DNA from: a virus
Taxonomy: Duplodnaviria; Caudoviricetes
IMG/VR virus record: IMGVR_UViG_3300044993_000663
Location: 1 to 57,368 of that record
Length of the DNA stretch: 57,368 nt
Direction: 5' to 3' (one strand)
The translations under genes were made by a program, and so were the position numbers. The notes below the pieces were generated by a model. That model had not been told where the DNA came from. It saw only the letters and a program-made list of their open reading frames with translations, and did no database searches. Positions 1-57,368 of the stretch are shown in pieces; within the stretch, counting starts at the first letter, position 1; each line of letters starts with the position of its first letter.

Positions 1-319
1 GCTGGTAGATGGACTGAATACCCGCGATCGTCACGGCGTACCCGAGGTCCTTGCGCTTCAGCCCCGCCGAGTAGATGCCCACGGGCACGTCCGGCGCGAT
101 GTGCCGGAGCTTGTCCGCTGCCTGCTCCAGGAGTTCCTTGACGTGGGCCAGGATGACCACGCGCCCGTTCCACGGCCCGACCGCGTCGCGGCAGATCGTG
201 GCGATGACGGGCGTCTTGCCCCCGCCGGTCGGAATCACCACGCAGGGGTTGTCATCGCGCGTCCGCAGGTGCTCGTACACCGCGGCGACGGCTTCGGATT
301 GATAGGGTCGGAGGTTCAT
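1..319 (-). CDS. DEAD/DEAH-box (SF2) phage helicase, N-terminal part, truncated by window edge
   Basis: Manual translation from ATG at 319: MNLRPYQSEAV...VIPTGGGKT...ILAHVKELLEQ (Q motif, Walker A, motif Ia). Confidence 0.85.
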   Translation of the reverse strand, partial: MNLRPYQSEAVAAVYEHLRTRDDNPCVVIPTGGGKTPVIATICRDAVGPWNGRVVILAHVKELLEQAADKLRHIAPDVPVGIYSAGLKRKDLGYAVTIAGIQSIYQ

Positions 320-597
320 TGCTTGAGGGAGTCCTCTCGGCGATGCAGAAACCGGCCTGCGGCCTCGGCAAGCACCTCTCCATTGGCGTCGTTCGGTTCC
401 GAGTGGCTCAGGATCTCGGCGGCAACGATCACGTCGGACATTCCGAGTTGCCGGAGCACGCAGCCGAGGGAGATGGCCACGGTGCTGTTGAGCTCGCTGT
501 TCGCTTCGTACGGCATCTGGATCGAGCCGGTCGAGATGCTCGCGCCGTCCGACCACTCAATGGCGACTCGGTGCCAACGTCCGGGGTTCTGGTTCAC
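316..597 (-). CDS. Hypothetical phage protein
   Basis: 93-aa ORF with 4-bp overlaps to both neighbours. Confidence 0.6.
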   Translation of the reverse strand: MNQNPGRWHRVAIEWSDGASISTGSIQMPYEANSELNSTVAISLGCVLRQLGMSDVIVAAEILSHSEPNDANGEVLAEAAGRFLHRREDSLKQ

Positions 598-980
598 GGG
601 TTGGTTCCTTGCGTTGTGATCTGGGTCAGTTCCACCAGCACTTTGCCGCCCGGCGTCACCGGGCCTCGCTCCACTTCCAGCCGATCGATCTGCGAGTCGT
701 CGCGGTAGGCCCCTCCCTTGGCGAGCGCGTCAAGCAGCGCCTTCTGCACGTTGTCCAGGTCGCGCCGGCGGCGATCGGGAGGGCAGACGGTGACGCGCAC
801 CGCCAGGCGTCCATCCATCCGCTCTACCCGCATCGCCGCGAGGGCGGCGCACACGTCCGTGCGGTAGCGCCGACCCTCGCGGCTGATGACGGTCCTGTGC
901 CCCATGCGCCGCCAGATGTGGTTCACACTCGGCGGGTACGGGAGCTCGAGGACGCGACCGGATGGGCTTATCGCTTCCAC
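594..980 (-). CDS. rusA: RusA-family Holliday junction resolvase (start uncertain)
   Basis: LPYPPSVNH...RRRDLDNVQKALLDAL...DDSQI RusA signature. Confidence 0.88.
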   Translation of the reverse strand: MEAISPSGRVLELPYPPSVNHIWRRMGHRTVISREGRRYRTDVCAALAAMRVERMDGRLAVRVTVCPPDRRRRDLDNVQKALLDALAKGGAYRDDSQIDRLEVERGPVTPGGKVLVELTQITTQGTNP

Positions 981-1444
981 GGCGGCGTGCTCCCAGGGCC
1001 GACGCCGGCGGACACGCGAGCGCCCGTAGCACCGCCGCCCCCGCTCGCGCCCTTCTTCCCGTATCCCTTGATGACGTTCGTGAACTCGCCGTTGTCGTCG
1101 CGCTTCTTCAGCCCGACGTTGATCTCCAGCGGGATGTTGTGAAGCTCGATCGAGTCCTTCGGGGCCATGACGCCGACGGCGCGGCAGATCGCGGAGAGCT
1201 CGCCCCGCGCGATCTTCACCGTCATCTCGCTCTTGTTCTCCAGGTTCAGCCGCGCCCACACGAGGCGGCCCTTGTGGTCCCCGTCGATGATCTGGAACGT
1301 GAGTTGGAGGTACTTCCCACCGCCCGCCTTGGTCGGCTTCATTTCCGTCTCGGTGACGACGGCGATGTACTTGCCCGCGGGGATCGGGTCGAGAGCGACG
1401 GAGGGGTCCACGTTGTTCGCATCGAAGTTGTTCAGGTTTGCCAT
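968..1444 (-). CDS. DUF669-family phage protein (putative ssDNA-binding)
   Basis: FDANNVDP...PIPAGKY...YLQLTFQI...ELHNIPL, Gly-rich tail ending PPWKR; lies after AAA_24-like ATPase. Confidence 0.8.
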   Translation of the reverse strand: MANLNNFDANNVDPSVALDPIPAGKYIAVVTETEMKPTKAGGGKYLQLTFQIIDGDHKGRLVWARLNLENKSEMTVKIARGELSAICRAVGVMAPKDSIELHNIPLEINVGLKKRDDNGEFTNVIKGYGKKGASGGGGATGARVSAGVGPGSTPPWKR

Positions 1445-1458
1445 GGGTCAGAGTCCTT

Positions 1459-2289
1459 TCAGTTGGCGGATGACGGAGTGACGGCCTCGCCCGTGGTGGG
1501 CGCGGCGTTGGTGTTCGGTGTGGTGGGAGCGGAGTCGCCGCGCGTGCCAGCCACGTGCGCGGCGAAGACGCGGTAGTCGAGCGGCAGCTCCTCGGGGAGG
1601 TTCAAGCGGTTCTTCGCAACGTGCGCAGGGCGCTCGACGGTGCGGATGATCCGCTCGCCGGTGCCCACGCCGTTGTGCTTGGCCTTGTTGAAGCCCTCGT
1701 CCACCTTGACCGTGAGCACCTTGTACGTGGCGAAGAGCACCTCGTCGGCCCACTCCTGGACCAGCGCGGACGCCAGCTTGTGCAGGCGCGGCGAGTAGCG
1801 GTCGTAGGGGACGGTCTCGGGGTTCTCAAACTTCTCGATCTTGGCGTGGGCGATGACGACCACGGTCATGCCGCGGTCGCCGCGGAGGGCATCCAGCGCC
1901 CCGAGCACCATCCGCCACTTCTCGATGGCGAACGTGTAACCCTTGGCGTACCCGATCTTCTCGATGCTCTCGACCTGCTCGTCCTCGCAGACCTCGTTCC
2001 AGATGAGGCGCTCGAGCCAGTCGAGGCTGTCGATGACGACGGTCCTGTACCCGTGCTCGCCGGAGTAGAGCGACTCCAATGCCGCCATCACGTCTCCGAG
2101 CGACTTGGCCAGCGGGAACGACTCGCACTCGATGTCGCCGAGGCCATCCTCGGTCGGAATGAAGATCGGGTTCTCGGCCATCGCGCCGAACGTGCTCTTA
2201 CCGATTCCGTGCGTGCCGTACAGCATCACGCGCCGGGGCTTGGGCCTGCGGCCCCTGTTGATCTGGTTCATCAGGCTGGTTGCGGTCAT
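1459..2289 (-). CDS. Phage AAA_24/Sak4-like ATP-binding protein (alternative GTG start at 2394)
   Basis: Walker A YGTHGIGKST, Walker B TVVIDSLDWLE, AKNR motif. Confidence 0.85.
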   Translation of the reverse strand: MTATSLMNQINRGRRPKPRRVMLYGTHGIGKSTFGAMAENPIFIPTEDGLGDIECESFPLAKSLGDVMAALESLYSGEHGYRTVVIDSLDWLERLIWNEVCEDEQVESIEKIGYAKGYTFAIEKWRMVLGALDALRGDRGMTVVVIAHAKIEKFENPETVPYDRYSPRLHKLASALVQEWADEVLFATYKVLTVKVDEGFNKAKHNGVGTGERIIRTVERPAHVAKNRLNLPEELPLDYRVFAAHVAGTRGDSAPTTPNTNAAPTTGEAVTPSSAN

Positions 2290-2390
2290 GGGGTCTCCGA
2301 TGGGAACGAGGTCGTGGGGGAAGATGTCGCGGATGTAATCGCCTTGGCCGAGACGGACGAGGGGAAGAGCGGGGATGGAGGGACGCTCAG

Positions 2391-2738
2391 TCACGCACCC
2401 GTCTCGCACGGGTGGCGGGCCGCGGCGGACGGCCTCTTCGGCACCGGCCCGTCAGTGCGTGCGACGCTGAACGTGTCGTCGCCGAACTCCCGCGTGCAGA
2501 AACCGATGAACACACGCGCGACCGCGCGGCCCGTCTCGGTGCCCGCATCGATCACGACGATGCGCTCGTCGGCGTTGATGGCGTATCCCGCGTCGAGCCG
2601 GACGGCCGCATCGCCGTATAGGCAGCCGACCGCCAGGATCGCCAGGAGGAGCGTCTCCTCCACGGCCTCCATGTCCACGGGAATCTGGAACGCGAGCCGG
2701 TACACGAACCGGCCCGCTCGGGCGTCGGTGTTGGTCAT
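2391..2738 (-). CDS. Hypothetical phage protein
   Basis: ATG at 2738 with GGAG RBS, directly downstream of the conserved promoter-like motif. Confidence 0.7.
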   Translation of the reverse strand: MTNTDARAGRFVYRLAFQIPVDMEAVEETLLLAILAVGCLYGDAAVRLDAGYAINADERIVVIDAGTETGRAVARVFIGFCTREFGDDTFSVARTDGPVPKRPSAAARHPCETGA

Positions 2739-2754
2739 GGCAGTTCTCCGGGGT

Positions 2755-2786
2755 CCATCTACGCGAAACGCGCGCGCCGTGGCGTG
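2755..2786 (-). promoter_or_regulatory. Putative element-sigma promoter, copy 1 (CACGCCAC-N14-GCGTAGATGG)
   Basis: Same bipartite motif and spacing at 9878-9909 and 55115-55146; intergenic, upstream of the replication operon. Confidence 0.75.
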
Positions 2787-2790
2787 CGAT

Positions 2791-3312
2791 TCAGAAGTAC
2801 TCCTCAAGGCCCGCGTCCCGGAAGATGCGGCGGATCTTGGCGACGTTGTCGCGCAGCGTGCGGCGAGGGATGCCCATCTCCTTCGCGGCATGCGCCAGCA
2901 GGTCGCGGAGGAGTTGGTCGCAGACGCTGTGCTGCTTGGGGTTCAGCCGACGGCGCACCGATTCCAGGTCCATCCGAAGGTCGGTCAGGCGACGCCACCG
3001 GTCGTGCGACCATGCGGGGTCGGCGGGCTCCTCTCCGAGGCACCCGAGCGAGCGCGCCCGCCCGCCCCGCTTCCGCGAATGCCGCTCGCGCAGTACCGAC
3101 ACCAGGCGCGTGGTGACAACCTGGTTGATGAAGGCCTCGACCGGCCCACGGCTCGGGTCGTACCGACCCCACGCCTCGACGAGATGCACCATCACGGCGC
3201 TGGCGACGTCCTCCGCATGAGTGCTGCGGATGCAGCCTCGCTGCCGATAGCGGGCGACCTCGCTGTTAATGACTTTCCAGGCGAACTCGATCGTGATGCG
3301 GTCCATTTCCAT
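2791..3312 (-). CDS. Element-encoded ECF-like RNA polymerase sigma factor
   Basis: Region-2-like AEDVASAVMVHLVEAWGRYDPSRGPVEAFINQVV; region-4 HTH AAKEMGIPRRTLRDNVAKIR. Confidence 0.8.
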   Translation of the reverse strand: MEMDRITIEFAWKVINSEVARYRQRGCIRSTHAEDVASAVMVHLVEAWGRYDPSRGPVEAFINQVVTTRLVSVLRERHSRKRGGRARSLGCLGEEPADPAWSHDRWRRLTDLRMDLESVRRRLNPKQHSVCDQLLRDLLAHAAKEMGIPRRTLRDNVAKIRRIFRDAGLEEYF

Positions 3313-3637
3313 CTGCTTGTCCTTCTGTTTCTGCGCGCAGCCACCGCGCCGAGGCACAGGGCCGCGTTGAGTGCTGTCAAGTGGAATGACGGGTCTGGGG
3401 CGGGCCGCGGTGCCGAGCGGACTCGGACGCGACCAAAGGGTGATGGGCGGATTCGCCCGAGGCGGAGCGCGTGGTGCGCTCGCCGATCGCGCTACGCGCG
3501 CACGACTCCGAGCGGAGGCGAACGCCAGCGAGCTTCAGGGACGGGTGAGATGCACATCATCGTGAGACTCCTTGGGACCCTCGGGGGCCAGGCCAGTGAT
3601 CAACTGGCGGGAGTCTCTCGCGTTCGAAGCGTGGGAT

Positions 3638-3659
3638 CAGTCCTGACTAGTCATGACTG
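3638..3659. promoter_or_regulatory. Near-perfect 22-bp palindrome, candidate operator
   Basis: CAGTCCTGAC-TA-GTCATGACTG, one mismatch; about 330 bp upstream of the sigma gene. Confidence 0.4.
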
Positions 3660-4607
3660 GTCGATCAGTTTCGACGCCTCCAGGCCGAGCGGCGTGAGGA
3701 AGTAGCCGCCCCGTGTTCCATGATGGCGGGCGTTGTCCAGGAACCGCATCTTGACGAGATTCGACATGGCCGCTTTGAAGGTCGCGTCGGGCTCGTAGTT
3801 GCCTGCCCACTTTGCGAGCAGGCTCTGACTCGGCAATCTTCCGGAGTTGGGACCCACAAGCCGCTTCTCTGCCAGCGCGACGATTGCTTCGCGCTCCATT
3901 GGCTTGAGGCGTTGAACCTGCTCTTTGAGAGCTTCGAGGTCCAGAGGCGGCGATCCACCCTGAGGTAGAGCTTTGCGAGCAAAGGTGTCCCAGGATGGCA
4001 GACGGTGCCACGCGCCGTCGCGTTCGTCGAGGACGTCCTCGAGCGGCACGAGCACCATCCGGCCGTCCGCCAACGATGGTTCCTGCCGCGGGGACCAGTG
4101 TTGCCGCGTGAACGTCATGAGTATCGGGGGGCGTTGTGCTTTCTGCCGCACGTCCAGCAGGTGGCGCGAGAGATCGTCGGCCGAGTACGTCACGATGACC
4201 GAGACCTGGATGCTCACCGCCGCCTCCGGCCGCCAGTCCCCGATGAAGAGAACGCCAGGGAGTGGCGTCGTTGGCTCGCGCGTCTCGTGGAGCCCGAGCA
4301 CGTTGCACAAGTGGGAGCGCAGCCGCCGCTCGCAGGTGCGACGAAGCACGCGATCCGCGTGCGACAACTCGACCGGCTCGTCCATCTCCTGGTCACATAC
4401 GGCCACCGCGCGTCCGTCGCCATGCTCGACAATCCGCATCGCGGGCTTGCCCGGGCGCGACCACCGCTGCGCGAGACGGCTCGTGTCTCGAAGCAACGAC
4501 TGAATCACGGCGAAGCCATCGCCGGCCTCGCGTTGCCAGTCCGCCAGCGTCGCTCCCGCCAGGGAAAAGCGTTCAAGACACAGCAAAGAGCGTCTGGGCG
4601 ACGGCAT
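3651..4607 (-). CDS. Hypothetical protein with C-terminal winged-HTH-like domain
   Basis: 318-aa ORF; C-terminus SQSLLAKWAG...FKAAMSNLVKMRFLD...GGYFLTPLG resembles a wHTH. Confidence 0.6.
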   Translation of the reverse strand: MPSPRRSLLCLERFSLAGATLADWQREAGDGFAVIQSLLRDTSRLAQRWSRPGKPAMRIVEHGDGRAVAVCDQEMDEPVELSHADRVLRRTCERRLRSHLCNVLGLHETREPTTPLPGVLFIGDWRPEAAVSIQVSVIVTYSADDLSRHLLDVRQKAQRPPILMTFTRQHWSPRQEPSLADGRMVLVPLEDVLDERDGAWHRLPSWDTFARKALPQGGSPPLDLEALKEQVQRLKPMEREAIVALAEKRLVGPNSGRLPSQSLLAKWAGNYEPDATFKAAMSNLVKMRFLDNARHHGTRGGYFLTPLGLEASKLIDQS

Positions 4608-5769
4608 TCAGGGACTCCGTTCGCGTCATGAGGAACTTCCGATCCTCCAGGAACAGCTCGATGACCTCGGCCGCATCGTCGTGCTCGTATGTCGCTTTGA
4701 TCGGAGGCTCGAGCAAGACAGGCCGAGTACGCTTCTCGCCGACGAGCTTGAAACAGAGCTTGGCCCGCATCATGACCGCCGAGTCGTCGATGCGATTCCC
4801 GACGAGTTGAAGCGCGGTGAACACGTCGTCCGGCCCCAGGCGCACCTCAACATGATCGAGCGCCGGATGCACGAGGTCGAGCGTGACCAGGCTCACTTCC
4901 TCGATCTCCTCGAATCCGCCCCGATCCAAAACTGCCTGGCCCATAGCACGGATCGGCTCGAGCGAGTACCGCGGCGGCGGCTCGAAGGAATCGAACAGGG
5001 CCTGGTTGTTGAAGATGTGTAGGCCGATGTAGTGGCAGTAGGCGCGCACGTCCCCCTGCGCCCGGGCGTTGACCAAGAGATCCCCGTGACGCGGATCGTA
5101 CCGGACCACGTCGTACAATTCGGGCCGAAGCACCAGCCGCCGTGATTCGTTCTGGTCGTCGATCACGGGCTGGGTCCGAAGCGTGTCCCCGCGGCGAATC
5201 ATCAGCCGTAGTCCATCGCCTTCCGGGAAAGCATGCACCCTTGTGCCGCCGCCTCGGTGTCGCTTCTGGAAGTCCCGGAGGAGGCTTGCCTCAACCAGGG
5301 AGCACCGCTTCTTCCAGTCCTTGGGCAACTTGGGGATGGCCTTCTTCACGGCGAGGTAGCGGCAGATCCGCCGCGGCCGAAGCGAGGCCAGTTCAACGTG
5401 GAGGTCCTCGAGGAGATTCGGCGCCTTCAGGAAGATGCGAACGGCGAGGTCGGCGGTCGGGTCCTTCGGGTCCGCCTTGAGTTTCGCGCGCCCGGCGAGC
5501 GATACGAGGCGATCGTGCATCTCCGGCTTGGACACATCCCCCAGCAGCACGAGCATCTCGGGCAAGCCGGGGGGCAGGTTCGTCCCCGCCATGACGACGA
5601 GCGAGAGGCGGTCGAACACCTCGCTGTCGAGGTCGCGCTCGCTTCGGATCTTCAGGCCTTGGGCCGCGAACCACTCCAGGTAGGGCCCGAGCAGGCGGAA
5701 CAGGCCCGGCCTGTCGATGTCGCGGAGGCTGGAGGGCGTGAGAAACCGGGGTCGGAAGGGATCGGCCAT
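4573..5769 (-). CDS. Hypothetical protein, overlapping the wHTH-like gene
   Basis: 398-aa protein-like ORF from MADPFRPRF, GGAG RBS upstream. Confidence 0.7.
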   Translation of the reverse strand: MADPFRPRFLTPSSLRDIDRPGLFRLLGPYLEWFAAQGLKIRSERDLDSEVFDRLSLVVMAGTNLPPGLPEMLVLLGDVSKPEMHDRLVSLAGRAKLKADPKDPTADLAVRIFLKAPNLLEDLHVELASLRPRRICRYLAVKKAIPKLPKDWKKRCSLVEASLLRDFQKRHRGGGTRVHAFPEGDGLRLMIRRGDTLRTQPVIDDQNESRRLVLRPELYDVVRYDPRHGDLLVNARAQGDVRAYCHYIGLHIFNNQALFDSFEPPPRYSLEPIRAMGQAVLDRGGFEEIEEVSLVTLDLVHPALDHVEVRLGPDDVFTALQLVGNRIDDSAVMMRAKLCFKLVGEKRTRPVLLEPPIKATYEHDDAAEVIELFLEDRKFLMTRTESLNAVAQTLFAVS

Positions 5770-5974
5770 CGCTCTACTCCTGGGGTCGCTCAGGCATGCC
5801 CTGCCCGAGATGTGGTGCTCCTCTGCCTGCTCAGGGCCCGAGAACTGCCTGCGAGACGGGGTGGTGACGGTCCTTTCCGGCCGGACCGAACCGAACCCGG
5901 TCGAGATTCGTAGATTGCACTGGTTGCGATTATTGCAGATGGACGATAGACTGTCCACTGGAGAGGACCCACCC

Positions 5975-6442
5975 ATGTCGACTACCGCCCTGCCACCCCG
6001 AAACGCCCGGATCGGCCCGGTCGCACCGACCGACCACGAGTCCCGGCTTGCCCGGGAGTCCAGCCGGAGGCTCTCGCCGTACGCCAAGCAGGACCTTCGG
6101 GTCCGGATCACAGACGGTGACGGCCCCGACATCCTGCTTCCCGCCGCCGCCGTCCAGCTGCTGGTCCACCTGCTGACGCAGATGGCCGAGGGCAACGCCG
6201 TGACGCTCATGCCGATCCACGCCGAACTGACCACGCAGCAGGCCGCCGACCTCCTGGGCGTCTCGCGGCCGTTCCTCGTCAAGGAGCTTGACGCCGGGAG
6301 GATCGACTACCGCAAGGTCGGCACCCACCGGCGTGTACTCTTCGTCGAGCTCATGCGGTACAAGGACGCGATGGACGCCAAGCGCCACGAGGCTCTCGAC
6401 GAGCTGACGAAGCAGGCGCAGGAACTCCGTATGGGCTACTGA
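5975..6442 (+). CDS. Excisionase-family HTH_17 protein (antitoxin partner of PIN protein)
   Basis: ELTTQQAADLLGVSRPFLVKELDAG...KVGTHRRV; ends QAQELRMGY. Confidence 0.88.
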   Translation: MSTTALPPRNARIGPVAPTDHESRLARESSRRLSPYAKQDLRVRITDGDGPDILLPAAAVQLLVHLLTQMAEGNAVTLMPIHAELTTQQAADLLGVSRPFLVKELDAGRIDYRKVGTHRRVLFVELMRYKDAMDAKRHEALDELTKQAQELRMGY

Positions 6443-6476
6443 TGCGCCGGCCACCCGGCAAGGATGCGACGGCGCG

Positions 6477-7046
6477 ATGGCGACCTTCACAGCACTCTAC
6501 GACTCATGCGTGCTGTACCCGGCTCCGCTCCGGGACTTCCTCATGCGCATCGCGCTGACCGACCTGTTCCGCGCTCGCTGGACCGACCGCATCCACGAGG
6601 AGTGGATCGGCAAGCTGCTCGAGGACCGACCCGACCTGTCGCGCGCCCAACTCGACCGCACGCGCGACCTCATGAACTCCCACGTCCGGGACTGCCTCGT
6701 CGTCGGATACGAGCCGCTGATCAACGGCCTGGAACTGCCCGACCCGAATGATCGCCACGTCGTCGCGGCGGCGATCCGCGCCCGGGCCGATGTCATCGTC
6801 ACGTTCAACCTGAAGGACTTTCCCAACCCGTACATCGCCGGGTTCGGCATTGAGGCCCAGCATCCCGACGAGTTCATCTCGCACCTAATCGACCTCGCCC
6901 CGGGCGCGGTATGCTCCGCGGCAAAACGCCAGCGGGAAGCGCTGCGCAACCCGGCGAAGTCTGTCGAAGAGTACCTCGACTCGCTGGCCGCGCAGCGCCT
7001 TCCTGACACGGTCTCCCGCCTCAGCGAATTCGGCCACCTGCTGTAG
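6477..7046 (+). CDS. PIN-domain toxin (PIN_3/VapC-like)
   Basis: ALYDSCVLYP...LPDPNDRHVVAAA...IVTFNLKDFP. Confidence 0.9.
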   Translation: MATFTALYDSCVLYPAPLRDFLMRIALTDLFRARWTDRIHEEWIGKLLEDRPDLSRAQLDRTRDLMNSHVRDCLVVGYEPLINGLELPDPNDRHVVAAAIRARADVIVTFNLKDFPNPYIAGFGIEAQHPDEFISHLIDLAPGAVCSAAKRQREALRNPAKSVEEYLDSLAAQRLPDTVSRLSEFGHLL

Positions 7047-7449
7047 AGCCGACGAGTGAGCGCCACGACTCGCGTTGCCTGGCCCAATCTGCTTCCGCCG
7101 CGATCGTTCGAACCTGCCGCTCCGACACCGTCCCCCCTTCCCCTGCCACCCGCGGCAGGAACAGGATCGCCTCCTGGATGTCCGGCGCGAGGTTCAGCAG
7201 GTTGACGATCTGGCTCACGCGAGCCCGCGTGACGTGGCCCAGTTCGGCGATATCCGCGAAATCGGCCACCTCGCCGCTGCGGACCAGCTCCTCGAAGCGG
7301 ATCGCCAGCGCCATCAACTTCGAGATGCGCGGCACGCGGCCTTCGGGCATCTCTGCCGGCGTCGCACGTTCTCCCGCATGCATCACGCGCGTGCCGCACT
7401 GACCCGTGGTGAAGTGGACTTTGAAGTCGATGGTGACGCCGTCGGTCAT
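7021..7449 (-). CDS. Recombinase-associated HTH-like protein
   Basis: ADIAELGHVTRARVSQIVNLLNLAPDIQEAIL; 4-bp overlap with recombinase gene. Confidence 0.7.
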   Translation of the reverse strand: MTDGVTIDFKVHFTTGQCGTRVMHAGERATPAEMPEGRVPRISKLMALAIRFEELVRSGEVADFADIAELGHVTRARVSQIVNLLNLAPDIQEAILFLPRVAGEGGTVSERQVRTIAAEADWARQRESWRSLVGSTAGGRIR

Positions 7450-9011
7450 GCCGCCTCCTCTTCAACGCCGCGCTGTCCGATGGATCGCAGGCCCAGCGGG
7501 TGGAACGTGATGGAGACCGACCCCTTCGTCGCGTCGTAGTCCACCCGCTGGACCAGCATCCGCATCAGCCTCGCCTGCTCCTTCGGCGATAGGCGCGACC
7601 AGACCCCGTCGAACTCGGCGAGCGCCGCGTCTATCTCCGCTTTCGTGATCCCGTCCGCGCTCGCCTCCTCGATCGCTCGCCGGAGCGTGGCCGCCCGTTC
7701 CTCGGCCCCGCGCACCATTTCGTGGAGGTCCGCCAGCCGGGCCGCCGCGTGGGCGTCGCGGGCGGCGTCGCTCGCCGTCCGGCCCAGATCGGCGTGAAGG
7801 CGGGCCAGGTCCCGCTCGACTCCCGCCAGTTCCCCCTCCGCGGCCAGCCGCTGCGCGGTCATCTGTTCCCGGCACTTGGCCAGCGTGAGCGACAGTAACT
7901 CCGGGTCCTTCCCGATACGCTTGATCTGCTCGACGACGAAACCCTCGATCTGCTCGGCGGGCAGCGAGCGGCACGGGCACGAGTCCCATCCCTGCTTCTG
8001 CGCCTTGTAGCAGACGTAGTAGCGGTACATTCGCGCGCCGTTCTTGCTGGTCATCGTGTGGCCCATCGTGAGCCCGCACGGACCGCAGTGGATCAGGCCC
8101 TTCAGGAGCGCCCCGTACTTGTTGCGCAGGTGCATGCCGCCCGAGCGGCCATTGGTTCTCAGCCGTTCATGAACCTTCGTCCACAGGTCGTCGGGCACGA
8201 TCGCCTCGTGCTCGCCGGGGAACGTCTCGGCCTTGTAGCGGACGCGCCCTCGGTACAGAACGTTGGCGAGCACCTTCAACACCCCCGCCTTGTCCCACTC
8301 CCGCCCACCGTACGTCTGGCCCTTGCGGGTGCGGACGACCTTGGTCCGAAGGCCCCGCTGGTTCAGATCGCGGCAGACATCCAGCAGCGACCGCTTGGCG
8401 ACGTACATCCGGAATATCTCGCGGACTAGGTCCGCCTCCTGGCGGTTCACCACGAGCTTCTTCGTCACCGGGTCCACGTCGTAGCCGAGGATCGATCGTC
8501 CGCCCGACCACTTCCCCTTGCGCCGGGCCGCCGCGATCTTGTCCCGCGTGCGTTCGCTGATGATCTCCCGCTCGAACTGCGCGAACGAGAGCAGGATGTT
8601 CAGCGTGAGCCGCCCCATCGACTGCGTCGTGTTGAACTGCTGGGTGACGGAGACGAACGAGACTTTCTTCCGCTCGAACACCTCCATCATGCGGGCAAAG
8701 TCGATGAGAGAGCGGCTCAGGCGGTCCACCTTGTAGACGACCACGCAGTCCACCTTGCCGGACTCGATGTCCGCCATCAGACGCTTCACCGCCGGCCGCT
8801 CCATGTTCCCGCCCGTGAAGCCCCCATCGTCGTAGCGGTCGGGGAGCGCGACCCAGCCCTCGCCCTTCTGGCTGGCGATGTACGCCTCGGCGCTCTCGCG
8901 CTGCGCGTCGAGCGAGTTGAACTCCTGTTCGAGCCCCTCTTCGGTGCTCTTGCGGGTGTAGATGGCGCACTGCACCCGCGTCTTCGGCTTAGCCTCCGGT
9001 TGCTTCCTCAT
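7446..9011 (-). CDS. Large serine recombinase (integrase) with Zn-ribbon domain
   Basis: Catalytic AIYTRKS, VVYKVDRLSRS, FAQFERE, CGPCG...YYVC Zn ribbon, coiled coil. Confidence 0.95.
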   Translation of the reverse strand: MRKQPEAKPKTRVQCAIYTRKSTEEGLEQEFNSLDAQRESAEAYIASQKGEGWVALPDRYDDGGFTGGNMERPAVKRLMADIESGKVDCVVVYKVDRLSRSLIDFARMMEVFERKKVSFVSVTQQFNTTQSMGRLTLNILLSFAQFEREIISERTRDKIAAARRKGKWSGGRSILGYDVDPVTKKLVVNRQEADLVREIFRMYVAKRSLLDVCRDLNQRGLRTKVVRTRKGQTYGGREWDKAGVLKVLANVLYRGRVRYKAETFPGEHEAIVPDDLWTKVHERLRTNGRSGGMHLRNKYGALLKGLIHCGPCGLTMGHTMTSKNGARMYRYYVCYKAQKQGWDSCPCRSLPAEQIEGFVVEQIKRIGKDPELLSLTLAKCREQMTAQRLAAEGELAGVERDLARLHADLGRTASDAARDAHAAARLADLHEMVRGAEERAATLRRAIEEASADGITKAEIDAALAEFDGVWSRLSPKEQARLMRMLVQRVDYDATKGSVSITFHPLGLRSIGQRGVEEEAA

Positions 9012-9535
9012 GCCTCAACCTCCGCCTTCTTCCCGCGTGCCGACGGCAGGCCGAAGAAGCTCACGCCGTTCCAGTGCGCCCCGGTGATCTTTCGGGCGAT
9101 CGCCGTGAGCGAGCGGTACACCTCGCCCTCGTACTCGAACCCGCGCGGCAGCACCCGCACCACGACCGCCCGTCCCTTGTACTCGCGGCGGATCACGGCC
9201 CCGGGCTTCGGGAACGACGCCGGGCGGCCCGCGTCGAACGCCGCCGCCACCGTCGTCCCCGGCCCGCGTGCCATCGCCCGGGGGGCGCTCAGGCGGATCT
9301 CCGCGTCGTCGGCCAGTTCGAGCGCCCGCCGCCGAGCCCGTTCCGACAAACCGCCCTCGCGGAGCGCCTGCGTCCGCCAGACGATCCGCTTGATGAGGTA
9401 CTGCTTGTGGTTCGTCCGCGTCGGCTCGCCGAAGACCTCGGCGTAGCGCTGCCTCAGTTCGGCAACGGTGAGCTTGGCGAGGGCTCGGGCGGCCGTGGCG
9501 GGATTATCGGGTGGGGGCGAAGGGTGTGGCATCAT
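9008..9535 (-). CDS. DUF2924-family protein
   Basis: LRQRYAEVFG...PGAVIRREYKG...YRSLTAIARKITGAHWNGVSFFGL, upstream of recombinase. Confidence 0.88.
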   Translation of the reverse strand: MMPHPSPPPDNPATAARALAKLTVAELRQRYAEVFGEPTRTNHKQYLIKRIVWRTQALREGGLSERARRRALELADDAEIRLSAPRAMARGPGTTVAAAFDAGRPASFPKPGAVIRREYKGRAVVVRVLPRGFEYEGEVYRSLTAIARKITGAHWNGVSFFGLPSARGKKAEVEA

Positions 9536-9559
9536 CGGGACTCTCCGGTTCGCAAGGCG

Positions 9560-9799
9560 TCAACCGCCCTGGAGTGGACGATCAAGGCGGACCGGTCCCG
9601 AGGCTTCAAGTCCTGAATCCTCTCTTTCTGGATGCTGCGAAATGTCACCCGGCTCGCCCATGCGGCGGGCATCCTCGCGCCGCCGGCGCACGCCCTCGGC
9701 CAGAATGTCCGCGATGATCCGCAGCCGCTTGGCCGGGGTCAGCAGGTCGGGCAGCGCGAAGTCATCGCGCTCGGCCCTTTCGTCGAGGTCGATCGGCAT
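9560..9799 (-). CDS. Small hypothetical protein heading the recombinase operon
   Basis: 79-aa ORF (LTPAKRLRIIADILAEGVRR) between promoter copy 2 and DUF2924. Confidence 0.55.
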   Translation of the reverse strand: MPIDLDERAERDDFALPDLLTPAKRLRIIADILAEGVRRRREDARRMGEPGDISQHPEREDSGLEASGPVRLDRPLQGG

Positions 9800-9877
9800 G
9801 GATGCATCCGTGCGTTGGCTCGCCCAGGGGGCGGGTCAGCGATGGGGTCGGGCCGCCCGCCAGCGGGGCGTCAACCA

Positions 9878-9909
9878 CCATCTACGCAAACGGTTCCGAT
9901 GGTGGCGTG
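9878..9909 (-). promoter_or_regulatory. Putative element-sigma promoter, copy 2
   Basis: Plus strand CCATCTACGC-aaacggttccgatg-GTGGCGTG, upstream of the recombinase operon. Confidence 0.75.
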
Positions 9910-10114
9910 TCTCCGAAGGAGCCGTGTGACGACTCCCAGGGTTGATCGTCGAGTGTCCGAGAGACTGTGGAAAATCGAGCAATCAGCAGGCAGATTCACG
10001 AGTCTCGCCTCGGCGTCGATACGGCGACATTGGATTTCGATGATCCCTTGGCGCTTGGAGACGCCGCCAGAATCAGAAACGAAGCCTCGAAGCCGTCGCG
10101 TGTGTTTGAGAGGC

Positions 10115-10720
10115 CTACGGATGCCCACGCGACGCCACGCCGAGCCGACGCAGCAACCCGGAATCGGGGAAGCCTGTCACGACGCTTGGGCCAGAGTCCG
10201 GTATCACGATCTCTGCCACAGGACGATGCGCGTTCGTCGTCTCACACGCTCTATGGCGCTCCGTTAGGAAATGAACCCGCTGGTTGCTCGAGCCCCGCCA
10301 TAGCAATCCATCAGATCTCAGTTCACGCACATACCTTCCCGTCACCACGATGTCCAGCAGTCCGAGCAGTCGCTTTTGCTCGGCTTCGACGAGCTCTTCA
10401 ATTTCGTATCCCGTAAACGCCATGAGCGACATGCCGGTGCCACGGAGGTGCTCGGCCAGCACGGCCAAGCCACACGCCTGAGCGAATGGCTCGCCACCCG
10501 TGAACGTGACTCCGTCAATTGGCCCGCTCTTGGAGATCAGGTCGGCGATCTCGGAAACGGCCATCAACCGGCGCGGAGCGTGAGACCATGTGTCCGGGTT
10601 CCAGCAGCCCGGGCAGTGCAGAGGGCAGCCTTGAACCCAAAGAACGAAGCGTTCTCCGGGGCCGTTAACGCTGCTCCGCGACAGCCATCGCGCCACGTTG
10701 ATGGTCCCCGAGGTGCTCAT
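10115..10720 (-). CDS. NrdG-like radical SAM (4Fe-4S) protein
   Basis: NGPGERFVLWVQGCPLHCPGCWNP (CxxxCxxC), GVTFTGGEPF, WRGSSNQR. Confidence 0.88.
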   Translation of the reverse strand: MSTSGTINVARWLSRSSVNGPGERFVLWVQGCPLHCPGCWNPDTWSHAPRRLMAVSEIADLISKSGPIDGVTFTGGEPFAQACGLAVLAEHLRGTGMSLMAFTGYEIEELVEAEQKRLLGLLDIVVTGRYVRELRSDGLLWRGSSNQRVHFLTERHRACETTNAHRPVAEIVIPDSGPSVVTGFPDSGLLRRLGVASRGHP

Positions 10721-11214
10721 CAATAAACCCGCTTGGAGAGTACCAGCCGGACACAGCCTTGCTCGACGCGCTCCTCGATGCGATACCCGCTGTTCTTGGC
10801 CTTCTCGATCACCGCCGACCGGGTCGCCTCGACGAGACGTCGCCGTTCTTCCTCCGCGGCTCGGCGCTGTTCCTCGGCCAGACGACGGTCCTTCTCCATT
10901 TGATGTACTTCGTAGCGGCTGCTCAAGCGTGCCAGCCACGCCGAACCGAAGCGCGACTGGTCATACCCGCTCACGATCAAACGAAAGCCGGTCGGTGTCC
11001 GGACGAATCCGACATCGTTTGAGCCGCTACCGACGTGCTGGCGGCGGATGATGATGTGGGCCTGCTGCTCTCGCGCGGCTCCCTCGTAGCCAACCAGTGC
11101 CACCGCCTGTTCATGAATCTCCACCATAGAACGTGCAAAGCCAACGTCAGCGAGGGCATCCACAAGGCACTCGGCATCGGTCATTGGAGTGGCGAGTTGC
11201 AGGTATGCGCTCAT
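10720..11214 (-). CDS. DUF1257 (Ycf35-like) protein
   Basis: CLVDALADVGF...LVGYEG...IIIRRQHVGSGSNDVGF...AKNSGYRIEE. Confidence 0.75.
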   Translation of the reverse strand: MSAYLQLATPMTDAECLVDALADVGFARSMVEIHEQAVALVGYEGAAREQQAHIIIRRQHVGSGSNDVGFVRTPTGFRLIVSGYDQSRFGSAWLARLSSRYEVHQMEKDRRLAEEQRRAAEEERRRLVEATRSAVIEKAKNSGYRIEERVEQGCVRLVLSKRVY

Positions 11215-11426
11215 GGCCTACCTCCGCTCTTCAGGTTGGCCTGATTGGACGTCGTGGCACTTGTCGGCCGATCAGACTGTTTCCGGTCGACGCTTACCAA
11301 TGCGCCGGGGCAATCGGCGAGAATCTTCTCCAGGTCCTTGATGCACGCATCACCCGTGAAGCCGTGCGCGTCGGCCTTGATCCGGCCGTGTTCATCGATC
11401 TCGATCTCGATTCGCTGTTCTCGCAT
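11211..11426 (-). CDS. DUF2997-family small protein
   Basis: IEIEIDEHGRIKADAHGFTGDAC pattern; adjacent to DUF1257. Confidence 0.75.
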   Translation of the reverse strand: MREQRIEIEIDEHGRIKADAHGFTGDACIKDLEKILADCPGALVSVDRKQSDRPTSATTSNQANLKSGGRP

Positions 11427-11429
11427 ACG

Positions 11430-13436
11430 TCACCTCTTTCGAGCAACCATGCGTGCCTTCAGTCGAGCGGCCTCGGCACGGCCAGGATCGTGCTGTTCCC
11501 AGGTGTCGATCGCCAGGTATCGGTCCGTTCCAGCCTCGAACAGTTCTCCTATTGAGGGCAGGGCCTCGGCGGGGACCCGAAGTCCCGCCGACGCCTTCGT
11601 TGGTGCGGGAACAAACCCTTTGCCGCTGCTTCTCTTCGCGTCATTGCCATGCCTCGACTTCGGACTGAAGGGACGCTTCAGCGCCTGCTCATGCTGACTC
11701 CGGCTGCCGTTGAGACGTGCGATATCGTTGGCAACAGTCTTCAGGTCATCGTTGAGCCTTCGCTGCCGTGCCTTCCAGTCCGAATCGCTCTCCCCTTTCC
11801 GCTGACCATCCTTGCTCTCCTCGTCGAGGGACGATTTCTGCTGCTTCGCAGCTGCAATCTTGGCGTCAATCTCGTCGAGTTGCGCCCTGTGCTCGGCCTG
11901 CTCTTTCTCCCACTGTTCGCGCTGCTGCTGTTCGTCGGCCTTGGCGATATCGCTATCCACGCCACGGACATACTCCTGCACGCCAGCTTCGAGCGTCTTC
12001 AGGCGTTCCACGAACCCACGAGCGGCATCCACCGACCCGCCGGCGAGTTTCACGACAGCAAGCGACTCGCACTCGGCCACCAATTCGCGTCGCTTTCGGT
12101 CAAGGCCGAGCACCCCTTCAAACCAGCGTCCGAGTATTGATCTTGCCTGATCGCTGCGTTCCCCGGCGGACTTGAGCTGTTCACTGCAGGTCTTGACGCG
12201 TAAGGACAGAGACTTGTCCGCTTCATCCCACTGCTGGTAAAGGTCGCTGCGCACCGCTTTCGCAGGTGGCGTGGGCGGGACATTCGTCCATGCGAAGATT
12301 GCCTTGCGGACGAGCGGAGGTGCGTCCGGCCATTTTTCTGGCTCCTTGTTCGATACCTCATCCAGGGACTCGCAAGGAACTTCGCCGACCTCAATCTCTG
12401 CTTCGTCGATGCATGGCTTGGCCGAAGCAGCATTCGGAAGCCAGACCGCCCCAGACAGGGCCCGCAGAGGTACCTCTCTGCGGAGAACAGCTGCTGGCCT
12501 GGCTTGAAGCAGCGCATCGTGGAGCGTGCGAGCTTGAGACGAGTTGAGTGTGATCCGGAGCATGAAGTCGGCGATCGGCCATTCGATCATGCCCTCCGAC
12601 GGCGTCACCCATAAGTCCGGCAGCACCTGCGCAAGACCGATCACTTCCGACCCGGCCGCAACAAGCGCTGCCAGATCCGCCTGACCATCTCCCGATGGCG
12701 TAGTGATCAGTCGGCGCGCCCGCTGGGGTAGCCCGACGCTTGTGCTTCGAACACAAACCGCGTCACCCGGGGCAACTTCAGAATCGACCGGTCTGCGAAG
12801 AAGCCGCACCGGGCCGTCCGTTGGTGGGACGACATCGACTGGGCGGTCTTGAGGCGGCTGAAACGTCAACGCTGGTGACTTCGACTCTGTCCATGCTTCA
12901 TCCGCGGCGTGATGCCAGAACCAGTGGAGGGCGACGCGGACGAACCCAGCGCTCTGGCCCTCGTCAAGCTCAATGGCCCATTGGGGTGCTCCGGTCGCGA
13001 GGGCACCGATGCAGAGCCCAGCGCGCCGGGTCGAGCAGTTGACCACGGCCGAAAGCAGCGGCAGCGAAGTGCGGCGAGCGAGCACGAAGGCCGATGCCCT
13101 GTCGCGCAGGCCCGGATCGCGCTGCCCGGCCCCAAACCCGAGCGAGCCCAGCACGTACACGCGGCGATCACCCGCCGTGGCTTCGAGCATGGCACGCGTG
13201 AGCGAACTTGGTGCCGTTTCAGGCAGCACAAACATCGATGGCTGGCTGGCATCGCCCACCACGCGCCGGATCATGTCGCTGAAATGTGCGCTCGTCGGGT
13301 CGATCCAGGGGTCAGTCGGAGCGAGCCCTTCCGTGCCTTGCGCGAGGCACTCCCACGCGACCGCAATGCGCACATCTGAACGGTCGACCGTATTTCGGCG
13401 TGAGTACAGCTGGATGGGGCCACGTAGAGTGGTCAT
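11430..13436 (-). CDS. Hypothetical protein with long C-terminal coiled coil
   Basis: 668 aa from MTTLRGP; 4-bp overlap with upstream gene; heptad-rich C-terminal third. Confidence 0.75.
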   Translation of the reverse strand: MTTLRGPIQLYSRRNTVDRSDVRIAVAWECLAQGTEGLAPTDPWIDPTSAHFSDMIRRVVGDASQPSMFVLPETAPSSLTRAMLEATAGDRRVYVLGSLGFGAGQRDPGLRDRASAFVLARRTSLPLLSAVVNCSTRRAGLCIGALATGAPQWAIELDEGQSAGFVRVALHWFWHHAADEAWTESKSPALTFQPPQDRPVDVVPPTDGPVRLLRRPVDSEVAPGDAVCVRSTSVGLPQRARRLITTPSGDGQADLAALVAAGSEVIGLAQVLPDLWVTPSEGMIEWPIADFMLRITLNSSQARTLHDALLQARPAAVLRREVPLRALSGAVWLPNAASAKPCIDEAEIEVGEVPCESLDEVSNKEPEKWPDAPPLVRKAIFAWTNVPPTPPAKAVRSDLYQQWDEADKSLSLRVKTCSEQLKSAGERSDQARSILGRWFEGVLGLDRKRRELVAECESLAVVKLAGGSVDAARGFVERLKTLEAGVQEYVRGVDSDIAKADEQQQREQWEKEQAEHRAQLDEIDAKIAAAKQQKSSLDEESKDGQRKGESDSDWKARQRRLNDDLKTVANDIARLNGSRSQHEQALKRPFSPKSRHGNDAKRSSGKGFVPAPTKASAGLRVPAEALPSIGELFEAGTDRYLAIDTWEQHDPGRAEAARLKARMVARKR

Positions 13437-15103
13437 ACGGGCTTCCCTCCATCGAACCACTTGATCAAGTACGGGTAGTACAGCTCCGACGGAGCGACCG
13501 GTGTGCAGGCCAGATCTCGCCACTTCAGTGGCGCGTCCGGCGTCGCGGCCTTGCCAAGAAGAGGTCGCGCGTCGAGCGGGCTGTTGGACATCTGCCACGC
13601 GAGACGGGTATCGCCGGAGTCGACGAGAAGGAATCGGTCGTGCGGCTGCTCGGCCCTGATGCGTCCGAACGCCTGCTCATACCACACGGGCGACTCGCCA
13701 ACTACCTGCTGAATTCGCGCGGCCTGCCTTGGGTCCGCTGCATCCCGATCAGTCAGCACGAAGAGCCGCGAGTTCGCATGCTGCTGACGTAGCGAGTCAT
13801 GCAGAAGCCTGAGGCAGGCCAGGTTGCCATCGCCGCGAACGAAGCGATCGCAGATAAGCACTCGCCGCGGGCGGACCGTGCCGAGCAATCGAGACAGCAA
13901 CTCCTGCATCGAGAGGTTGGAGTCTCGAACGAGCCGAACACTCGCGGGTGATGAAGGTGCCGAGAGAGCGACCTTTGTGGACTTCGCAACCACCACCTTG
14001 GGTTCGCAGGTCAGGTCGAGCCCTGCGGCAACACGCCAGAACAACGGCCGCTCGTTCCGCGTCTCCTTCAGAATCTCCTCCGGCTCTGGTGCCGCAGTCA
14101 TCGCCTCGAGCGGCGTGCCTTCGGTGACGGCGACGTACTCCGCGGCCAGGGCATCTGCCGATCGATAGCCCGGCTCGGCGAGGCGCCGACGCAGCCGCCA
14201 CAGCATCCATCGACGCGCGTCGTCCGGCGTCGCCGGGCCGACAGGTACATCTGTGATGCGGACATGCTCATAGACGTCACCATCGGGACCTTCCACCTCG
14301 TCGAGATTGACCGAAGTCTGAAAGGTGTGTCGTACGGCTTCGTCAAGAGTTTCCTTGAACGGCACCTCGAGGCGGCGTTGCTGAAGATTCCAGCGTCCCT
14401 CCGCAGGTTTGACTCCACGCATCCAACGGTCGGCCAGCGTGCGCAGGTCGCACGGACGATCTGTAGGTGTGGAACGAATCGGCCCCGGGTCACCATCGCG
14501 GCCACCGGCGATACGTCCGGCGAGCGTCCATTGGCTTATTCCCAAGCGGAAGTCAATGTTCCACCGAAGCTCGCAAGTGGACTGATGGTCAGAATCCGTA
14601 TACCCGAGCGGCTCACGGTTCCCGCTCGGCAGATCACGCACCGCAAACCCCTTGCCCGAAATGACCGACCGCCAGACCTGGTTCAAGTCGATCGTCAAGG
14701 GCAGTTGGGCAGGAGTTCCCTCATCGTTGCGGTCGATCCGGATTCGCTCCCAGTGAAGGATGCGCCCGCCGAGAACGGGGTGCTCGACGCCCCACAGCGC
14801 GTACACGCCCTGTTCAAGCAGGGGTGCTTCACCTTCTTCGCTCGCTGCTTGCTTACCCGTCTCGGTGAGCACGTCACGCTTGTCACACAAGCCGATCTCG
14901 CGGCACCAGCCGATGATGTTGCTGCACGCTACGTCCGTGGCATCAGGCAGCACGCTGCGCACCGCCTCGTGCGTGATGACACCACCAGCCTTTAGCGCTG
15001 CCCGGCATAGTGCCTGCATCTCCGGTCGTTTGACATACACGGCCATCTCTGCAAACGCAGCGAATCGGTGCACCTTCAGGGACGTCACGAGTTCACATCT
15101 CAC
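13433..15103 (-). CDS. Hypothetical protein with C-terminal PLD-like (HDR) domain
   Basis: RRVLICDRFVR...QPHDRFLLV...WQMSNS resembles MIT_C/PLD-like nuclease fold; wHTH-like N-terminus. Confidence 0.65.
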   Translation of the reverse strand: MRCELVTSLKVHRFAAFAEMAVYVKRPEMQALCRAALKAGGVITHEAVRSVLPDATDVACSNIIGWCREIGLCDKRDVLTETGKQAASEEGEAPLLEQGVYALWGVEHPVLGGRILHWERIRIDRNDEGTPAQLPLTIDLNQVWRSVISGKGFAVRDLPSGNREPLGYTDSDHQSTCELRWNIDFRLGISQWTLAGRIAGGRDGDPGPIRSTPTDRPCDLRTLADRWMRGVKPAEGRWNLQQRRLEVPFKETLDEAVRHTFQTSVNLDEVEGPDGDVYEHVRITDVPVGPATPDDARRWMLWRLRRRLAEPGYRSADALAAEYVAVTEGTPLEAMTAAPEPEEILKETRNERPLFWRVAAGLDLTCEPKVVVAKSTKVALSAPSSPASVRLVRDSNLSMQELLSRLLGTVRPRRVLICDRFVRGDGNLACLRLLHDSLRQQHANSRLFVLTDRDAADPRQAARIQQVVGESPVWYEQAFGRIRAEQPHDRFLLVDSGDTRLAWQMSNSPLDARPLLGKAATPDAPLKWRDLACTPVAPSELYYPYLIKWFDGGKPV

Positions 15104-18100
15104 GAGTGCCTTCCCCCATTGATACGAGGCGTCATAGTGGCCAACTCCCTGAGCTCCAATGCCACGCGATCGTCCTTGGCATAGAAATCGTACCGGCCGA
15201 AGATGACCAGTTGTTGCCGCGCTCTCGTCACCCCGACGTTGATCCTGTTCGGGCTGTCAAGAAACCCCACGCGCCCGGTGTTCCGCATCGAGAGCAGTAC
15301 CAGATCCGCCTCCCGTCCCTGAAACCGATCGACCGTGCCGCAGCGAATCTCGATCAGCGGCTCGTCCTCATTCGGGTACAGAAAGCAGTGACGTGCGTCC
15401 GATCCGGTAACTTGTCGCACCATGTCGGAAATCGCCTCCTCCTGGCGGACGTAGAAGCACAGACACGCGACCTCCCACACCGCGCGCTTCTTGCCGGATG
15501 GAGGTCTGCGGCCAGCAGGTGGTCCCTTGCGCTCGGCCCAGTCGATAAACCGCTCTAGCCAGGACTTCATCGCCTTCACTTCGGCTTCGTTTACACCCCG
15601 GTGTTCGCTCCCGTGGATGTCCATCCATACTCGTCGTCTGCGGACCTCTGGCGCAAAGTCCCATCGGACGACAGCATCACGCATCGGAATCGTGTTGGCA
15701 TCCCGCAAGGCGGCTTGCTTGGCCAATCGCTCATAGATGACGCTTCGTGGGTAGTTCGAGATCTCGGGGTGCATCCGATGCTGATAGGTCAGGCACTCGA
15801 ACCTGGCCTTCAGGACCTCCGGTGAGGCGCGCAGCCCATGTGCCAGAAAGTTCGGGCGGCGGGACCTCCCAGCCCCGACTCCCTCCTGCACAACTTCGAT
15901 CACGCTCGGGAGGCCGATGTCGCGCTGATCCGCAATCGACTCTCGAATCCCCTTCCATGTGTGCGGCACCAGTTCGTCCAGTCCGCGTTGCATCCGATCT
16001 CGTTCCTTCCGATCGGCGCTCCACCGCAGTTCGTGCCATCGCTTCAGCCGCCAGGCGACCTCCGCGGCCCAAGTTCGTCGAGAGAGAAAGTCTCGCTCGA
16101 TCCGCTCCAGTTCGTTTCGCGCGGCTACTTGCCTGCCTCGCTCCCAAAACGGCGGGATTCGAGGCGAGTGCGTCAGGGTGGCCGCGTGCCGGAATGCCCA
16201 GGAGGTACACTCATCCATCGGCCCTGTGGCGAACACGAATCCACCAGGCAGAGCATCATGGACTTGCGGCCAAGCGTCCAGATCTACCAGCACCCACTCC
16301 GCCGCTGCAAGGCGAAGCACCGTTCCGGAGCCGCTCTCCAGTTCTTTGACGGTCACTCGCGGGACTGGCCCCGGACGCGCATTCCGCGAGACGCGAGCGA
16401 TCTGCCGATTTGAATCGGACTCCAGAATTTCTCGCTCCAGATGATCGAGCACCTCCGTCGCCTCGACGATCAGCCATCGCACGCCCGCACCTCGCACCGG
16501 CTCACGGGTCAATCTCCACGCGATGAGTCGGGCACGTTGCAAGGTCTGCGGGATAAGGTCCTTCCCGGCATCATCGCTCACATGCGCAATGTTGGCTTCG
16601 AGATCGTCGACGTTCGTGAATGGAGGCAACTGCTGCACATCGCCGACGATGATGTGCTTGCGGGCAAGCAACGCAGGAATGATGAACTCCGTAACGGTCG
16701 TCTTGCTCGCCTCGTCGATGATGAGCAGGTCCCAGGGCACGAAGGTCGTCAGTGGCCGGTCGCCACCAGTGAACCTCTGCGACCGCAACTGTGGATGATT
16801 GAGGATCCCGGCTGTTGTGCTGCACGTCAGATTGGCGCTCGTTACCACGAGGCTCTGCGCGGCTTCCCATCGTTCGTCATCGGACAGATCCTCAAAGAGG
16901 CCATGTGCACGCCAGGAGTCCACGACCGACTGGATTCGCCGGTCAAGTTGCAGGGCGCGTACCTTCTCATCCACCCGATCCTCGATACCAATCCGGACCG
17001 CTTCAAGCATCTCTGGACGTTTGTCGTAAAGCTTCTCCAGCGCGTTGTCGATAGCAACGTGCGTCGTGGCGCACATGAGCACACGCTCGCCCCTCTTGAT
17101 CGCCTGCAGCACCAGTTCGCAGATGGCGGTCGTTTTGCCAGAACCGGGCGGCCCTTGAAGCAGCGCGATATCGGTTGTGGCAAGGGCTTTGCGCACGAAG
17201 TCGCGTTGCTCCTCGGTGCCGTCGATCTCGGGTTTGTCGAGCAGCTCCCAATCCGGCTCAGGCAAAGACCACGCCGGGACATCTGGCCATCTCGCCTTCT
17301 CCGGGTTCTCGCACAACCGAATCAAACCGCGATGCGCGGGCAGAGGGCTGTATCGCAGTTGCTGAACGGCCCTCTTCTGGGTATCGACGGCACGTGTGTC
17401 AAGGGGCGCATAGAGGAAGCGCGTTCCCTTCGCCGGCAAGTCCTTAAGGCGCAGCTGGTATCGGTCGCGGTCCACCTCGAAGATCCTGAGGCATTCCGCG
17501 TGCCGTCGCTCGGGGGCTGTCCAGATCTCACGGACCTCTTCGCCCTCACAGAACTCGGCCCGCGGGTCCAGCAATGCCTGCTCTGCGGGGAAGTCGTCCG
17601 GCAGCAGGAGTTGAATCCAGTTCCCGCTGCGCCCTCGTCCATCGGCCGGTTTGGCCTCCAGGCGCACGCTCATCCTGTCGGCCAGCAGAACACTGCCCGA
17701 GAGGGGTTCGTCCAATCGCAGCGTGTCGCCCAGGATGGGATACTCGCGTCGTTTGGAATCGCGTGCGATTCTGCACTCTGCCCAAACGGACAATGCCGAG
17801 CATTCTCGCCGCTGTCCATCAACGATGAGGGTCGAGTCTTCGATGCGACCTTCGAGGCAAAGGGCCTCATCCTCGTCGATTCGACCCCACCAACGAACTT
17901 CCAGCGCTCGTCCGTCCTCGGCTGCAACAGTTTGCGGTCTGCCTGAGGCAGCTGGCTTCCGAGCCACGCACTCCTGCCCGCACCACTCGATCCGATCACC
18001 CTCCAGCAACTGCTCGGAATCAGTCTCAATCAGCAGGCCCGCCGGAACTTGCGTCGCCGCGGTGACGCGGAGGTACTCCTGGCGGTCGACATTGTTGAGC

Positions 18101-18420
18101 TTGCGGGTGAGGTCAAATCCTCGGTGTGAAGGCCATCCCTCCAGCAGCCAACGCACGCTCGCGTGAGCACGTAGGACGACCAGCGTGTCGAGAGGGTGCA
18201 ACCGATACACGTGCTTGCGACGAACAACTTCGAACGCAAAGCGGTGCCGTTGTTGGCGTTCTTCCGCGTTCTGGCGTGCTTGGAACAGGTACCTCTCGAA
18301 TGGGCCAAGCGCGTCGCGGGCCTGCTGTTGAATCACAGACGCCCGCTGCGTCGGCTCCATCGCTAGGTAGTTCAGTAGTCCCACGAGACGGCCTTTCTTG
18401 ATGCTGGGCAACGAGATCAC
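15100..18420 (-). CDS. UPF1/DNA2-like superfamily 1 helicase with long N-terminal extension
   Basis: QGPPGSGKTT, IIDEAS, VGDVQQLPP, QHRMHPEI, TVDRFQGREAD, RINVGVTRAR; GTG start overlaps AAA stop. Confidence 0.9.
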   Translation of the reverse strand: MISLPSIKKGRLVGLLNYLAMEPTQRASVIQQQARDALGPFERYLFQARQNAEERQQRHRFAFEVVRRKHVYRLHPLDTLVVLRAHASVRWLLEGWPSHRGFDLTRKLNNVDRQEYLRVTAATQVPAGLLIETDSEQLLEGDRIEWCGQECVARKPAASGRPQTVAAEDGRALEVRWWGRIDEDEALCLEGRIEDSTLIVDGQRRECSALSVWAECRIARDSKRREYPILGDTLRLDEPLSGSVLLADRMSVRLEAKPADGRGRSGNWIQLLLPDDFPAEQALLDPRAEFCEGEEVREIWTAPERRHAECLRIFEVDRDRYQLRLKDLPAKGTRFLYAPLDTRAVDTQKRAVQQLRYSPLPAHRGLIRLCENPEKARWPDVPAWSLPEPDWELLDKPEIDGTEEQRDFVRKALATTDIALLQGPPGSGKTTAICELVLQAIKRGERVLMCATTHVAIDNALEKLYDKRPEMLEAVRIGIEDRVDEKVRALQLDRRIQSVVDSWRAHGLFEDLSDDERWEAAQSLVVTSANLTCSTTAGILNHPQLRSQRFTGGDRPLTTFVPWDLLIIDEASKTTVTEFIIPALLARKHIIVGDVQQLPPFTNVDDLEANIAHVSDDAGKDLIPQTLQRARLIAWRLTREPVRGAGVRWLIVEATEVLDHLEREILESDSNRQIARVSRNARPGPVPRVTVKELESGSGTVLRLAAAEWVLVDLDAWPQVHDALPGGFVFATGPMDECTSWAFRHAATLTHSPRIPPFWERGRQVAARNELERIERDFLSRRTWAAEVAWRLKRWHELRWSADRKERDRMQRGLDELVPHTWKGIRESIADQRDIGLPSVIEVVQEGVGAGRSRRPNFLAHGLRASPEVLKARFECLTYQHRMHPEISNYPRSVIYERLAKQAALRDANTIPMRDAVVRWDFAPEVRRRRVWMDIHGSEHRGVNEAEVKAMKSWLERFIDWAERKGPPAGRRPPSGKKRAVWEVACLCFYVRQEEAISDMVRQVTGSDARHCFLYPNEDEPLIEIRCGTVDRFQGREADLVLLSMRNTGRVGFLDSPNRINVGVTRARQQLVIFGRYDFYAKDDRVALELRELATMTPRINGGRHS

Positions 18421-20033
18421 ATTCGACGCTCGCCGCGCTCCTCGGTTCCCGCGGCTGACGTTCGTGGTACGAAGGGATTGCGTTGCTCCTGACGGAGGAT
18501 TGGAACCGGCCCACCCGAATCCTGAGGCAACGGCTCGGGTTCTTGGCTGCTCGCCCGCCTCGCCCTGGCCCGTGACCATTCCCTCAGCTGGGTGATCTGG
18601 TCGCGCATCGTGCGGGAGAGAGGGAATGTTGCCTTGATCGCGCGGGCAATGTGCTCGGTGGTGACCTCCTTCCCTTCGGCGAAGGACTCGAACAGGGCCT
18701 CCCGGACCGCTTCTTCGAGCTCCGCGCCCGAGAAGCCAAGCGAGTCCTGGGCAAGCCGGTCCAGTTCGAAGTCCTTTGGGGCTCGCTTTTTCTTGGACAG
18801 GTGAATCGAGAGGATCTCCTTGCGGGCGTCCGCGGTGGGCAGATCGACGAAGAAGATCTCGTCGAATCGCCCCTTCCGCAGCAGTTCGGGGGGCAGCGCT
18901 TCGATGCGATTCGCTGTGGCGACGGTGAACACGGGCGCGGTCTTCTCTTGCATCCACGTCAGCAGCGTGCCGCCCACGCGAGCGGAAACCCCCGCGTCGA
19001 GCTGATCCGAACTGCCCATCCCAGAAAGGCCCTTCTCAATCTCGTCGATCCACAACACACACGGAGCCAACGCTTCAGCGACCTGGAGCGCAAGCCGCAT
19101 GTTGCCTTCGGACTGCCCGACGACCCCGCCGAACACGCGGCCCAGATCGAACCTCAGCAATGGGAACTGCCATGCGGCTGCAACCGACTTAGCAATCAGC
19201 GACTTGCCACAGCCTTGAATGCCGAGCAGTACGATCCCACGCGGCGGCTCGAGCCCATGCTCGCGAGCGCCGTGCCCGAAGCCGCGTCCGCGTCGATCCA
19301 GCCATGCCTTGAGATTGTCCAAGCCACCGACATCTCGCATCGTGGCGTTCGGCTCGAAGTATTCCAACACGCCGCTCTGCTTGATGACCCGCGACTTCTC
19401 CTGCGCAACCAGCGGGATGGCTTCCGGCCCCAGCCGACCCTTCTCGTGCGCTGCACGAGCAAAGGCCAGACGCGCTTCCATGACGGTCAAGCCCCTCGCC
19501 GCTTCGAGCAGAGACTCGACGGGATCACACTCGACTGCCTGCTCCTGCGCGACGCTGAGGCAGACTTCCTTCAAGTCCTCCTGGTCAGGTAAGGGCACGT
19601 CAAGGGCCGGAATCTCCTTCACGGTCTCGGGGGGTAGACCCGGAACGGGACCAGAGAGGATGAGCAGCTTGCGCGGCGAGCCACGGAGCCGCGCTGCTTC
19701 TCGTAGCCATCGGGCCACTTCATGCCGGCGATCCGACGCGAGGTAGAAGTAGTGTGCGTCCTCCATGAGGAGTATGGCCGGCTTCTTATCCTCGCAGTGC
19801 GATTTGAGCACTTCTTGGGGGTCGGTCTGACTCGGGTCAGGTTGGCCAACCTGAGCCACCTCATCGAGGTCCGCCACTCCGCGCGAAAGGCTCCAGACGC
19901 GAGCCGGAATGCCAAGATCTCGTGACAGGCCCGCGACGAAACCCCGCACCCGCTCCCATTCATGCGAGACAATCTGGATGGCAGCCGCATCTGATTGCGC
20001 GAGGGCGAGCAACTCCTGATAGAACTTGGGCAT
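18417..20033 (-). CDS. Ycf46-like AAA+ ATPase
   Basis: DVGGLDNLKAWL, GIQGCGKS, LWIDEIEK, LPPELLRKGRFDEIFFVDLP, GFSGAELE. Confidence 0.9.
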   Translation of the reverse strand: MPKFYQELLALAQSDAAAIQIVSHEWERVRGFVAGLSRDLGIPARVWSLSRGVADLDEVAQVGQPDPSQTDPQEVLKSHCEDKKPAILLMEDAHYFYLASDRRHEVARWLREAARLRGSPRKLLILSGPVPGLPPETVKEIPALDVPLPDQEDLKEVCLSVAQEQAVECDPVESLLEAARGLTVMEARLAFARAAHEKGRLGPEAIPLVAQEKSRVIKQSGVLEYFEPNATMRDVGGLDNLKAWLDRRGRGFGHGAREHGLEPPRGIVLLGIQGCGKSLIAKSVAAAWQFPLLRFDLGRVFGGVVGQSEGNMRLALQVAEALAPCVLWIDEIEKGLSGMGSSDQLDAGVSARVGGTLLTWMQEKTAPVFTVATANRIEALPPELLRKGRFDEIFFVDLPTADARKEILSIHLSKKKRAPKDFELDRLAQDSLGFSGAELEEAVREALFESFAEGKEVTTEHIARAIKATFPLSRTMRDQITQLREWSRARARRASSQEPEPLPQDSGGPVPILRQEQRNPFVPRTSAAGTEERGERRM

Positions 20034-20180
20034 GGTGCGATTGTACGAGTCGATGCGATTCCCAACCTGACCGGCGCGGAGACCATCGGCCGAGCAGCCG
20101 CGGACGCTCTCAGCCTCTCTCTTCCGAGTCGTCTCCCATCAAGAAGCCCACCCCCGATCGGAACCCCGCGTCAAATCGGC

Positions 20181-20192
20181 GTTAGCGCTAAC
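20181..20192. promoter_or_regulatory. Perfect 12-bp palindrome GTTAGCGCTAAC, candidate operator
   Basis: About 150 bp upstream of the AAA operon start. Confidence 0.3.
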
Positions 20193-20381
20193 CGAGAGTC
20201 GGAGAGAGTTTGAGAGGTTCGACCGAGAGGGCGACGCGAACGCCGGGGGTTCTCGTCGCGGCCCGACCGGGCGGCCGCAAACCGAGAGCACGGCGGCCAG
20301 ACCCACCCAGCGTTTGACCCCGGATTCTCCGTCGTTTCCGCCATCCCGCCCGGACTCCGCAAACCGGCCGATCCGTAAAGC

Positions 20382-20408
20382 AAAACCGGCCCGCTTTCGC
20401 GGGCCGGT
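20382..20408 (-). terminator. Rho-independent terminator-like hairpin
   Basis: Perfect 10-bp stem ACCGGCCCGC-GAAA-GCGGGCCGGT followed by TTT on the minus strand. Confidence 0.55.
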
Positions 20409-20430
20409 CAGAAGCTCCCTGTTCGGAACC

Positions 20431-20454
20431 GTTTCAAACCCACTCTCTCGGCCT
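20431..20454 (+). other. Degenerate tRNA 3'-end-like sequence, candidate att site
   Basis: GTTTCAAACCCACTCTCTCGGCC resembles the T-loop/acceptor end of tRNA-Ser (GTTCRAATCCCxCTCTCTCCGCCA); no full cloverleaf. Confidence 0.35.
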
Positions 20455-20600
20455 CGGCACCCCTCATTCGGGATGATCCTCGTGGTTAACAGGGCTGGCG
20501 CTATCAGGAACGCGGTTGGCGGCGGGTCACCGGCGTCCGCCGCGGGGCTCGGCACGCGGCGGATGCCGCCCGCTCCCCTCCCCGTTCGGCCTGGGGCCGG

Positions 20601-21916
20601 TGTGCAAATACTCCGTCCCGCCCTCTCGGGGCGTTAACCGCGTGCACCTCGAAGAACTCCGACCTTCCGGTTAGCAGGTCGAGAGCGCCGCGCGAGCGCA
20701 CCGGCCTCGCACAAAGGGGGGCGGCTGGCCGGGCGGGGATGGGCGGGACGGCTTCCATCGCTGGTCCAGTATACAAAAGGAAGGAAGGATGCCCCGCACG
20801 CTCATCAACCGCCTCTTCAGGGTCCTGGCCGGGTCGAGCCGGGATGACCTCCGGCGGCAGGTCCAGTTCCTCAAGGCCGAGAACGAAATCCTCCGCGCCA
20901 GGATCAAGGGGCCGGCGAAAGTGACCAAGGCCGAGCGCTCCCGGCTGGTTCGGCTCGGCAAGCCGCTGGGAAAGGCGATCGGGTCGCTGGTCTCCATCGT
21001 CAAGCCAGAGACCTTCATGAACTGGGTGCGTGAGGCAAGGCAGAAGCCGCAGCGGAAGTCGACCGCGAAGAAGAAGCCAGGTCGGCCGCGGACAGCCGAC
21101 GAGGTCCGCGCGATCGTCCTGCGGATCGCGCGCGAGACCGGCTTCGGCTACACGCGCATCCTCGGCGAGTTGAAGAAGCTGGGGATCGCCGGGGTCTCGC
21201 GGTCCACGGTCGTCAACATCCTCAAGGAAGCCGGGCTTCCCACCGGGCCGCAGCGCGGCGAGCGCACCTGGGACGAGTTCCTCACAGCCCACGCCAAGAC
21301 GCTCTGGGCCTGCGACTTCCTCACGATGCGCGTGCTGACGGCCAAGGGTCTCAAGTACGTCTTCGCGCTGGTCTTCGTGCATCCCAGGACGCGCCGGGCG
21401 CACATCTCGGCCAGCACGACCAAGCCTGATGCGGCGTGGTTCACGGAGGTCGTTCGACGGTTCACCGCTTCGATACCCAAGGGGATGGTCCGGCCCAGAA
21501 TCATGCTCCGCGACCGCGACGACAAGTTCCGAGTTGGGAACGGCGCCTTCGGCCAAGCGTTGGCTCGGGCCGGGGTCACGACCATGCAGCTGCCGCATCG
21601 GTCGCCGAACCTCAATGCATAATCCAGAGCATCGAGGTCGAGTGTCTCGACCACTTCATCGTGCTCGGCACGCGGCACATGGACCACCTGCTGTCCGAGT
21701 ACATGGACTACCACAACCGGGAGCGGCCGCATATGTCGCTCGGCTTCGCTGCGCCGATGGGCCGACCGCCCTCGATCCGCGCCGGGCCGGTCGCACCGCG
21801 CGAGGTCCGCTGCAAGGAGCGGCTCGGCGGCGTCCTCAGGCACTACTACCGGAAGGCCGCGTGACACATTTTGCCTCTGAAATCCCGCGTGGATCGAGCG
21901 ACGGAATACTTGTACA
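20601..21916 (+). mobile_element. IS element with rve-type transposase (IS481-like TGT...ACA ends)
   Basis: Imperfect inverted repeats TGTGCAAATACTCCGTC (20601-20617) and GACGGAATACTTGTACA (21900-21916); no clear target duplication. Confidence 0.7.
20789..21864 (+). pseudogene. Frameshifted integrase-core transposase
   Basis: WACDF, LRDRDDKF, SPNLNA then stop at 21622; continues in another frame (IQSIEVECLDHF...YHNRERPH...ERLGGVLRHYYRKAA); the usual AER segment appears deleted. Confidence 0.8.
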
Positions 21917-21946
21917 GGACGCCTTTCTGATTGCGGCATCGATATA

Positions 21947-22243
21947 GTGGCTTCAACGCGTTCTGCGGTAACTACTCACGTGCTCTGGATAGTCGTGGGC
22001 ACCGATTGCATCGGCGTTACCGCTGAGCATCCGTTCTACGTCGCGGATCAGGGATGGACACCGGCACGTAAACTACAGGTCGGTGATCGCCTCGTTACAC
22101 GGTCGCTCGAATCTATCGCCATCAGATCCATTACCGCTACAGATTCCTCGCAGTCGGTGCGAGTTACAACGTTGAGCGTTGAGTCGATGCATACCTACTT
22201 TGTCGGCTCGCAAGAGATTCTTGTGCATAACAAGCCGCCGTGA
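21947..22243 (+). pseudogene. 5'-truncated Hint (intein-like) domain
   Basis: VTAEHPFYV...GW...LQVGDRL...HTYFVG...LVHNKPP; N-terminal Cys block missing, cut by IS end. Confidence 0.75.
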
Positions 22244-22258
22244 TTAGGAGGCACCATC

Positions 22259-22684
22259 ATGACACATCAACGAATGATCGGCGTCGCGGCAGCGATAGCA
22301 GCGTGCGCCTTGCTTGTGGCCGTCGCTTGGTGGAGCCAGCACCGGCCGGCCGAATCTAATTCGGTAAAGGAGCAGCTGTACTTGCGTTCGCGGGCGCACG
22401 ATGCGTTTCGAATCATCGAACTGGACCGCGATCGACAGATAGCAACCGCCGATCAATTTCTCTCTGCATGGATTCGAGAGGCGGGCTCTGCCGCGAAATC
22501 GCCTATATCTGGCGCAACTATCCGATTGAATCCTGACGTTGAACTCTGGAGGAACCCTGACACTGCCCCAAAAGCAATCGCAATTATTAGCCTTGACCCG
22601 CACCGTCAACGCAAAATCGCCGTCACAATGGAACTGAGCGTCGTTGAAGTTAGTGGTTCTGAGCTTCCAGCATGGGCTAAGTAG
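22259..22684 (+). CDS. Hypothetical membrane-anchored/exported protein
   Basis: AGGAGG RBS, N-terminal hydrophobic helix, follows the Hint remnant. Confidence 0.65.
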   Translation: MTHQRMIGVAAAIAACALLVAVAWWSQHRPAESNSVKEQLYLRSRAHDAFRIIELDRDRQIATADQFLSAWIREAGSAAKSPISGATIRLNPDVELWRNPDTAPKAIAIISLDPHRQRKIAVTMELSVVEVSGSELPAWAK

Positions 22685-22691
22685 CGAGCGA

Positions 22692-23091
22692 TGCGCTTGT
22701 ACCCGAAGCTGTGCCAACTGCAGGGTGAGCTTCTTCGCTTCAACCGGCCAGGCTAGCCTGGCCGGTTGAAGCAGCGAACTCCCTGGGGGCCAGGTTGCCC
22801 AGGGCGCTGTGGGGTCGTTCCTCATTGTAATGCCGACGCCAGGCCTCGACTTTCTCCCTTGCGTCGTCCAGACTCATGAACCAGTTCTCGTTCAGGCACT
22901 CGGCCCGCAACCTCCCGTTGAACGCCTCGATGAGCCCGTTGTCCGTGGGCTTTCCACGCCGGCTGAAGTCCAGCCGGACATGGTTCAAGTATGCCCACTG
23001 ATCCAGCACCCGGCCGGTAAACTCGCTCCCGTTGTCGACCCGGATCTTCTCCGGCAGCCCGCGCTCGCGTCCGATCCGGTCCAGGATCGCC
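22692..23091 (-). pseudogene. IS3-family transposase 3' remnant with terminal end, interrupted by IS256
   Basis: PEKIRVDNGSEF, GKPTDNGLIEAFNGRLRAECLN, YNEERPHSALG; stop at 22740; end ...GGGTACAAGCGCA. Confidence 0.85.
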
Positions 23092-23092
23092 G

Positions 23093-24069
23093 GGTAACGT
23101 CCTGACAACTGCGCACTTTTGAAAAAGCGGTTCTCCCGCCGGAAGGTGGAGTTGTGAAGACCCACTTCCAGAAAAGGAGAACCGCATGGAGAGCGTATCG
23201 ATCGGCGGGAGCCCTTCAAGGCCACTCTCGGAGGAAGCCGTCACGGGGACGCAGAGCGGGATCGGCAGCGCCGGGATGATCGGGAGCCCATCAAATCCGC
23301 CTTCGGAGAGAGCCGTCACTGGGACGCAGGGTGAGCCCGCGGCCGCGGGAAGCCCGGAGGCGAAGGGGCCCGGGATCTCGGAGCCGTCGGAGCTGAAGGC
23401 CGCGCTGATGATCGACACGGAGAAGGTGAGGAGCCACTTGGACGAGGTGGTGCGGAGCACGGTGCAGGAGACGCTCAATCAACTCCTGGACGCCGAGGCC
23501 GACCGCGTGGCGGGCGCCGGTCGGTACGAGCGCTCGGAGAGCCGCAAGGACACCCGGGCGGGCACGTACGAGCGCAAACTGCAGACCAAGGCCGGCGAGG
23601 TGACGCTGACGGTGCCGCGTTTGCGGAAGCTTCCCCTCGAGACCGCCATCATCGAGCGGTACAAGCGGCGGGAATCCTCGGTCGAAGAGGCCCTGATCGA
23701 GATGTACCTGGCGGGCGTGAGCATGCGCCGGGTGGAGGACATCACCGAGGCCCTGTGGGGCACGCGGGTCAGCGCCAGCGCGGTGAGCGACATGGCCCAG
23801 AAGGTGTACGGGAAGATCGAGGCCTGGCGGATACGCCCGCTCACGGGGGAGTACGCCTATGTGTACCTCGACGGCATCTGGCTGAAGCGCTCCTGGGGCG
23901 GGGAGGTGAAGAACGTGGCCGTGCTGATCGCCATCGGGGTGGACAGCGAGGGCTACCGGGAGGTGCTGGGCGTGGCCGAGGGCACGAAGGAGGACGCGGA
24001 ATCCTGGCGGACCTTCCTGCGGCACCTGAAGGAGCGCGGCCTGAAGGGAGTCAGGCTGTTCATCACGGA
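23093..24069 (+). mobile_element. Truncated IS256-family element (transposase from 23186, 3' part deleted)
   Basis: Left end GGTAACGTCC...GCGCACTTTT; RYKRRESSVEEALIEMYLAGVS, YVYLDGIWLK, GYREVLG, GVRLFITD, then abruptly joined to Rhs duplicate. Confidence 0.88.
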
Positions 24070-24456
24070 CAGCCGACCGAAGGGGTCATAGATGTACTTG
24101 AACGCCTCGCCGTCGTCGGTCATGTTGCCGACGCGGTCGTGCGTCGGCGTCTTGATCTGCTGGCCGTTGGACCAGAGGTCGCGCTGCGTGACCTCGTTGG
24201 CGGCGTTGAAGGTGCCCGTCTCGTCGAGGTCGCCGCTGTCGGTGAAGACGTTGTTGCCGTTCCTGTCGAGCTTGTGGTTGGCCCAGTTGCCCGTCTGGGT
24301 CAGCGTCCAGATCTCCTGGCGCGTGCGGTTGATGATGGCGCTGCCGGACCAGGTGCCCTCCTCGGCCTTGGTCAGGCGGTCCAGCCCATCCATCGTGAAG
24401 TCGACGTCGTGACCGGAGAGCACCTGGTCCACGATCCGGTCCACGTTGGAGTTGTA
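24070..24456 (-). repeat. 387-bp near-identical copy of Rhs core segment 26502-26888
   Basis: Offset 2432; identical ORFs 24092-24412 and 26524-26844; one mismatch seen at 24426/26858. Confidence 0.92.
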
Positions 24457-24737
24457 ATCGAGCGACGGAACATTTGCACCGGACGCCTGCTGGCGGAGTA
24501 CATCGAGTACCACAATCGGGAGCGACCGCACATGTCCCTCGACTTCGCCACGCCGATGGGGCAGATGCCGCCGGCCCGCGCCGGGCCGGTCGAACCTCGC
24601 GAGGTCCGCTGCCGCGAGCGACTTGGCGGCGTGATCAAGCACTACTACCGGAACGCTGCGTGACACGGATTACCCCTGAACACACGCCTGAAATCACGCA
24701 CGGAATAATTGCACAGGACGATATTTGTACAGGACGG
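24457..24737 (+). mobile_element. Remnants of the IS481-like element: right end, transposase C-terminus, two more right ends
   Basis: End motif at 24457-24487, 24700-24720 and 24721-24737; LLAEYIEYHNRERPH...ERLGGVIKHYYRNAA at 24488-24663. Confidence 0.8.
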
Positions 24738-24738
24738 A

Positions 24739-25224
24739 TCAGGGCGCCAGGGCTGCTTGAGTCAGATAGGCCGAGACTCGGTCGGCGTCCTCTCGCGAGC
24801 ATACCAGATCGATGCTGCTGTGCCCGGCGTGGAGAAACAGCACGGGTCGAGGCTGGACCGATGCAATGATACACGCCTCATCGTCATCCGGTCCACTAGG
24901 ATCGCGGAGCTGCATCAGGATGGCCTGTCGATCTCGGATCATATCTTCGCAGCGGAAGACTCCCACTGCCTCGCACCGGTCGAGCAGATCCAGCGACGAA
25001 GACGCTGCCGTCAAGCGCGTTACATGTGATGCGTCTGGCGCTTCGGAATAGACTCTTAGCATTGCGGCGCACGGCTGCGGCGCGACAAGGCGCCCGACCT
25101 GGTCAAGCAGGGTCGCCAATGACGAGGCCGTGCTGCTGATGCGCAGCAGCCACCGCATGGGCAAGCCATCAACCGCGTATGGCGGACCAACCACTTGGAC
25201 GAGCGTGTTAGTGTTCTGGGTCAT
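24739..25224 (-). CDS. Putative Rhs immunity protein
   Basis: 161-aa ORF starting 2 bp after the Rhs stop, same strand. Confidence 0.65.
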   Translation of the reverse strand: MTQNTNTLVQVVGPPYAVDGLPMRWLLRISSTASSLATLLDQVGRLVAPQPCAAMLRVYSEAPDASHVTRLTAASSSLDLLDRCEAVGVFRCEDMIRDRQAILMQLRDPSGPDDDEACIIASVQPRPVLFLHAGHSSIDLVCSREDADRVSAYLTQAALAP

Positions 25225-25226
25225 CC

Positions 25227-28200
25227 TTACTCGACTCCGAAGAACCAGTCCCGGATTTTCTTAGGAATGATGCCGTCCCACTGAGCCGGCTTGCCGTGAT
25301 GTGGACGATCCCACCTGATCCACTTCCGGATTCGGTCGATGCGGGTAGTCTTAACAATTACGCTTGTCTCCTTCATCGCCCGAAGTGCCTTGCCACCGCA
25401 CGTAACGACGCGCAGCGTGGCTCCGCACGGAGCGGCGATGCTCACAACATCGCAACACAGGACGATAACATCTTGCGTTGGACCCTCATCAATTCCGGGA
25501 ATGTGCTGAGGACCGCCCGTGCAATTCAGCACGCAGTCCGGGCCGATGCAGCGAACGATGGTGTCAATAATCCCCGGAGTGGGCTTCGCAGGTGGGGGTG
25601 GTGGCGGCGGAGTCATGCCGCGTGGGACCAATCCGATTCCAGGAACCCACCGATCACCAGGCGATAGGCCGTCATACGGGTGAAGGCCGAATGGGTCAAC
25701 GAGGCCTGTCGGCAACCCCAGCACGTATTCATACAGATTCACGCTCCCCGCCGCGTACTCCATCGGATCCCGGTTGAGGAACCTCCCCCTGGCCGCGTCA
25801 TACACGCGGTGGCGGGCGTGGTACTTGCGGGTGTACTTGTCCCAGAGGTGGCCGGTGTAGCCGAACCGGTTGCCGGTCACGATCGAGAGGCCGTCCGTCA
25901 CGGTCCAGCCGTTCTTCCAGGCCTCCTCGAAGAGGGCCAGGTCCTTCTCGTTGACGTCCCCGTCACCGTTGAGGTCGCACTTGGGGTCGGCGTTCTCCCA
26001 CGCGGCGGTGTAGGCGTCCAGGTCGTCCTTGGTCACCTTGCCGTCGCCGTCCCAGTCGGCGTCGATGCGCGGGTAGGCGCGCGGCATTCCGTAGGACCAG
26101 TACTTGACGCGCTCCAGCACCGTGCCGCCGGCGTCCACCAGGGCCGACACGTCGTGGTGGGCGTTCTGACAGTAGTAGACACGTTCCTCGAGCGTGGGCG
26201 GGCCGGTCACGTCGCGGTCGCGCAGGATAATGTCGTCGATGTAGGAGGCCCCGCCCAGGCCGTCCAGCCCGGCGTTGTGGCGGACGTACCGCTCCTTGAT
26301 GACCGTGGATGTGCCCGCGGAGTTGGTGATGTACACCGCGACGATCCGCCAGCGGGCGTCGTACACGTACCGTTCGGTGGGCTCGTCGGTGAGGCTGCCG
26401 TTGCCGTTGGTGTCGGAGCGGGCGGCGATGAGCTGGCCCAAGCCGTCGTAGGTGTACTGCGCGACCACGAGCGAGGGGTTCGTGCGCTTGACCACCTTCG
26501 TCAGCCGACCGAAGGGGTCATAGATGTACTTGAACGCCTCGCCGTCGTCGGTCATGTTGCCGACGCGGTCGTGCGTCGGCGTCTTGATCTGCTGGCCGTT
26601 GGACCAGAGGTCGCGCTGCGTGACCTCGTTGGCGGCGTTGAAGGTGCCCGTCTCGTCGAGGTCGCCGCTGTCGGTGAAGACGTTGTTGCCGTTCCTGTCG
26701 AGCTTGTGGTTGGCCCAGTTGCCCGTCTGGGTCAGCGTCCAGATCTCCTGGCGCGTGCGGTTGATGATGGCGCTGCCGGACCAGGTGCCCTCCTCGGCCT
26801 TGGTCAGGCGGTCCAGCCCATCCATCGTGAAGTCGACGTCGTGACCGGAGAGCACCTCGTCCACGATCCGGTCCACGTTGGAGTTGTAGTCGTAGGTGAT
26901 CTTCTCGTGCCAGATCTCCGAGGCGCCCACCTTGCTGGCCCACGTGTCCGCGATCGGGCGGTCGAAGGCGTCCAGGCCGGGATACTGGCCGAGCGTGGCG
27001 TTGAAGCGTTCGCTGACGATCCCCGGCTGGGGGTACTCGACGCCCACGAGCTGACCCTCGCCGAGGTACTCGTACTTGGCGACGGGCGTGGGCGTGCTGC
27101 CCACCGTGACGCGGCGCACGCGGCTGAACTGGTCGTTGACAATCGAAGCGGCTTCGGGGCTGCCGCCGCCGACGAGGTAGTCAAAGCCCACGGGCGTGCC
27201 GTCGGGCAGTGTGATGCCCGTGCGGCGGACGGTCTGCCGAGTTCCCGCGGCGGCGGCCTTGGCGTAGGCGAATGCGACCTCGTACAGGTGCGTGCCGCCG
27301 ATGGCGGAGTCGTGGTCCTGCTGGGTCTTGAGGACATTCCCCCACCCATCGTAGAGGAACTTCACCTGGTTGAGGACCGCGTAGGAGGCGTCCTTCTGGG
27401 TGACGGTCTGGAGCTGGCCCAGGGCGTTGTAGGAGGTCAGGATGGACTTGACCGATGAGTCGAAGTCGGTGGCGTAGGTCGCCACGTACCGTTCGGCGAT
27501 CCGGAACGCCTCGTCGTACTCGAACGCGATCACATTCCCGGCCTGGTCGGTCATCTGCTTGACGCGGCCCTGGCGGTTGTAGAGCATCGTGACCACGTCG
27601 GTCGCGTCGGCTTTGTCGGGGTATTCCACCTTGGAGAGCAGGTGGCCCGTGGCCACCTCGCTTGGGTCGAAGCCCAGGGTGTTGGTGCCGTAGGTGTAGG
27701 TCGTGACCTGGTCCGTGCCACCCGGAACGCGGGCGATCTGCTGGGTCAGCAGCGTGTTGGTGTAGACGTACTCGGTGGTTCGGTCTTCATCGTTCGGCCC
27801 GGGCGAGCCGTCCACGTAGTTCTCGACGCTCTTGATGGTGCGGCCCGCGTGGTCGTAGGTGTAGCGCGTGTAGCGCCCCATCGCGTCGCGCAAGTCGAGG
27901 AGTGATCCCGCTGTGTCGTACGAGTACTTCGTGACCAGCGCGGAGCCGGATGACGCGGTCGGCTCGCTCAGGCCCGTTCTGTCGAATGTTGACCCGCCGT
28001 TGGTGCCGTATCGGGCGACGGTGATGACGCGGTCGAGCGCGTCGTACCAGCGGGCTTCGATCTGCGCCCGTCCTTTCAGATCGGCTGCGGTGAGCTTCAT
28101 CAGGCTCGGCGTGCCCCCGTCCTGGTTCAGGTCGAGAGGCCCGGTCGTCATGCTCCCGCCCCGTCGGTAGTCGTCGGCGTGGTACCTGCTGATGGCGACG

Positions 28201-31200
28201 CTCATCAGCACGTTGCCGGTCGTCGCCTCGTACGCCGATTGATTCTCGGCCATGACAACGTCGCCGGTGACGTTCAGCACATCCGCGTAGGAGGCGTCAT
28301 CGTCCTTGGCGAGCTCAAACTCATGGGTCGCTCGGCCCAGGCGGTCGTAGCGGTACTTGACCAGCCGCTCGCCGCGCTGCTTGACGATGCGCCCGACGGC
28401 GTCGTACCACGTCAGCGACGTCAGACTATCGAGGTCCTGTCCCAGGTCTTGTCCGGCGACCTGCCCGATGTTGTGGCGGACCTTCTTGAATTGGCGACCC
28501 TGCTCGTCATAAAAGAACTCCGCCAGCGCCAGCCGGTGCGAGTTCTGCCCGTTGAAGGTCCGGGGTGTGTAAGCAGAATCCTCATAAGGATAACGTCCCT
28601 GCTGGTCGGGGGTGATCAGCTCGTCGATGTTGTCGTAGAGGCCGACAGCTGTCACCCGCCCCAGGTTGTCTCGCTCGTAGAAGACGTGTGGGGATAATTT
28701 GCGGGACACGACGACGTTCCGGCCGCGGGCATCGCGGAAAATGCGGTTGGGCGTACCGGGCCCAAGCTCAGCGACAACCACGACACAGTCGGACGACGAC
28801 ACGTCTCCCTCGCCGGTGCCGCCACCCCCATCACCGCCGCCACCATCGCCGTCATACGTGCCCACCCAGATCAGTTGCATATTGTTGGGCAGGAAGCCTC
28901 CGCCCTCGGAGTCGTCTGTGCCGACATACTTCTTGATCGGCAGGCCCCTGGGGTCGAATTCGCTGCGCACGATAGTTCCCGATGGCTGGGTGATGCGGAA
29001 CAGACGCCCCATCGGGTCGTAGTCGTTCTTCGTGCGGTCGTAGTTGGTCCCATGCGCGCCGACGCCAGACGCGGGAATATCGAAGTATGTGCGGGTCTCC
29101 TCGGCGCGCACGCCGGGCTTGTTGCGGACCGTCGTGGTCAGCCGCTCGAGTGACCCCACCTCTGCCGAGAACGCCGCGATCGGGTCGTCTATGGGGGAGT
29201 TCGGGTTTGTTTGCACCCAGAACGAGAGAGGCCAGGTGGTCTGGTTATTCGGAAGTCCAACCGTGGCCTCGAACTCGGCATGGTTCTCGCCGTTGAAGAC
29301 CGTGTATTGGGCGGGCCCCCACGCAGTGCCGGTGCTCGACTCCCACTTGGGCACCGAGAGCGTGACTCCGCGGGCGTCGTCAAGCCGGGTGTAGTACTGC
29401 CTGGTGACGCGGCCGCTGGGCAGAGTTGTCGTGTCGTTTCGTCCCTGGGCGTCGTAGCCGTATCGCGTGACGAGATTGAAGCCGCTGGTGACCGAGGAGA
29501 TGCCCCACACGGTGCCGGGGTTGTCCGCGGATGCGATATCGCTGGAGTTGGTGTTGGCGTCGTCAATGCGGAGCGAGATCAACCCGCCCTCAACACGCGT
29601 GTAGGTCAGGATGCCGTCGCGTTCGCGCCGGAACGCCAGCGTCCCGTCGGAGCGGAGATAGTCGATGGTCGTGTCCCGGGCCGTGCCGCCCGGGCCGTTG
29701 TTGGCGACGGAGACGACAGGCAGGCGGGTCTCGATGGACTTGGGGGCCAGCGAGGCCTCGCCGGAATGGAACGAGTACACGTAGTCCGTGGTGTTCACGC
29801 CGCTGGTCGGGCTGGTCGTGGTGTACTGGCTGCGCGCGGCGACGAAGGGGCGGAGCACCGAGTAGTCGGCCGACACCGCTTTGGATGCGGATGTGTACGT
29901 CACGGTCCATTCGGCGTACTCGTTCTGGGCGCTGTCCCCCTCCATCCAGAGACGCGACTGGAGCAGCCCCTTGAGGGCTCCCGAAGCCACGCGCTGGAAC
30001 CGGACCACCAACCCGCGATCGGCGATGGGTGTAAATGCTCCCGACGCGTGGTCGTAGCGGGTCGTCTGGTCGTCGCGCAGGTTGCGCGGCGAGTGCCAGC
30101 GGTCCAGCATGCCGTCGGTGTCACGCTCGATGTAGAAGGACCAGCGCTTGTCGGGGTACTGCGGATCGCCCGAAGTGAGCACGCGGGAGAGCGGCTGCCC
30201 GGCCTCATCGAAGTACTGCACCGTGTACGCGCCGGCGTGGGTTCCGCTCGTGACCGGAGGAGTCACAACCGTGCGCGTGCACCAGTCGTTCTGGTAGCCG
30301 GAAGTCTGCCTCGGGTCGGTGCTGTTGTCGGAATAAGCGTAGCTGTATGTCCCGCTGACACCGCCGCTGCAGCCGCATTCGCCGTTGAACCAGGCGGACT
30401 TGAGGCGGCCCGTGTTCTCCTCGTATTCAGACAGGCCGGCCAGCGCGTAGGGATTCAGCGCCTCGTAGGTCGCGCCGGTGAATCCATCATCGAAGACCTT
30501 CTGCGGCTGCTGACCGGGGTCGTTCCAGTCGAACCGCCGTGTCCCCTCCGGACCGACGACCAACCGCAGTTGGTGCGGGTAGCCCGGATTGGACGTGGCG
30601 TTGTATGTTCCCTTCCAGTAACGGTAATAGGTGACCTTCCTCAGGCTCTGCGAGGAGTCGCTCAGAGGCGTGACGGTTGAAACCAGCTTGAGGTCGCCCG
30701 GGCTACCGTGGGCGATGTCCGCGTCGGCGCTGGCGTAATAGGTGTAGTCGACGCGGCCGATCTCGGTCCACGACCCGCTGTTCACCTCGGCCTTGACCTG
30801 CGTCAGCCGCTTGACCGAGTCGAGCGTCTGGTAGGTATAGGAATACCGCCGACCATCGGCGTCGAAGGCGACCGCGATCCGGCCATCGGCGTCGTAGCCG
30901 GCCGAGATCGCCTGGGACTTGGTCGTGCTTCCCACGTACGCGGCCGCGCCGGCCGGATCGGTCATGGTCCAGAGCTGCCCCTGCGCCGGCGCCGACGCGC
31001 TGTCGAAGCCGAAGAAAACAACCCGGTTGCCGACCTGGTCGTGGTAGGTGTACGTATCGGGGCCGTTGGCGTCGGCCTCGAAGGTGACCGCGCCCGCGGC
31101 GCCGTTGACGCCGCGGAACGAGCTCGTCGGGTTGCCTCCCGACATGACGCGGCGGAACTCCAGGAACCGATCCGCGCCGTAGACCAGGTACACCATGTCC

Positions 31201-31676
31201 TGACTGTCGTCCGTGTTGTCCACAAAGACGATCTCGGGCTGCGACGACTGCGCCCAATTCCACCCCTGATAGCCGTTGCTGTCGGTGCGCCCGCTTCCGT
31301 TCGTCTGGACCGGGTTGTACGTGCGCCCGATGACCCACGGGATGCCAGTCGATGGGAACGACAGGTCTACTTCGTCGATCTCGTAGGCCCCGACGTCGAG
31401 CCGCATGTCGCCCTGCCGGAGATTGCTGTTCCAATCCTCCGGGAACGGATTGGCGGCGATGTGCCAGCCGAATGGCGAAGGCGCCCGCTCCGTGCCGTCG
31501 ATGTTGACGCCGCGGTGGAGAAACGCCGGACGCAGCCCCTGCACCGGCGTTCCACCGGAGGGCAGGTACGTCGTCAATGATGGGCTGCTGACCTCCAGGA
31601 GATTCTGGCCGCACACAGGGATCGCGGTCAGGAGGCTGGCGGCGATGACGGAGAGAGCGGCGGCTGTAGGTCGCAT
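25227..31676 (-). CDS. Rhs/YD-repeat polymorphic toxin with signal peptide, dockerin/EF-hand insert and C-terminal toxin tip
   Basis: Signal peptide MRPTAAALSVIAASLLTAIPVCG; many YD repeats; core end RFLNRDP...NLYEYV...VDPFGL; tip with RWDRPHHGKP. Confidence 0.92.
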   Translation of the reverse strand: MRPTAAALSVIAASLLTAIPVCGQNLLEVSSPSLTTYLPSGGTPVQGLRPAFLHRGVNIDGTERAPSPFGWHIAANPFPEDWNSNLRQGDMRLDVGAYEIDEVDLSFPSTGIPWVIGRTYNPVQTNGSGRTDSNGYQGWNWAQSSQPEIVFVDNTDDSQDMVYLVYGADRFLEFRRVMSGGNPTSSFRGVNGAAGAVTFEADANGPDTYTYHDQVGNRVVFFGFDSASAPAQGQLWTMTDPAGAAAYVGSTTKSQAISAGYDADGRIAVAFDADGRRYSYTYQTLDSVKRLTQVKAEVNSGSWTEIGRVDYTYYASADADIAHGSPGDLKLVSTVTPLSDSSQSLRKVTYYRYWKGTYNATSNPGYPHQLRLVVGPEGTRRFDWNDPGQQPQKVFDDGFTGATYEALNPYALAGLSEYEENTGRLKSAWFNGECGCSGGVSGTYSYAYSDNSTDPRQTSGYQNDWCTRTVVTPPVTSGTHAGAYTVQYFDEAGQPLSRVLTSGDPQYPDKRWSFYIERDTDGMLDRWHSPRNLRDDQTTRYDHASGAFTPIADRGLVVRFQRVASGALKGLLQSRLWMEGDSAQNEYAEWTVTYTSASKAVSADYSVLRPFVAARSQYTTTSPTSGVNTTDYVYSFHSGEASLAPKSIETRLPVVSVANNGPGGTARDTTIDYLRSDGTLAFRRERDGILTYTRVEGGLISLRIDDANTNSSDIASADNPGTVWGISSVTSGFNLVTRYGYDAQGRNDTTTLPSGRVTRQYYTRLDDARGVTLSVPKWESSTGTAWGPAQYTVFNGENHAEFEATVGLPNNQTTWPLSFWVQTNPNSPIDDPIAAFSAEVGSLERLTTTVRNKPGVRAEETRTYFDIPASGVGAHGTNYDRTKNDYDPMGRLFRITQPSGTIVRSEFDPRGLPIKKYVGTDDSEGGGFLPNNMQLIWVGTYDGDGGGGDGGGGTGEGDVSSSDCVVVVAELGPGTPNRIFRDARGRNVVVSRKLSPHVFYERDNLGRVTAVGLYDNIDELITPDQQGRYPYEDSAYTPRTFNGQNSHRLALAEFFYDEQGRQFKKVRHNIGQVAGQDLGQDLDSLTSLTWYDAVGRIVKQRGERLVKYRYDRLGRATHEFELAKDDDASYADVLNVTGDVVMAENQSAYEATTGNVLMSVAISRYHADDYRRGGSMTTGPLDLNQDGGTPSLMKLTAADLKGRAQIEARWYDALDRVITVARYGTNGGSTFDRTGLSEPTASSGSALVTKYSYDTAGSLLDLRDAMGRYTRYTYDHAGRTIKSVENYVDGSPGPNDEDRTTEYVYTNTLLTQQIARVPGGTDQVTTYTYGTNTLGFDPSEVATGHLLSKVEYPDKADATDVVTMLYNRQGRVKQMTDQAGNVIAFEYDEAFRIAERYVATYATDFDSSVKSILTSYNALGQLQTVTQKDASYAVLNQVKFLYDGWGNVLKTQQDHDSAIGGTHLYEVAFAYAKAAAAGTRQTVRRTGITLPDGTPVGFDYLVGGGSPEAASIVNDQFSRVRRVTVGSTPTPVAKYEYLGEGQLVGVEYPQPGIVSERFNATLGQYPGLDAFDRPIADTWASKVGASEIWHEKITYDYNSNVDRIVDEVLSGHDVDFTMDGLDRLTKAEEGTWSGSAIINRTRQEIWTLTQTGNWANHKLDRNGNNVFTDSGDLDETGTFNAANEVTQRDLWSNGQQIKTPTHDRVGNMTDDGEAFKYIYDPFGRLTKVVKRTNPSLVVAQYTYDGLGQLIAARSDTNGNGSLTDEPTERYVYDARWRIVAVYITNSAGTSTVIKERYVRHNAGLDGLGGASYIDDIILRDRDVTGPPTLEERVYYCQNAHHDVSALVDAGGTVLERVKYWSYGMPRAYPRIDADWDGDGKVTKDDLDAYTAAWENADPKCDLNGDGDVNEKDLALFEEAWKNGWTVTDGLSIVTGNRFGYTGHLWDKYTRKYHARHRVYDAARGRFLNRDPMEYAAGSVNLYEYVLGLPTGLVDPFGLHPYDGLSPGDRWVPGIGLVPRGMTPPPPPPPAKPTPGIIDTIVRCIGPDCVLNCTGGPQHIPGIDEGPTQDVIVLCCDVVSIAAPCGATLRVVTCGGKALRAMKETSVIVKTTRIDRIRKWIRWDRPHHGKPAQWDGIIPKKIRDWFFGVE

Positions 31677-31915
31677 GGAGCGGTTCCGGTGGGGCCAAAC
31701 GGTGGTCAGGAACGAACGACCGGGGGCGTAGCATACCAAAGTCCTGGTGGCCGCGTCCGTCGGATGGGCCGGCGGACCCGATCCTTGCCAAATCTTCTCG
31801 TCGGGTCTACGACCCGCGGCACGCACGGCGCCGGCCCCTCTGTTACAATCCACGGCAGACGAGTCCGGTCCCGGCCAACCAGGAATCCAGAGCACCCGGA
31901 GAATGCGAGGAACTT

Positions 31916-32614
31916 ATGCGGTGGATGCTGTTCATGCTCTCTGTCGCGGCGATGCTGGCCTCCTTGGTAGGCCTCGCCAGCGCCCATGCGGCCCGTGCTC
32001 GCCCCGCTGCGATGGTGATCCCGACCACGATCAGCCCAGCCGTCGCGCTCCCCCGGACGGGCATCGACGTCGAAAAACTGCTGGCCGCCGGTGTCCAACC
32101 GGTCCAGTTCGAGGGGATTGTCAACGCGTCCCGCGATTACCTCGCCGAAAACGAAGCCCGGTGGCAAGCCGCTGACCAGGCTCTGTCGGACTCGCGAGAG
32201 GCCCTGGAACTGGCGGTGCAGGAGGGGGAACCGGCAAACATCGAGGCCGCTCGCGCACTTCTTGCGCAGCGAGAGGCTGCTCGGGCTCAAGTTCAGAACG
32301 AGCTCTTTACGGTGGTCTCCGGGCTTTTGGACGCAGCGGTCGGCGCCCGCCTCGGGCGCGTTCGGGCCAACCTGGACCAGTGGCCGCTGCCGACAAAGTA
32401 CCTCGTTAGGGACCGGACCGAAGCCGAGTGGATCGGTCTACGAGATTCTTTGGCGGAGGTTGCCGAGGCCCAATCGGCGCAGCGGAGCGCCAACCCCGAT
32501 GCGCTTTCGGTTGTCGCGGCGGCCGATTCAGACCCAGAGACTGTGGCCGCGGCGGCCGCGCTGCAGGAGATTGCTGCGGCTCGCCTGGCGTGGCGAAATG
32601 CCATGCAGCAGTAA
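31916..32614 (+). CDS. Exported helical hypothetical protein heading the T2SS-like operon
   Basis: Signal peptide ending ASAHA; divergent from Rhs. Confidence 0.7.
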   Translation: MRWMLFMLSVAAMLASLVGLASAHAARARPAAMVIPTTISPAVALPRTGIDVEKLLAAGVQPVQFEGIVNASRDYLAENEARWQAADQALSDSREALELAVQEGEPANIEAARALLAQREAARAQVQNELFTVVSGLLDAAVGARLGRVRANLDQWPLPTKYLVRDRTEAEWIGLRDSLAEVAEAQSAQRSANPDALSVVAAADSDPETVAAAAALQEIAAARLAWRNAMQQ

Positions 32615-32685
32615 GAGAGGGGTTGAGGCTTCGGGCCCTGGCGGGCCCTGAGTGAGACGGTCGCCGGGGTTGGTACGATGCCGTA

Positions 32686-34890
32686 ATGCAGCTCTTGGCC
32701 CCACAACGCGTCTTCCTTGCCGCCTCGGTGCTTGTGCTCAGCGCGGCGGCCCGGACCATCGCGCAGTTGAACGATGTCACCCTACCGGACACCATAAAGC
32801 TCTCTCGGCTCGTGGATGTCGCAGCAGAAGTGTCCGGACAGGCGTACAGCTACAACCCGGCCGACCTGGAAACCACGGTGACGGTTCGGGTCCCCGGCGG
32901 CTTCACGCGCGAGCAGATCCCGGCGCTGCTGAGTCACGTTCTGGCCTCGCGCGGGTTCACGACCGTCCGCACGCCGGGGAGTCCCCTGCTCTCGGTCGTC
33001 AAAATCGACCAGGCCGCCGGGATGGCGACTACGGCAGAGGGGGCCGCGGGTGGTGGGGCGGGGTTCGTCACGCAGGTCTTCGAGGCGCGGCATCTGCCCG
33101 CCAAGGCCTTGGCTGAAGCGGCGAGAAGCCTGCTCAGCAAGCCCGGTGGGACGGCCAACGTCGTCGGGGACAGCAACCTGGTCGCCGTCAGCGACCTGAT
33201 CGCCCGCGTCGAGGAGGTTCGCGCGCTCATCGCCCGCCTAGACAAGCCGGACGCGACGGTCGTGCGGGAGGTTGCCCTACGGCACCTCTCGGCGCAGCAG
33301 GCCGTGGCATCCATCGCCCAGGTCGCCGCCAAACGCGAGTCCGCGGGCGGACGGAAACTCGCCGGCGACGTTGTAGCCGGGTCGGACGGGCAGAGCCTTC
33401 TGCTCGTGTGCGCCCCCGAACAGGAGGAGGCATGGCGGGGGCTGATCGCCGCTGTGGATCGTCGCGAGCCTGTCGAGACACGGACGTACTCGCCGCGGTA
33501 CTTCCCGGCCCGGGATGTGGCCAAGCTCGCCGAATCTGCTGGGCAGGCGGGCGGGGCTCCCGCGGTTGATGATCGTTTCCGCGTGGTGGTTGATGATCTC
33601 ACGGGCAGCCTGCTCGTGACCGCCACGTCGCCTCAGCACGAGCGGGTCGCGGCGCTGATGGAGCGGCTCGACTCAACGCCCGCGGCCGCTCGCCGTCCAG
33701 TGCGTTCATTTGTGATCAAGAACCGTCCCGTGTCCGAGGTGAAGTCCATCATCGAGGAGCTCGCCCGAACGGGCGTGCTCCAGGCTGGAGCCGAGCAGCC
33801 CACAGGCCCCGCTCCAGCCGCCGCGGCAGGTGACCGCGGGGGCGGGGCGGCCGTGATCCAGCTCCCGCCGCCCCCGGTCGCAAGCGGCACTTCTCCGACA
33901 GCCGCTTCGGGAGCGTCATCCCCGACGCTCCGGAAGTCTCCCCCAGGGCCCGGCGCGGGCGAGCCGGCGCTCAGTCTCACAATTGACGAAGGAACCAACA
34001 CGCTCATCGCCGTGGGCGAACCCCGACTGCTCTCGCAGATCGAGGGGCTCCTGCGGACGCTCGACGTCCGGCAGCCGCAGGTCATGCTGGAAGTCTTGAT
34101 GGTCACGCTGACGGACAACCAGTCGCGCGACCTCGGGGTGGAACTGGAAAAGCTTCGGATCACCGACGACCTGTTCATCCGGCTGTCGTCCCTGTTTGGG
34201 CTGGGGACTCGGAACGCCGCCGGGGATCGGACCGCCGGCGACGCGTCGGGGTTCACGGGCGTGGTGCTCAGCCCCGGCGACTTCTCCGTTGTGATCCGCG
34301 CTTTGGAAACCCTCAACAAGGGCCGCTCCGTGAGCATGCCCAAGCTGCTGGTGGGGAACAACCAGCAGGCCAGCCTTGACTCGGTCGTGCAGCAGCCGTA
34401 CGCCAGCGTGAACGCGACCAACACGATCTCGACGACCTCATTTGGGGGCACGCAGGATGCGGGCACGGTCGTGACCATCAAGCCGCAGATCGCCGAGGGG
34501 GACCACCTGGTCCTGGAGTACTCGGTTTCGCTGAGCTCGTTCCTGGGCGCGGCGTCGAGCCCGACGCTCCCTCCGGCCAAGCAGCAGAACCGCGTGCAAA
34601 GCGTGGCGACGATCCCCGATGGCTCGACGGTCGTCGTCGGCGGCATCGACCTCGAGAGCGAATCCAAGACCACGTCCCAGGTGCCGTTCCTCGGGGACAT
34701 CCCGCTGCTGGGCGAGGTCTTCAAGAACCGCAACTCCACCAACAACCGCTCGCGCTTCTTCGTGTTCATCCGGGCCAACGTGCTCCGGGGGCGGGGGTTC
34801 GACGACCTGAAGTACCTCTCGATGCACGACATGGAGGCGGCACGCGTCCCCGACGGGTGGCCGGAGGTCGAGCCGAGGTTCATCCGGTGA
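32686..34890 (+). CDS. gspD: Type II secretion secretin (GspD-like)
   Basis: N-domain repeats, LDVRQPQVMLEV, secretin C-terminus VPFLGDIPLLGEVFK. Confidence 0.88.
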   Translation: MQLLAPQRVFLAASVLVLSAAARTIAQLNDVTLPDTIKLSRLVDVAAEVSGQAYSYNPADLETTVTVRVPGGFTREQIPALLSHVLASRGFTTVRTPGSPLLSVVKIDQAAGMATTAEGAAGGGAGFVTQVFEARHLPAKALAEAARSLLSKPGGTANVVGDSNLVAVSDLIARVEEVRALIARLDKPDATVVREVALRHLSAQQAVASIAQVAAKRESAGGRKLAGDVVAGSDGQSLLLVCAPEQEEAWRGLIAAVDRREPVETRTYSPRYFPARDVAKLAESAGQAGGAPAVDDRFRVVVDDLTGSLLVTATSPQHERVAALMERLDSTPAAARRPVRSFVIKNRPVSEVKSIIEELARTGVLQAGAEQPTGPAPAAAAGDRGGGAAVIQLPPPPVASGTSPTAASGASSPTLRKSPPGPGAGEPALSLTIDEGTNTLIAVGEPRLLSQIEGLLRTLDVRQPQVMLEVLMVTLTDNQSRDLGVELEKLRITDDLFIRLSSLFGLGTRNAAGDRTAGDASGFTGVVLSPGDFSVVIRALETLNKGRSVSMPKLLVGNNQQASLDSVVQQPYASVNATNTISTTSFGGTQDAGTVVTIKPQIAEGDHLVLEYSVSLSSFLGAASSPTLPPAKQQNRVQSVATIPDGSTVVVGGIDLESESKTTSQVPFLGDIPLLGEVFKNRNSTNNRSRFFVFIRANVLRGRGFDDLKYLSMHDMEAARVPDGWPEVEPRFIR

Positions 34891-36524
34891 CGGCGCAGAT
34901 TGCCATCCCGGCAGAGACGGAAGCGGCTCTCCGCGAGCCCAAGGTACTTGTTGATCGCGAGGTCAACGCCGCAACCGCCGCCTGGACGACCGCCCGTGCC
35001 CCCAGCCCGGAGTTCCTGTCCCGCGTGAATCACGACTTTGCGCGGCGACACCTCGTCCTGAGCGAGGGGTGTGTGGAGGGTGTCGAGCGCCTGGTCGCCG
35101 CTGAAGGCGCCAAGCCGGGGGTGGTCTTCAACATTGGCGTGCTCCTCAAACGACCAGTCCATGTGCGCCAAGCCACGGCGGAGGCGATCGCCGCCGCGAT
35201 CGACCGCGCCTACGCCGGGGCGGCCGGTGCCGCAATCAGCGCAGCCGAGTCCGATGTGCCCACTGTGGTGGTCGAGGGATCGGGCAATGTTGAGACCGAC
35301 CTCGATACGGCCGTTCGCGAGGCCGAGCGGGACCTGCTGGCGACGGCAGGCAAAGCCCCCGCGGTGCGCCTGGTCGACCTCATTCTCTTCGAGGCCCTGC
35401 TCCGCAGCGCCAGCGACGTGCATGTGCAGCCCGTCCGCGACCGGACGCTGGTGCGGTACCGCCTGGACGGGGCGCTGCACACGGTGCGAGAGCTCCCCGC
35501 GTCGCTGGCCAGCAGCGTCGTGAGCCGGATCAAGGTCATGGCGCGGCTGGACGTGGCCGAACGCCGGGCGCCGCAGGACGGGCGGGCGACCGTCACCATC
35601 GGCGGTGCCGGCGGAGCCCAGATGGGCCGGCGCGTGGACCTGCGCATCAGCACGCTCCCGAGCACCTACGGAGAGCGCGTTGTGCTGCGACTGCTCGATC
35701 CGTCCCGCTCCCCGCACCTGCTCAACTTCGCCGCGCTGGGCATGCCCCCGGAGGTCGAGCGCCGGTTCCTGGCGCAGGTCAGCCGCACCAGCGGGATCGT
35801 GCTCTCGACCGGCCCAACCGGGAGCGGCAAGACCACGACGCTCTACGCGACGCTGGCCTGGCTGAGCATGACCAATGCCGGTAGCCAATCGCGTGGATGC
35901 GAGCTCAACATGATGACGGTGGAGGACCCGGTCGAGTACGACCTCGCCACCGGGGGCAAGGCGGGGCTCTCCATCAGCCAGACCCAGGTGGACCCCAAGA
36001 AGGGCGTGACGTTCGTCTCCGGCCTCAAGCACATCCTGCGGCAGGACCCCGACGTGATCATGGTCGGCGAGGTGCGGGACGAGGAGACCGCCCGCATCGC
36101 CGTCCAGGCGTCCCTCACCGGGCACCTAGTCCTCAGCACGCTGCACACCAACGACGCGGCCAGCGCGGTGGCGCGGCTGCTGGACCTGGGCGTCGAGCCG
36201 TTCCTGGTGAGTTCCTCGCTCTCGGCGGTGCTCGCGCAACGCCTGCTGCGGACTAGGCATGGAGCGTGCGAGGGAGCGGGCTGCCCGGAGTGCCTGGGCA
36301 CCGGGTTCAAGGGCCGTACGGGCGTGTTCGAGCTGCTCGTGCTCGACGGGCCTATCCGCGAGATGGTCGGTCGCCGCGCCTCGGCCCTCGATATCAAGGC
36401 AGCGGCCCAGCGCGCGGGCATGGTCACGCTCCGCGAGGCCGGCGAGCGCCTCGCCGACGCTGGGCTCACCACGCGCGAGGAAGTCAGCCGTGTCATCGAC
36501 GCACTCGACGAGGTGGAGACATGA
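34887..36524 (+). CDS. gspE: GspE/PilB-family secretion ATPase
   Basis: ASDVHVQP, PQDGR, TGPTGSGKTTTLY, TVEDPVEY, LRQDPDVIMVGEVRD, TGHLVLSTLHTN, CEGAGCPEC. Confidence 0.93.
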   Translation: MTAQIAIPAETEAALREPKVLVDREVNAATAAWTTARAPSPEFLSRVNHDFARRHLVLSEGCVEGVERLVAAEGAKPGVVFNIGVLLKRPVHVRQATAEAIAAAIDRAYAGAAGAAISAAESDVPTVVVEGSGNVETDLDTAVREAERDLLATAGKAPAVRLVDLILFEALLRSASDVHVQPVRDRTLVRYRLDGALHTVRELPASLASSVVSRIKVMARLDVAERRAPQDGRATVTIGGAGGAQMGRRVDLRISTLPSTYGERVVLRLLDPSRSPHLLNFAALGMPPEVERRFLAQVSRTSGIVLSTGPTGSGKTTTLYATLAWLSMTNAGSQSRGCELNMMTVEDPVEYDLATGGKAGLSISQTQVDPKKGVTFVSGLKHILRQDPDVIMVGEVRDEETARIAVQASLTGHLVLSTLHTNDAASAVARLLDLGVEPFLVSSSLSAVLAQRLLRTRHGACEGAGCPECLGTGFKGRTGVFELLVLDGPIREMVGRRASALDIKAAAQRAGMVTLREAGERLADAGLTTREEVSRVIDALDEVET

Positions 36525-37060
36525 CCGCCCCCGCGACTCCCACGAGCATCCCCTCAGCTCCTGCTCTCACGGGCGGCAGGTCCGCCGCTCTCGGGGCGAA
36601 GCAGGGCCGCCAATCCATCGGGCGCGTCCTCGCGCTCGTGTGCGTTGCCGTCTGCGGCGTGTGGGCGTTTATGCCTCTGGGCCCAGCGCAGGTTGACGTT
36701 CCCCAGGTCGGCGTCTCCGCCGCGGGGGCTCGGCCGCCAGCGCCGGCCGCTCTCGACCTGGCCGCGTTCAACGCGCCCCTGTGGGTCGCGCCCGCTCCTC
36801 CGCCCCCGGCGGTCGTGGAGGCACCACCGCTTCCGCCCCCTCCGCTGAGGTGGCAACTGCTGGCGATCCTGCGCGAGGACACCGGCTACAGGGCGCTCGT
36901 GTACGACCCGGACGCCGATAGGTTGATTGTGCTCAAGGAGGGCGATGAGTCCGGCCCGCAGCGGGTCGAGCGCGTGACCGCCACGACGCTGAACGTCCGC
37001 GGCGGCGCTGGTGTTCGTACCCTCGCTCTCCGCGAGGCAGCAGCGGGAGGCCGGCCATGA
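36521..37060 (+). CDS. GspC/PilP-like single-pass membrane protein
   Basis: TM helix, Pro-rich linker, LRWQLLAIL...ALVYD...VLKEGD HR-like domain; 4-bp overlap. Confidence 0.55.
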   Translation: MTAPATPTSIPSAPALTGGRSAALGAKQGRQSIGRVLALVCVAVCGVWAFMPLGPAQVDVPQVGVSAAGARPPAPAALDLAAFNAPLWVAPAPPPPAVVEAPPLPPPPLRWQLLAILREDTGYRALVYDPDADRLIVLKEGDESGPQRVERVTATTLNVRGGAGVRTLALREAAAGGRP

Positions 37061-37884
37061 TGACGGACCTGACATGGCCGGCGGACCGGTTCTACTGGAC
37101 GGTGCTCGACGCGCCGGGGCTGCGCCATAATGGGGAACTGCCGGTTGGCCTGTTACTGCTGCTTCAGGAGGACCTCCCGGTTGAACTGGACACGCTCCAC
37201 GCCGTGGGGGCGACCCTCGCTGACGGCCGCGTGGCGGTCTGCGCCGCCGAACGCTCCGACCTTGACGCCATCCCGGCCGACGCCTTGTCGCTGACACCGG
37301 AATCCCTTCCCCGGTTCCTCGATGGCGAGTGCTTGACGCCCGATCGCTTCAATCTTCTGGTGGGAGCGTTCGAGCCGCGCCCGATCCGTATGGTCCGCAT
37401 CAAGCGCCACGCCTTCGCGGCGGGCACGCTGCTGCTCTGCGGCCTGCTCCTGGCCATCGGGCTGCATCGCCGCGCGTCGCATTGGCGCGAACTCGCCGGC
37501 TCAGCCGACGCGGCGGCGGGACAGGTTGCAGCCGCTGTCGTCCCGACGGGCAGGCCTGTGGACCTGGCCGCCCAGGCGGCGCGCCTCCGCGGCACGCGGG
37601 AGGCCCTGGCCAAGGCCGCTTCCCCGCCGGATGCCTCGCTCTCGCTCGCGAAGGTGCTGCGAGCCTGGCCATCGAGCACCCCGAGCAAGCCGCAATCGAT
37701 CTCGGTCAGCCCCTCTGCCATTGCGATCTCGGTATCGCTTGAGGGGGATCCTGCCGCGTTCCTGAAGGCATTTACAGCGCCTATGGGCTGGGAGATGGAC
37801 GAGCCGCGCCTCAACACCGCGGACAAGCTCACACGCCTGTCGCTTCAGCTCCGTCCGGTCGGGGGGGCGGGAGGAATGCCATGA
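37057..37884 (+). CDS. GspL/PilN-like protein
   Basis: Cytoplasmic domain, FNLL before a single TM helix, periplasmic domain; operon position. Confidence 0.55.
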   Translation: MMTDLTWPADRFYWTVLDAPGLRHNGELPVGLLLLLQEDLPVELDTLHAVGATLADGRVAVCAAERSDLDAIPADALSLTPESLPRFLDGECLTPDRFNLLVGAFEPRPIRMVRIKRHAFAAGTLLLCGLLLAIGLHRRASHWRELAGSADAAAGQVAAAVVPTGRPVDLAAQAARLRGTREALAKAASPPDASLSLAKVLRAWPSSTPSKPQSISVSPSAIAISVSLEGDPAAFLKAFTAPMGWEMDEPRLNTADKLTRLSLQLRPVGGAGGMP

Positions 37885-38420
37885 GTCGCCCGGTCCTGTA
37901 TATATGGATTGGCGCCGTGGTGATCGCCGGAGCCGCCGTGGCGGTCACTGCCCCCACCGCCGCGCGGGCTCGGGACGACGCCGCGGCCGCTCAGGCGTCC
38001 CTGCGGGACGCCGCCCGCAACGCCGAGCTCATTTCCACGCTGCGCACCCAGGCGCCCGATGCCATAACGGGCGACTCGCACGGCGGGCTGACCCCGCGCG
38101 TCACCGCGGCGCTCGAGCGAGCCGGGCTGCCGGCTGGAGCGCTGGCGAGCCTCTCGCCCGAGGCCGAGTCGCAGGTAGTGAGCCAAGCGGGAGTTCGCGT
38201 CTCGCGCCGCCGCGCGACGCTGACGCTCGCGGGCGTGACGCTGCCCGCGGTCGGCCGCTTCCTGGACACATGGCGGGCCGCCGAGCCGGCGTGGACTCCG
38301 ACGAGCATCGACGTTGCTCCCGCCGGCGGGCAGGCTGCCGAGGCTGGGGGGGACCTGCCACTGCGGGCGGTGATCGTGATCGAGTCGGTCGTGGTGCGTC
38401 AGACAGGAGAGCATCGTTGA
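37881..38420 (+). CDS. GspM/PilO-like protein
   Basis: N-terminal TM, coiled coil, ferredoxin-like C-terminus; follows GspL-like gene. Confidence 0.55.
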   Translation: MSRPVLYIWIGAVVIAGAAVAVTAPTAARARDDAAAAQASLRDAARNAELISTLRTQAPDAITGDSHGGLTPRVTAALERAGLPAGALASLSPEAESQVVSQAGVRVSRRRATLTLAGVTLPAVGRFLDTWRAAEPAWTPTSIDVAPAGGQAAEAGGDLPLRAVIVIESVVVRQTGEHR

Positions 38421-39007
38421 ACCCACTCCTGCGCCGGATCCTTATGGCGTTAGTGCCTCTGCTCGTGCTGGCGCTGAGCGTCGGGTGTGCCTCGAACAAG
38501 CGGTCGGGCGCGTATTCGCCTATGACAGAGGAAGGACGCGATTCAGCTGCCTCTCAGCGCCTGGCGCAGGAGGCGGTCAAGATCGTGGCGACCGACCCGG
38601 CCCGGGCCGAGGCACTGCTCCGCGAGGCCCTGAACGCCGACCTCTACAACGGGCCGGCGCACAACAACCTCGGGGCGCTGTACCTCTCGCAGGGCAAGCT
38701 CTACGAGGCGGCCGGAGAGTTCGAGTGGGCGCGCAAGCTGATGCCCGGCCACCCCGACCCACGCTTGAACCTCGCGCTGGTGCTCGAGCGGGCCGGGCGC
38801 ACGGACGAGGCGCTTGCCACCTATGCCACGGCGCTGGAGGTGTACCCCGAGCACATCCCCACGATGCAGGCGCTCACGCGGCTGCAGCTCCGCGCTGGCC
38901 GAACTGACGACCGCACCGCGAAGATGCTCGACGAGGTGGCCCTGCGGGGCGAGACGCCCGCGTGGCGCGACTGGGCAAAGTTCCAGAGGGCACGGATCAT
39001 TCCGTAG
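38417..39007 (+). CDS. TPR lipoprotein (PilF/pilotin-like)
   Basis: Lipobox SVGC, TPRs AHNNLGALY and PRLNLALVL; TTG start with AGGAG RBS. Confidence 0.75.
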   Translation: MNPLLRRILMALVPLLVLALSVGCASNKRSGAYSPMTEEGRDSAASQRLAQEAVKIVATDPARAEALLREALNADLYNGPAHNNLGALYLSQGKLYEAAGEFEWARKLMPGHPDPRLNLALVLERAGRTDEALATYATALEVYPEHIPTMQALTRLQLRAGRTDDRTAKMLDEVALRGETPAWRDWAKFQRARIIP

Positions 39008-39011
39008 GGGA

Positions 39012-40289
39012 TCAGATCGAGTACGTGCCCGTCCCCCCGCCGCTGGACTGGCTGCTGGAGCCGCTGCCGCTGCCGGAGCCGGAGGAGGAACTCGACGTCA
39101 TCGACGACCCGCTGGACTTGCTGGCCGAGCCGGAGGACGACGAGCCGCTGCTGCTGGAAGAGCCGCTGCCGGAACTGGAGCCCGAGCCGCTGGAGCTTGA
39201 GCCCGAGCTGGTCGAGTGGGCGGTCGCGGGCATGTCGTTGTGGACCCAGACGCCCTCGGCGGAGAACGTGTTCGTGCCGGGGATGTGGATGGCCACGGTG
39301 CGGGTCGGCGCATCGATGCGCTCGACGGTCTCGACGAGTTCCTCAGCAAGTCGCTCGCCGATCAGGTAGTCGCCCTTCTTGAGGAACTCGGCGGACGAGA
39401 AGCCCCATTCGTCGCCGCGGCGCATGAGGAACGGGTGCTCGGGCGTCGCCTTGATGCGCCGATTGATCACCACGAACCCTGTGTGCTCGCCGAGTTTCAC
39501 GCTGGCGACGCGGCCAACGGTCGGGATCGTGCCGCGCAGGCCGTGGTGCGAAAGCCACTGATATTGCGCGCGGTAGGGCACATCGACCTCGAGTCCGGGG
39601 ATCTTAATGGTGGCGACGCGGTCGCCGGGCGTGAGGTTCTCGATCGTGGTGACGCGGCCGTCGGCCAGACGGACGAGCGTGCCAAAGAGCAGGCAGTTCG
39701 AACCCCCGCCACCACCACCTCCGCCTCCGCCGCCGCCCCCACCCCCGCCACCACCACCACCTCCTCCGCCGCCCCCTCCGCCTCCGCCGCCACCCGATCC
39801 GCCGCCGCCCGAACCACCGCCGCCGGAGCCGCCGGAGCCGCCCCCGCCCGAGCCGCCTCCGCCTGACCCGCCACCGCCGGAGGACCCACCGCCCCCGCCG
39901 GAGGAGCCGCCCCCACCGGAGGATGCTCCGGAAGAACCGCCGCTCATCCCGCTCGTGCCACCGCCGCCGGAGGATCCCCCCGAACTCCCGCTCCCGCCGC
40001 TGGACGCGCCGCTGCTGCCCGCGCCGGTACTCCCCGATGCGCCGCTCGACGCGCCGCTGCTGGCCCCGCTGCTCACGCCGCTCGAAGCACCGGAGGAGCC
40101 GCTCGACGAACCCGAGCCGCTGCTGGATGACCCGCTCGATGATCCTGACGAACTGCTACCGCTCGACGAGGACGAGCCCGACGACGAACTCTCCGAACTG
40201 CCGGACGAGCCGGAGCCCGAGCCGCCGGGGCCGCCGGTGGAGGCCCACACGGGGATGTAGAGGAAGTACCGGCGTGGCTCGTCGCTCAT
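39012..40289 (-). CDS. Ser/Gly low-complexity protein with embedded Hint domain
   Basis: About 180 aa Ser/Gly including poly-Gly, then CLLFGTLVRLADG...ATPEHPF...WVHND, then Ser/Gly tail. Confidence 0.85.
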   Translation of the reverse strand: MSDEPRRYFLYIPVWASTGGPGGSGSGSSGSSESSSSGSSSSSGSSSSGSSSGSSSSGSGSSSGSSGASSGVSSGASSGASSGASGSTGAGSSGASSGGSGSSGGSSGGGGTSGMSGGSSGASSGGGGSSGGGGGSSGGGGSGGGGSGGGGSGGSGGGGSGGGGSGGGGGGGGGGGGGGGGGGGGGGGGGGGGGGGSNCLLFGTLVRLADGRVTTIENLTPGDRVATIKIPGLEVDVPYRAQYQWLSHHGLRGTIPTVGRVASVKLGEHTGFVVINRRIKATPEHPFLMRRGDEWGFSSAEFLKKGDYLIGERLAEELVETVERIDAPTRTVAIHIPGTNTFSAEGVWVHNDMPATAHSTSSGSSSSGSGSSSGSGSSSSSGSSSSGSASKSSGSSMTSSSSSGSGSGSGSSSQSSGGGTGTYSI

Positions 40290-40339
40290 GACCAATGTCT
40301 CCGGGGACTTGAAACTCGTCTGTCCGATATACTCACGGC

Positions 40340-41038
40340 ATGGGCCTTGACGGCGTCGAGTTGGTGATGGAGGTTGAAGACCGGTTCCGGGTCAATCTGC
40401 CCGATGCTGAGTGTGGCAGCGTTCGCACCGTCGCCGATCTCGCGGCGCTGGTCATTTCGCGGCTTCCGCGCTCGACTGGTGTTTGCCCAACAGCACGGTC
40501 GTTCTTCAGCCTTCGAAAGGCGATCGTTCGAGACTGCGGTATCGAACGCCGCTCGCTGAAGCCCGGCACTCCCTTGGACGCAGCGTTTCCTCGTCCGCAT
40601 CGCAGAAGTCGATGGAAGCGAGTGGCCAAGCTGGAGCCGCTCATGCCGCGGCTTGCTCCCACCGAGACCGCACGGAGGAGTTTCGCGGCGATCGGGTGGT
40701 TGCTGCTCCTGCTTTGGGTTGCCTCTCTTGTTCTCGTGGTCCTGGAGTTGGGAATGACGGGCGGCATGGTGCTCGGAGGCATCCTTGCGCTCGGTGCAGT
40801 CGCGTTCGTCCGAGCGAAGGATTTCATTGCCACCGAGTTTCCTGCAGAATGCACCACTCTCGGAGACCTGGCGCGAGCCATCTCGCCCCAAACGCTCCCG
40901 CTGGGCGCAGGCGATCGATTGCTGGCAGAGCAGCGAGTCCTTGAACAAGTTCGGACTATCACCGCGGAACAACTCGGGCTTCGTCCTGAGCAGGTCAAAC
41001 CCGAATCCCGCTTCGTTGATGATCTTGGGATGGGCTGA
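40340..41038 (+). CDS. Membrane protein with split/permuted acyl-carrier-like segments
   Basis: N-terminus MGLDGVELVMEVEDRF, two TM helices, C-terminus VRTITAEQLG...SRFVDDLG. Confidence 0.75.
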   Translation: MGLDGVELVMEVEDRFRVNLPDAECGSVRTVADLAALVISRLPRSTGVCPTARSFFSLRKAIVRDCGIERRSLKPGTPLDAAFPRPHRRSRWKRVAKLEPLMPRLAPTETARRSFAAIGWLLLLLWVASLVLVVLELGMTGGMVLGGILALGAVAFVRAKDFIATEFPAECTTLGDLARAISPQTLPLGAGDRLLAEQRVLEQVRTITAEQLGLRPEQVKPESRFVDDLGMG

Positions 41039-41070
41039 TGATCCCTGGCCAGTGGCGCAGCATCGTCGAT

Positions 41071-41991
41071 TCATCGTGTGCCTCCCTCCGGATCGACTGT
41101 TCTCCGACCTGACGGCCACTCGTACCACCCGGCGGTGCTGATGGGTTTCGAGCACTCGGCGGCCGCATCGCTCACGGCCTGCTCGAAGGGCACGAACTCG
41201 AACGCCTTCAGGGCGCACGCCTCGGGGTCGGGCGCACAGTTCAGCACGCGGAAGCGGTGCTGCTCGAAGTGCGGCCGCAGGGCCTCGAAGCGCTTCTGAA
41301 GACTCTCGTACAGGATGTTGTTGTGGCGGATCGCGTCCTTGCTGCGGTGCTCGTCGAAGGCGTAGCGCCGGTCGCGGGCCATCTTGAAGTCGCACCCGAG
41401 GAGGTACACCGTGCGGAAGCCCAGGTAGTGCAGCAGGTGCAGCGCGGCGAGCATCACGCTCCGCTTGCCCTTGATGCCGAGCGAGTCGGTGTGCTCGCCG
41501 TCCTGGCCCCAGTTGATGGCGTCGCTCTTGAGGAATCGGCTGTGATCGAAGTGGTCGCTGCGGCGGTAGAAGAGCACGCCCGGCATCTGCCGCACCTTGA
41601 ACGCGCTGGCGCGGAACGAGCCGTCGGGGTTCTGGACCCGCAGACGCTTGTCGAAGTGCGAGACAGGCACGATCTTCAGGATGCCGGGGTCCTTCCAGCC
41701 GGTGTCGATGAAGCGCCCTGGGTCGTCCACGCACGTCCACAGCGTGGGGCGATGCACGGCCCAGGCGTTGTTGACGGCCATCGTCACGATGCCGCGCCGG
41801 TTGAGTTGGGCCAGGTCGAGCGCCGACAGCGACGGCCCCGAGAGGATCAGGAACGCCGACCGTCCGCGGTAGAAGTCGCACAGGGACACCGAGTCGAAGT
41901 CGGCGGTGTATAGGCGCACGCCACTCCGCGCGGGCCTGCGCTGCTTGAGTCCCGCCTGCAACGCCGCGATGTCGCCACCATTCTCACGCAT
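41071..41991 (-). CDS. DUF115/MAF-type glycosyltransferase-like protein
   Basis: AFLILSGPSL...MAVNNA...LHYLGFRTVYLLGCDF...VLNC motifs. Confidence 0.65.
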   Translation of the reverse strand: MRENGGDIAALQAGLKQRRPARSGVRLYTADFDSVSLCDFYRGRSAFLILSGPSLSALDLAQLNRRGIVTMAVNNAWAVHRPTLWTCVDDPGRFIDTGWKDPGILKIVPVSHFDKRLRVQNPDGSFRASAFKVRQMPGVLFYRRSDHFDHSRFLKSDAINWGQDGEHTDSLGIKGKRSVMLAALHLLHYLGFRTVYLLGCDFKMARDRRYAFDEHRSKDAIRHNNILYESLQKRFEALRPHFEQHRFRVLNCAPDPEACALKAFEFVPFEQAVSDAAAECSKPISTAGWYEWPSGRRTVDPEGGTR

Positions 41992-42565
41992 CCTTGAACA
42001 CCCCCGCGATGTACCCCCCACGAGGCGCGCCCAGCCCCCGGCGCACCGTGCCGACGCGGCCGATCCGGTCGAGCCACCACTTCAGCGGCCGCACCGTCGG
42101 GTGCAGGCCCTCGCCATCCACCTTGGTCTTGCTCTCCCGCGTGCAGGTCGACAGCACGAAACCCCCGCCCGGCACGGCGATCCGCCGCATCTCTTCGAGC
42201 ACCTCGTCCACCTCTTCGGGGAGCAGGTGTTCGAGGGCATCGAACGAGGTCACCACGTCGGCGATGCCCGCGGAGACGGGCACTCGGTGCATGGGCGCCA
42301 CGATGTCCGCCTCGGGGAAGGCGAAGTCGATGCCCAGGCCGTCGATCCCCAACCGCCGCAGGTGCTGTATAAAGAGGTTTCGTCCGCAGCCGAAGTCCAC
42401 GACGAACCGGGGCTTGAATCCCTGGACGAGCCGGTACGCGAAGCGCCCGTGATTGGTCGAGCCGTAGGTGCCCCCGGCGTGCTCGGCAAGCGCGAGGTAC
42501 TTCCGCCGCTCGTGCTCGCGCCGGGCTTCGAGGTCCACGGGGATGGAGACGTTCGCGTCAGACAT
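41984..42565 (-). CDS. Class I SAM-dependent methyltransferase
   Basis: VVDFGCGRN, GIDFA, DVVTSFDALEHL. Confidence 0.88.
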   Translation of the reverse strand: MSDANVSIPVDLEARREHERRKYLALAEHAGGTYGSTNHGRFAYRLVQGFKPRFVVDFGCGRNLFIQHLRRLGIDGLGIDFAFPEADIVAPMHRVPVSAGIADVVTSFDALEHLLPEEVDEVLEEMRRIAVPGGGFVLSTCTRESKTKVDGEGLHPTVRPLKWWLDRIGRVGTVRRGLGAPRGGYIAGVFKDA

Positions 42566-43592
42566 AGAGCCACACCGGGACGTCGAACTCGACCAGTTCC
42601 ATTCCGTTGAGGGCCTGGAACGCCCAGACCGTCCCGCCTCGCGTGTCGCGCTCGGCCACCATCTCGACCGCAACGCCCTTGAGGATGGGGCGCAGCATCG
42701 GCACCGCCGCCTTGCGGGGGCAGTAGCCCGCGGGGTCCAGCGGCTCGAGTTGCCCGGGGACGAACAGCGACCGCAGGCCGCCGAAGCCGTCGGTGCCGTC
42801 GGGCTCCTCCTCGGAAACGTCGCTGTGATGGCTCTCGAACCTGTTGACCGCCCAGTGCGCTGGGTTCTCCTCGCCGCCCGCGCCCTTGGACGACAGACCT
42901 TCCTCCAGCGCGATGTACCGCCCGAAGGTATCGCTGCCGGGGTCGCCGTCGATGGCGGCCTCGATCCACGGGTAGCGCCAGCGGAAGCGCTCGCCCTCGA
43001 TCTCGCGGGCCTCGCCGAGAATGGCGACGATGCGACCCCCACGCGGGCGGCCCACCTCGACCAGCGCCCACTTCTCGCCGACACCTTCCTCCTTCCAGAG
43101 GATGGCGGCGCTGCCGGAGCCGGCGGACGTGAGCACGGTCTCATCGGGGGCGACCTCGGCGAATGCGTGCTCCTCGTCCTCGATGAGCACCCGCGCGGGC
43201 GTGACGCCGTGGACCACGCACAGGCCGACCTCGCCCTGCGGGATCGGCTCGCGCGCGATGGCGAACGAGCCCGGGCGCGTGGCGTCGGTGGGCGTGATGC
43301 CTTTGAAGGCCAGGCGGTTCTGGAAGGACTTTTCCGGGCCGTCGTCGTCGGGGAGGAACAGAGGGCCGTCGATGGCCAGGGCGTGGTAGCGCTCCAGATT
43401 CGCGCCGCTGTCGTTGCGCACGGCGACGACGCCCCCGCCGATGAAGGAGCGCCCGCCGTCCCAGAGTTCCCCGGCGCGGCGGTCCTGCTGGCGGCGGCGC
43501 GCGTCGAGCGCCGCATCGACGAAGGCGTTGTACGCCCGCGCGGGGATGCGGAGCGGATCGCCGGGCCGGACTTTGCGGAGTTCGTCACCCAT
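42558..43592 (-). CDS. Putative distal tail/virion protein
   Basis: 344 aa from MGDELRKVRPGDPL; position downstream of tape measure. Confidence 0.6.
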   Translation of the reverse strand: MGDELRKVRPGDPLRIPARAYNAFVDAALDARRRQQDRRAGELWDGGRSFIGGGVVAVRNDSGANLERYHALAIDGPLFLPDDDGPEKSFQNRLAFKGITPTDATRPGSFAIAREPIPQGEVGLCVVHGVTPARVLIEDEEHAFAEVAPDETVLTSAGSGSAAILWKEEGVGEKWALVEVGRPRGGRIVAILGEAREIEGERFRWRYPWIEAAIDGDPGSDTFGRYIALEEGLSSKGAGGEENPAHWAVNRFESHHSDVSEEEPDGTDGFGGLRSLFVPGQLEPLDPAGYCPRKAAVPMLRPILKGVAVEMVAERDTRGGTVWAFQALNGMELVEFDVPVWLYV

Positions 43593-43641
43593 AAATGATC
43601 TCCACAACCTCGCTCGACCACAACGTCGTACACTTCACGCC

Positions 43642-44178
43642 ATGCAGCCCGCCCGAGCATTCGACGTATTCATCTCGTACAGCACCGATGATCTCGAGTA
43701 CGCCCGCTTGGTTCGACGTGCAGTCGAGAACCTCGGATTCCGCGCCTTTCTGGCCGAGACGAGCCTTGCTGCTGGGGAACGATTGCAGGTAATCCGGAAC
43801 CACTTGCAGCGCTCGAAACTGCTGGTCTTGCTTTGGAGCGAAAGTGCGAGCAAGTCCGAGTGGGTGCGTGATGAAGTTGGTGCTGCGTGGGGTGCCAACG
43901 TGCCTGTCATTCCAGTACTTCTGACCTCGGGCTTGGAGTTGCCGCCATCGCTTCGCACCTCCGGCGTGAAGTACCAGAATGCTGTCAGCAAGGACAGCGC
44001 AAGCCTCCTCGACGTGCAGTCCGCTGTTATTGCCTGGTGGCAGGACGTGCTTGCGAGGCATGCGGCACACCGCGCTGCACTCGAAGAGCAGCGCCGACAA
44101 CAGCAAGCGGAGTCGACCAAGGCGGTGCTCGGCATCGCCGCAGCTGGTGCGGTTCTCTACGCCTTGTCGAAGTCCTGA
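43642..44178 (+). CDS. TIR-domain protein with C-terminal hydrophobic anchor (moron-like)
   Basis: FDVFISYS, LLWSESASKSEWVRDEVGAA, VIPVLL; C-terminal VLGIAAAGAVLYAL. Confidence 0.88.
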   Translation: MQPARAFDVFISYSTDDLEYARLVRRAVENLGFRAFLAETSLAAGERLQVIRNHLQRSKLLVLLWSESASKSEWVRDEVGAAWGANVPVIPVLLTSGLELPPSLRTSGVKYQNAVSKDSASLLDVQSAVIAWWQDVLARHAAHRAALEEQRRQQQAESTKAVLGIAAAGAVLYALSKS

Positions 44179-44183
44179 CATCA

Positions 44184-45008
44184 TTATCCAAGCCCCAATG
44201 CCGCGAAACTCCCGCTCTCGTACACGCGCTCGACGTAGGCCGCGACGGGGCGCTTCACGAGCGCCTTGGCGGCGGTGTCCTCCTGGTCGCTGTACCGCAC
44301 CCACAGGTACTCCCACCCCTTCTTTGTGATGCCCCCGATCGGACCGATCGAAAGGCCCGAGACGTTGGGGCTGGCGGCGAAGCGGTAGGTGATCTCCCAA
44401 TCGGCCTCGTCGCCGCTGCCGCGCTTCGCGCCGCTCGCGCCCAGGAAGAGCACCTCGCCGGGGGCGAAGCCACGGAAGCCGTCGCCGTTGACCTTGCCGG
44501 TCAGGTTGAATAGCACGCCCTTGTACGCGCCGGTGATCTGGGCGTCGGGCTTGTAGTGCGTCTCGGCGAAGTGGTAGACGGGGACGGTGATGTCGATCCC
44601 CTCGACGCCGTCGGCGCTGACGCCGATCGCGCCCTGGAAGTCCGGCGCGACCATCCCCGGCGCGGGGACGCGCTGCACGGTGGTCAGCGACTGCGTGATG
44701 TGCTGCGTGCCCCCGCCGGTGTCGAACTGGAAGGTGGACTCGCCGGTGGGCGGCCCGCCACCGCCGCCGCTCGTGGGGGCGTAGCGGGCCAGGCCGTCCC
44801 ACAGGCCCGGGCCGAGGGGCTCGATCTGCACGCTCTGCCGCGGCAGGGTGGCGTAGGTGGCGGGTGCCTCGGCCTCGAGCGCATCCCGCGCGGCGATGTC
44901 GTTGTCCGTGCCCAGGACGATGTACGCGAGCTCCGCCGAGGAGTTGCTCCCGGTGACGCTCTTGACGAGCCTGCGTGACTCGAACTTCTCTCGCACCTCG
45001 ATGGGCAT
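44184..45008 (-). CDS. Putative tail protein following tape measure
   Basis: 274-aa beta-rich ORF immediately after the tape measure gene. Confidence 0.65.
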   Translation of the reverse strand: MPIEVREKFESRRLVKSVTGSNSSAELAYIVLGTDNDIAARDALEAEAPATYATLPRQSVQIEPLGPGLWDGLARYAPTSGGGGGPPTGESTFQFDTGGGTQHITQSLTTVQRVPAPGMVAPDFQGAIGVSADGVEGIDITVPVYHFAETHYKPDAQITGAYKGVLFNLTGKVNGDGFRGFAPGEVLFLGASGAKRGSGDEADWEITYRFAASPNVSGLSIGPIGGITKKGWEYLWVRYSDQEDTAAKALVKRPVAAYVERVYESGSFAALGLG

Positions 45009-45020
45009 CCGTCACTCCGA

Positions 45021-47015
45021 TCAGCCGAACGTCAATCCGCCCGTCCCCGCCGCGTCGGCCAGGCGCTTGGTGTGCCTCGCCGTCTGCTCCGTCGCGCGTG
45101 CGGTGCGCTCGGCGGCGTCGCTGCCCGCGGCGAGTCCCTGCGCGGCCTTGGCGTTGAACGTGCCGCGCACGCTGATCCCCTTGGCGAGCAGGTCACCCAG
45201 GCCCGCGATCCGCTCGTCGAACTCGACCATCAGGTCGCGTGGCGAACGCGACGGCCCGCGTTCGACGTCCGCCGCCTCGCGCTTGCGCCGTGCATCTTCG
45301 ATCGCGGCGGCCAGGCGCTCCTTCGCGGCGTCGAGGGCCGCGCGCGACTCGGCGAGCCCAGCCTCCGTGTCCTTGCGGAGGGCGTCCTGCGCGTTCTCGA
45401 AGTCCTGCCCGATCGCGGCGAGGGTCGCCTCGTGGATGGCGGCCGCCTGCTCGCGCTCGGCCGCCCGGCGGCGCTCCCGCGCGGCCACGTCGCGCTGGGC
45501 GGCGTCCTCCAGTTCGACGAGCCGCGACTCGAGTTGCTGGTCCACCGCTTTCTTCGCGGCGTCCACGTCGAGCCCGGAACCGAACAGCCTCTGGATCTCC
45601 AGCATGCGCTTGGCGACCCACGACGACGCAGACTCCCAGATCTGCTGGAAGCCGGTGGTGAAGTTCGTCCAGGTCTTGCTGAGGAACGCCGTCGTCTCGA
45701 TCCACGCGACCCCGATCGCGTGGAAGCCGATCTCGGCAGCAGCCAGCGCCCCGTACCACATGGACTGCGCCGTGCCGACGAAGAACTGCTTGGCCTCAAG
45801 CCAGACCTTGTTGAGCGCCGCGACGCCCTGCTGCCAGGCGACCTTCAGACTCAGCCACAGGATCTCGGCGGCGAGCGCGATGTCGCCCGCCGCGAGCGCA
45901 TCGGAGATGCCGCCGATGACCTTGGTCGCCCAGTCGCGCAGGCGCGTGAACTGCTCCCCGAGCCACTCAAGGGCAACACCGCCCGCGCCGCTGGTGACCA
46001 GGAGCGCCGCGCCAAGGCCGACGACGGCGGCGATGACCAGGCCGATGGGGCTGAGGAGCGCACCCAAGGCCGCGCCGACCAGCCCGAACGCCGCCCCGAT
46101 GCCGGAGACGACGCTGGCCAGCACGCCCATCGCCGCGCCGATGCCGGTGATCGCCACGCCCAGGCCGATGAGGGCGGCTCCGACGACGACCACGCCCGCC
46201 GCGACCTTGAGCGCCCACACCACCATGTCCTTGTTCCGCTTGATCCAGTCGGTGGCGGCGACGATCACGCGGGTGATCCGCAGCGACAGGTCCTTGATCG
46301 TGGGCGCGAGCGCCCCGCCGATGGCGAAGACGCCCTGCTTCACGACCCGCCAGAGGATGTTCAGCGTGTCGTTGAGTTCCGCGGCGTCCCTGGCCGTCTG
46401 CGTGCTCACCGTCAGGCCGAGACTGCGGGCCTGGGCTTGGAGTTCCTCGATCCCCGTCGCGCCCGACGAGAGCAGCGGGAGCAGTTTCGTGCCGGCGCGT
46501 CCGAAGATCTCCATCGCCAGCGCCGTGCGCAGGGCCGGGTCGGTGACCTGCGCCAGACGGTCGGCCAGGCGCTTGAACTGCTGATCGGGCGAGAGGCCCG
46601 CGAGGTCCTCAACCGAGAGTCCGAGCAGCGAGAGAGCCTGCTGCGCCGAGGCCGAGCCCTTGGCCGCGTCCACGAGCGAACGCTGCATGAACTTCAGGCC
46701 GTTCTCCAGCGTCTCCAGGTCCGCCCCCGACTGCTCCGCGGCGAAGCCCAGTTCGCTCAGGGCCTCGGCGCTGACGCCCGTTCGCAGACTCATCTTGTCG
46801 AGCGTGTCGCCCATGCTGGAGAACACCTTCACGCTGCCCAGCAGCGCCGTCACCGCCGCCGCGCCGACCCCCGCCAGGCGCGTGCCGGCGCTGCGCAGGC
46901 CTTGGCCGAAGGCCTCCAGGCGCTTCTGGGCGCGGCGGAGCCCGGCGCTGAGCTTGTCGCTGACGCCCAGTTCCACGAACGCCCGTCCGGCCCGGATGCC
47001 CCGCGTGTCGGCCAC
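45021..47015 (-). CDS. Tail tape measure protein
   Basis: IRAGRAFVEL start, Ala/Gly-rich helices, AMEIFGRAGTKLLPLL, hydrophobic middle. Confidence 0.88.
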   Translation of the reverse strand: MADTRGIRAGRAFVELGVSDKLSAGLRRAQKRLEAFGQGLRSAGTRLAGVGAAAVTALLGSVKVFSSMGDTLDKMSLRTGVSAEALSELGFAAEQSGADLETLENGLKFMQRSLVDAAKGSASAQQALSLLGLSVEDLAGLSPDQQFKRLADRLAQVTDPALRTALAMEIFGRAGTKLLPLLSSGATGIEELQAQARSLGLTVSTQTARDAAELNDTLNILWRVVKQGVFAIGGALAPTIKDLSLRITRVIVAATDWIKRNKDMVVWALKVAAGVVVVGAALIGLGVAITGIGAAMGVLASVVSGIGAAFGLVGAALGALLSPIGLVIAAVVGLGAALLVTSGAGGVALEWLGEQFTRLRDWATKVIGGISDALAAGDIALAAEILWLSLKVAWQQGVAALNKVWLEAKQFFVGTAQSMWYGALAAAEIGFHAIGVAWIETTAFLSKTWTNFTTGFQQIWESASSWVAKRMLEIQRLFGSGLDVDAAKKAVDQQLESRLVELEDAAQRDVAARERRRAAEREQAAAIHEATLAAIGQDFENAQDALRKDTEAGLAESRAALDAAKERLAAAIEDARRKREAADVERGPSRSPRDLMVEFDERIAGLGDLLAKGISVRGTFNAKAAQGLAAGSDAAERTARATEQTARHTKRLADAAGTGGLTFG

Positions 47016-47018
47016 CGA

Positions 47019-47459
47019 TCAACCTCCCTTCCGGATCGAGTTCCGCCAGAGCAGCGGCAACTTCGGCCGCTCCTTCTCCAGCGCCGGGGCCATGAACGGC
47101 CGCGCGGCGATCTTGACCTTCCGCGACACGAGCCGCCCCCGCCGCCGCTGATGTACCACGGTCTCACCGCCGTGCTCGAGCGCCCTGGGCGCGGTGCTCT
47201 TGGCGAACCCGACGGGGCCGACCACAACGGAGTCACTGGATCGGTCGTACCCGAACAGGATCAACTTCCGCAGGCTCCCCTCATGCGAGTGCGGCGGCTT
47301 GCCCGGCGGGGCGGTGCCCTTGCGCTTGCGGATGCTGGTCCTGGCCGCCGTGCGGATGAACGCCCCGGCCTGACTGAGCACCTTGCGCTTGGCCGAGTCC
47401 ATCGCCCGCATCACGACGTGCCGGTCGAAGAACATGTCCTTGATGCGCATGGTGATCAC
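47019..47459 (-). CDS. HK97 gp10-like neck/tail completion protein
   Basis: Basic protein with APPGKPPHS...LEHGG...IAARPFMAPALE. Confidence 0.65.
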   Translation of the reverse strand: MITMRIKDMFFDRHVVMRAMDSAKRKVLSQAGAFIRTAARTSIRKRKGTAPPGKPPHSHEGSLRKLILFGYDRSSDSVVVGPVGFAKSTAPRALEHGGETVVHQRRRGRLVSRKVKIAARPFMAPALEKERPKLPLLWRNSIRKGG

Positions 47460-47728
47460 GTCCCCGACCCCAACGGGGAGCCACCGAAGAGCCGTTCCAG
47501 CAGCCCCAGGAGCGTGCGCCGCTTCGCCGGCGGGATGTCCTCGCGGTTCTTCTGCGCCCGGTGCGCGGCCCGGCGCAGTTCGGTGGGCGTGAAGAGCAGG
47601 TCAAGTTCCGCACGCCGCCCGCCACAGACCACCTCGCCGCGCGTGGCGAAATAGTCCGGGCTGGCGGCGGGGTGCTGGTACGGCGGCTTGTTGGGGACGC
47701 GGATGAAGCGTCCGGCGACGATCTTCAT
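47456..47728 (-). CDS. Hypothetical phage protein
   Basis: AAGGAGG RBS, 4-bp overlap with downstream gene. Confidence 0.55.
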   Translation of the reverse strand: MKIVAGRFIRVPNKPPYQHPAASPDYFATRGEVVCGGRRAELDLLFTPTELRRAAHRAQKNREDIPPAKRRTLLGLLERLFGGSPLGSGT

Positions 47729-47758
47729 GTGACAGCCTCCTTGCATGTGTGGTGCGGA

Positions 47759-48226
47759 TCAGGCCTCGCCCGCCATGTCGCGGCCGGTCTCCAGGCCTTT
47801 GTTGAACGACGCCTCCTTCTCCTTGCGCAGACGCCCGCTGCCGATGAACAGGCCGACGATGCCGGTGAGCGCGGGCAGCGCCGGGCCGAGCACGGGCAGG
47901 CCTGCGACGGTGGGGCCGACGGTGTCGAGGGCCGAGAGCGTGAGTTGCCCCAGCAGCCCGCGGACCTCGCCGGCGCGCTGGATGTTGCCCTTCCACTGCG
48001 CGCCGGTGGCCTGTACCTGGTTGAACCAGTTCTGGTACTCCACCTCCGCCTCGTTCAGCGAGAGCGTCGAGCGCAGGCCGGTCGTCTGCTGGATCGCGTT
48101 GGGCGTCTTGACCTTGACGAGGTCGCCCAGGTCGATCCCGGCGCACGAGGCGAGCAGGAGCGCCAGGAGAACCAGGCCGACGAGGTAGACGACGTGACGG
48201 GTAGAGAGCGAACCGAGGTACTTCAT
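47759..48226 (-). CDS. Phage lipoprotein with second hydrophobic segment
   Basis: Lipobox LASC; C-terminal LPALTGIVGLFIG. Confidence 0.7.
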   Translation of the reverse strand: MKYLGSLSTRHVVYLVGLVLLALLLASCAGIDLGDLVKVKTPNAIQQTTGLRSTLSLNEAEVEYQNWFNQVQATGAQWKGNIQRAGEVRGLLGQLTLSALDTVGPTVAGLPVLGPALPALTGIVGLFIGSGRLRKEKEASFNKGLETGRDMAGEA

Positions 48227-48555
48227 CCGTGAACCTCCTGTGCGATGCGGGGAACCTTGCCGTCGATGAACACGTCCTTGAGGACCGAGACGGGGACCGT
48301 GATGCGACGTTGTGCATAAGAGCGCTGGGCGAATGGATCGAAGTCGCTGGGCTTGAGTCGGCGGGATCGCTTGGGATCGCGGTGCAAGTTGGCGATGACC
48401 GAGAGGCACGAGGAGGCGATGGACCAGTCGTGACGCTGCCGCCCTTCGAGCATCTCCATCAACTCGCGGAGCGTCAGGGGCCCGGGATCGACGCCGACGG
48501 CTCCGGCGCAGTGCCAGACGAGTCGCCAGGCGTCTGCGGCGGCGGGTCCTCTCCC
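48223..48555 (-). CDS. Tail assembly chaperone GT-like segment (-1 frame relative to G gene; start uncertain)
   Basis: Overlapping frame encodes DAWRLVWHCAGAVGVDPGPLTLRELMEM...PSDFDPF. Confidence 0.55.
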   Translation of the reverse strand, partial: GRGPAAADAWRLVWHCAGAVGVDPGPLTLRELMEMLEGRQRHDWSIASSCLSVIANLHRDPKRSRRLKPSDFDPFAQRSYAQRRITVPVSVLKDVFIDGKVPRIAQEVHG

Positions 48556-48995
48556 AGCGCGTTCTCCGCCAGGCGTTCGAGTTCCCCGCTCTGGATCAGG
48601 TGGTCGATCCGCCGCGTCGCCAGGTCGCGGGCCTTGTCCATCACTTCCCGCGTGGCCTGGAGCACCCGCCCGAGGTTGGCCCGGTCCCTCGGGCTCGGGC
48701 AGAAAGACACGAGTTCCTCCAGCACCGCCGCGGTGGCGTGCTCGATGGCGTCGCCCGCCATCGCCCGGCCGAAGTCCTCGTCGCTGATCCCGCGCTGGTC
48801 CGCCTCGGGCTTGCACAGCGCGTACACCACGTCGCACAGCAGCACCGGGTCGCGCACCAGGCGTTCGAGCAGGCCGCCCGTGCCCTCGATGGGTTGCATG
48901 AGGTCCACGCGCACCAGCCCTCGCACGCGCTTGAGGGCCGCGACGTTGATCTCGACCTGCCACTGCCTTCCCGCGTTGTCCGTGAACGATCGCAT
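48474..48995 (-). CDS. Tail assembly chaperone (G-like)
   Basis: Directly after tail tube gene; MRSFTDNAGRQW with AGGAG RBS. Confidence 0.7.
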   Translation of the reverse strand: MRSFTDNAGRQWQVEINVAALKRVRGLVRVDLMQPIEGTGGLLERLVRDPVLLCDVVYALCKPEADQRGISDEDFGRAMAGDAIEHATAAVLEELVSFCPSPRDRANLGRVLQATREVMDKARDLATRRIDHLIQSGELERLAENALGEDPPPQTPGDSSGTAPEPSASIPGP

Positions 48996-49030
48996 CCGTG
49001 TCTCCTGTGCGTGTGTGGTTTGGGTGCGGA

Positions 49031-49459
49031 TCAGCCGCCGATCCATGAAGGCGCCGTCGTCGAGTACGTCACCTTCGCCGTGACCGAGACGGTGATGGCC
49101 TCCTCGAGCGCCTCGCTGCGCGAGAAGTTGGTGATGGAAAAGTCGGCCTGAAGGCCCTGGCCGCTGGTCCCGTCGAGGACCTGCAGGCCGATCACGGCGT
49201 TGTTGAAGAAGGCGTTCTTGATCGCCGTGAACCCCGCGTCGGCGGTGTCCCAGACCATCTCGAACTCGACGCTCGCCTCCTTGAGCGTGCCGACAGTGGC
49301 GCGCCAGCCCGCGTTGGCGCGGGTGGTCACGTCCGCCTCACCCGCTTCGAGGTTGAGCGTCACGTCGCGGGTGTTGCCCATCGCCGTCCATGCGCCGCCG
49401 CCGGCCTGCCCGCCGACCTTGTACTTGAGGACCGCCTCCATGCCCAGTTTGATCGCCAT
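49031..49459 (-). CDS. Major tail tube protein
   Basis: DVTLNLEAGEADVTTR...GWR...FSITNFSRSEALEEAITVSVT. Confidence 0.8.
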   Translation of the reverse strand: MAIKLGMEAVLKYKVGGQAGGGAWTAMGNTRDVTLNLEAGEADVTTRANAGWRATVGTLKEASVEFEMVWDTADAGFTAIKNAFFNNAVIGLQVLDGTSGQGLQADFSITNFSRSEALEEAITVSVTAKVTYSTTAPSWIGG

Positions 49460-49481
49460 TGCCGGTCTCCTTGCCCCTTGC

Positions 49482-49736
49482 TCATCCGCCGTGCCCGACC
49501 ACGTACACGCACTCGCCCGCCTTGCTCTTGACCTCGATCCGCGACAGGTCCACGCGCTCCAGGCGGTACTGCGCGCCCGGCGGGATCAGCAGTTCCTTGC
49601 CGTCGGTCCCCTTGAGCGTGGCGTCCTGCGTGTTGGTGTGCGCGAACGTCAGCGTGCACGTCGCCACCAGCGGCGGCGTCGAGAGGGGCACATAGTCCGT
49701 GTCCAGGTCGATCTTGAGCGCGATGAAGTTCCGCAC
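49482..49736 (-). CDS. Small hypothetical virion protein
   Basis: 84 aa, AGGAGG RBS, in operon. Confidence 0.6.
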   Translation of the reverse strand: MRNFIALKIDLDTDYVPLSTPPLVATCTLTFAHTNTQDATLKGTDGKELLIPPGAQYRLERVDLSRIEVKSKAGECVYVVGHGG

Positions 49737-49748
49737 GACCTCTGCCTC

Positions 49749-50180
49749 CTACCTCCGCACCCGGTACGTGACGCTCAGGACGCTCGTGAAGACCCGGTGC
49801 TGCTCCAGCGACTCGCTCGACACCACCGGCTCGTGGGCGATCCCCGCCCACGCGGCCTCGGGCGCGCCGGGCAACCTCGTCAGCCGCAGCCGGTCGGCGA
49901 TCTCTTCGACCAGGTCGAGCAGGGCGTCGATCTCGGCCTGTTCACCGGTCGCCGGCAACTTCTGTTGCACGCCCACATCGATGACGCACTCGAACGTGCT
50001 GCTGTCGCGGCTGGCGGCGGAGATGCCCACCGTCCGTGGCACCACCGACACGCGCAGGTCCTTGAGGTCCTCCAGCGTGAAGGCGGGCTGGTACACCCGC
50101 CCGGCGCTCACCGGGCGCGAGTACGTCCCGGCGTTGATGTGCGCGGCGACCGCGTCGGCGATGGCGGCGATGGTGCTCAC
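49749..50180 (-). CDS. Putative tail terminator/completion protein
   Basis: IADAVAAHIN...IDVGVQQKL...FTSVLSVTYR; position before tail tube. Confidence 0.65.
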   Translation of the reverse strand: MSTIAAIADAVAAHINAGTYSRPVSAGRVYQPAFTLEDLKDLRVSVVPRTVGISAASRDSSTFECVIDVGVQQKLPATGEQAEIDALLDLVEEIADRLRLTRLPGAPEAAWAGIAHEPVVSSESLEQHRVFTSVLSVTYRVRR

Positions 50181-50440
50181 TGCCCCGGCCTCCCATTCAG
50201 CCGTCCCTCGAGATACGACACCCGCCGCTCGATCGACTGGTACTCGGTGCGCAGGGCTCGTGCCTCGACGATGAGTTCGTCCAGGCGCTTCTCCACCTGC
50301 TGGAGCTTGGCGGTCACCACGCCCCACTGGACGGTCATCGCGCCCGCCGCGAGCAGGATCGTGACGATGATCCCCGCCCACTGGACGCGCAGCGACGCCT
50401 TGCCGCCGTTGCCGTTTTGTCCGTTCGGTCCCGTCATCAC
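50177..50440 (-). CDS. Small TM plus coiled-coil protein
   Basis: WAGIIVTILLAAGAM helix, then coiled coil ending RVSYLEGR. Confidence 0.65.
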   Translation of the reverse strand: MMTGPNGQNGNGGKASLRVQWAGIIVTILLAAGAMTVQWGVVTAKLQQVEKRLDELIVEARALRTEYQSIERRVSYLEGRLNGRPGQ

Positions 50441-50835
50441 GCCTCCGTGCCCACGAACTTCGTGTGAACCCGCATCACTCGCCGGTACGGATCGCTGAAT
50501 CGCCAGGGCGGCTGGCCGTCCGCCCCCCCAGGCGCGTTGACCTCGTACACCAGCACCTGCCCCCCCACGCCACCAACCTGCTCCCTCACCTGGTCGCCCG
50601 CTCGCGGCGTGATCGGTCCCGCGCCCAGGTCCAGGTCCGCCGCGCGGATCAGGAAGTCCCGCGACTCGACGCGGTGGATCAGGCCCGCCTCGTCCGCCTG
50701 CTCGAACTCGGTGCGGCCGATGGTGGCCTGCACCTCCTTCTCCTCCGCGCCGCGCCTGTAGACCACCGCGCGGCTCATGTGCCGATGACGCTGGTCGTCG
50801 AGGAACGCCGCGCCCTGTTCGAGCAGGTCACCCAT
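50437..50835 (-). CDS. Head-tail joining protein
   Basis: ATIGRT...RDFLI...PRAGDQV; position after capsid decoration gene. Confidence 0.7.
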   Translation of the reverse strand: MGDLLEQGAAFLDDQRHRHMSRAVVYRRGAEEKEVQATIGRTEFEQADEAGLIHRVESRDFLIRAADLDLGAGPITPRAGDQVREQVGGVGGQVLVYEVNAPGGADGQPPWRFSDPYRRVMRVHTKFVGTEA

Positions 50836-50856
50836 GCCGCCCTCCTCTCGCCGGGG

Positions 50857-51192
50857 TTACTGCGACATCCGGATGCGCACCGTGATGTCGGCATCGGCCG
50901 CGGCGCGCACCGCCTTGCCGATCACCTTGTTGCCGGCGGCGGTCTTGGTGGCGACCTTGGCGACCGCATCCCAGTACGCCAGCGTGCCGACGGTGAACGC
51001 CGTGCCCGCGCCGGCGGTCTTGGGGAAGTCGAAGACCCCCTGCACCGCCAGCGAGCCGAGTTGATTGGCCTTGAGGTCGACGCGAGTGGTGCCGACCAGG
51101 TCGCCCTGCACGACGACCGTGCCCGCGGGGATGTCGGCCCCGGGGGTGTAGTCGATCGCCGCGCCTTCCTGTACGAACTTCGTCGTGGACAT
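50857..51192 (-). CDS. DUF2190 capsid decoration/cement protein
   Basis: FVQEGAAIDYTP...GVFDFPK...AYWD...IGKAV; GGAGG RBS. Confidence 0.8.
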   Translation of the reverse strand: MSTTKFVQEGAAIDYTPGADIPAGTVVVQGDLVGTTRVDLKANQLGSLAVQGVFDFPKTAGAGTAFTVGTLAYWDAVAKVATKTAAGNKVIGKAVRAAADADITVRIRMSQ

Positions 51193-51282
51193 CTGTGATC
51201 CTCCGGAGCCGGGCTCGCCCGGCTCGCCCCCCCCACCTGGTTCGATCTCGCCGCCGCCCTCGATGACGTCGCCCATGGTGGG

Positions 51283-53334
51283 TTACGCCTCGCCCTTGCT
51301 CTTGACGCCGCCGCGCGGGTCCTGCAGCGCTACGCCGAAGTCGTGGTACCCGCGCATCTGGATGCCCAGACGGTTGAAGTTCTGCTCGGCCGTCTCGATG
51401 GTCGGGGATTCCTGCCCGTTGAGGAACGCCATCTCGACGACGGGCAGGTCGCTCGCGTCCGCCAGCAGGTACCACGCCTTCGTCGAGTTGCCGGTGAACT
51501 TGGGGTTGCCCAGGTAGCGGCTGACCTCGACGCGGAACTTGCCCTGGTGCGGGTTGGTGACCGGGTACCGCGCGTTGGCCGTGTTGTCGCGCAGTTCCAG
51601 GCTCTTGAAGAGCTGGCTGCCCATCGCCGAAAGCGCCGTGGGGACGAGGAGGATCGACGGCAGCACGCCGATGGGCTTGCCGTCGGAGTCCACCTGGTCC
51701 ATGAACGTGACCTCGGCCTTGGTCAGGCCGTCGATCGAGAGCGCCGTGTCCGCGCCGGAGATGAAGTTCTTGTTGCCGACGGTGAAGAAGCCGCTGTTGG
51801 CCATGAACGCGGCCCAGAAGACCTCGTTGATGGTCTTGCCCGAGCCCGAGCCGAGCTTGCGGGGGACGGTCGTGATCGCGCCCAGGTCGTCGTTGATGAT
51901 GTCGGTGCGGTCGATCGACAGCATCAGGGCGTAGGTCTCGGCCTTGTTGGAGTACGACTCTTCGCCGAGCGTGCCGTGCTTGATCTCACCGCCCGGGGCG
52001 ACCTTCTCGTACCCGTCGTTGCCGGTGAGGCGGTAGCTGGTCACGGTCTTGAAGTCGGTGACGCTGCGGACGGCGCAGATGTTCCGCCAGACGCGCTCGA
52101 CGCTGAAGAAGCCCTCCAGCAGGAACTTGTTGGCGACGTTGGAGAGGATGCCCGCGATGCTGATGGTGCTGTTGCCGATGGAGGCCTGCACGTCGGCACC
52201 GGGACGCCCAAAGGCCGCGTCCATGACGCCGTGCCAGTCGCGGAAGGTCCGCCCCGAGTAGCCATTGGCCCACGCGGCGTGCAGGAGCAGTTCCTGCAGC
52301 CCCATCGTGCGGCCGAAGGCGCGGCTCGCTGCCTCGAGATCACGCTCGTTGCAGTGTTGCTCCGGGTTCTCCAGGCGGCCGGAGAGGATGCACGCGGCCT
52401 CGAGCACCTTTTGCGTGACCCCGGCCTGGCCGTGCGCGTGGATCGCCGGACCCGCGGGGGCCTTGGGACGGCTGGCTCGCAGCACCTCCAGCTCCGTGCG
52501 CGTGGCGTCCCACCCCTCACGAATAGCCTGCGACTCGATGGTCGCGTGCGCGCCAGCGCACAGACGGCGGATCGCCGCGATCCGGTCCGTCTCGGCGGCC
52601 ATCTGGGCGCGCAGGTCACGGACGGGATCGGCGGCCTCGGCACCGTTGACGGGTGGCGTTGCAGGTGCGGGGGGCGTCGGGGGTGTGGGGGGCGTGGGCT
52701 GCGTGGGGGACGCAGCGCCGGCCTCGCCCGACGCCGCGATGCTGGCGGTCGTCCCACCATCGGCCCCGAGGTCCACGAAACTGATCTCGCCCAGGGTGGC
52801 GCGGCGGACGATGTTCAGCGGCCCCTGCACTTCGCGGCCGTTGACCGTGGCGGACTGGTTCTCGCGGAGGAACTCGAACGCCTCGACGCTCGCCCCCACC
52901 GACGCCTGCCACGGGAAGCCGTTACGCGCCGAGGCCACGACCTCCTTGGCGGCGTGCGTGTCGCGGGAGATCATGCCCGAGGCGACGAGCTTGCCGTCCT
53001 CGACGGCGACGGCGCTGGTGTGCCCAACGCCCGCGGCCGCATCGTGACCGAAGCGGATCGGGCGGGACTGCGAGGGGATCGCCAGGCCCGCCAGGTCGAT
53101 GACGACCGGGTGCCGCCACCCGGCGACCTTCATCGGGCCGCCGGTGTACGCGACCATCCGGAACCTCGGGAGCGCGGTGCCGCCACCGGCCTCATTGCCC
53201 GAAGCCGCGATGAACTCGAACTCCGCCTGCGCCGTCAGCGACAGGCTCTTGTGCGCGGGCGCGTCGGCGTCGGCGGCCTTGTGGGCGCGGATCACGAGCG
53301 GATGGTCGTTGAACACGATGGTGTCAGACGGCAT
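51283..53334 (-). CDS. Prohead protease-major capsid fusion (Mu gpT-like capsid domain)
   Basis: AYTGG...FPWQASVG...EISFVDLGAD protease part; SVTDFK, IINDDLGA, FLNGQESP, HDFGV capsid part. Confidence 0.88.
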   Translation of the reverse strand: MPSDTIVFNDHPLVIRAHKAADADAPAHKSLSLTAQAEFEFIAASGNEAGGGTALPRFRMVAYTGGPMKVAGWRHPVVIDLAGLAIPSQSRPIRFGHDAAAGVGHTSAVAVEDGKLVASGMISRDTHAAKEVVASARNGFPWQASVGASVEAFEFLRENQSATVNGREVQGPLNIVRRATLGEISFVDLGADGGTTASIAASGEAGAASPTQPTPPTPPTPPAPATPPVNGAEAADPVRDLRAQMAAETDRIAAIRRLCAGAHATIESQAIREGWDATRTELEVLRASRPKAPAGPAIHAHGQAGVTQKVLEAACILSGRLENPEQHCNERDLEAASRAFGRTMGLQELLLHAAWANGYSGRTFRDWHGVMDAAFGRPGADVQASIGNSTISIAGILSNVANKFLLEGFFSVERVWRNICAVRSVTDFKTVTSYRLTGNDGYEKVAPGGEIKHGTLGEESYSNKAETYALMLSIDRTDIINDDLGAITTVPRKLGSGSGKTINEVFWAAFMANSGFFTVGNKNFISGADTALSIDGLTKAEVTFMDQVDSDGKPIGVLPSILLVPTALSAMGSQLFKSLELRDNTANARYPVTNPHQGKFRVEVSRYLGNPKFTGNSTKAWYLLADASDLPVVEMAFLNGQESPTIETAEQNFNRLGIQMRGYHDFGVALQDPRGGVKSKGEA

Positions 53335-54856
53335 GGGATTCAGTCTCCTGTTCCTCGTTGCGCCTCGGCGCGGACTCCTGCTGTGCGGTCGTGGTGAGCG
53401 GGAGCCCGAGCTCGGCCATGAGCGCGAGTTCCTTGGCCCGCTGACGCAGCTCGTCCTCCCAGTCGCGCCCCTGGCGGGCGAACTCGGCGGCGAGCGTGGT
53501 GGTGTGGTTGGCCAGGCGCGTAGCCTGGGCCGTGGCTTCCTTGGCGGGGTCGACGTGCTCGACGCCGTCCCAGAACCAGGTGTGCGGCGTCGCCGCTCCG
53601 CGCACCCGCATGGACTGCGTGAGCAGACCCTCAACGAGCGCGGCTTCGTCGAGCCAGGCCCTGAGCAGGCGGTCAAGGACCGCCAGACGCAGGTGGTGCT
53701 GATCGACGCGCAGGCTCTTGAAGTACGTCTGGTGGTCGAGCCGGCCGCTGGCGTAGTTGTACCCCGAGGAGTTCCCCGCCGCGACGTTGAAGGGCATGTT
53801 CAGGCAGCGGGCGATCTCGTTCAAGATCTCGCGCTTGAACTCCGCATAGCTCGTCGTCGGCTGCTCGGCGTGGACCTGCCCGAGCTTCCAGCCGCCGGGG
53901 AGCACGGTCGCCATGCGCTTCTCGAGCTCGACCTCGTCCATCGGCTCCAGCGGATCGGCCTCGCCGTTGGCGGGGGCGTCGGTGTAGAGCACGGCGGCGA
54001 AGTCCGCGGCGGTCTCGGCGGCGGCGATCACGGCGAGCGTGTACCGCCGCAGCTGCGCGAACAGCGGCAGCGCCGGCGTGATGTCCGGGATGCCGCGCAT
54101 CTGCCCCGGCCGATCGGGCCGGAAGTAGTGCAGCACGCTGCCGGCGGGAAGCGTGTCGAACGCCGCGGGATCGGGAGCACCCCCGCCCCACCCACCGCAG
54201 TCGCCGGGGTGATGGCGCAGCACGCGGTAGGCCACGGGGAGGCCGTGCTCGTCCAGCACGACGCCATCGACCTCGTTGTCGGGGACCCGCATCCCCACGC
54301 GCCACGGTGTGGCGACCTGCTCGGGCTCAATGAGCCGCAGGTCGAGCTTGACGGGCGAGTCAATGCCCGGGCTGCTGACCAGGAGCCCGAACGCCTCGCC
54401 GCTCTCGGCGCGGGCGAGCCGCATGGTGCGGAGCTTGCCGGGCAGGTCGATCGCCTCGGCCCAGGACTCGAAGAGTTCCTCGACGCGCCGGTTGGCGCTG
54501 GCATCGTCGGCCAGCATCTGCAGCCGGGGGCCGGTGCCGATGGTGTCGTTGGCGAGCGTGAGGACGATCCCCTTGGCGTAGGAGTTGTTGGCGACCTCGT
54601 AGCGGGCGCGGTTGCGGAGAACTCGCCGGACCTCGGGGCTGACCGCCGCGTTGGGCGAGAGGCCGTCGGCGTTAGCCCAGTGCCTGCGGTTGTCGGGGGT
54701 GGTCTGCGCCGAGTCGAACTTGGCGACGACCACACGACGGCCGCCGCGTGAACCGCTTCCGTGCGGTGCACGCGACGCCGTCGTGGAGGGAGAGACCGCT
54801 CGCGTCGCGCGATGGGGGGCGGCCCGGCTCATGATGTTGGCGATGGCTTTGAGCAT
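53324..54856 (-). CDS. Lambda-family portal protein
   Basis: LRNRARYEVANN, RPGQMRGIP, YNYASGRLD, HVDPAKE. Confidence 0.92.
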   Translation of the reverse strand: MLKAIANIMSRAAPHRATRAVSPSTTASRAPHGSGSRGGRRVVVAKFDSAQTTPDNRRHWANADGLSPNAAVSPEVRRVLRNRARYEVANNSYAKGIVLTLANDTIGTGPRLQMLADDASANRRVEELFESWAEAIDLPGKLRTMRLARAESGEAFGLLVSSPGIDSPVKLDLRLIEPEQVATPWRVGMRVPDNEVDGVVLDEHGLPVAYRVLRHHPGDCGGWGGGAPDPAAFDTLPAGSVLHYFRPDRPGQMRGIPDITPALPLFAQLRRYTLAVIAAAETAADFAAVLYTDAPANGEADPLEPMDEVELEKRMATVLPGGWKLGQVHAEQPTTSYAEFKREILNEIARCLNMPFNVAAGNSSGYNYASGRLDHQTYFKSLRVDQHHLRLAVLDRLLRAWLDEAALVEGLLTQSMRVRGAATPHTWFWDGVEHVDPAKEATAQATRLANHTTTLAAEFARQGRDWEDELRQRAKELALMAELGLPLTTTAQQESAPRRNEEQETESHAV

Positions 54857-54869
54857 GAGGGCGTGGTCG

Positions 54870-55076
54870 TCAAATGGAGCCGGGAGGAACGAGCTTGGCG
54901 AACTTGACGCCGAGGCCGGGCTTCCTCGCGGCGTCCTTGGACGCGAGGTAGCGATCGGCCTCGATCTGGTCCTTCAACGGGTGCTGCTCGACGGACTGGC
55001 CGTCCACCGACGCCTTCGCGGGCTGCGCCGCGTTGTCGCGGATGGCCTGCTCGAGGTTGGGATCTGGATCGGGCAT
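54870..55076 (-). CDS. gpW-like head completion protein
   Basis: 68 aa between terminase and portal; ASVDGQSVEQHPL. Confidence 0.65.
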   Translation of the reverse strand: MPDPDPNLEQAIRDNAAQPAKASVDGQSVEQHPLKDQIEADRYLASKDAARKPGLGVKFAKLVPPGSI

Positions 55077-55114
55077 GACTGCTCCCGTGTGCGGCGCAGC
55101 GCCGCGTTCGGGAG

Positions 55115-55146
55115 CCATCTACGCAATCGCTCTGAGCCGTGGCGTG
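55115..55146 (-). promoter_or_regulatory. Putative element-sigma promoter, copy 3
   Basis: Plus strand CCATCTACGC-aatcgctctgagcc-GTGGCGTG, upstream of the head operon. Confidence 0.75.
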
Positions 55147-55177
55147 CGCGCGACGCAGAATGGTCGATAGATCGACC

Positions 55178-55363
55178 TCACACCTGGACTTCGCGCGTCA
55201 TGACCCGGCGGCCGCAGTGCCGGCACTCGCGACGACGCAGCACAATCCCGCCCGGACGGTGCTTGACGTACACGACGCGAAAGTGCTGGCACCCGCAACC
55301 GCGGCACACCAGGCCGACCTGTTGACCACTGTTCGACTCGGGCTGGCGCTTCACACGCGGCAT
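55178..55363 (-). CDS. Small Zn-ribbon protein (NrdR-N/Ogr-like)
   Basis: CRGCG...RRRECRHCGRRVMTRE. Confidence 0.75.
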   Translation of the reverse strand: MPRVKRQPESNSGQQVGLVCRGCGCQHFRVVYVKHRPGGIVLRRRECRHCGRRVMTREVQV

Positions 55364-57368
55364 TAGCGACGACCTCCTTGGAGCGAGGAGAGTCGCAGCC
55401 GCGGCCGCCGCTCGGCGTGTGCATCCGTCCCGAAGAGCACCGCCCCGTGCATCGACGCCGCGACGGCCGCGCCCACGAGGCAGTCGAGCCAGTGGTTGTC
55501 GAGGCCGTCGACGCGGAGTTTCCACTCATCGACCGTGCGGCCCCGACCCTCGGTCTTCACGCGGTACTCGCTGGTCAGGTGCTCGGCGATGAGCCGGTGC
55601 GGCTCCGGCTTGCTGCCGAAGAACGACAGGCAGCCGGGATCGCCCATGGGCACTGCCAGGCGGGCATCGACGAACGACTTCCAGTAGTTCGTGTCGAAGA
55701 CGACGTGCCGCACGGCGCGCTTGCCGGTCACCACGGGCACGCGCCAGTTCAGGCCGCTCCGCTCGCCGCGCTTGCGCTTGTAGTCGGAGAACGGGATGCT
55801 CGATGCGCCGACATATCTCCCGTGGCTGGGCATGAGCACGCCCGCGTGCGGTGACTGCCGACAGAACTGATAGACCACGTCCGTGGACGAGCCCCAGTTC
55901 GCGTCGATCAGGCAGCGGTCGATGCGCACCATCGCGCCGTCGTCGCGCCGCCACTCTCGGGCCACCGTCGCGCCGATCAGCCGCTCCAGCCCGGCGTAGA
56001 TCGCTCCTTCGACGCCGGCCCGGGGCGCAGCCGTCGCCAGTGTGCGGCGCATGTCGCGGAGCGTGAAGTACGCCGCCTTCTGATCGGGTTCGGTGCCGTA
56101 GTCGATGACGTACCCGGTGAAGTCGTCTTCCCACGCGGCGACCAGGTAGAACAGCGCCTTGCCCTGCACGTCCACGAACATCGTCAGGCGCGTGCAGCCC
56201 AGGGGCACCTGCCCGCGCTGGTGCCCGCTCACCTTCGCCGCGATCTGGTCGGCGGTGAGCAGGTCGTCCGACGCCTGCACCTCAGGCAGCGGCTCGTTCT
56301 GGTACTCCGCGAAGAACGCCGCCTCGTTCTGGAGCTTCAGGTTCATCGCGTGCTGGAGCGCCGAGAGCTCGTCGTGATTGAACCGCTCGGGCCACGCGAC
56401 CATCGCACCCTCGTCCATCGCGGATCGGTGCTGCTTGTAGAACTCCGTGGCGGCCTTGATGCCCCGGTCGCTGCGCAGCCCCTCGGCCCGGATCTCCGCG
56501 TACCGCTGCCACAGCGCCTCCCGCGCCGGGAAGGCGTAGACCATCTTCGTCCGCTCGCCCTGCCACTGCGGGTGCTTGTCACGGTCCAGAATGCGGTCGG
56601 CCAGGTCGTCGGGGCGAACGACGGTGAGGGTCATCAGCCCGGCGATCTTCTTGCCTGGCCCGGCAAGCCCAAGAATCGCGCCGGCGAGGATGCGCTCGCG
56701 GTTGGCGCACTGCGACGGCGACCGGGCGCTCTCGTCGGTCTGCGGATCGTCGATGAGCACCAGCGACGGGCGGACGCTCACGCCATCGACTCGCTTGTGC
56801 TTCATGCCGCGGATGCGCCCGGTGATCCCGGCGACTCGGATGATGGACCCCGACGCCGCGGAGCCGGGGATCGTCGGCAGCACGATCTCGCGCGCGGTCC
56901 AGCCGATGTGCGTCTGCTTGCCCTGGTAGAGCTGGCCAGACGCCCGCTGATGGATGCCTTCGAGCGATCGGATCGGGTGGCAGACCTCCGGGAAGTCAGC
57001 CCCGAGAATCTCGCTGTTCTCCAGCTCGGCCTTGATCGATTCGAGCATCCCCGCCGCGTGCTCTTCATCGGAGCCGACGAGTGCCACGAACTCCCGGTGC
57101 CCGTACACGAGCGCCCAGAGGCAGGCGGTCTCGCACAGGCTGGTCTTGCCGCTGCCGCGTGGCATGGCCATCGCAAAGAGCCCGCCCTCCAGCACCGCCT
57201 GCTCGATCTTGGCGATGACGCGCAGGTGGTCGGGCGACCACGGCAAGTGGAACGTCTGCGCGAAGTAGGCGTCGCAGAAGAATCGGAAGTCACGAGCGGC
57301 CCTCTCCTTCCGCGCCGGATCGGCCACAGACGGCAGGTCGCCGATGTCGCGCCCCGAGAGCGAGAGCA
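55363..57368 (-). CDS. Terminase large subunit (GpA-like), 5' end outside window
   Basis: AMPRGSGKT, VLIDDPQTD, FVDVQ, DNHWLDC; frame open to the window edge. Confidence 0.92.
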   Translation of the reverse strand, partial: LSLSGRDIGDLPSVADPARKERAARDFRFFCDAYFAQTFHLPWSPDHLRVIAKIEQAVLEGGLFAMAMPRGSGKTSLCETACLWALVYGHREFVALVGSDEEHAAGMLESIKAELENSEILGADFPEVCHPIRSLEGIHQRASGQLYQGKQTHIGWTAREIVLPTIPGSAASGSIIRVAGITGRIRGMKHKRVDGVSVRPSLVLIDDPQTDESARSPSQCANRERILAGAILGLAGPGKKIAGLMTLTVVRPDDLADRILDRDKHPQWQGERTKMVYAFPAREALWQRYAEIRAEGLRSDRGIKAATEFYKQHRSAMDEGAMVAWPERFNHDELSALQHAMNLKLQNEAAFFAEYQNEPLPEVQASDDLLTADQIAAKVSGHQRGQVPLGCTRLTMFVDVQGKALFYLVAAWEDDFTGYVIDYGTEPDQKAAYFTLRDMRRTLATAAPRAGVEGAIYAGLERLIGATVAREWRRDDGAMVRIDRCLIDANWGSSTDVVYQFCRQSPHAGVLMPSHGRYVGASSIPFSDYKRKRGERSGLNWRVPVVTGKRAVRHVVFDTNYWKSFVDARLAVPMGDPGCLSFFGSKPEPHRLIAEHLTSEYRVKTEGRGRTVDEWKLRVDGLDNHWLDCLVGAAVAASMHGAVLFGTDAHAERRPRLRLSSLQGGRR

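What the first reader, a model, noticed from the sequence alone, without database searches (positions are those of the whole stretch)
10115..20033. Seven-gene AAA/helicase/PLD-like/coiled-coil/DUF2997/DUF1257/radical SAM operon: candidate undescribed conflict or defence system
Seen: seven co-oriented genes with overlapping or near-abutting stops and starts, visibly less GC-rich than the phage core, in a cargo slot beside the recombinase. Established: Ycf46-like AAA, DUF1257 and DUF2997 co-occur as a module of unknown function, and UPF1-like helicases and PLD-fold nucleases are recurrent anti-phage components. Inference: three large genes (helicase, HDR nuclease-like, coiled-coil) are plugged into the AAA-DUF2997-DUF1257-rSAM chassis as an effector set. 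I do not recognise this arrangement as a named system.
Basis: partly seen in the sequence, partly recalled or inferred. Interest (0 to 1): 0.85.

Follow-up and report, generated by a model that had tools for sequence, protein, structure and literature searches.

The report
Conserved seven-gene helicase, AAA, radical-SAM cassette
Seven tightly packed genes beside a recombinase form a cassette that recurs in the same order in several bacterial phyla, joins a Mokosh-like helicase and nuclease pair to an ATPase and radical-SAM unit of unknown function, and is probably an undescribed anti-virus or anti-plasmid system.

Summary
Seven co-oriented minus-strand genes fill 10115-20033, with overlapping or abutting stops and starts. 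GC is 0.625 against 0.676 for the rest of the window.

The same gene order occurs in all 32 related loci, as far as their contigs reach: 24 hold all seven genes, and only one lacks a gene inside its contig. The loci come from Planctomycetota, Myxococcota, Pseudomonadota-labelled MAGs and a Streptomyces isolate.

The cassette has two parts:
- **Helicase trio.** An Upf1-like helicase (MkoA model, E 5.8e-76), a winged-helix protein with a PLD-fold domain whose H-x-R...S-N-S motif is invariant, and a His-less tandem-PLD protein with a coiled coil.
- **Chassis.** A classic AAA+ ATPase, DUF2997, DUF1257 and an NrdG-like radical-SAM enzyme. The chassis also occurs alone in bacteria. An AAA-DUF1257 pairing, sometimes with the radical-SAM gene, occurs on large viral contigs.

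No whole-system match appeared in PADLOC, NCBIfam or my paper searches. The closest described relatives are Mokosh type I and the CnuH-CnuE pairs of CoCoNuT systems.

Defence is likely but untested, and the chassis chemistry is unknown. This scan found the same cassette earlier on other DNA.

The parts
18417..20033 (-). G1: classic-clade AAA+ ATPase, 538 aa. An N-terminal region of about 230 aa has no assigned family. It is followed by one AAA domain and its lid.
   Evidence: Pfam AAA E 6.6e-28 and AAA_lid_3. NCBIfam CDC48, PAN and FtsH matches are all far below their cut-offs; IteA E 5.9e-19. PADLOC IetA E 2.1e-20. Walker A G/G/K/S is kept in 26 of 26 rows that cover it, and Walker B D/E in 27 of 27.
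15100..18420 (-). G2: Upf1-like SF1 helicase, 1106 aa from the GTG at 18420 or 1086 aa from the ATG at 18360. About 400 N-terminal residues have no assigned family.
   Evidence: AAA_11 and AAA_12. PADLOC MkoA E 5.8e-76, best stretch 312-615 of the protein on model positions 534-843 of 1112. IGHMBP2-family helicase E 1.5e-45. No kinase domain. Walker A and B are kept in 30 of 30 rows that cover them.
13433..15103 (-). G3: 556 aa. It has a winged helix (about 25-90), a beta-rich middle part and a C-terminal PLD-fold domain (about 384-556) with the motif H488-x-R490 ... S506-N507-S508. It looks like the CnuE / MkoB counterpart.
   Evidence: AlphaFold2 model, pLDDT 86.7. VIA-align: MITD1 PLD-like domain Z 12.1 (rmsd 2.9, 140 aligned); SauUSI Z 8.2; Nuc, Zucchini, BfiI and NgoAVII Z 6.5-7.1; winged-helix regulators Z about 6-7. 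Foldseek agrees. H488, R490 and S508 are in 33 of 33 rows, S506 and N507 in 32 of 33.
11430..13436 (-). G4: 668 aa. It has a tandem PLD-fold domain (about 1-390) without an invariant His, a long coiled coil (helices 399-587) and a small C-terminal domain (630-668). It is the fastest-evolving gene of the cassette.
   Evidence: AlphaFold2 model, pLDDT 86.7. Foldseek: Streptomyces PLD 1f0i E 1.5e-6; PLD3/4, vaccinia F13 and PPK1 also listed. No invariant His or Lys; the only conserved His is H175, in 29 of 32 rows. Median identity to the window is 29% in the mixed clade.
11211..11426 (-). G5: DUF2997-type small protein, 71 aa, with invariant G14, G22 and C28.
   Evidence: Pfam DUF2997 at 23.4 bits against a 24.1 cut-off. 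Relatives at the same position pass the cut-off: L047 30.6, L043 49.4, L096 31.3. Invariant columns from 22 rows.
10720..11214 (-). G6: DUF1257 (Ycf35-type) domain, a charged helix and a small C-terminal domain; 164 aa.
   Evidence: Pfam DUF1257 E 1.1e-6, 29.3 bits against 22.2. The protein atlas's nearest cluster is DUF1257, score 0.96. Alignment of 20 rows.
10115..10720 (-). G7: NrdG-like radical-SAM enzyme, 201 aa, with about 50 extra residues at the C-terminus.
   Evidence: Fer4_12 E 4.7e-35. TIGR02491 NrdG at 115.5 bits against a 126.1 cut-off, covering model positions 5-151 of 154. C32, C36 and C39 are in 30 of 30 rows.
20034..20418 (-). Upstream non-coding leader and edge of the shared mobile element.
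   Evidence: DNA collinearity with L001 (89% over 17,033 bases) runs from window 20418 down to 3440 and stops at 20418. A terminator-like hairpin lies at 20384-20409 on the minus strand. No tRNA and no Rfam family.
7446..9535 (-). Context, not part of the system: a DUF2924 gene (9008-9535) and a large serine recombinase (7446-9011) of the carrying element.
   Evidence: Resolvase E 3.8e-39, Recombinase and Zn_ribbon_recom; DUF2924 E 2.7e-40. The same pair flanks the cassette in L001-L005 and L024, which with the window makes 7 of 33 places.

Best explanation
The seven genes are one horizontally mobile, two-module conflict system, most likely directed against phages or plasmids. Here it is carried as end cargo of an integrative element.

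Module A is a relative of the Mokosh / CnuH-CnuE kind. It holds the Upf1-like helicase G2 and G3, a winged-helix protein whose PLD-fold domain keeps an H-x-R...S-N-S site. It also holds G4, whose tandem PLD fold has no conserved His and which carries a coiled coil.

Module B is the chassis: a classic AAA+ ATPase (G1), DUF2997 (G5), DUF1257 (G6) and an NrdG-like radical-SAM enzyme (G7). It also exists on its own.

Inferred working model:
1. The helicase loads on foreign RNA or single-stranded nucleic acid.
2. It delivers or licenses the G3 phosphodiesterase.
3. G4 scaffolds the complex through its coiled coil and, being the fastest-evolving part, may carry specificity.
4. The chassis controls the effector. 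The AAA+ ATPase remodels a complex built around the two small proteins, and the radical-SAM enzyme modifies a cassette-encoded partner rather than a canonical glycyl-radical enzyme.

Shown here: the anatomy, the folds, the conserved motifs, co-conservation and mobility. Inferred: the target, the direction of control and the radical-SAM substrate.
For: - **Co-conservation.** Of 32 loci, 24 hold all seven genes in the same order and strand. In 7 more the missing genes lie beyond a contig end. Only L014 lacks G7 inside its contig.
- **No eighth gene.** Nothing else is conserved in the flanks, apart from the recombinase and DUF2924 pair in 7 of 33 places.
- **Spread across phyla.** In the quick G3 tree, Planctomycetota rows need at least 3 label changes on starred branches. 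Streptomyces and Pseudomonadota-labelled rows sit inside a Myxococcota-dominated clade.
- **Patchy distribution.** The G6 profile matched 10 of 301 Planctomycetota genomes, and only 3 of them with full-length matches at E 3.2e-63 or better.
- **Helicase.** G2 hits the MkoA model at E 5.8e-76.
- **G3 and G4 folds and motifs.**
- **Published parallels (passages read).** Mokosh defence needs the helicase ATP-binding site and the PLD active site. Upf1-like CnuH helicases are typically followed by a winged-helix-effector gene, CnuE, which carries PLD domains in type III-C.
- **Chassis alone.** L043 and L045 hold the AAA, DUF1257 and radical-SAM genes without the trio. In L043 a DUF2997 gene was also confirmed, giving AAA - DUF1257 - a 258-aa gene - DUF2997 - radical SAM.
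- **Catalytic motifs are kept.** Walker A/B of G1 and G2 and CxxxCxxC of G7 are in every row that covers them.
- **Uneven rates.** Median identity to the window in the mixed clade is G4 29%, G3 40% and G2 44%, against G1 61% and G5-G7 52-55%.
- **Defence genes in the flanks.** L026 has a full-length DruE1 (1502.7 bits). L031 has a partial DruE match, L030 TmtA (E 2.6e-65) and L011 Dsr1 (E 2.1e-23). L014 has McrBC and PDC-S02, and L003 a type II methyltransferase.
- **No usual substrate for G7.** NrdD was found in 0 of 5 cassette-bearing genomes and a glycyl-radical domain in 1 of 5.
Against: - No phenotype is known.
- The flank census has no baseline. Many flanks hold ordinary genes: an ECF sigma factor, a kinase, a TonB receptor, a subtilase.
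- Parts of the chassis are common on viral contigs. Of 45 distant viral loci, 33 have an AAA gene near DUF1257 and 6 have the radical-SAM gene. Partners such as DUF3150 and ParB occur there. The chassis need not be defensive.
- A large share of G3 relatives are about 365 aa long and lack the PLD domain. In variant L047 I found no HxK/HxR motif in the fold region of the G4 counterpart. A PLD nuclease therefore cannot be the universal effector.
- G3's closest structural match is the MITD1 domain. By my recall, not from any call, that domain binds membranes and is not catalytic.
- H-x-R is not the canonical H-x-K, and the canonical Asp is not conserved.
- G5 and G6 show no likeness to a canonical glycyl-radical domain: hhalign probability 0.05 and 0.13.
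- Several taxon labels come from MAG bins and may be binning errors.
Confidence: 0.55

Rival explanations
1. A stress or RNA/protein quality-control system, not immunity. The helicase and AAA+ ATPase would clear aberrant RNA-protein complexes. This would be a mobile elaboration of the Ycf46 / Ycf35 type module, which in cyanobacteria belongs to stress-responsive genes.
For: - The slr0373-slr0374 (ycf46)-slr0376 operon responds to many stresses (passages).
- DUF2997, ycf35 and fed7 are clustered in cyanobacteria (passage).
- ycf35 and ycf46 show similar habitat-linked presence and absence in red-algal plastids (passages).
- Upf1-like helicases act in RNA surveillance (passage).
- Some cassette variants have no recognisable nuclease.
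Against: - Distribution is patchy: 10 of 301 genomes of the phylum matched, 3 of them full length.
- The tree mixes phyla.
- The cassette sits at the end of an integrative element.
- Defence genes lie in several flanks.
- G4 and G3 evolve fast.
Confidence: 0.15
2. A modification-dependent restriction system. The radical-SAM enzyme, with the small proteins and the AAA+ ATPase, would place a mark on the cell's own nucleic acid. The helicase and PLD proteins would attack unmarked nucleic acid.
For: - A radical-SAM enzyme stands in one operon with a helicase and a PLD-fold protein.
- G7 gives weak matches to QueE models (E 2.2e-5 and 5.9e-4).
Against: - G7 matches protein activases far better (NrdG E 2e-33).
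- The Pfam scan of the seven proteins shows no transglycosylase, methyltransferase or other nucleic-acid-modifying domain.
- The chassis occurs without any helicase or nuclease.
Confidence: 0.12
3. A function of the mobile element for itself, such as maintenance, addiction or exclusion of rival elements, rather than host immunity.
For: - The cassette lies next to the serine recombinase at the element's end in 7 of 33 places.
- Chassis genes stand beside ParB on a viral contig.
- A close relative lies on a second IMG/VR contig, L051.
Against: - 26 of 33 places show no recombinase within reach.
- G3 relatives were found in 0 other viral contigs and 0 PLSDB plasmids.
- Exclusion of rival elements would count as a conflict function as well.
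Confidence: 0.1
4. Two independent systems that merely lie together: a Mokosh-like trio and an AAA/DUF/radical-SAM unit.
For: - Each module has relatives that occur without the other.
Against: - The trio is interleaved between the AAA gene and the rest of its chassis.
- All 24 complete loci hold both modules in one order, with overlapping stops and starts.
- The divergent variants L047 and L048 keep the same seven-gene layout.
Confidence: 0.05

Closest known systems
Mokosh type I (MkoA helicase plus MkoB PLD nuclease; Millman et al., bioRxiv 10.1101/2022.05.11.491447, passages read)
   Same: A COG1112 / Upf1-like helicase gene is followed by a separate gene with a PLD fold. G2 hits the PADLOC MkoA models at E 5.8e-76 and 1.4e-50.
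   Different: G2 has no Ser/Thr kinase domain. G3 hits no MkoB model, and its motif is H-x-R, not H-x-K. Five further genes are fixed parts of the cassette.
CnuH-CnuE pairs of type II/III CoCoNuT systems and their relatives (Bell et al., eLife 2024, PMC11090510, passages read)
   Same: An Upf1-like SF1 helicase is followed by a gene with an N-terminal winged helix and a C-terminal effector, which is PLD in type III-C. Coiled-coil partners occur. Some extended CoCoNuTs add a CDC48-like AAA+ ATPase.
   Different: The seven genes include no McrB/McrC-like CnuB/CnuC GTPase pair and no TerY-P genes. The words 'radical SAM', DUF1257, DUF2997, Ycf46 and NrdG do not occur in that paper's main text.
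Ycf46-type AAA+ / Ycf35 (DUF1257) / DUF2997 gene sets
   Same: A classic AAA+ ATPase stands with DUF1257 and DUF2997. The three stand together, without the trio, in one Planctomycetota genome and on one viral contig (L043, L096). AAA and DUF1257 stand close together in L045 and on 33 of 45 distant viral loci. Cyanobacteria hold a DUF2997-ycf35-fed7 cluster.
   Different: Here three large genes lie between the AAA gene and the small genes, and a radical-SAM gene is fixed at the end. Orthology of G1 to plastid Ycf46 was not testable.
NrdG, the activase of class III ribonucleotide reductase
   Same: The match covers nearly the whole NrdG model (positions 5-151 of 154, E 2e-33). The CxxxCxxC triad is invariant.
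   Different: The score is below the family cut-off: 115.5 against 126.1. G7 has about 50 extra C-terminal residues. NrdD was found in 0 of 5 carrier genomes and not in the window.
IetAS (AAA+ ATPase IetA with protease IetS)
   Same: G1's AAA domain matches IetA models at E 2.1e-20 and IteA at E 5.9e-19.
   Different: The score is far below the NCBIfam cut-off (68.4 against 510). No protease partner is present. The likeness is confined to the generic AAA domain.

Membership tests
Mokosh type I | Upf1-like (COG1112) SF1 helicase matching MkoA | tested here: met
   PADLOC MkoA PDLC03920 E 5.8e-76 and PDLC03921 E 1.4e-50. AAA_11 and AAA_12.
Mokosh type I | Ser/Thr kinase domain in the helicase gene (Millman preprint) | tested here: not met
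   G2 has no Pkinase hit at E up to 0.01. The best MkoA stretch starts at model position 534 of 1112.
Mokosh type I | Separate PLD nuclease MkoB | tested here: inconclusive
   G3 has no PADLOC or Pfam PLD hit. Its model has a PLD fold: Z 12.1 to MITD1 and 8.2 to SauUSI. The H-x-R...S-N-S motif is invariant.
Mokosh type I | The two genes suffice for phage defence | not testable with these tools
   This needs a phage challenge.
CoCoNuT (types II/III) | CnuH: Upf1-like helicase | tested here: met
   Definition from passages of PMC11090510.
CoCoNuT (types II/III) | CnuE: downstream gene with an N-terminal winged helix and a C-terminal nuclease-type effector | tested here: met
   In the G3 model, residues 25-90 match winged-helix regulators (Z about 6-7) and 384-556 match the PLD fold (Z 12.1). 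Whether it is an active nuclease is not shown.
CoCoNuT (types II/III) | McrB-like GTPase CnuB and McrC-like CnuC with coiled coils | tested here: not met
   None of the seven proteins hits McrB or McrC families. No eighth gene is conserved.
NrdG (class III RNR activase) | CxxxCxxC radical-SAM cluster motif | tested here: met
   C32, C36 and C39 are in 30 of 30 rows.
NrdG (class III RNR activase) | Score over the TIGR02491 cut-off | tested here: not met
   115.5 bits against 126.1.
NrdG (class III RNR activase) | NrdD partner in the genome | tested here: not met
   NrdD was found in 0 of 5 carrier genomes and not in the window. A glycyl-radical domain was found in 1 of 5 genomes, with its own activase beside it. 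Some of these genomes are MAGs and may be incomplete.
PLD superfamily (HKD enzymes) | PLD fold | tested here: met
   G3. G4, tandem.
PLD superfamily (HKD enzymes) | H-x-K-x4-D ... G-S-x-N motif (the motif is recalled, not taken from a call) | tested here: not met
   G3 has H488-x-R490 with a variable residue at 495, then S-N-S at 506-508. G4 has no invariant His or Lys.
AAA+ / DUF1257 / DUF2997 module | DUF1257 over Pfam's cut-off | tested here: met
   29.3 bits against 22.2.
AAA+ / DUF1257 / DUF2997 module | DUF2997 over Pfam's cut-off | tested here: inconclusive
   The window's G5 scores 23.4 against 24.1. Positional relatives score 30.6 and 49.4 and 31.3.
AAA+ / DUF1257 / DUF2997 module | G1 orthologous to Ycf46 | not testable with these tools
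   The libraries used hold no Ycf46 model. G1 matches only generic classic-AAA families.
Any system in PADLOC-DB v2.0.0 | All components match one system | tested here: not met
   Only G1 (IetA, TRIP13) and G2 (MkoA and others) hit. G3, G5, G6 and G7 have no hit. G4 has only a weak JetC coiled-coil hit, E 0.0028.

The most novel reading that the evidence does not exclude
The chassis is a protein-radical or protein-modification switch of immunity. The NrdG-like enzyme, which lacks any canonical glycyl-radical partner, would modify one of the two small proteins (DUF2997, with its invariant Gly and Cys, or DUF1257). The AAA+ ATPase would read or reset that state and so license the helicase-PLD effector. 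This would be a new use of radical-SAM activase chemistry. It would also give a first function to the Ycf35 / DUF2997 / Ycf46-type proteins found in cyanobacteria, plastids and large phages.
Probability: 0.12. Interest if true: 0.9.

Novelty: new variant of a known kind. Interest (0 to 1): 0.72.

Why it matters
If this is a defence system, it extends the Mokosh / CnuH-CnuE helicase-nuclease kind by a fixed four-gene unit whose chemistry is unknown. That unit is an activase-type radical-SAM enzyme without its usual substrate, two small proteins with relatives in cyanobacteria and plastids, and a classic AAA+ ATPase.

The cassette could therefore serve as a handle on DUF1257 (Ycf35) and DUF2997, and possibly on Ycf46-type ATPases. 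None of the papers my searches returned assigns these a clear function.

A cultured carrier exists: the Streptomyces isolate of locus L032. Genetics in a native host is therefore possible. The G3 family has 430 representative clusters at E up to 1e-10, so this is not a one-off.

Tried and rejected
- **Binding of G7 and G5.** Complex prediction with G7 and G5 alignments plus a 4Fe-4S cluster and SAM gave 'no answer' (score 0.02 against a mark of 0.32). This says nothing either way.
- **G5 or G6 as glycyl-radical domains.** hhalign of the G5 and G6 alignments against the C-terminus of a PFL-like enzyme from carrier genome G005 gave probabilities of 0.05 and 0.13.
- **Sequence likeness of G3 to solved structures.** The only hit was a chance one at E 1.1.
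- **Protein atlas.** For G4 there was nothing above 0.79. For G6 it returned only DUF1257 clusters.
- **G3 relatives elsewhere.** None in IMG/VR beyond the window's own kind and none in PLSDB plasmids. G6 has no relatives in deposited phage genomes at E 1e-5.
- **A canonical HKD in L048.** My regular expression found 'H-x-K-x4-D' at residue 486 of the L048 counterpart. The BLASTP output prints a stretch of that protein holding P-H-S-R-Y, which I read as the counterpart of G3's P-H-D-R-F, so I dropped the HKD reading.
- **RNA and signals.** No tRNA. No Rfam family in 9400-21000. Promoter-like and terminator-like counts are no higher than in shuffles.
- **Expression.** Contigs of four runs labelled RNA were laid on the cassette. 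In X19 one 9,181-base contig covers 10115-13127 and 13413-19096, about 9 letters in 100 differing from the window. Contigs in an RNA library do not prove transcription, and three of the four runs are probably DNA. I use this as no more than a hint.
- **PADLOC 'MkoA' hits in flanks.** There were 5 such members. The one I could trace (L007) is a Ser/Thr kinase with TPR repeats, so I do not count these as Mokosh.
- **Tree.** treekit's careful search did not finish in 300 s. The tree I cite is the quick one.
- **The genome search sensitivity.** Its first look missed the window's own DUF1257 gene, so its negative results are weak.
- **Paper searches for a prior description.** DUF2997 or DUF1257: 5 papers, none on defence. 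Ycf46 with anti-phage, defense system and radical SAM: none of the 15 papers listed, out of 34 found, holds Ycf46. NrdG with defense island, helicase and PLD: 0 papers. Ycf35, Ycf46 and radical SAM: none of the 15 listed, out of 17 found, holds 'radical SAM'. The Ophion radical-SAM system (passages) has other partners (PHP, PRTase). The neighbourhood tables of Bell et al. and the system tables of Millman et al. might list this cassette.

Full report
**1. What is there**

Neighbouring genes overlap by 4 nt at four junctions and by 1 nt at one; the sixth junction has a 3-nt gap. The start of the helicase gene is uncertain: a GTG at 18420 or an ATG at 18360.

Pfam names five of the seven: AAA for G1, AAA_11 and AAA_12 for G2, DUF2997 for G5 (23.4 bits, just under the 24.1 cut-off), DUF1257 for G6 and Fer4_12 / Radical_SAM for G7. 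G3 and G4 have no family in Pfam, NCBIfam or PADLOC, apart from a weak coiled-coil hit for G4.

GC is 0.625 in the cassette and 0.676 in the rest of the window. A DUF2924 gene and a large serine recombinase follow directly.

**2. It is one conserved unit**

A search of one genome per species, using an alignment of G3 relatives, gave 32 loci. tblastn with the seven window proteins found the same order and strand in every one, as far as the contigs reach:

- 24 loci hold all seven genes.
- In 7 loci the missing genes lie beyond a contig end.
- Only L014 lacks a gene (G7) inside its contig.
- L016 and L031 have one extra gene of about 335 aa between G4 and G5.

Clustering of 696 flanking ORFs found no eighth conserved gene. 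Only the recombinase and DUF2924 pair, and a few genes beyond it, recur, in 7 of 33 places.

The loci are labelled Planctomycetota, Myxococcota, Pseudomonadota (MAG bins) and one Streptomyces isolate. A quick maximum-likelihood tree of G3 has two parts. One is a Planctomycetota clade that holds the window. The other is a mixed, Myxococcota-dominated clade with Planctomycetota, Pseudomonadota-labelled and Streptomyces rows inside it. The careful search did not finish, and bin labels can be wrong.

Within Planctomycetota the cassette is rare. The G6 profile matched 10 of 301 genomes sampled, and 3 of those with full-length strong matches.

G3 relatives number 737 representative clusters at E up to 0.001, 430 at 1e-10 and 126 at 1e-30, among 1.84 billion representatives.

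**3. The three large genes**

*G2* is an Upf1-like SF1 helicase. It hits PADLOC MkoA at E 5.8e-76 and the IGHMBP2 family at E 1.5e-45. It has no kinase domain.

*G3* was modelled at pLDDT 86.7.

- Residues 384-556 have a PLD fold. VIA-align gives Z 12.1 to the MITD1 C-terminal domain, 8.2 to the SauUSI nuclease domain and 6.5-7.1 to Nuc, Zucchini, BfiI and NgoAVII. Foldseek agrees.
- Residues 25-90 form a winged helix (Z about 6-7).
- H488 and R490 begin a strand, a turn follows, and a second strand ends in S506-N507-S508. This is the place of the HKD signature in PLD enzymes; the signature itself is recalled, not taken from a call.
- H488, R490 and S508 are in 33 of 33 rows, and S506 and N507 in 32 of 33. 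The Asp position is variable.

*G4* was modelled at pLDDT 86.7. Its first 390 residues or so match two-lobed PLD enzymes: Streptomyces PLD at E 1.5e-6, and also PLD3/4, vaccinia F13 and PPK1. It has no invariant His or Lys. Helices 399-587 form a long coiled coil, and a small domain ends the protein.

**4. Comparison with described systems**

Millman et al. define Mokosh as a COG1112 RNA helicase plus a PLD nuclease. Type I has two genes, with a Ser/Thr kinase domain in the helicase gene. Mutations in the helicase ATP-binding domain and in the PLD active site abolished defence (passages).

Bell et al. state that Upf1-like CnuH helicases are typically followed by a gene for an elongated winged helix fused to an effector, which they call CnuE. 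The effector is HEPN in most types and two PLD domains in type III-C. Coiled coils are proposed to couple the proteins, and some extended type III-A systems add CDC48-like AAA+ ATPases (passages).

G2 and G3 fit that pair.

The cassette is not a CoCoNuT, since it has no McrB/McrC-like genes. It is not a standard Mokosh type I either: it has no kinase and no MkoB hit, and its motif is H-x-R.

The words 'radical SAM', DUF1257, DUF2997, Ycf46 and NrdG are absent from the main text of Bell et al.. Supplements were closed.

**5. The chassis**

*G1* is a classic-clade AAA+ ATPase, with CDC48, PAN, FtsH and IetA-type matches all below their cut-offs.

*G7* matches NrdG over nearly the whole model at 115.5 bits, under the 126.1 cut-off, and keeps its three Cys in 30 of 30 rows. 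Five carrier genomes were searched:

- NrdD was found in 0 of 5.
- A glycyl-radical domain was found in 1 of 5, with its own activase next to it.

In most carriers, then, G7 has no canonical substrate. Some of these genomes are MAGs, so absence is not proven.

The chassis exists without the trio:

- In two Planctomycetota genomes (L043, L045) the AAA, DUF1257 and radical-SAM genes lie together without the trio. In L043, Pfam also confirmed DUF2997, giving the order AAA - DUF1257 - a 258-aa gene - DUF2997 - radical SAM.
- The G6 profile found 46 loci in IMG/VR. One (L051) is a close relative of the window's element. Of the other 45, 33 have a G1-like AAA gene within 8 kb, 6 have the radical-SAM gene, and none has G2, G3 or G4.
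- Many of those contigs exceed 100 kb.
- DUF3150, BRCT and GmrSD_N genes lie in L052. In L096 the order is AAA - DUF1257 - DUF2997 - ParB.
- Cyanobacteria hold a DUF2997-ycf35-fed7 cluster (passage).

**6. Variants**

Two divergent cassettes keep the seven-gene layout (L047, L048).

In L047 the G3 counterpart is 361 aa and matches only residues 1-364 of G3 (hhalign probability 98.8). It has no PLD domain. The regular-expression scan of its G4 counterpart found no HxK/HxR motif in the fold region.

The representative search shows the same two length classes: about 555 aa, and about 365 aa matching only the N-terminal part.

The L048 counterpart (517 aa) shows a P-H-S-R-Y stretch in the BLASTP output, which I read as the counterpart of G3's P-H-D-R-F. 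I read the H-x-R PLD domain as an optional add-on to a conserved winged-helix / beta-rich core.

**7. Setting**

The window is an IMG/VR record. A terminase, a head-protease fusion and a tape-measure protein lie at 45-57 kb. Between them and the cassette lie an IS256-type transposase and a 2222-aa Rhs-repeat protein.

DNA collinearity with L001 (89% over 17,033 bases) runs from 20418 down to 3440 and stops at 20418, beside a hairpin at 20384-20409. The cassette is thus the last cargo before the edge of an element shared with L001. The recombinase lies on its other side.

Flanks of other loci include a full-length DruE1 (L026), a partial DruE match (L031), TmtA (L030) and Dsr1 (L011). They also include McrBC with PDC-S02 (L014) and a type II methyltransferase (L003). 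Other flanks hold ordinary genes. I have no background rate, so this is suggestive only.

**8. Reading**

The data best fit one mobile conflict system of two modules; the detailed model is under Best explanation.

- **Rates.** Median identity to the window in the mixed clade is G4 29%, G3 40% and G2 44%, against G1 61% and G5-G7 52-55%. This fits a fast-changing sensing or effector half and a conserved control half.
- **Against a simple nuclease model.** Many relatives lack the PLD domain, and G3's nearest structure is the MITD1 domain, which by my recall is non-catalytic.
- **Against a defence-only view of the chassis.** Its genes are frequent on viral contigs.
- **The radical-SAM substrate is unknown.** G5 and G6 do not resemble a glycyl-radical domain. 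The complex prediction gave no answer (see Tried and rejected).

**9. Novelty**

PADLOC v2.0.0, NCBIfam release 20 and four targeted paper searches gave no description of the whole cassette. Earlier agents of this scan met the same cassette in at least four other genomes and reached the same view. Those are unchecked notes, not independent evidence.

I class it as a new variant of a known kind: helicase-PLD systems with an added unit that has not been characterised.

Noticed in passing
window 20419-40000: Beyond the element edge at about 20418 lie an IS256/Mutator-type transposase (23186-24091) and a 2222-aa Rhs-repeat protein (25227-31895). They stand between the cassette and the phage structural genes at 45-57 kb, so the IMG/VR record may join more than one element.
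   Followed up: partly
L016 12202-13209; L031 13575-14609: Two loci carry an extra, mutually similar gene of about 335-344 aa between G4 and G5, which would be an eighth gene in 2 of 32 loci. L031 also holds a second, partial DUF1257-like ORF at 14686-15294.
   Followed up: no
L014 14338-15050: This locus has no G7. A 213-aa ORF with a hydrophobic N-terminus follows G6 instead.
   Followed up: no
G004:C44:15562-15978: The Myxococcota genome that holds L019 has a second strong NrdG-like gene on another contig (117 bits to Fer4_12). It may belong to a second cassette or to a lone chassis.
   Followed up: no
L052 4378-9325; L056 3800-7360; L096 6243-9653: Low-GC viral contigs hold AAA - DUF3150 - ... 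- DUF1257, followed in L052 by BRCT and GmrSD_N genes. L096 holds AAA - DUF1257 - DUF2997 - ParB.
   Followed up: partly
L043 6323-7105 and 12537-13532: SseB-domain genes flank the lone chassis on both sides in one Planctomycetota genome.
   Followed up: no
window 10115-19096: A 9,181-base contig from a run labelled RNA-Seq (X19) covers nearly the whole cassette, about 9 letters in 100 differing from the window. Transcription is not proven.
   Followed up: partly
L049 7765-11048: In genome G062 the helicase matches in two overlapping pieces (query 5-817 and 812-1104). This could be a frameshift or a sequencing error.
   Followed up: no
window 41984-43660: An ORF next to the tail genes matches a phage methyltransferase family (phrog_24759, E 3.8e-11).
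   Followed up: no
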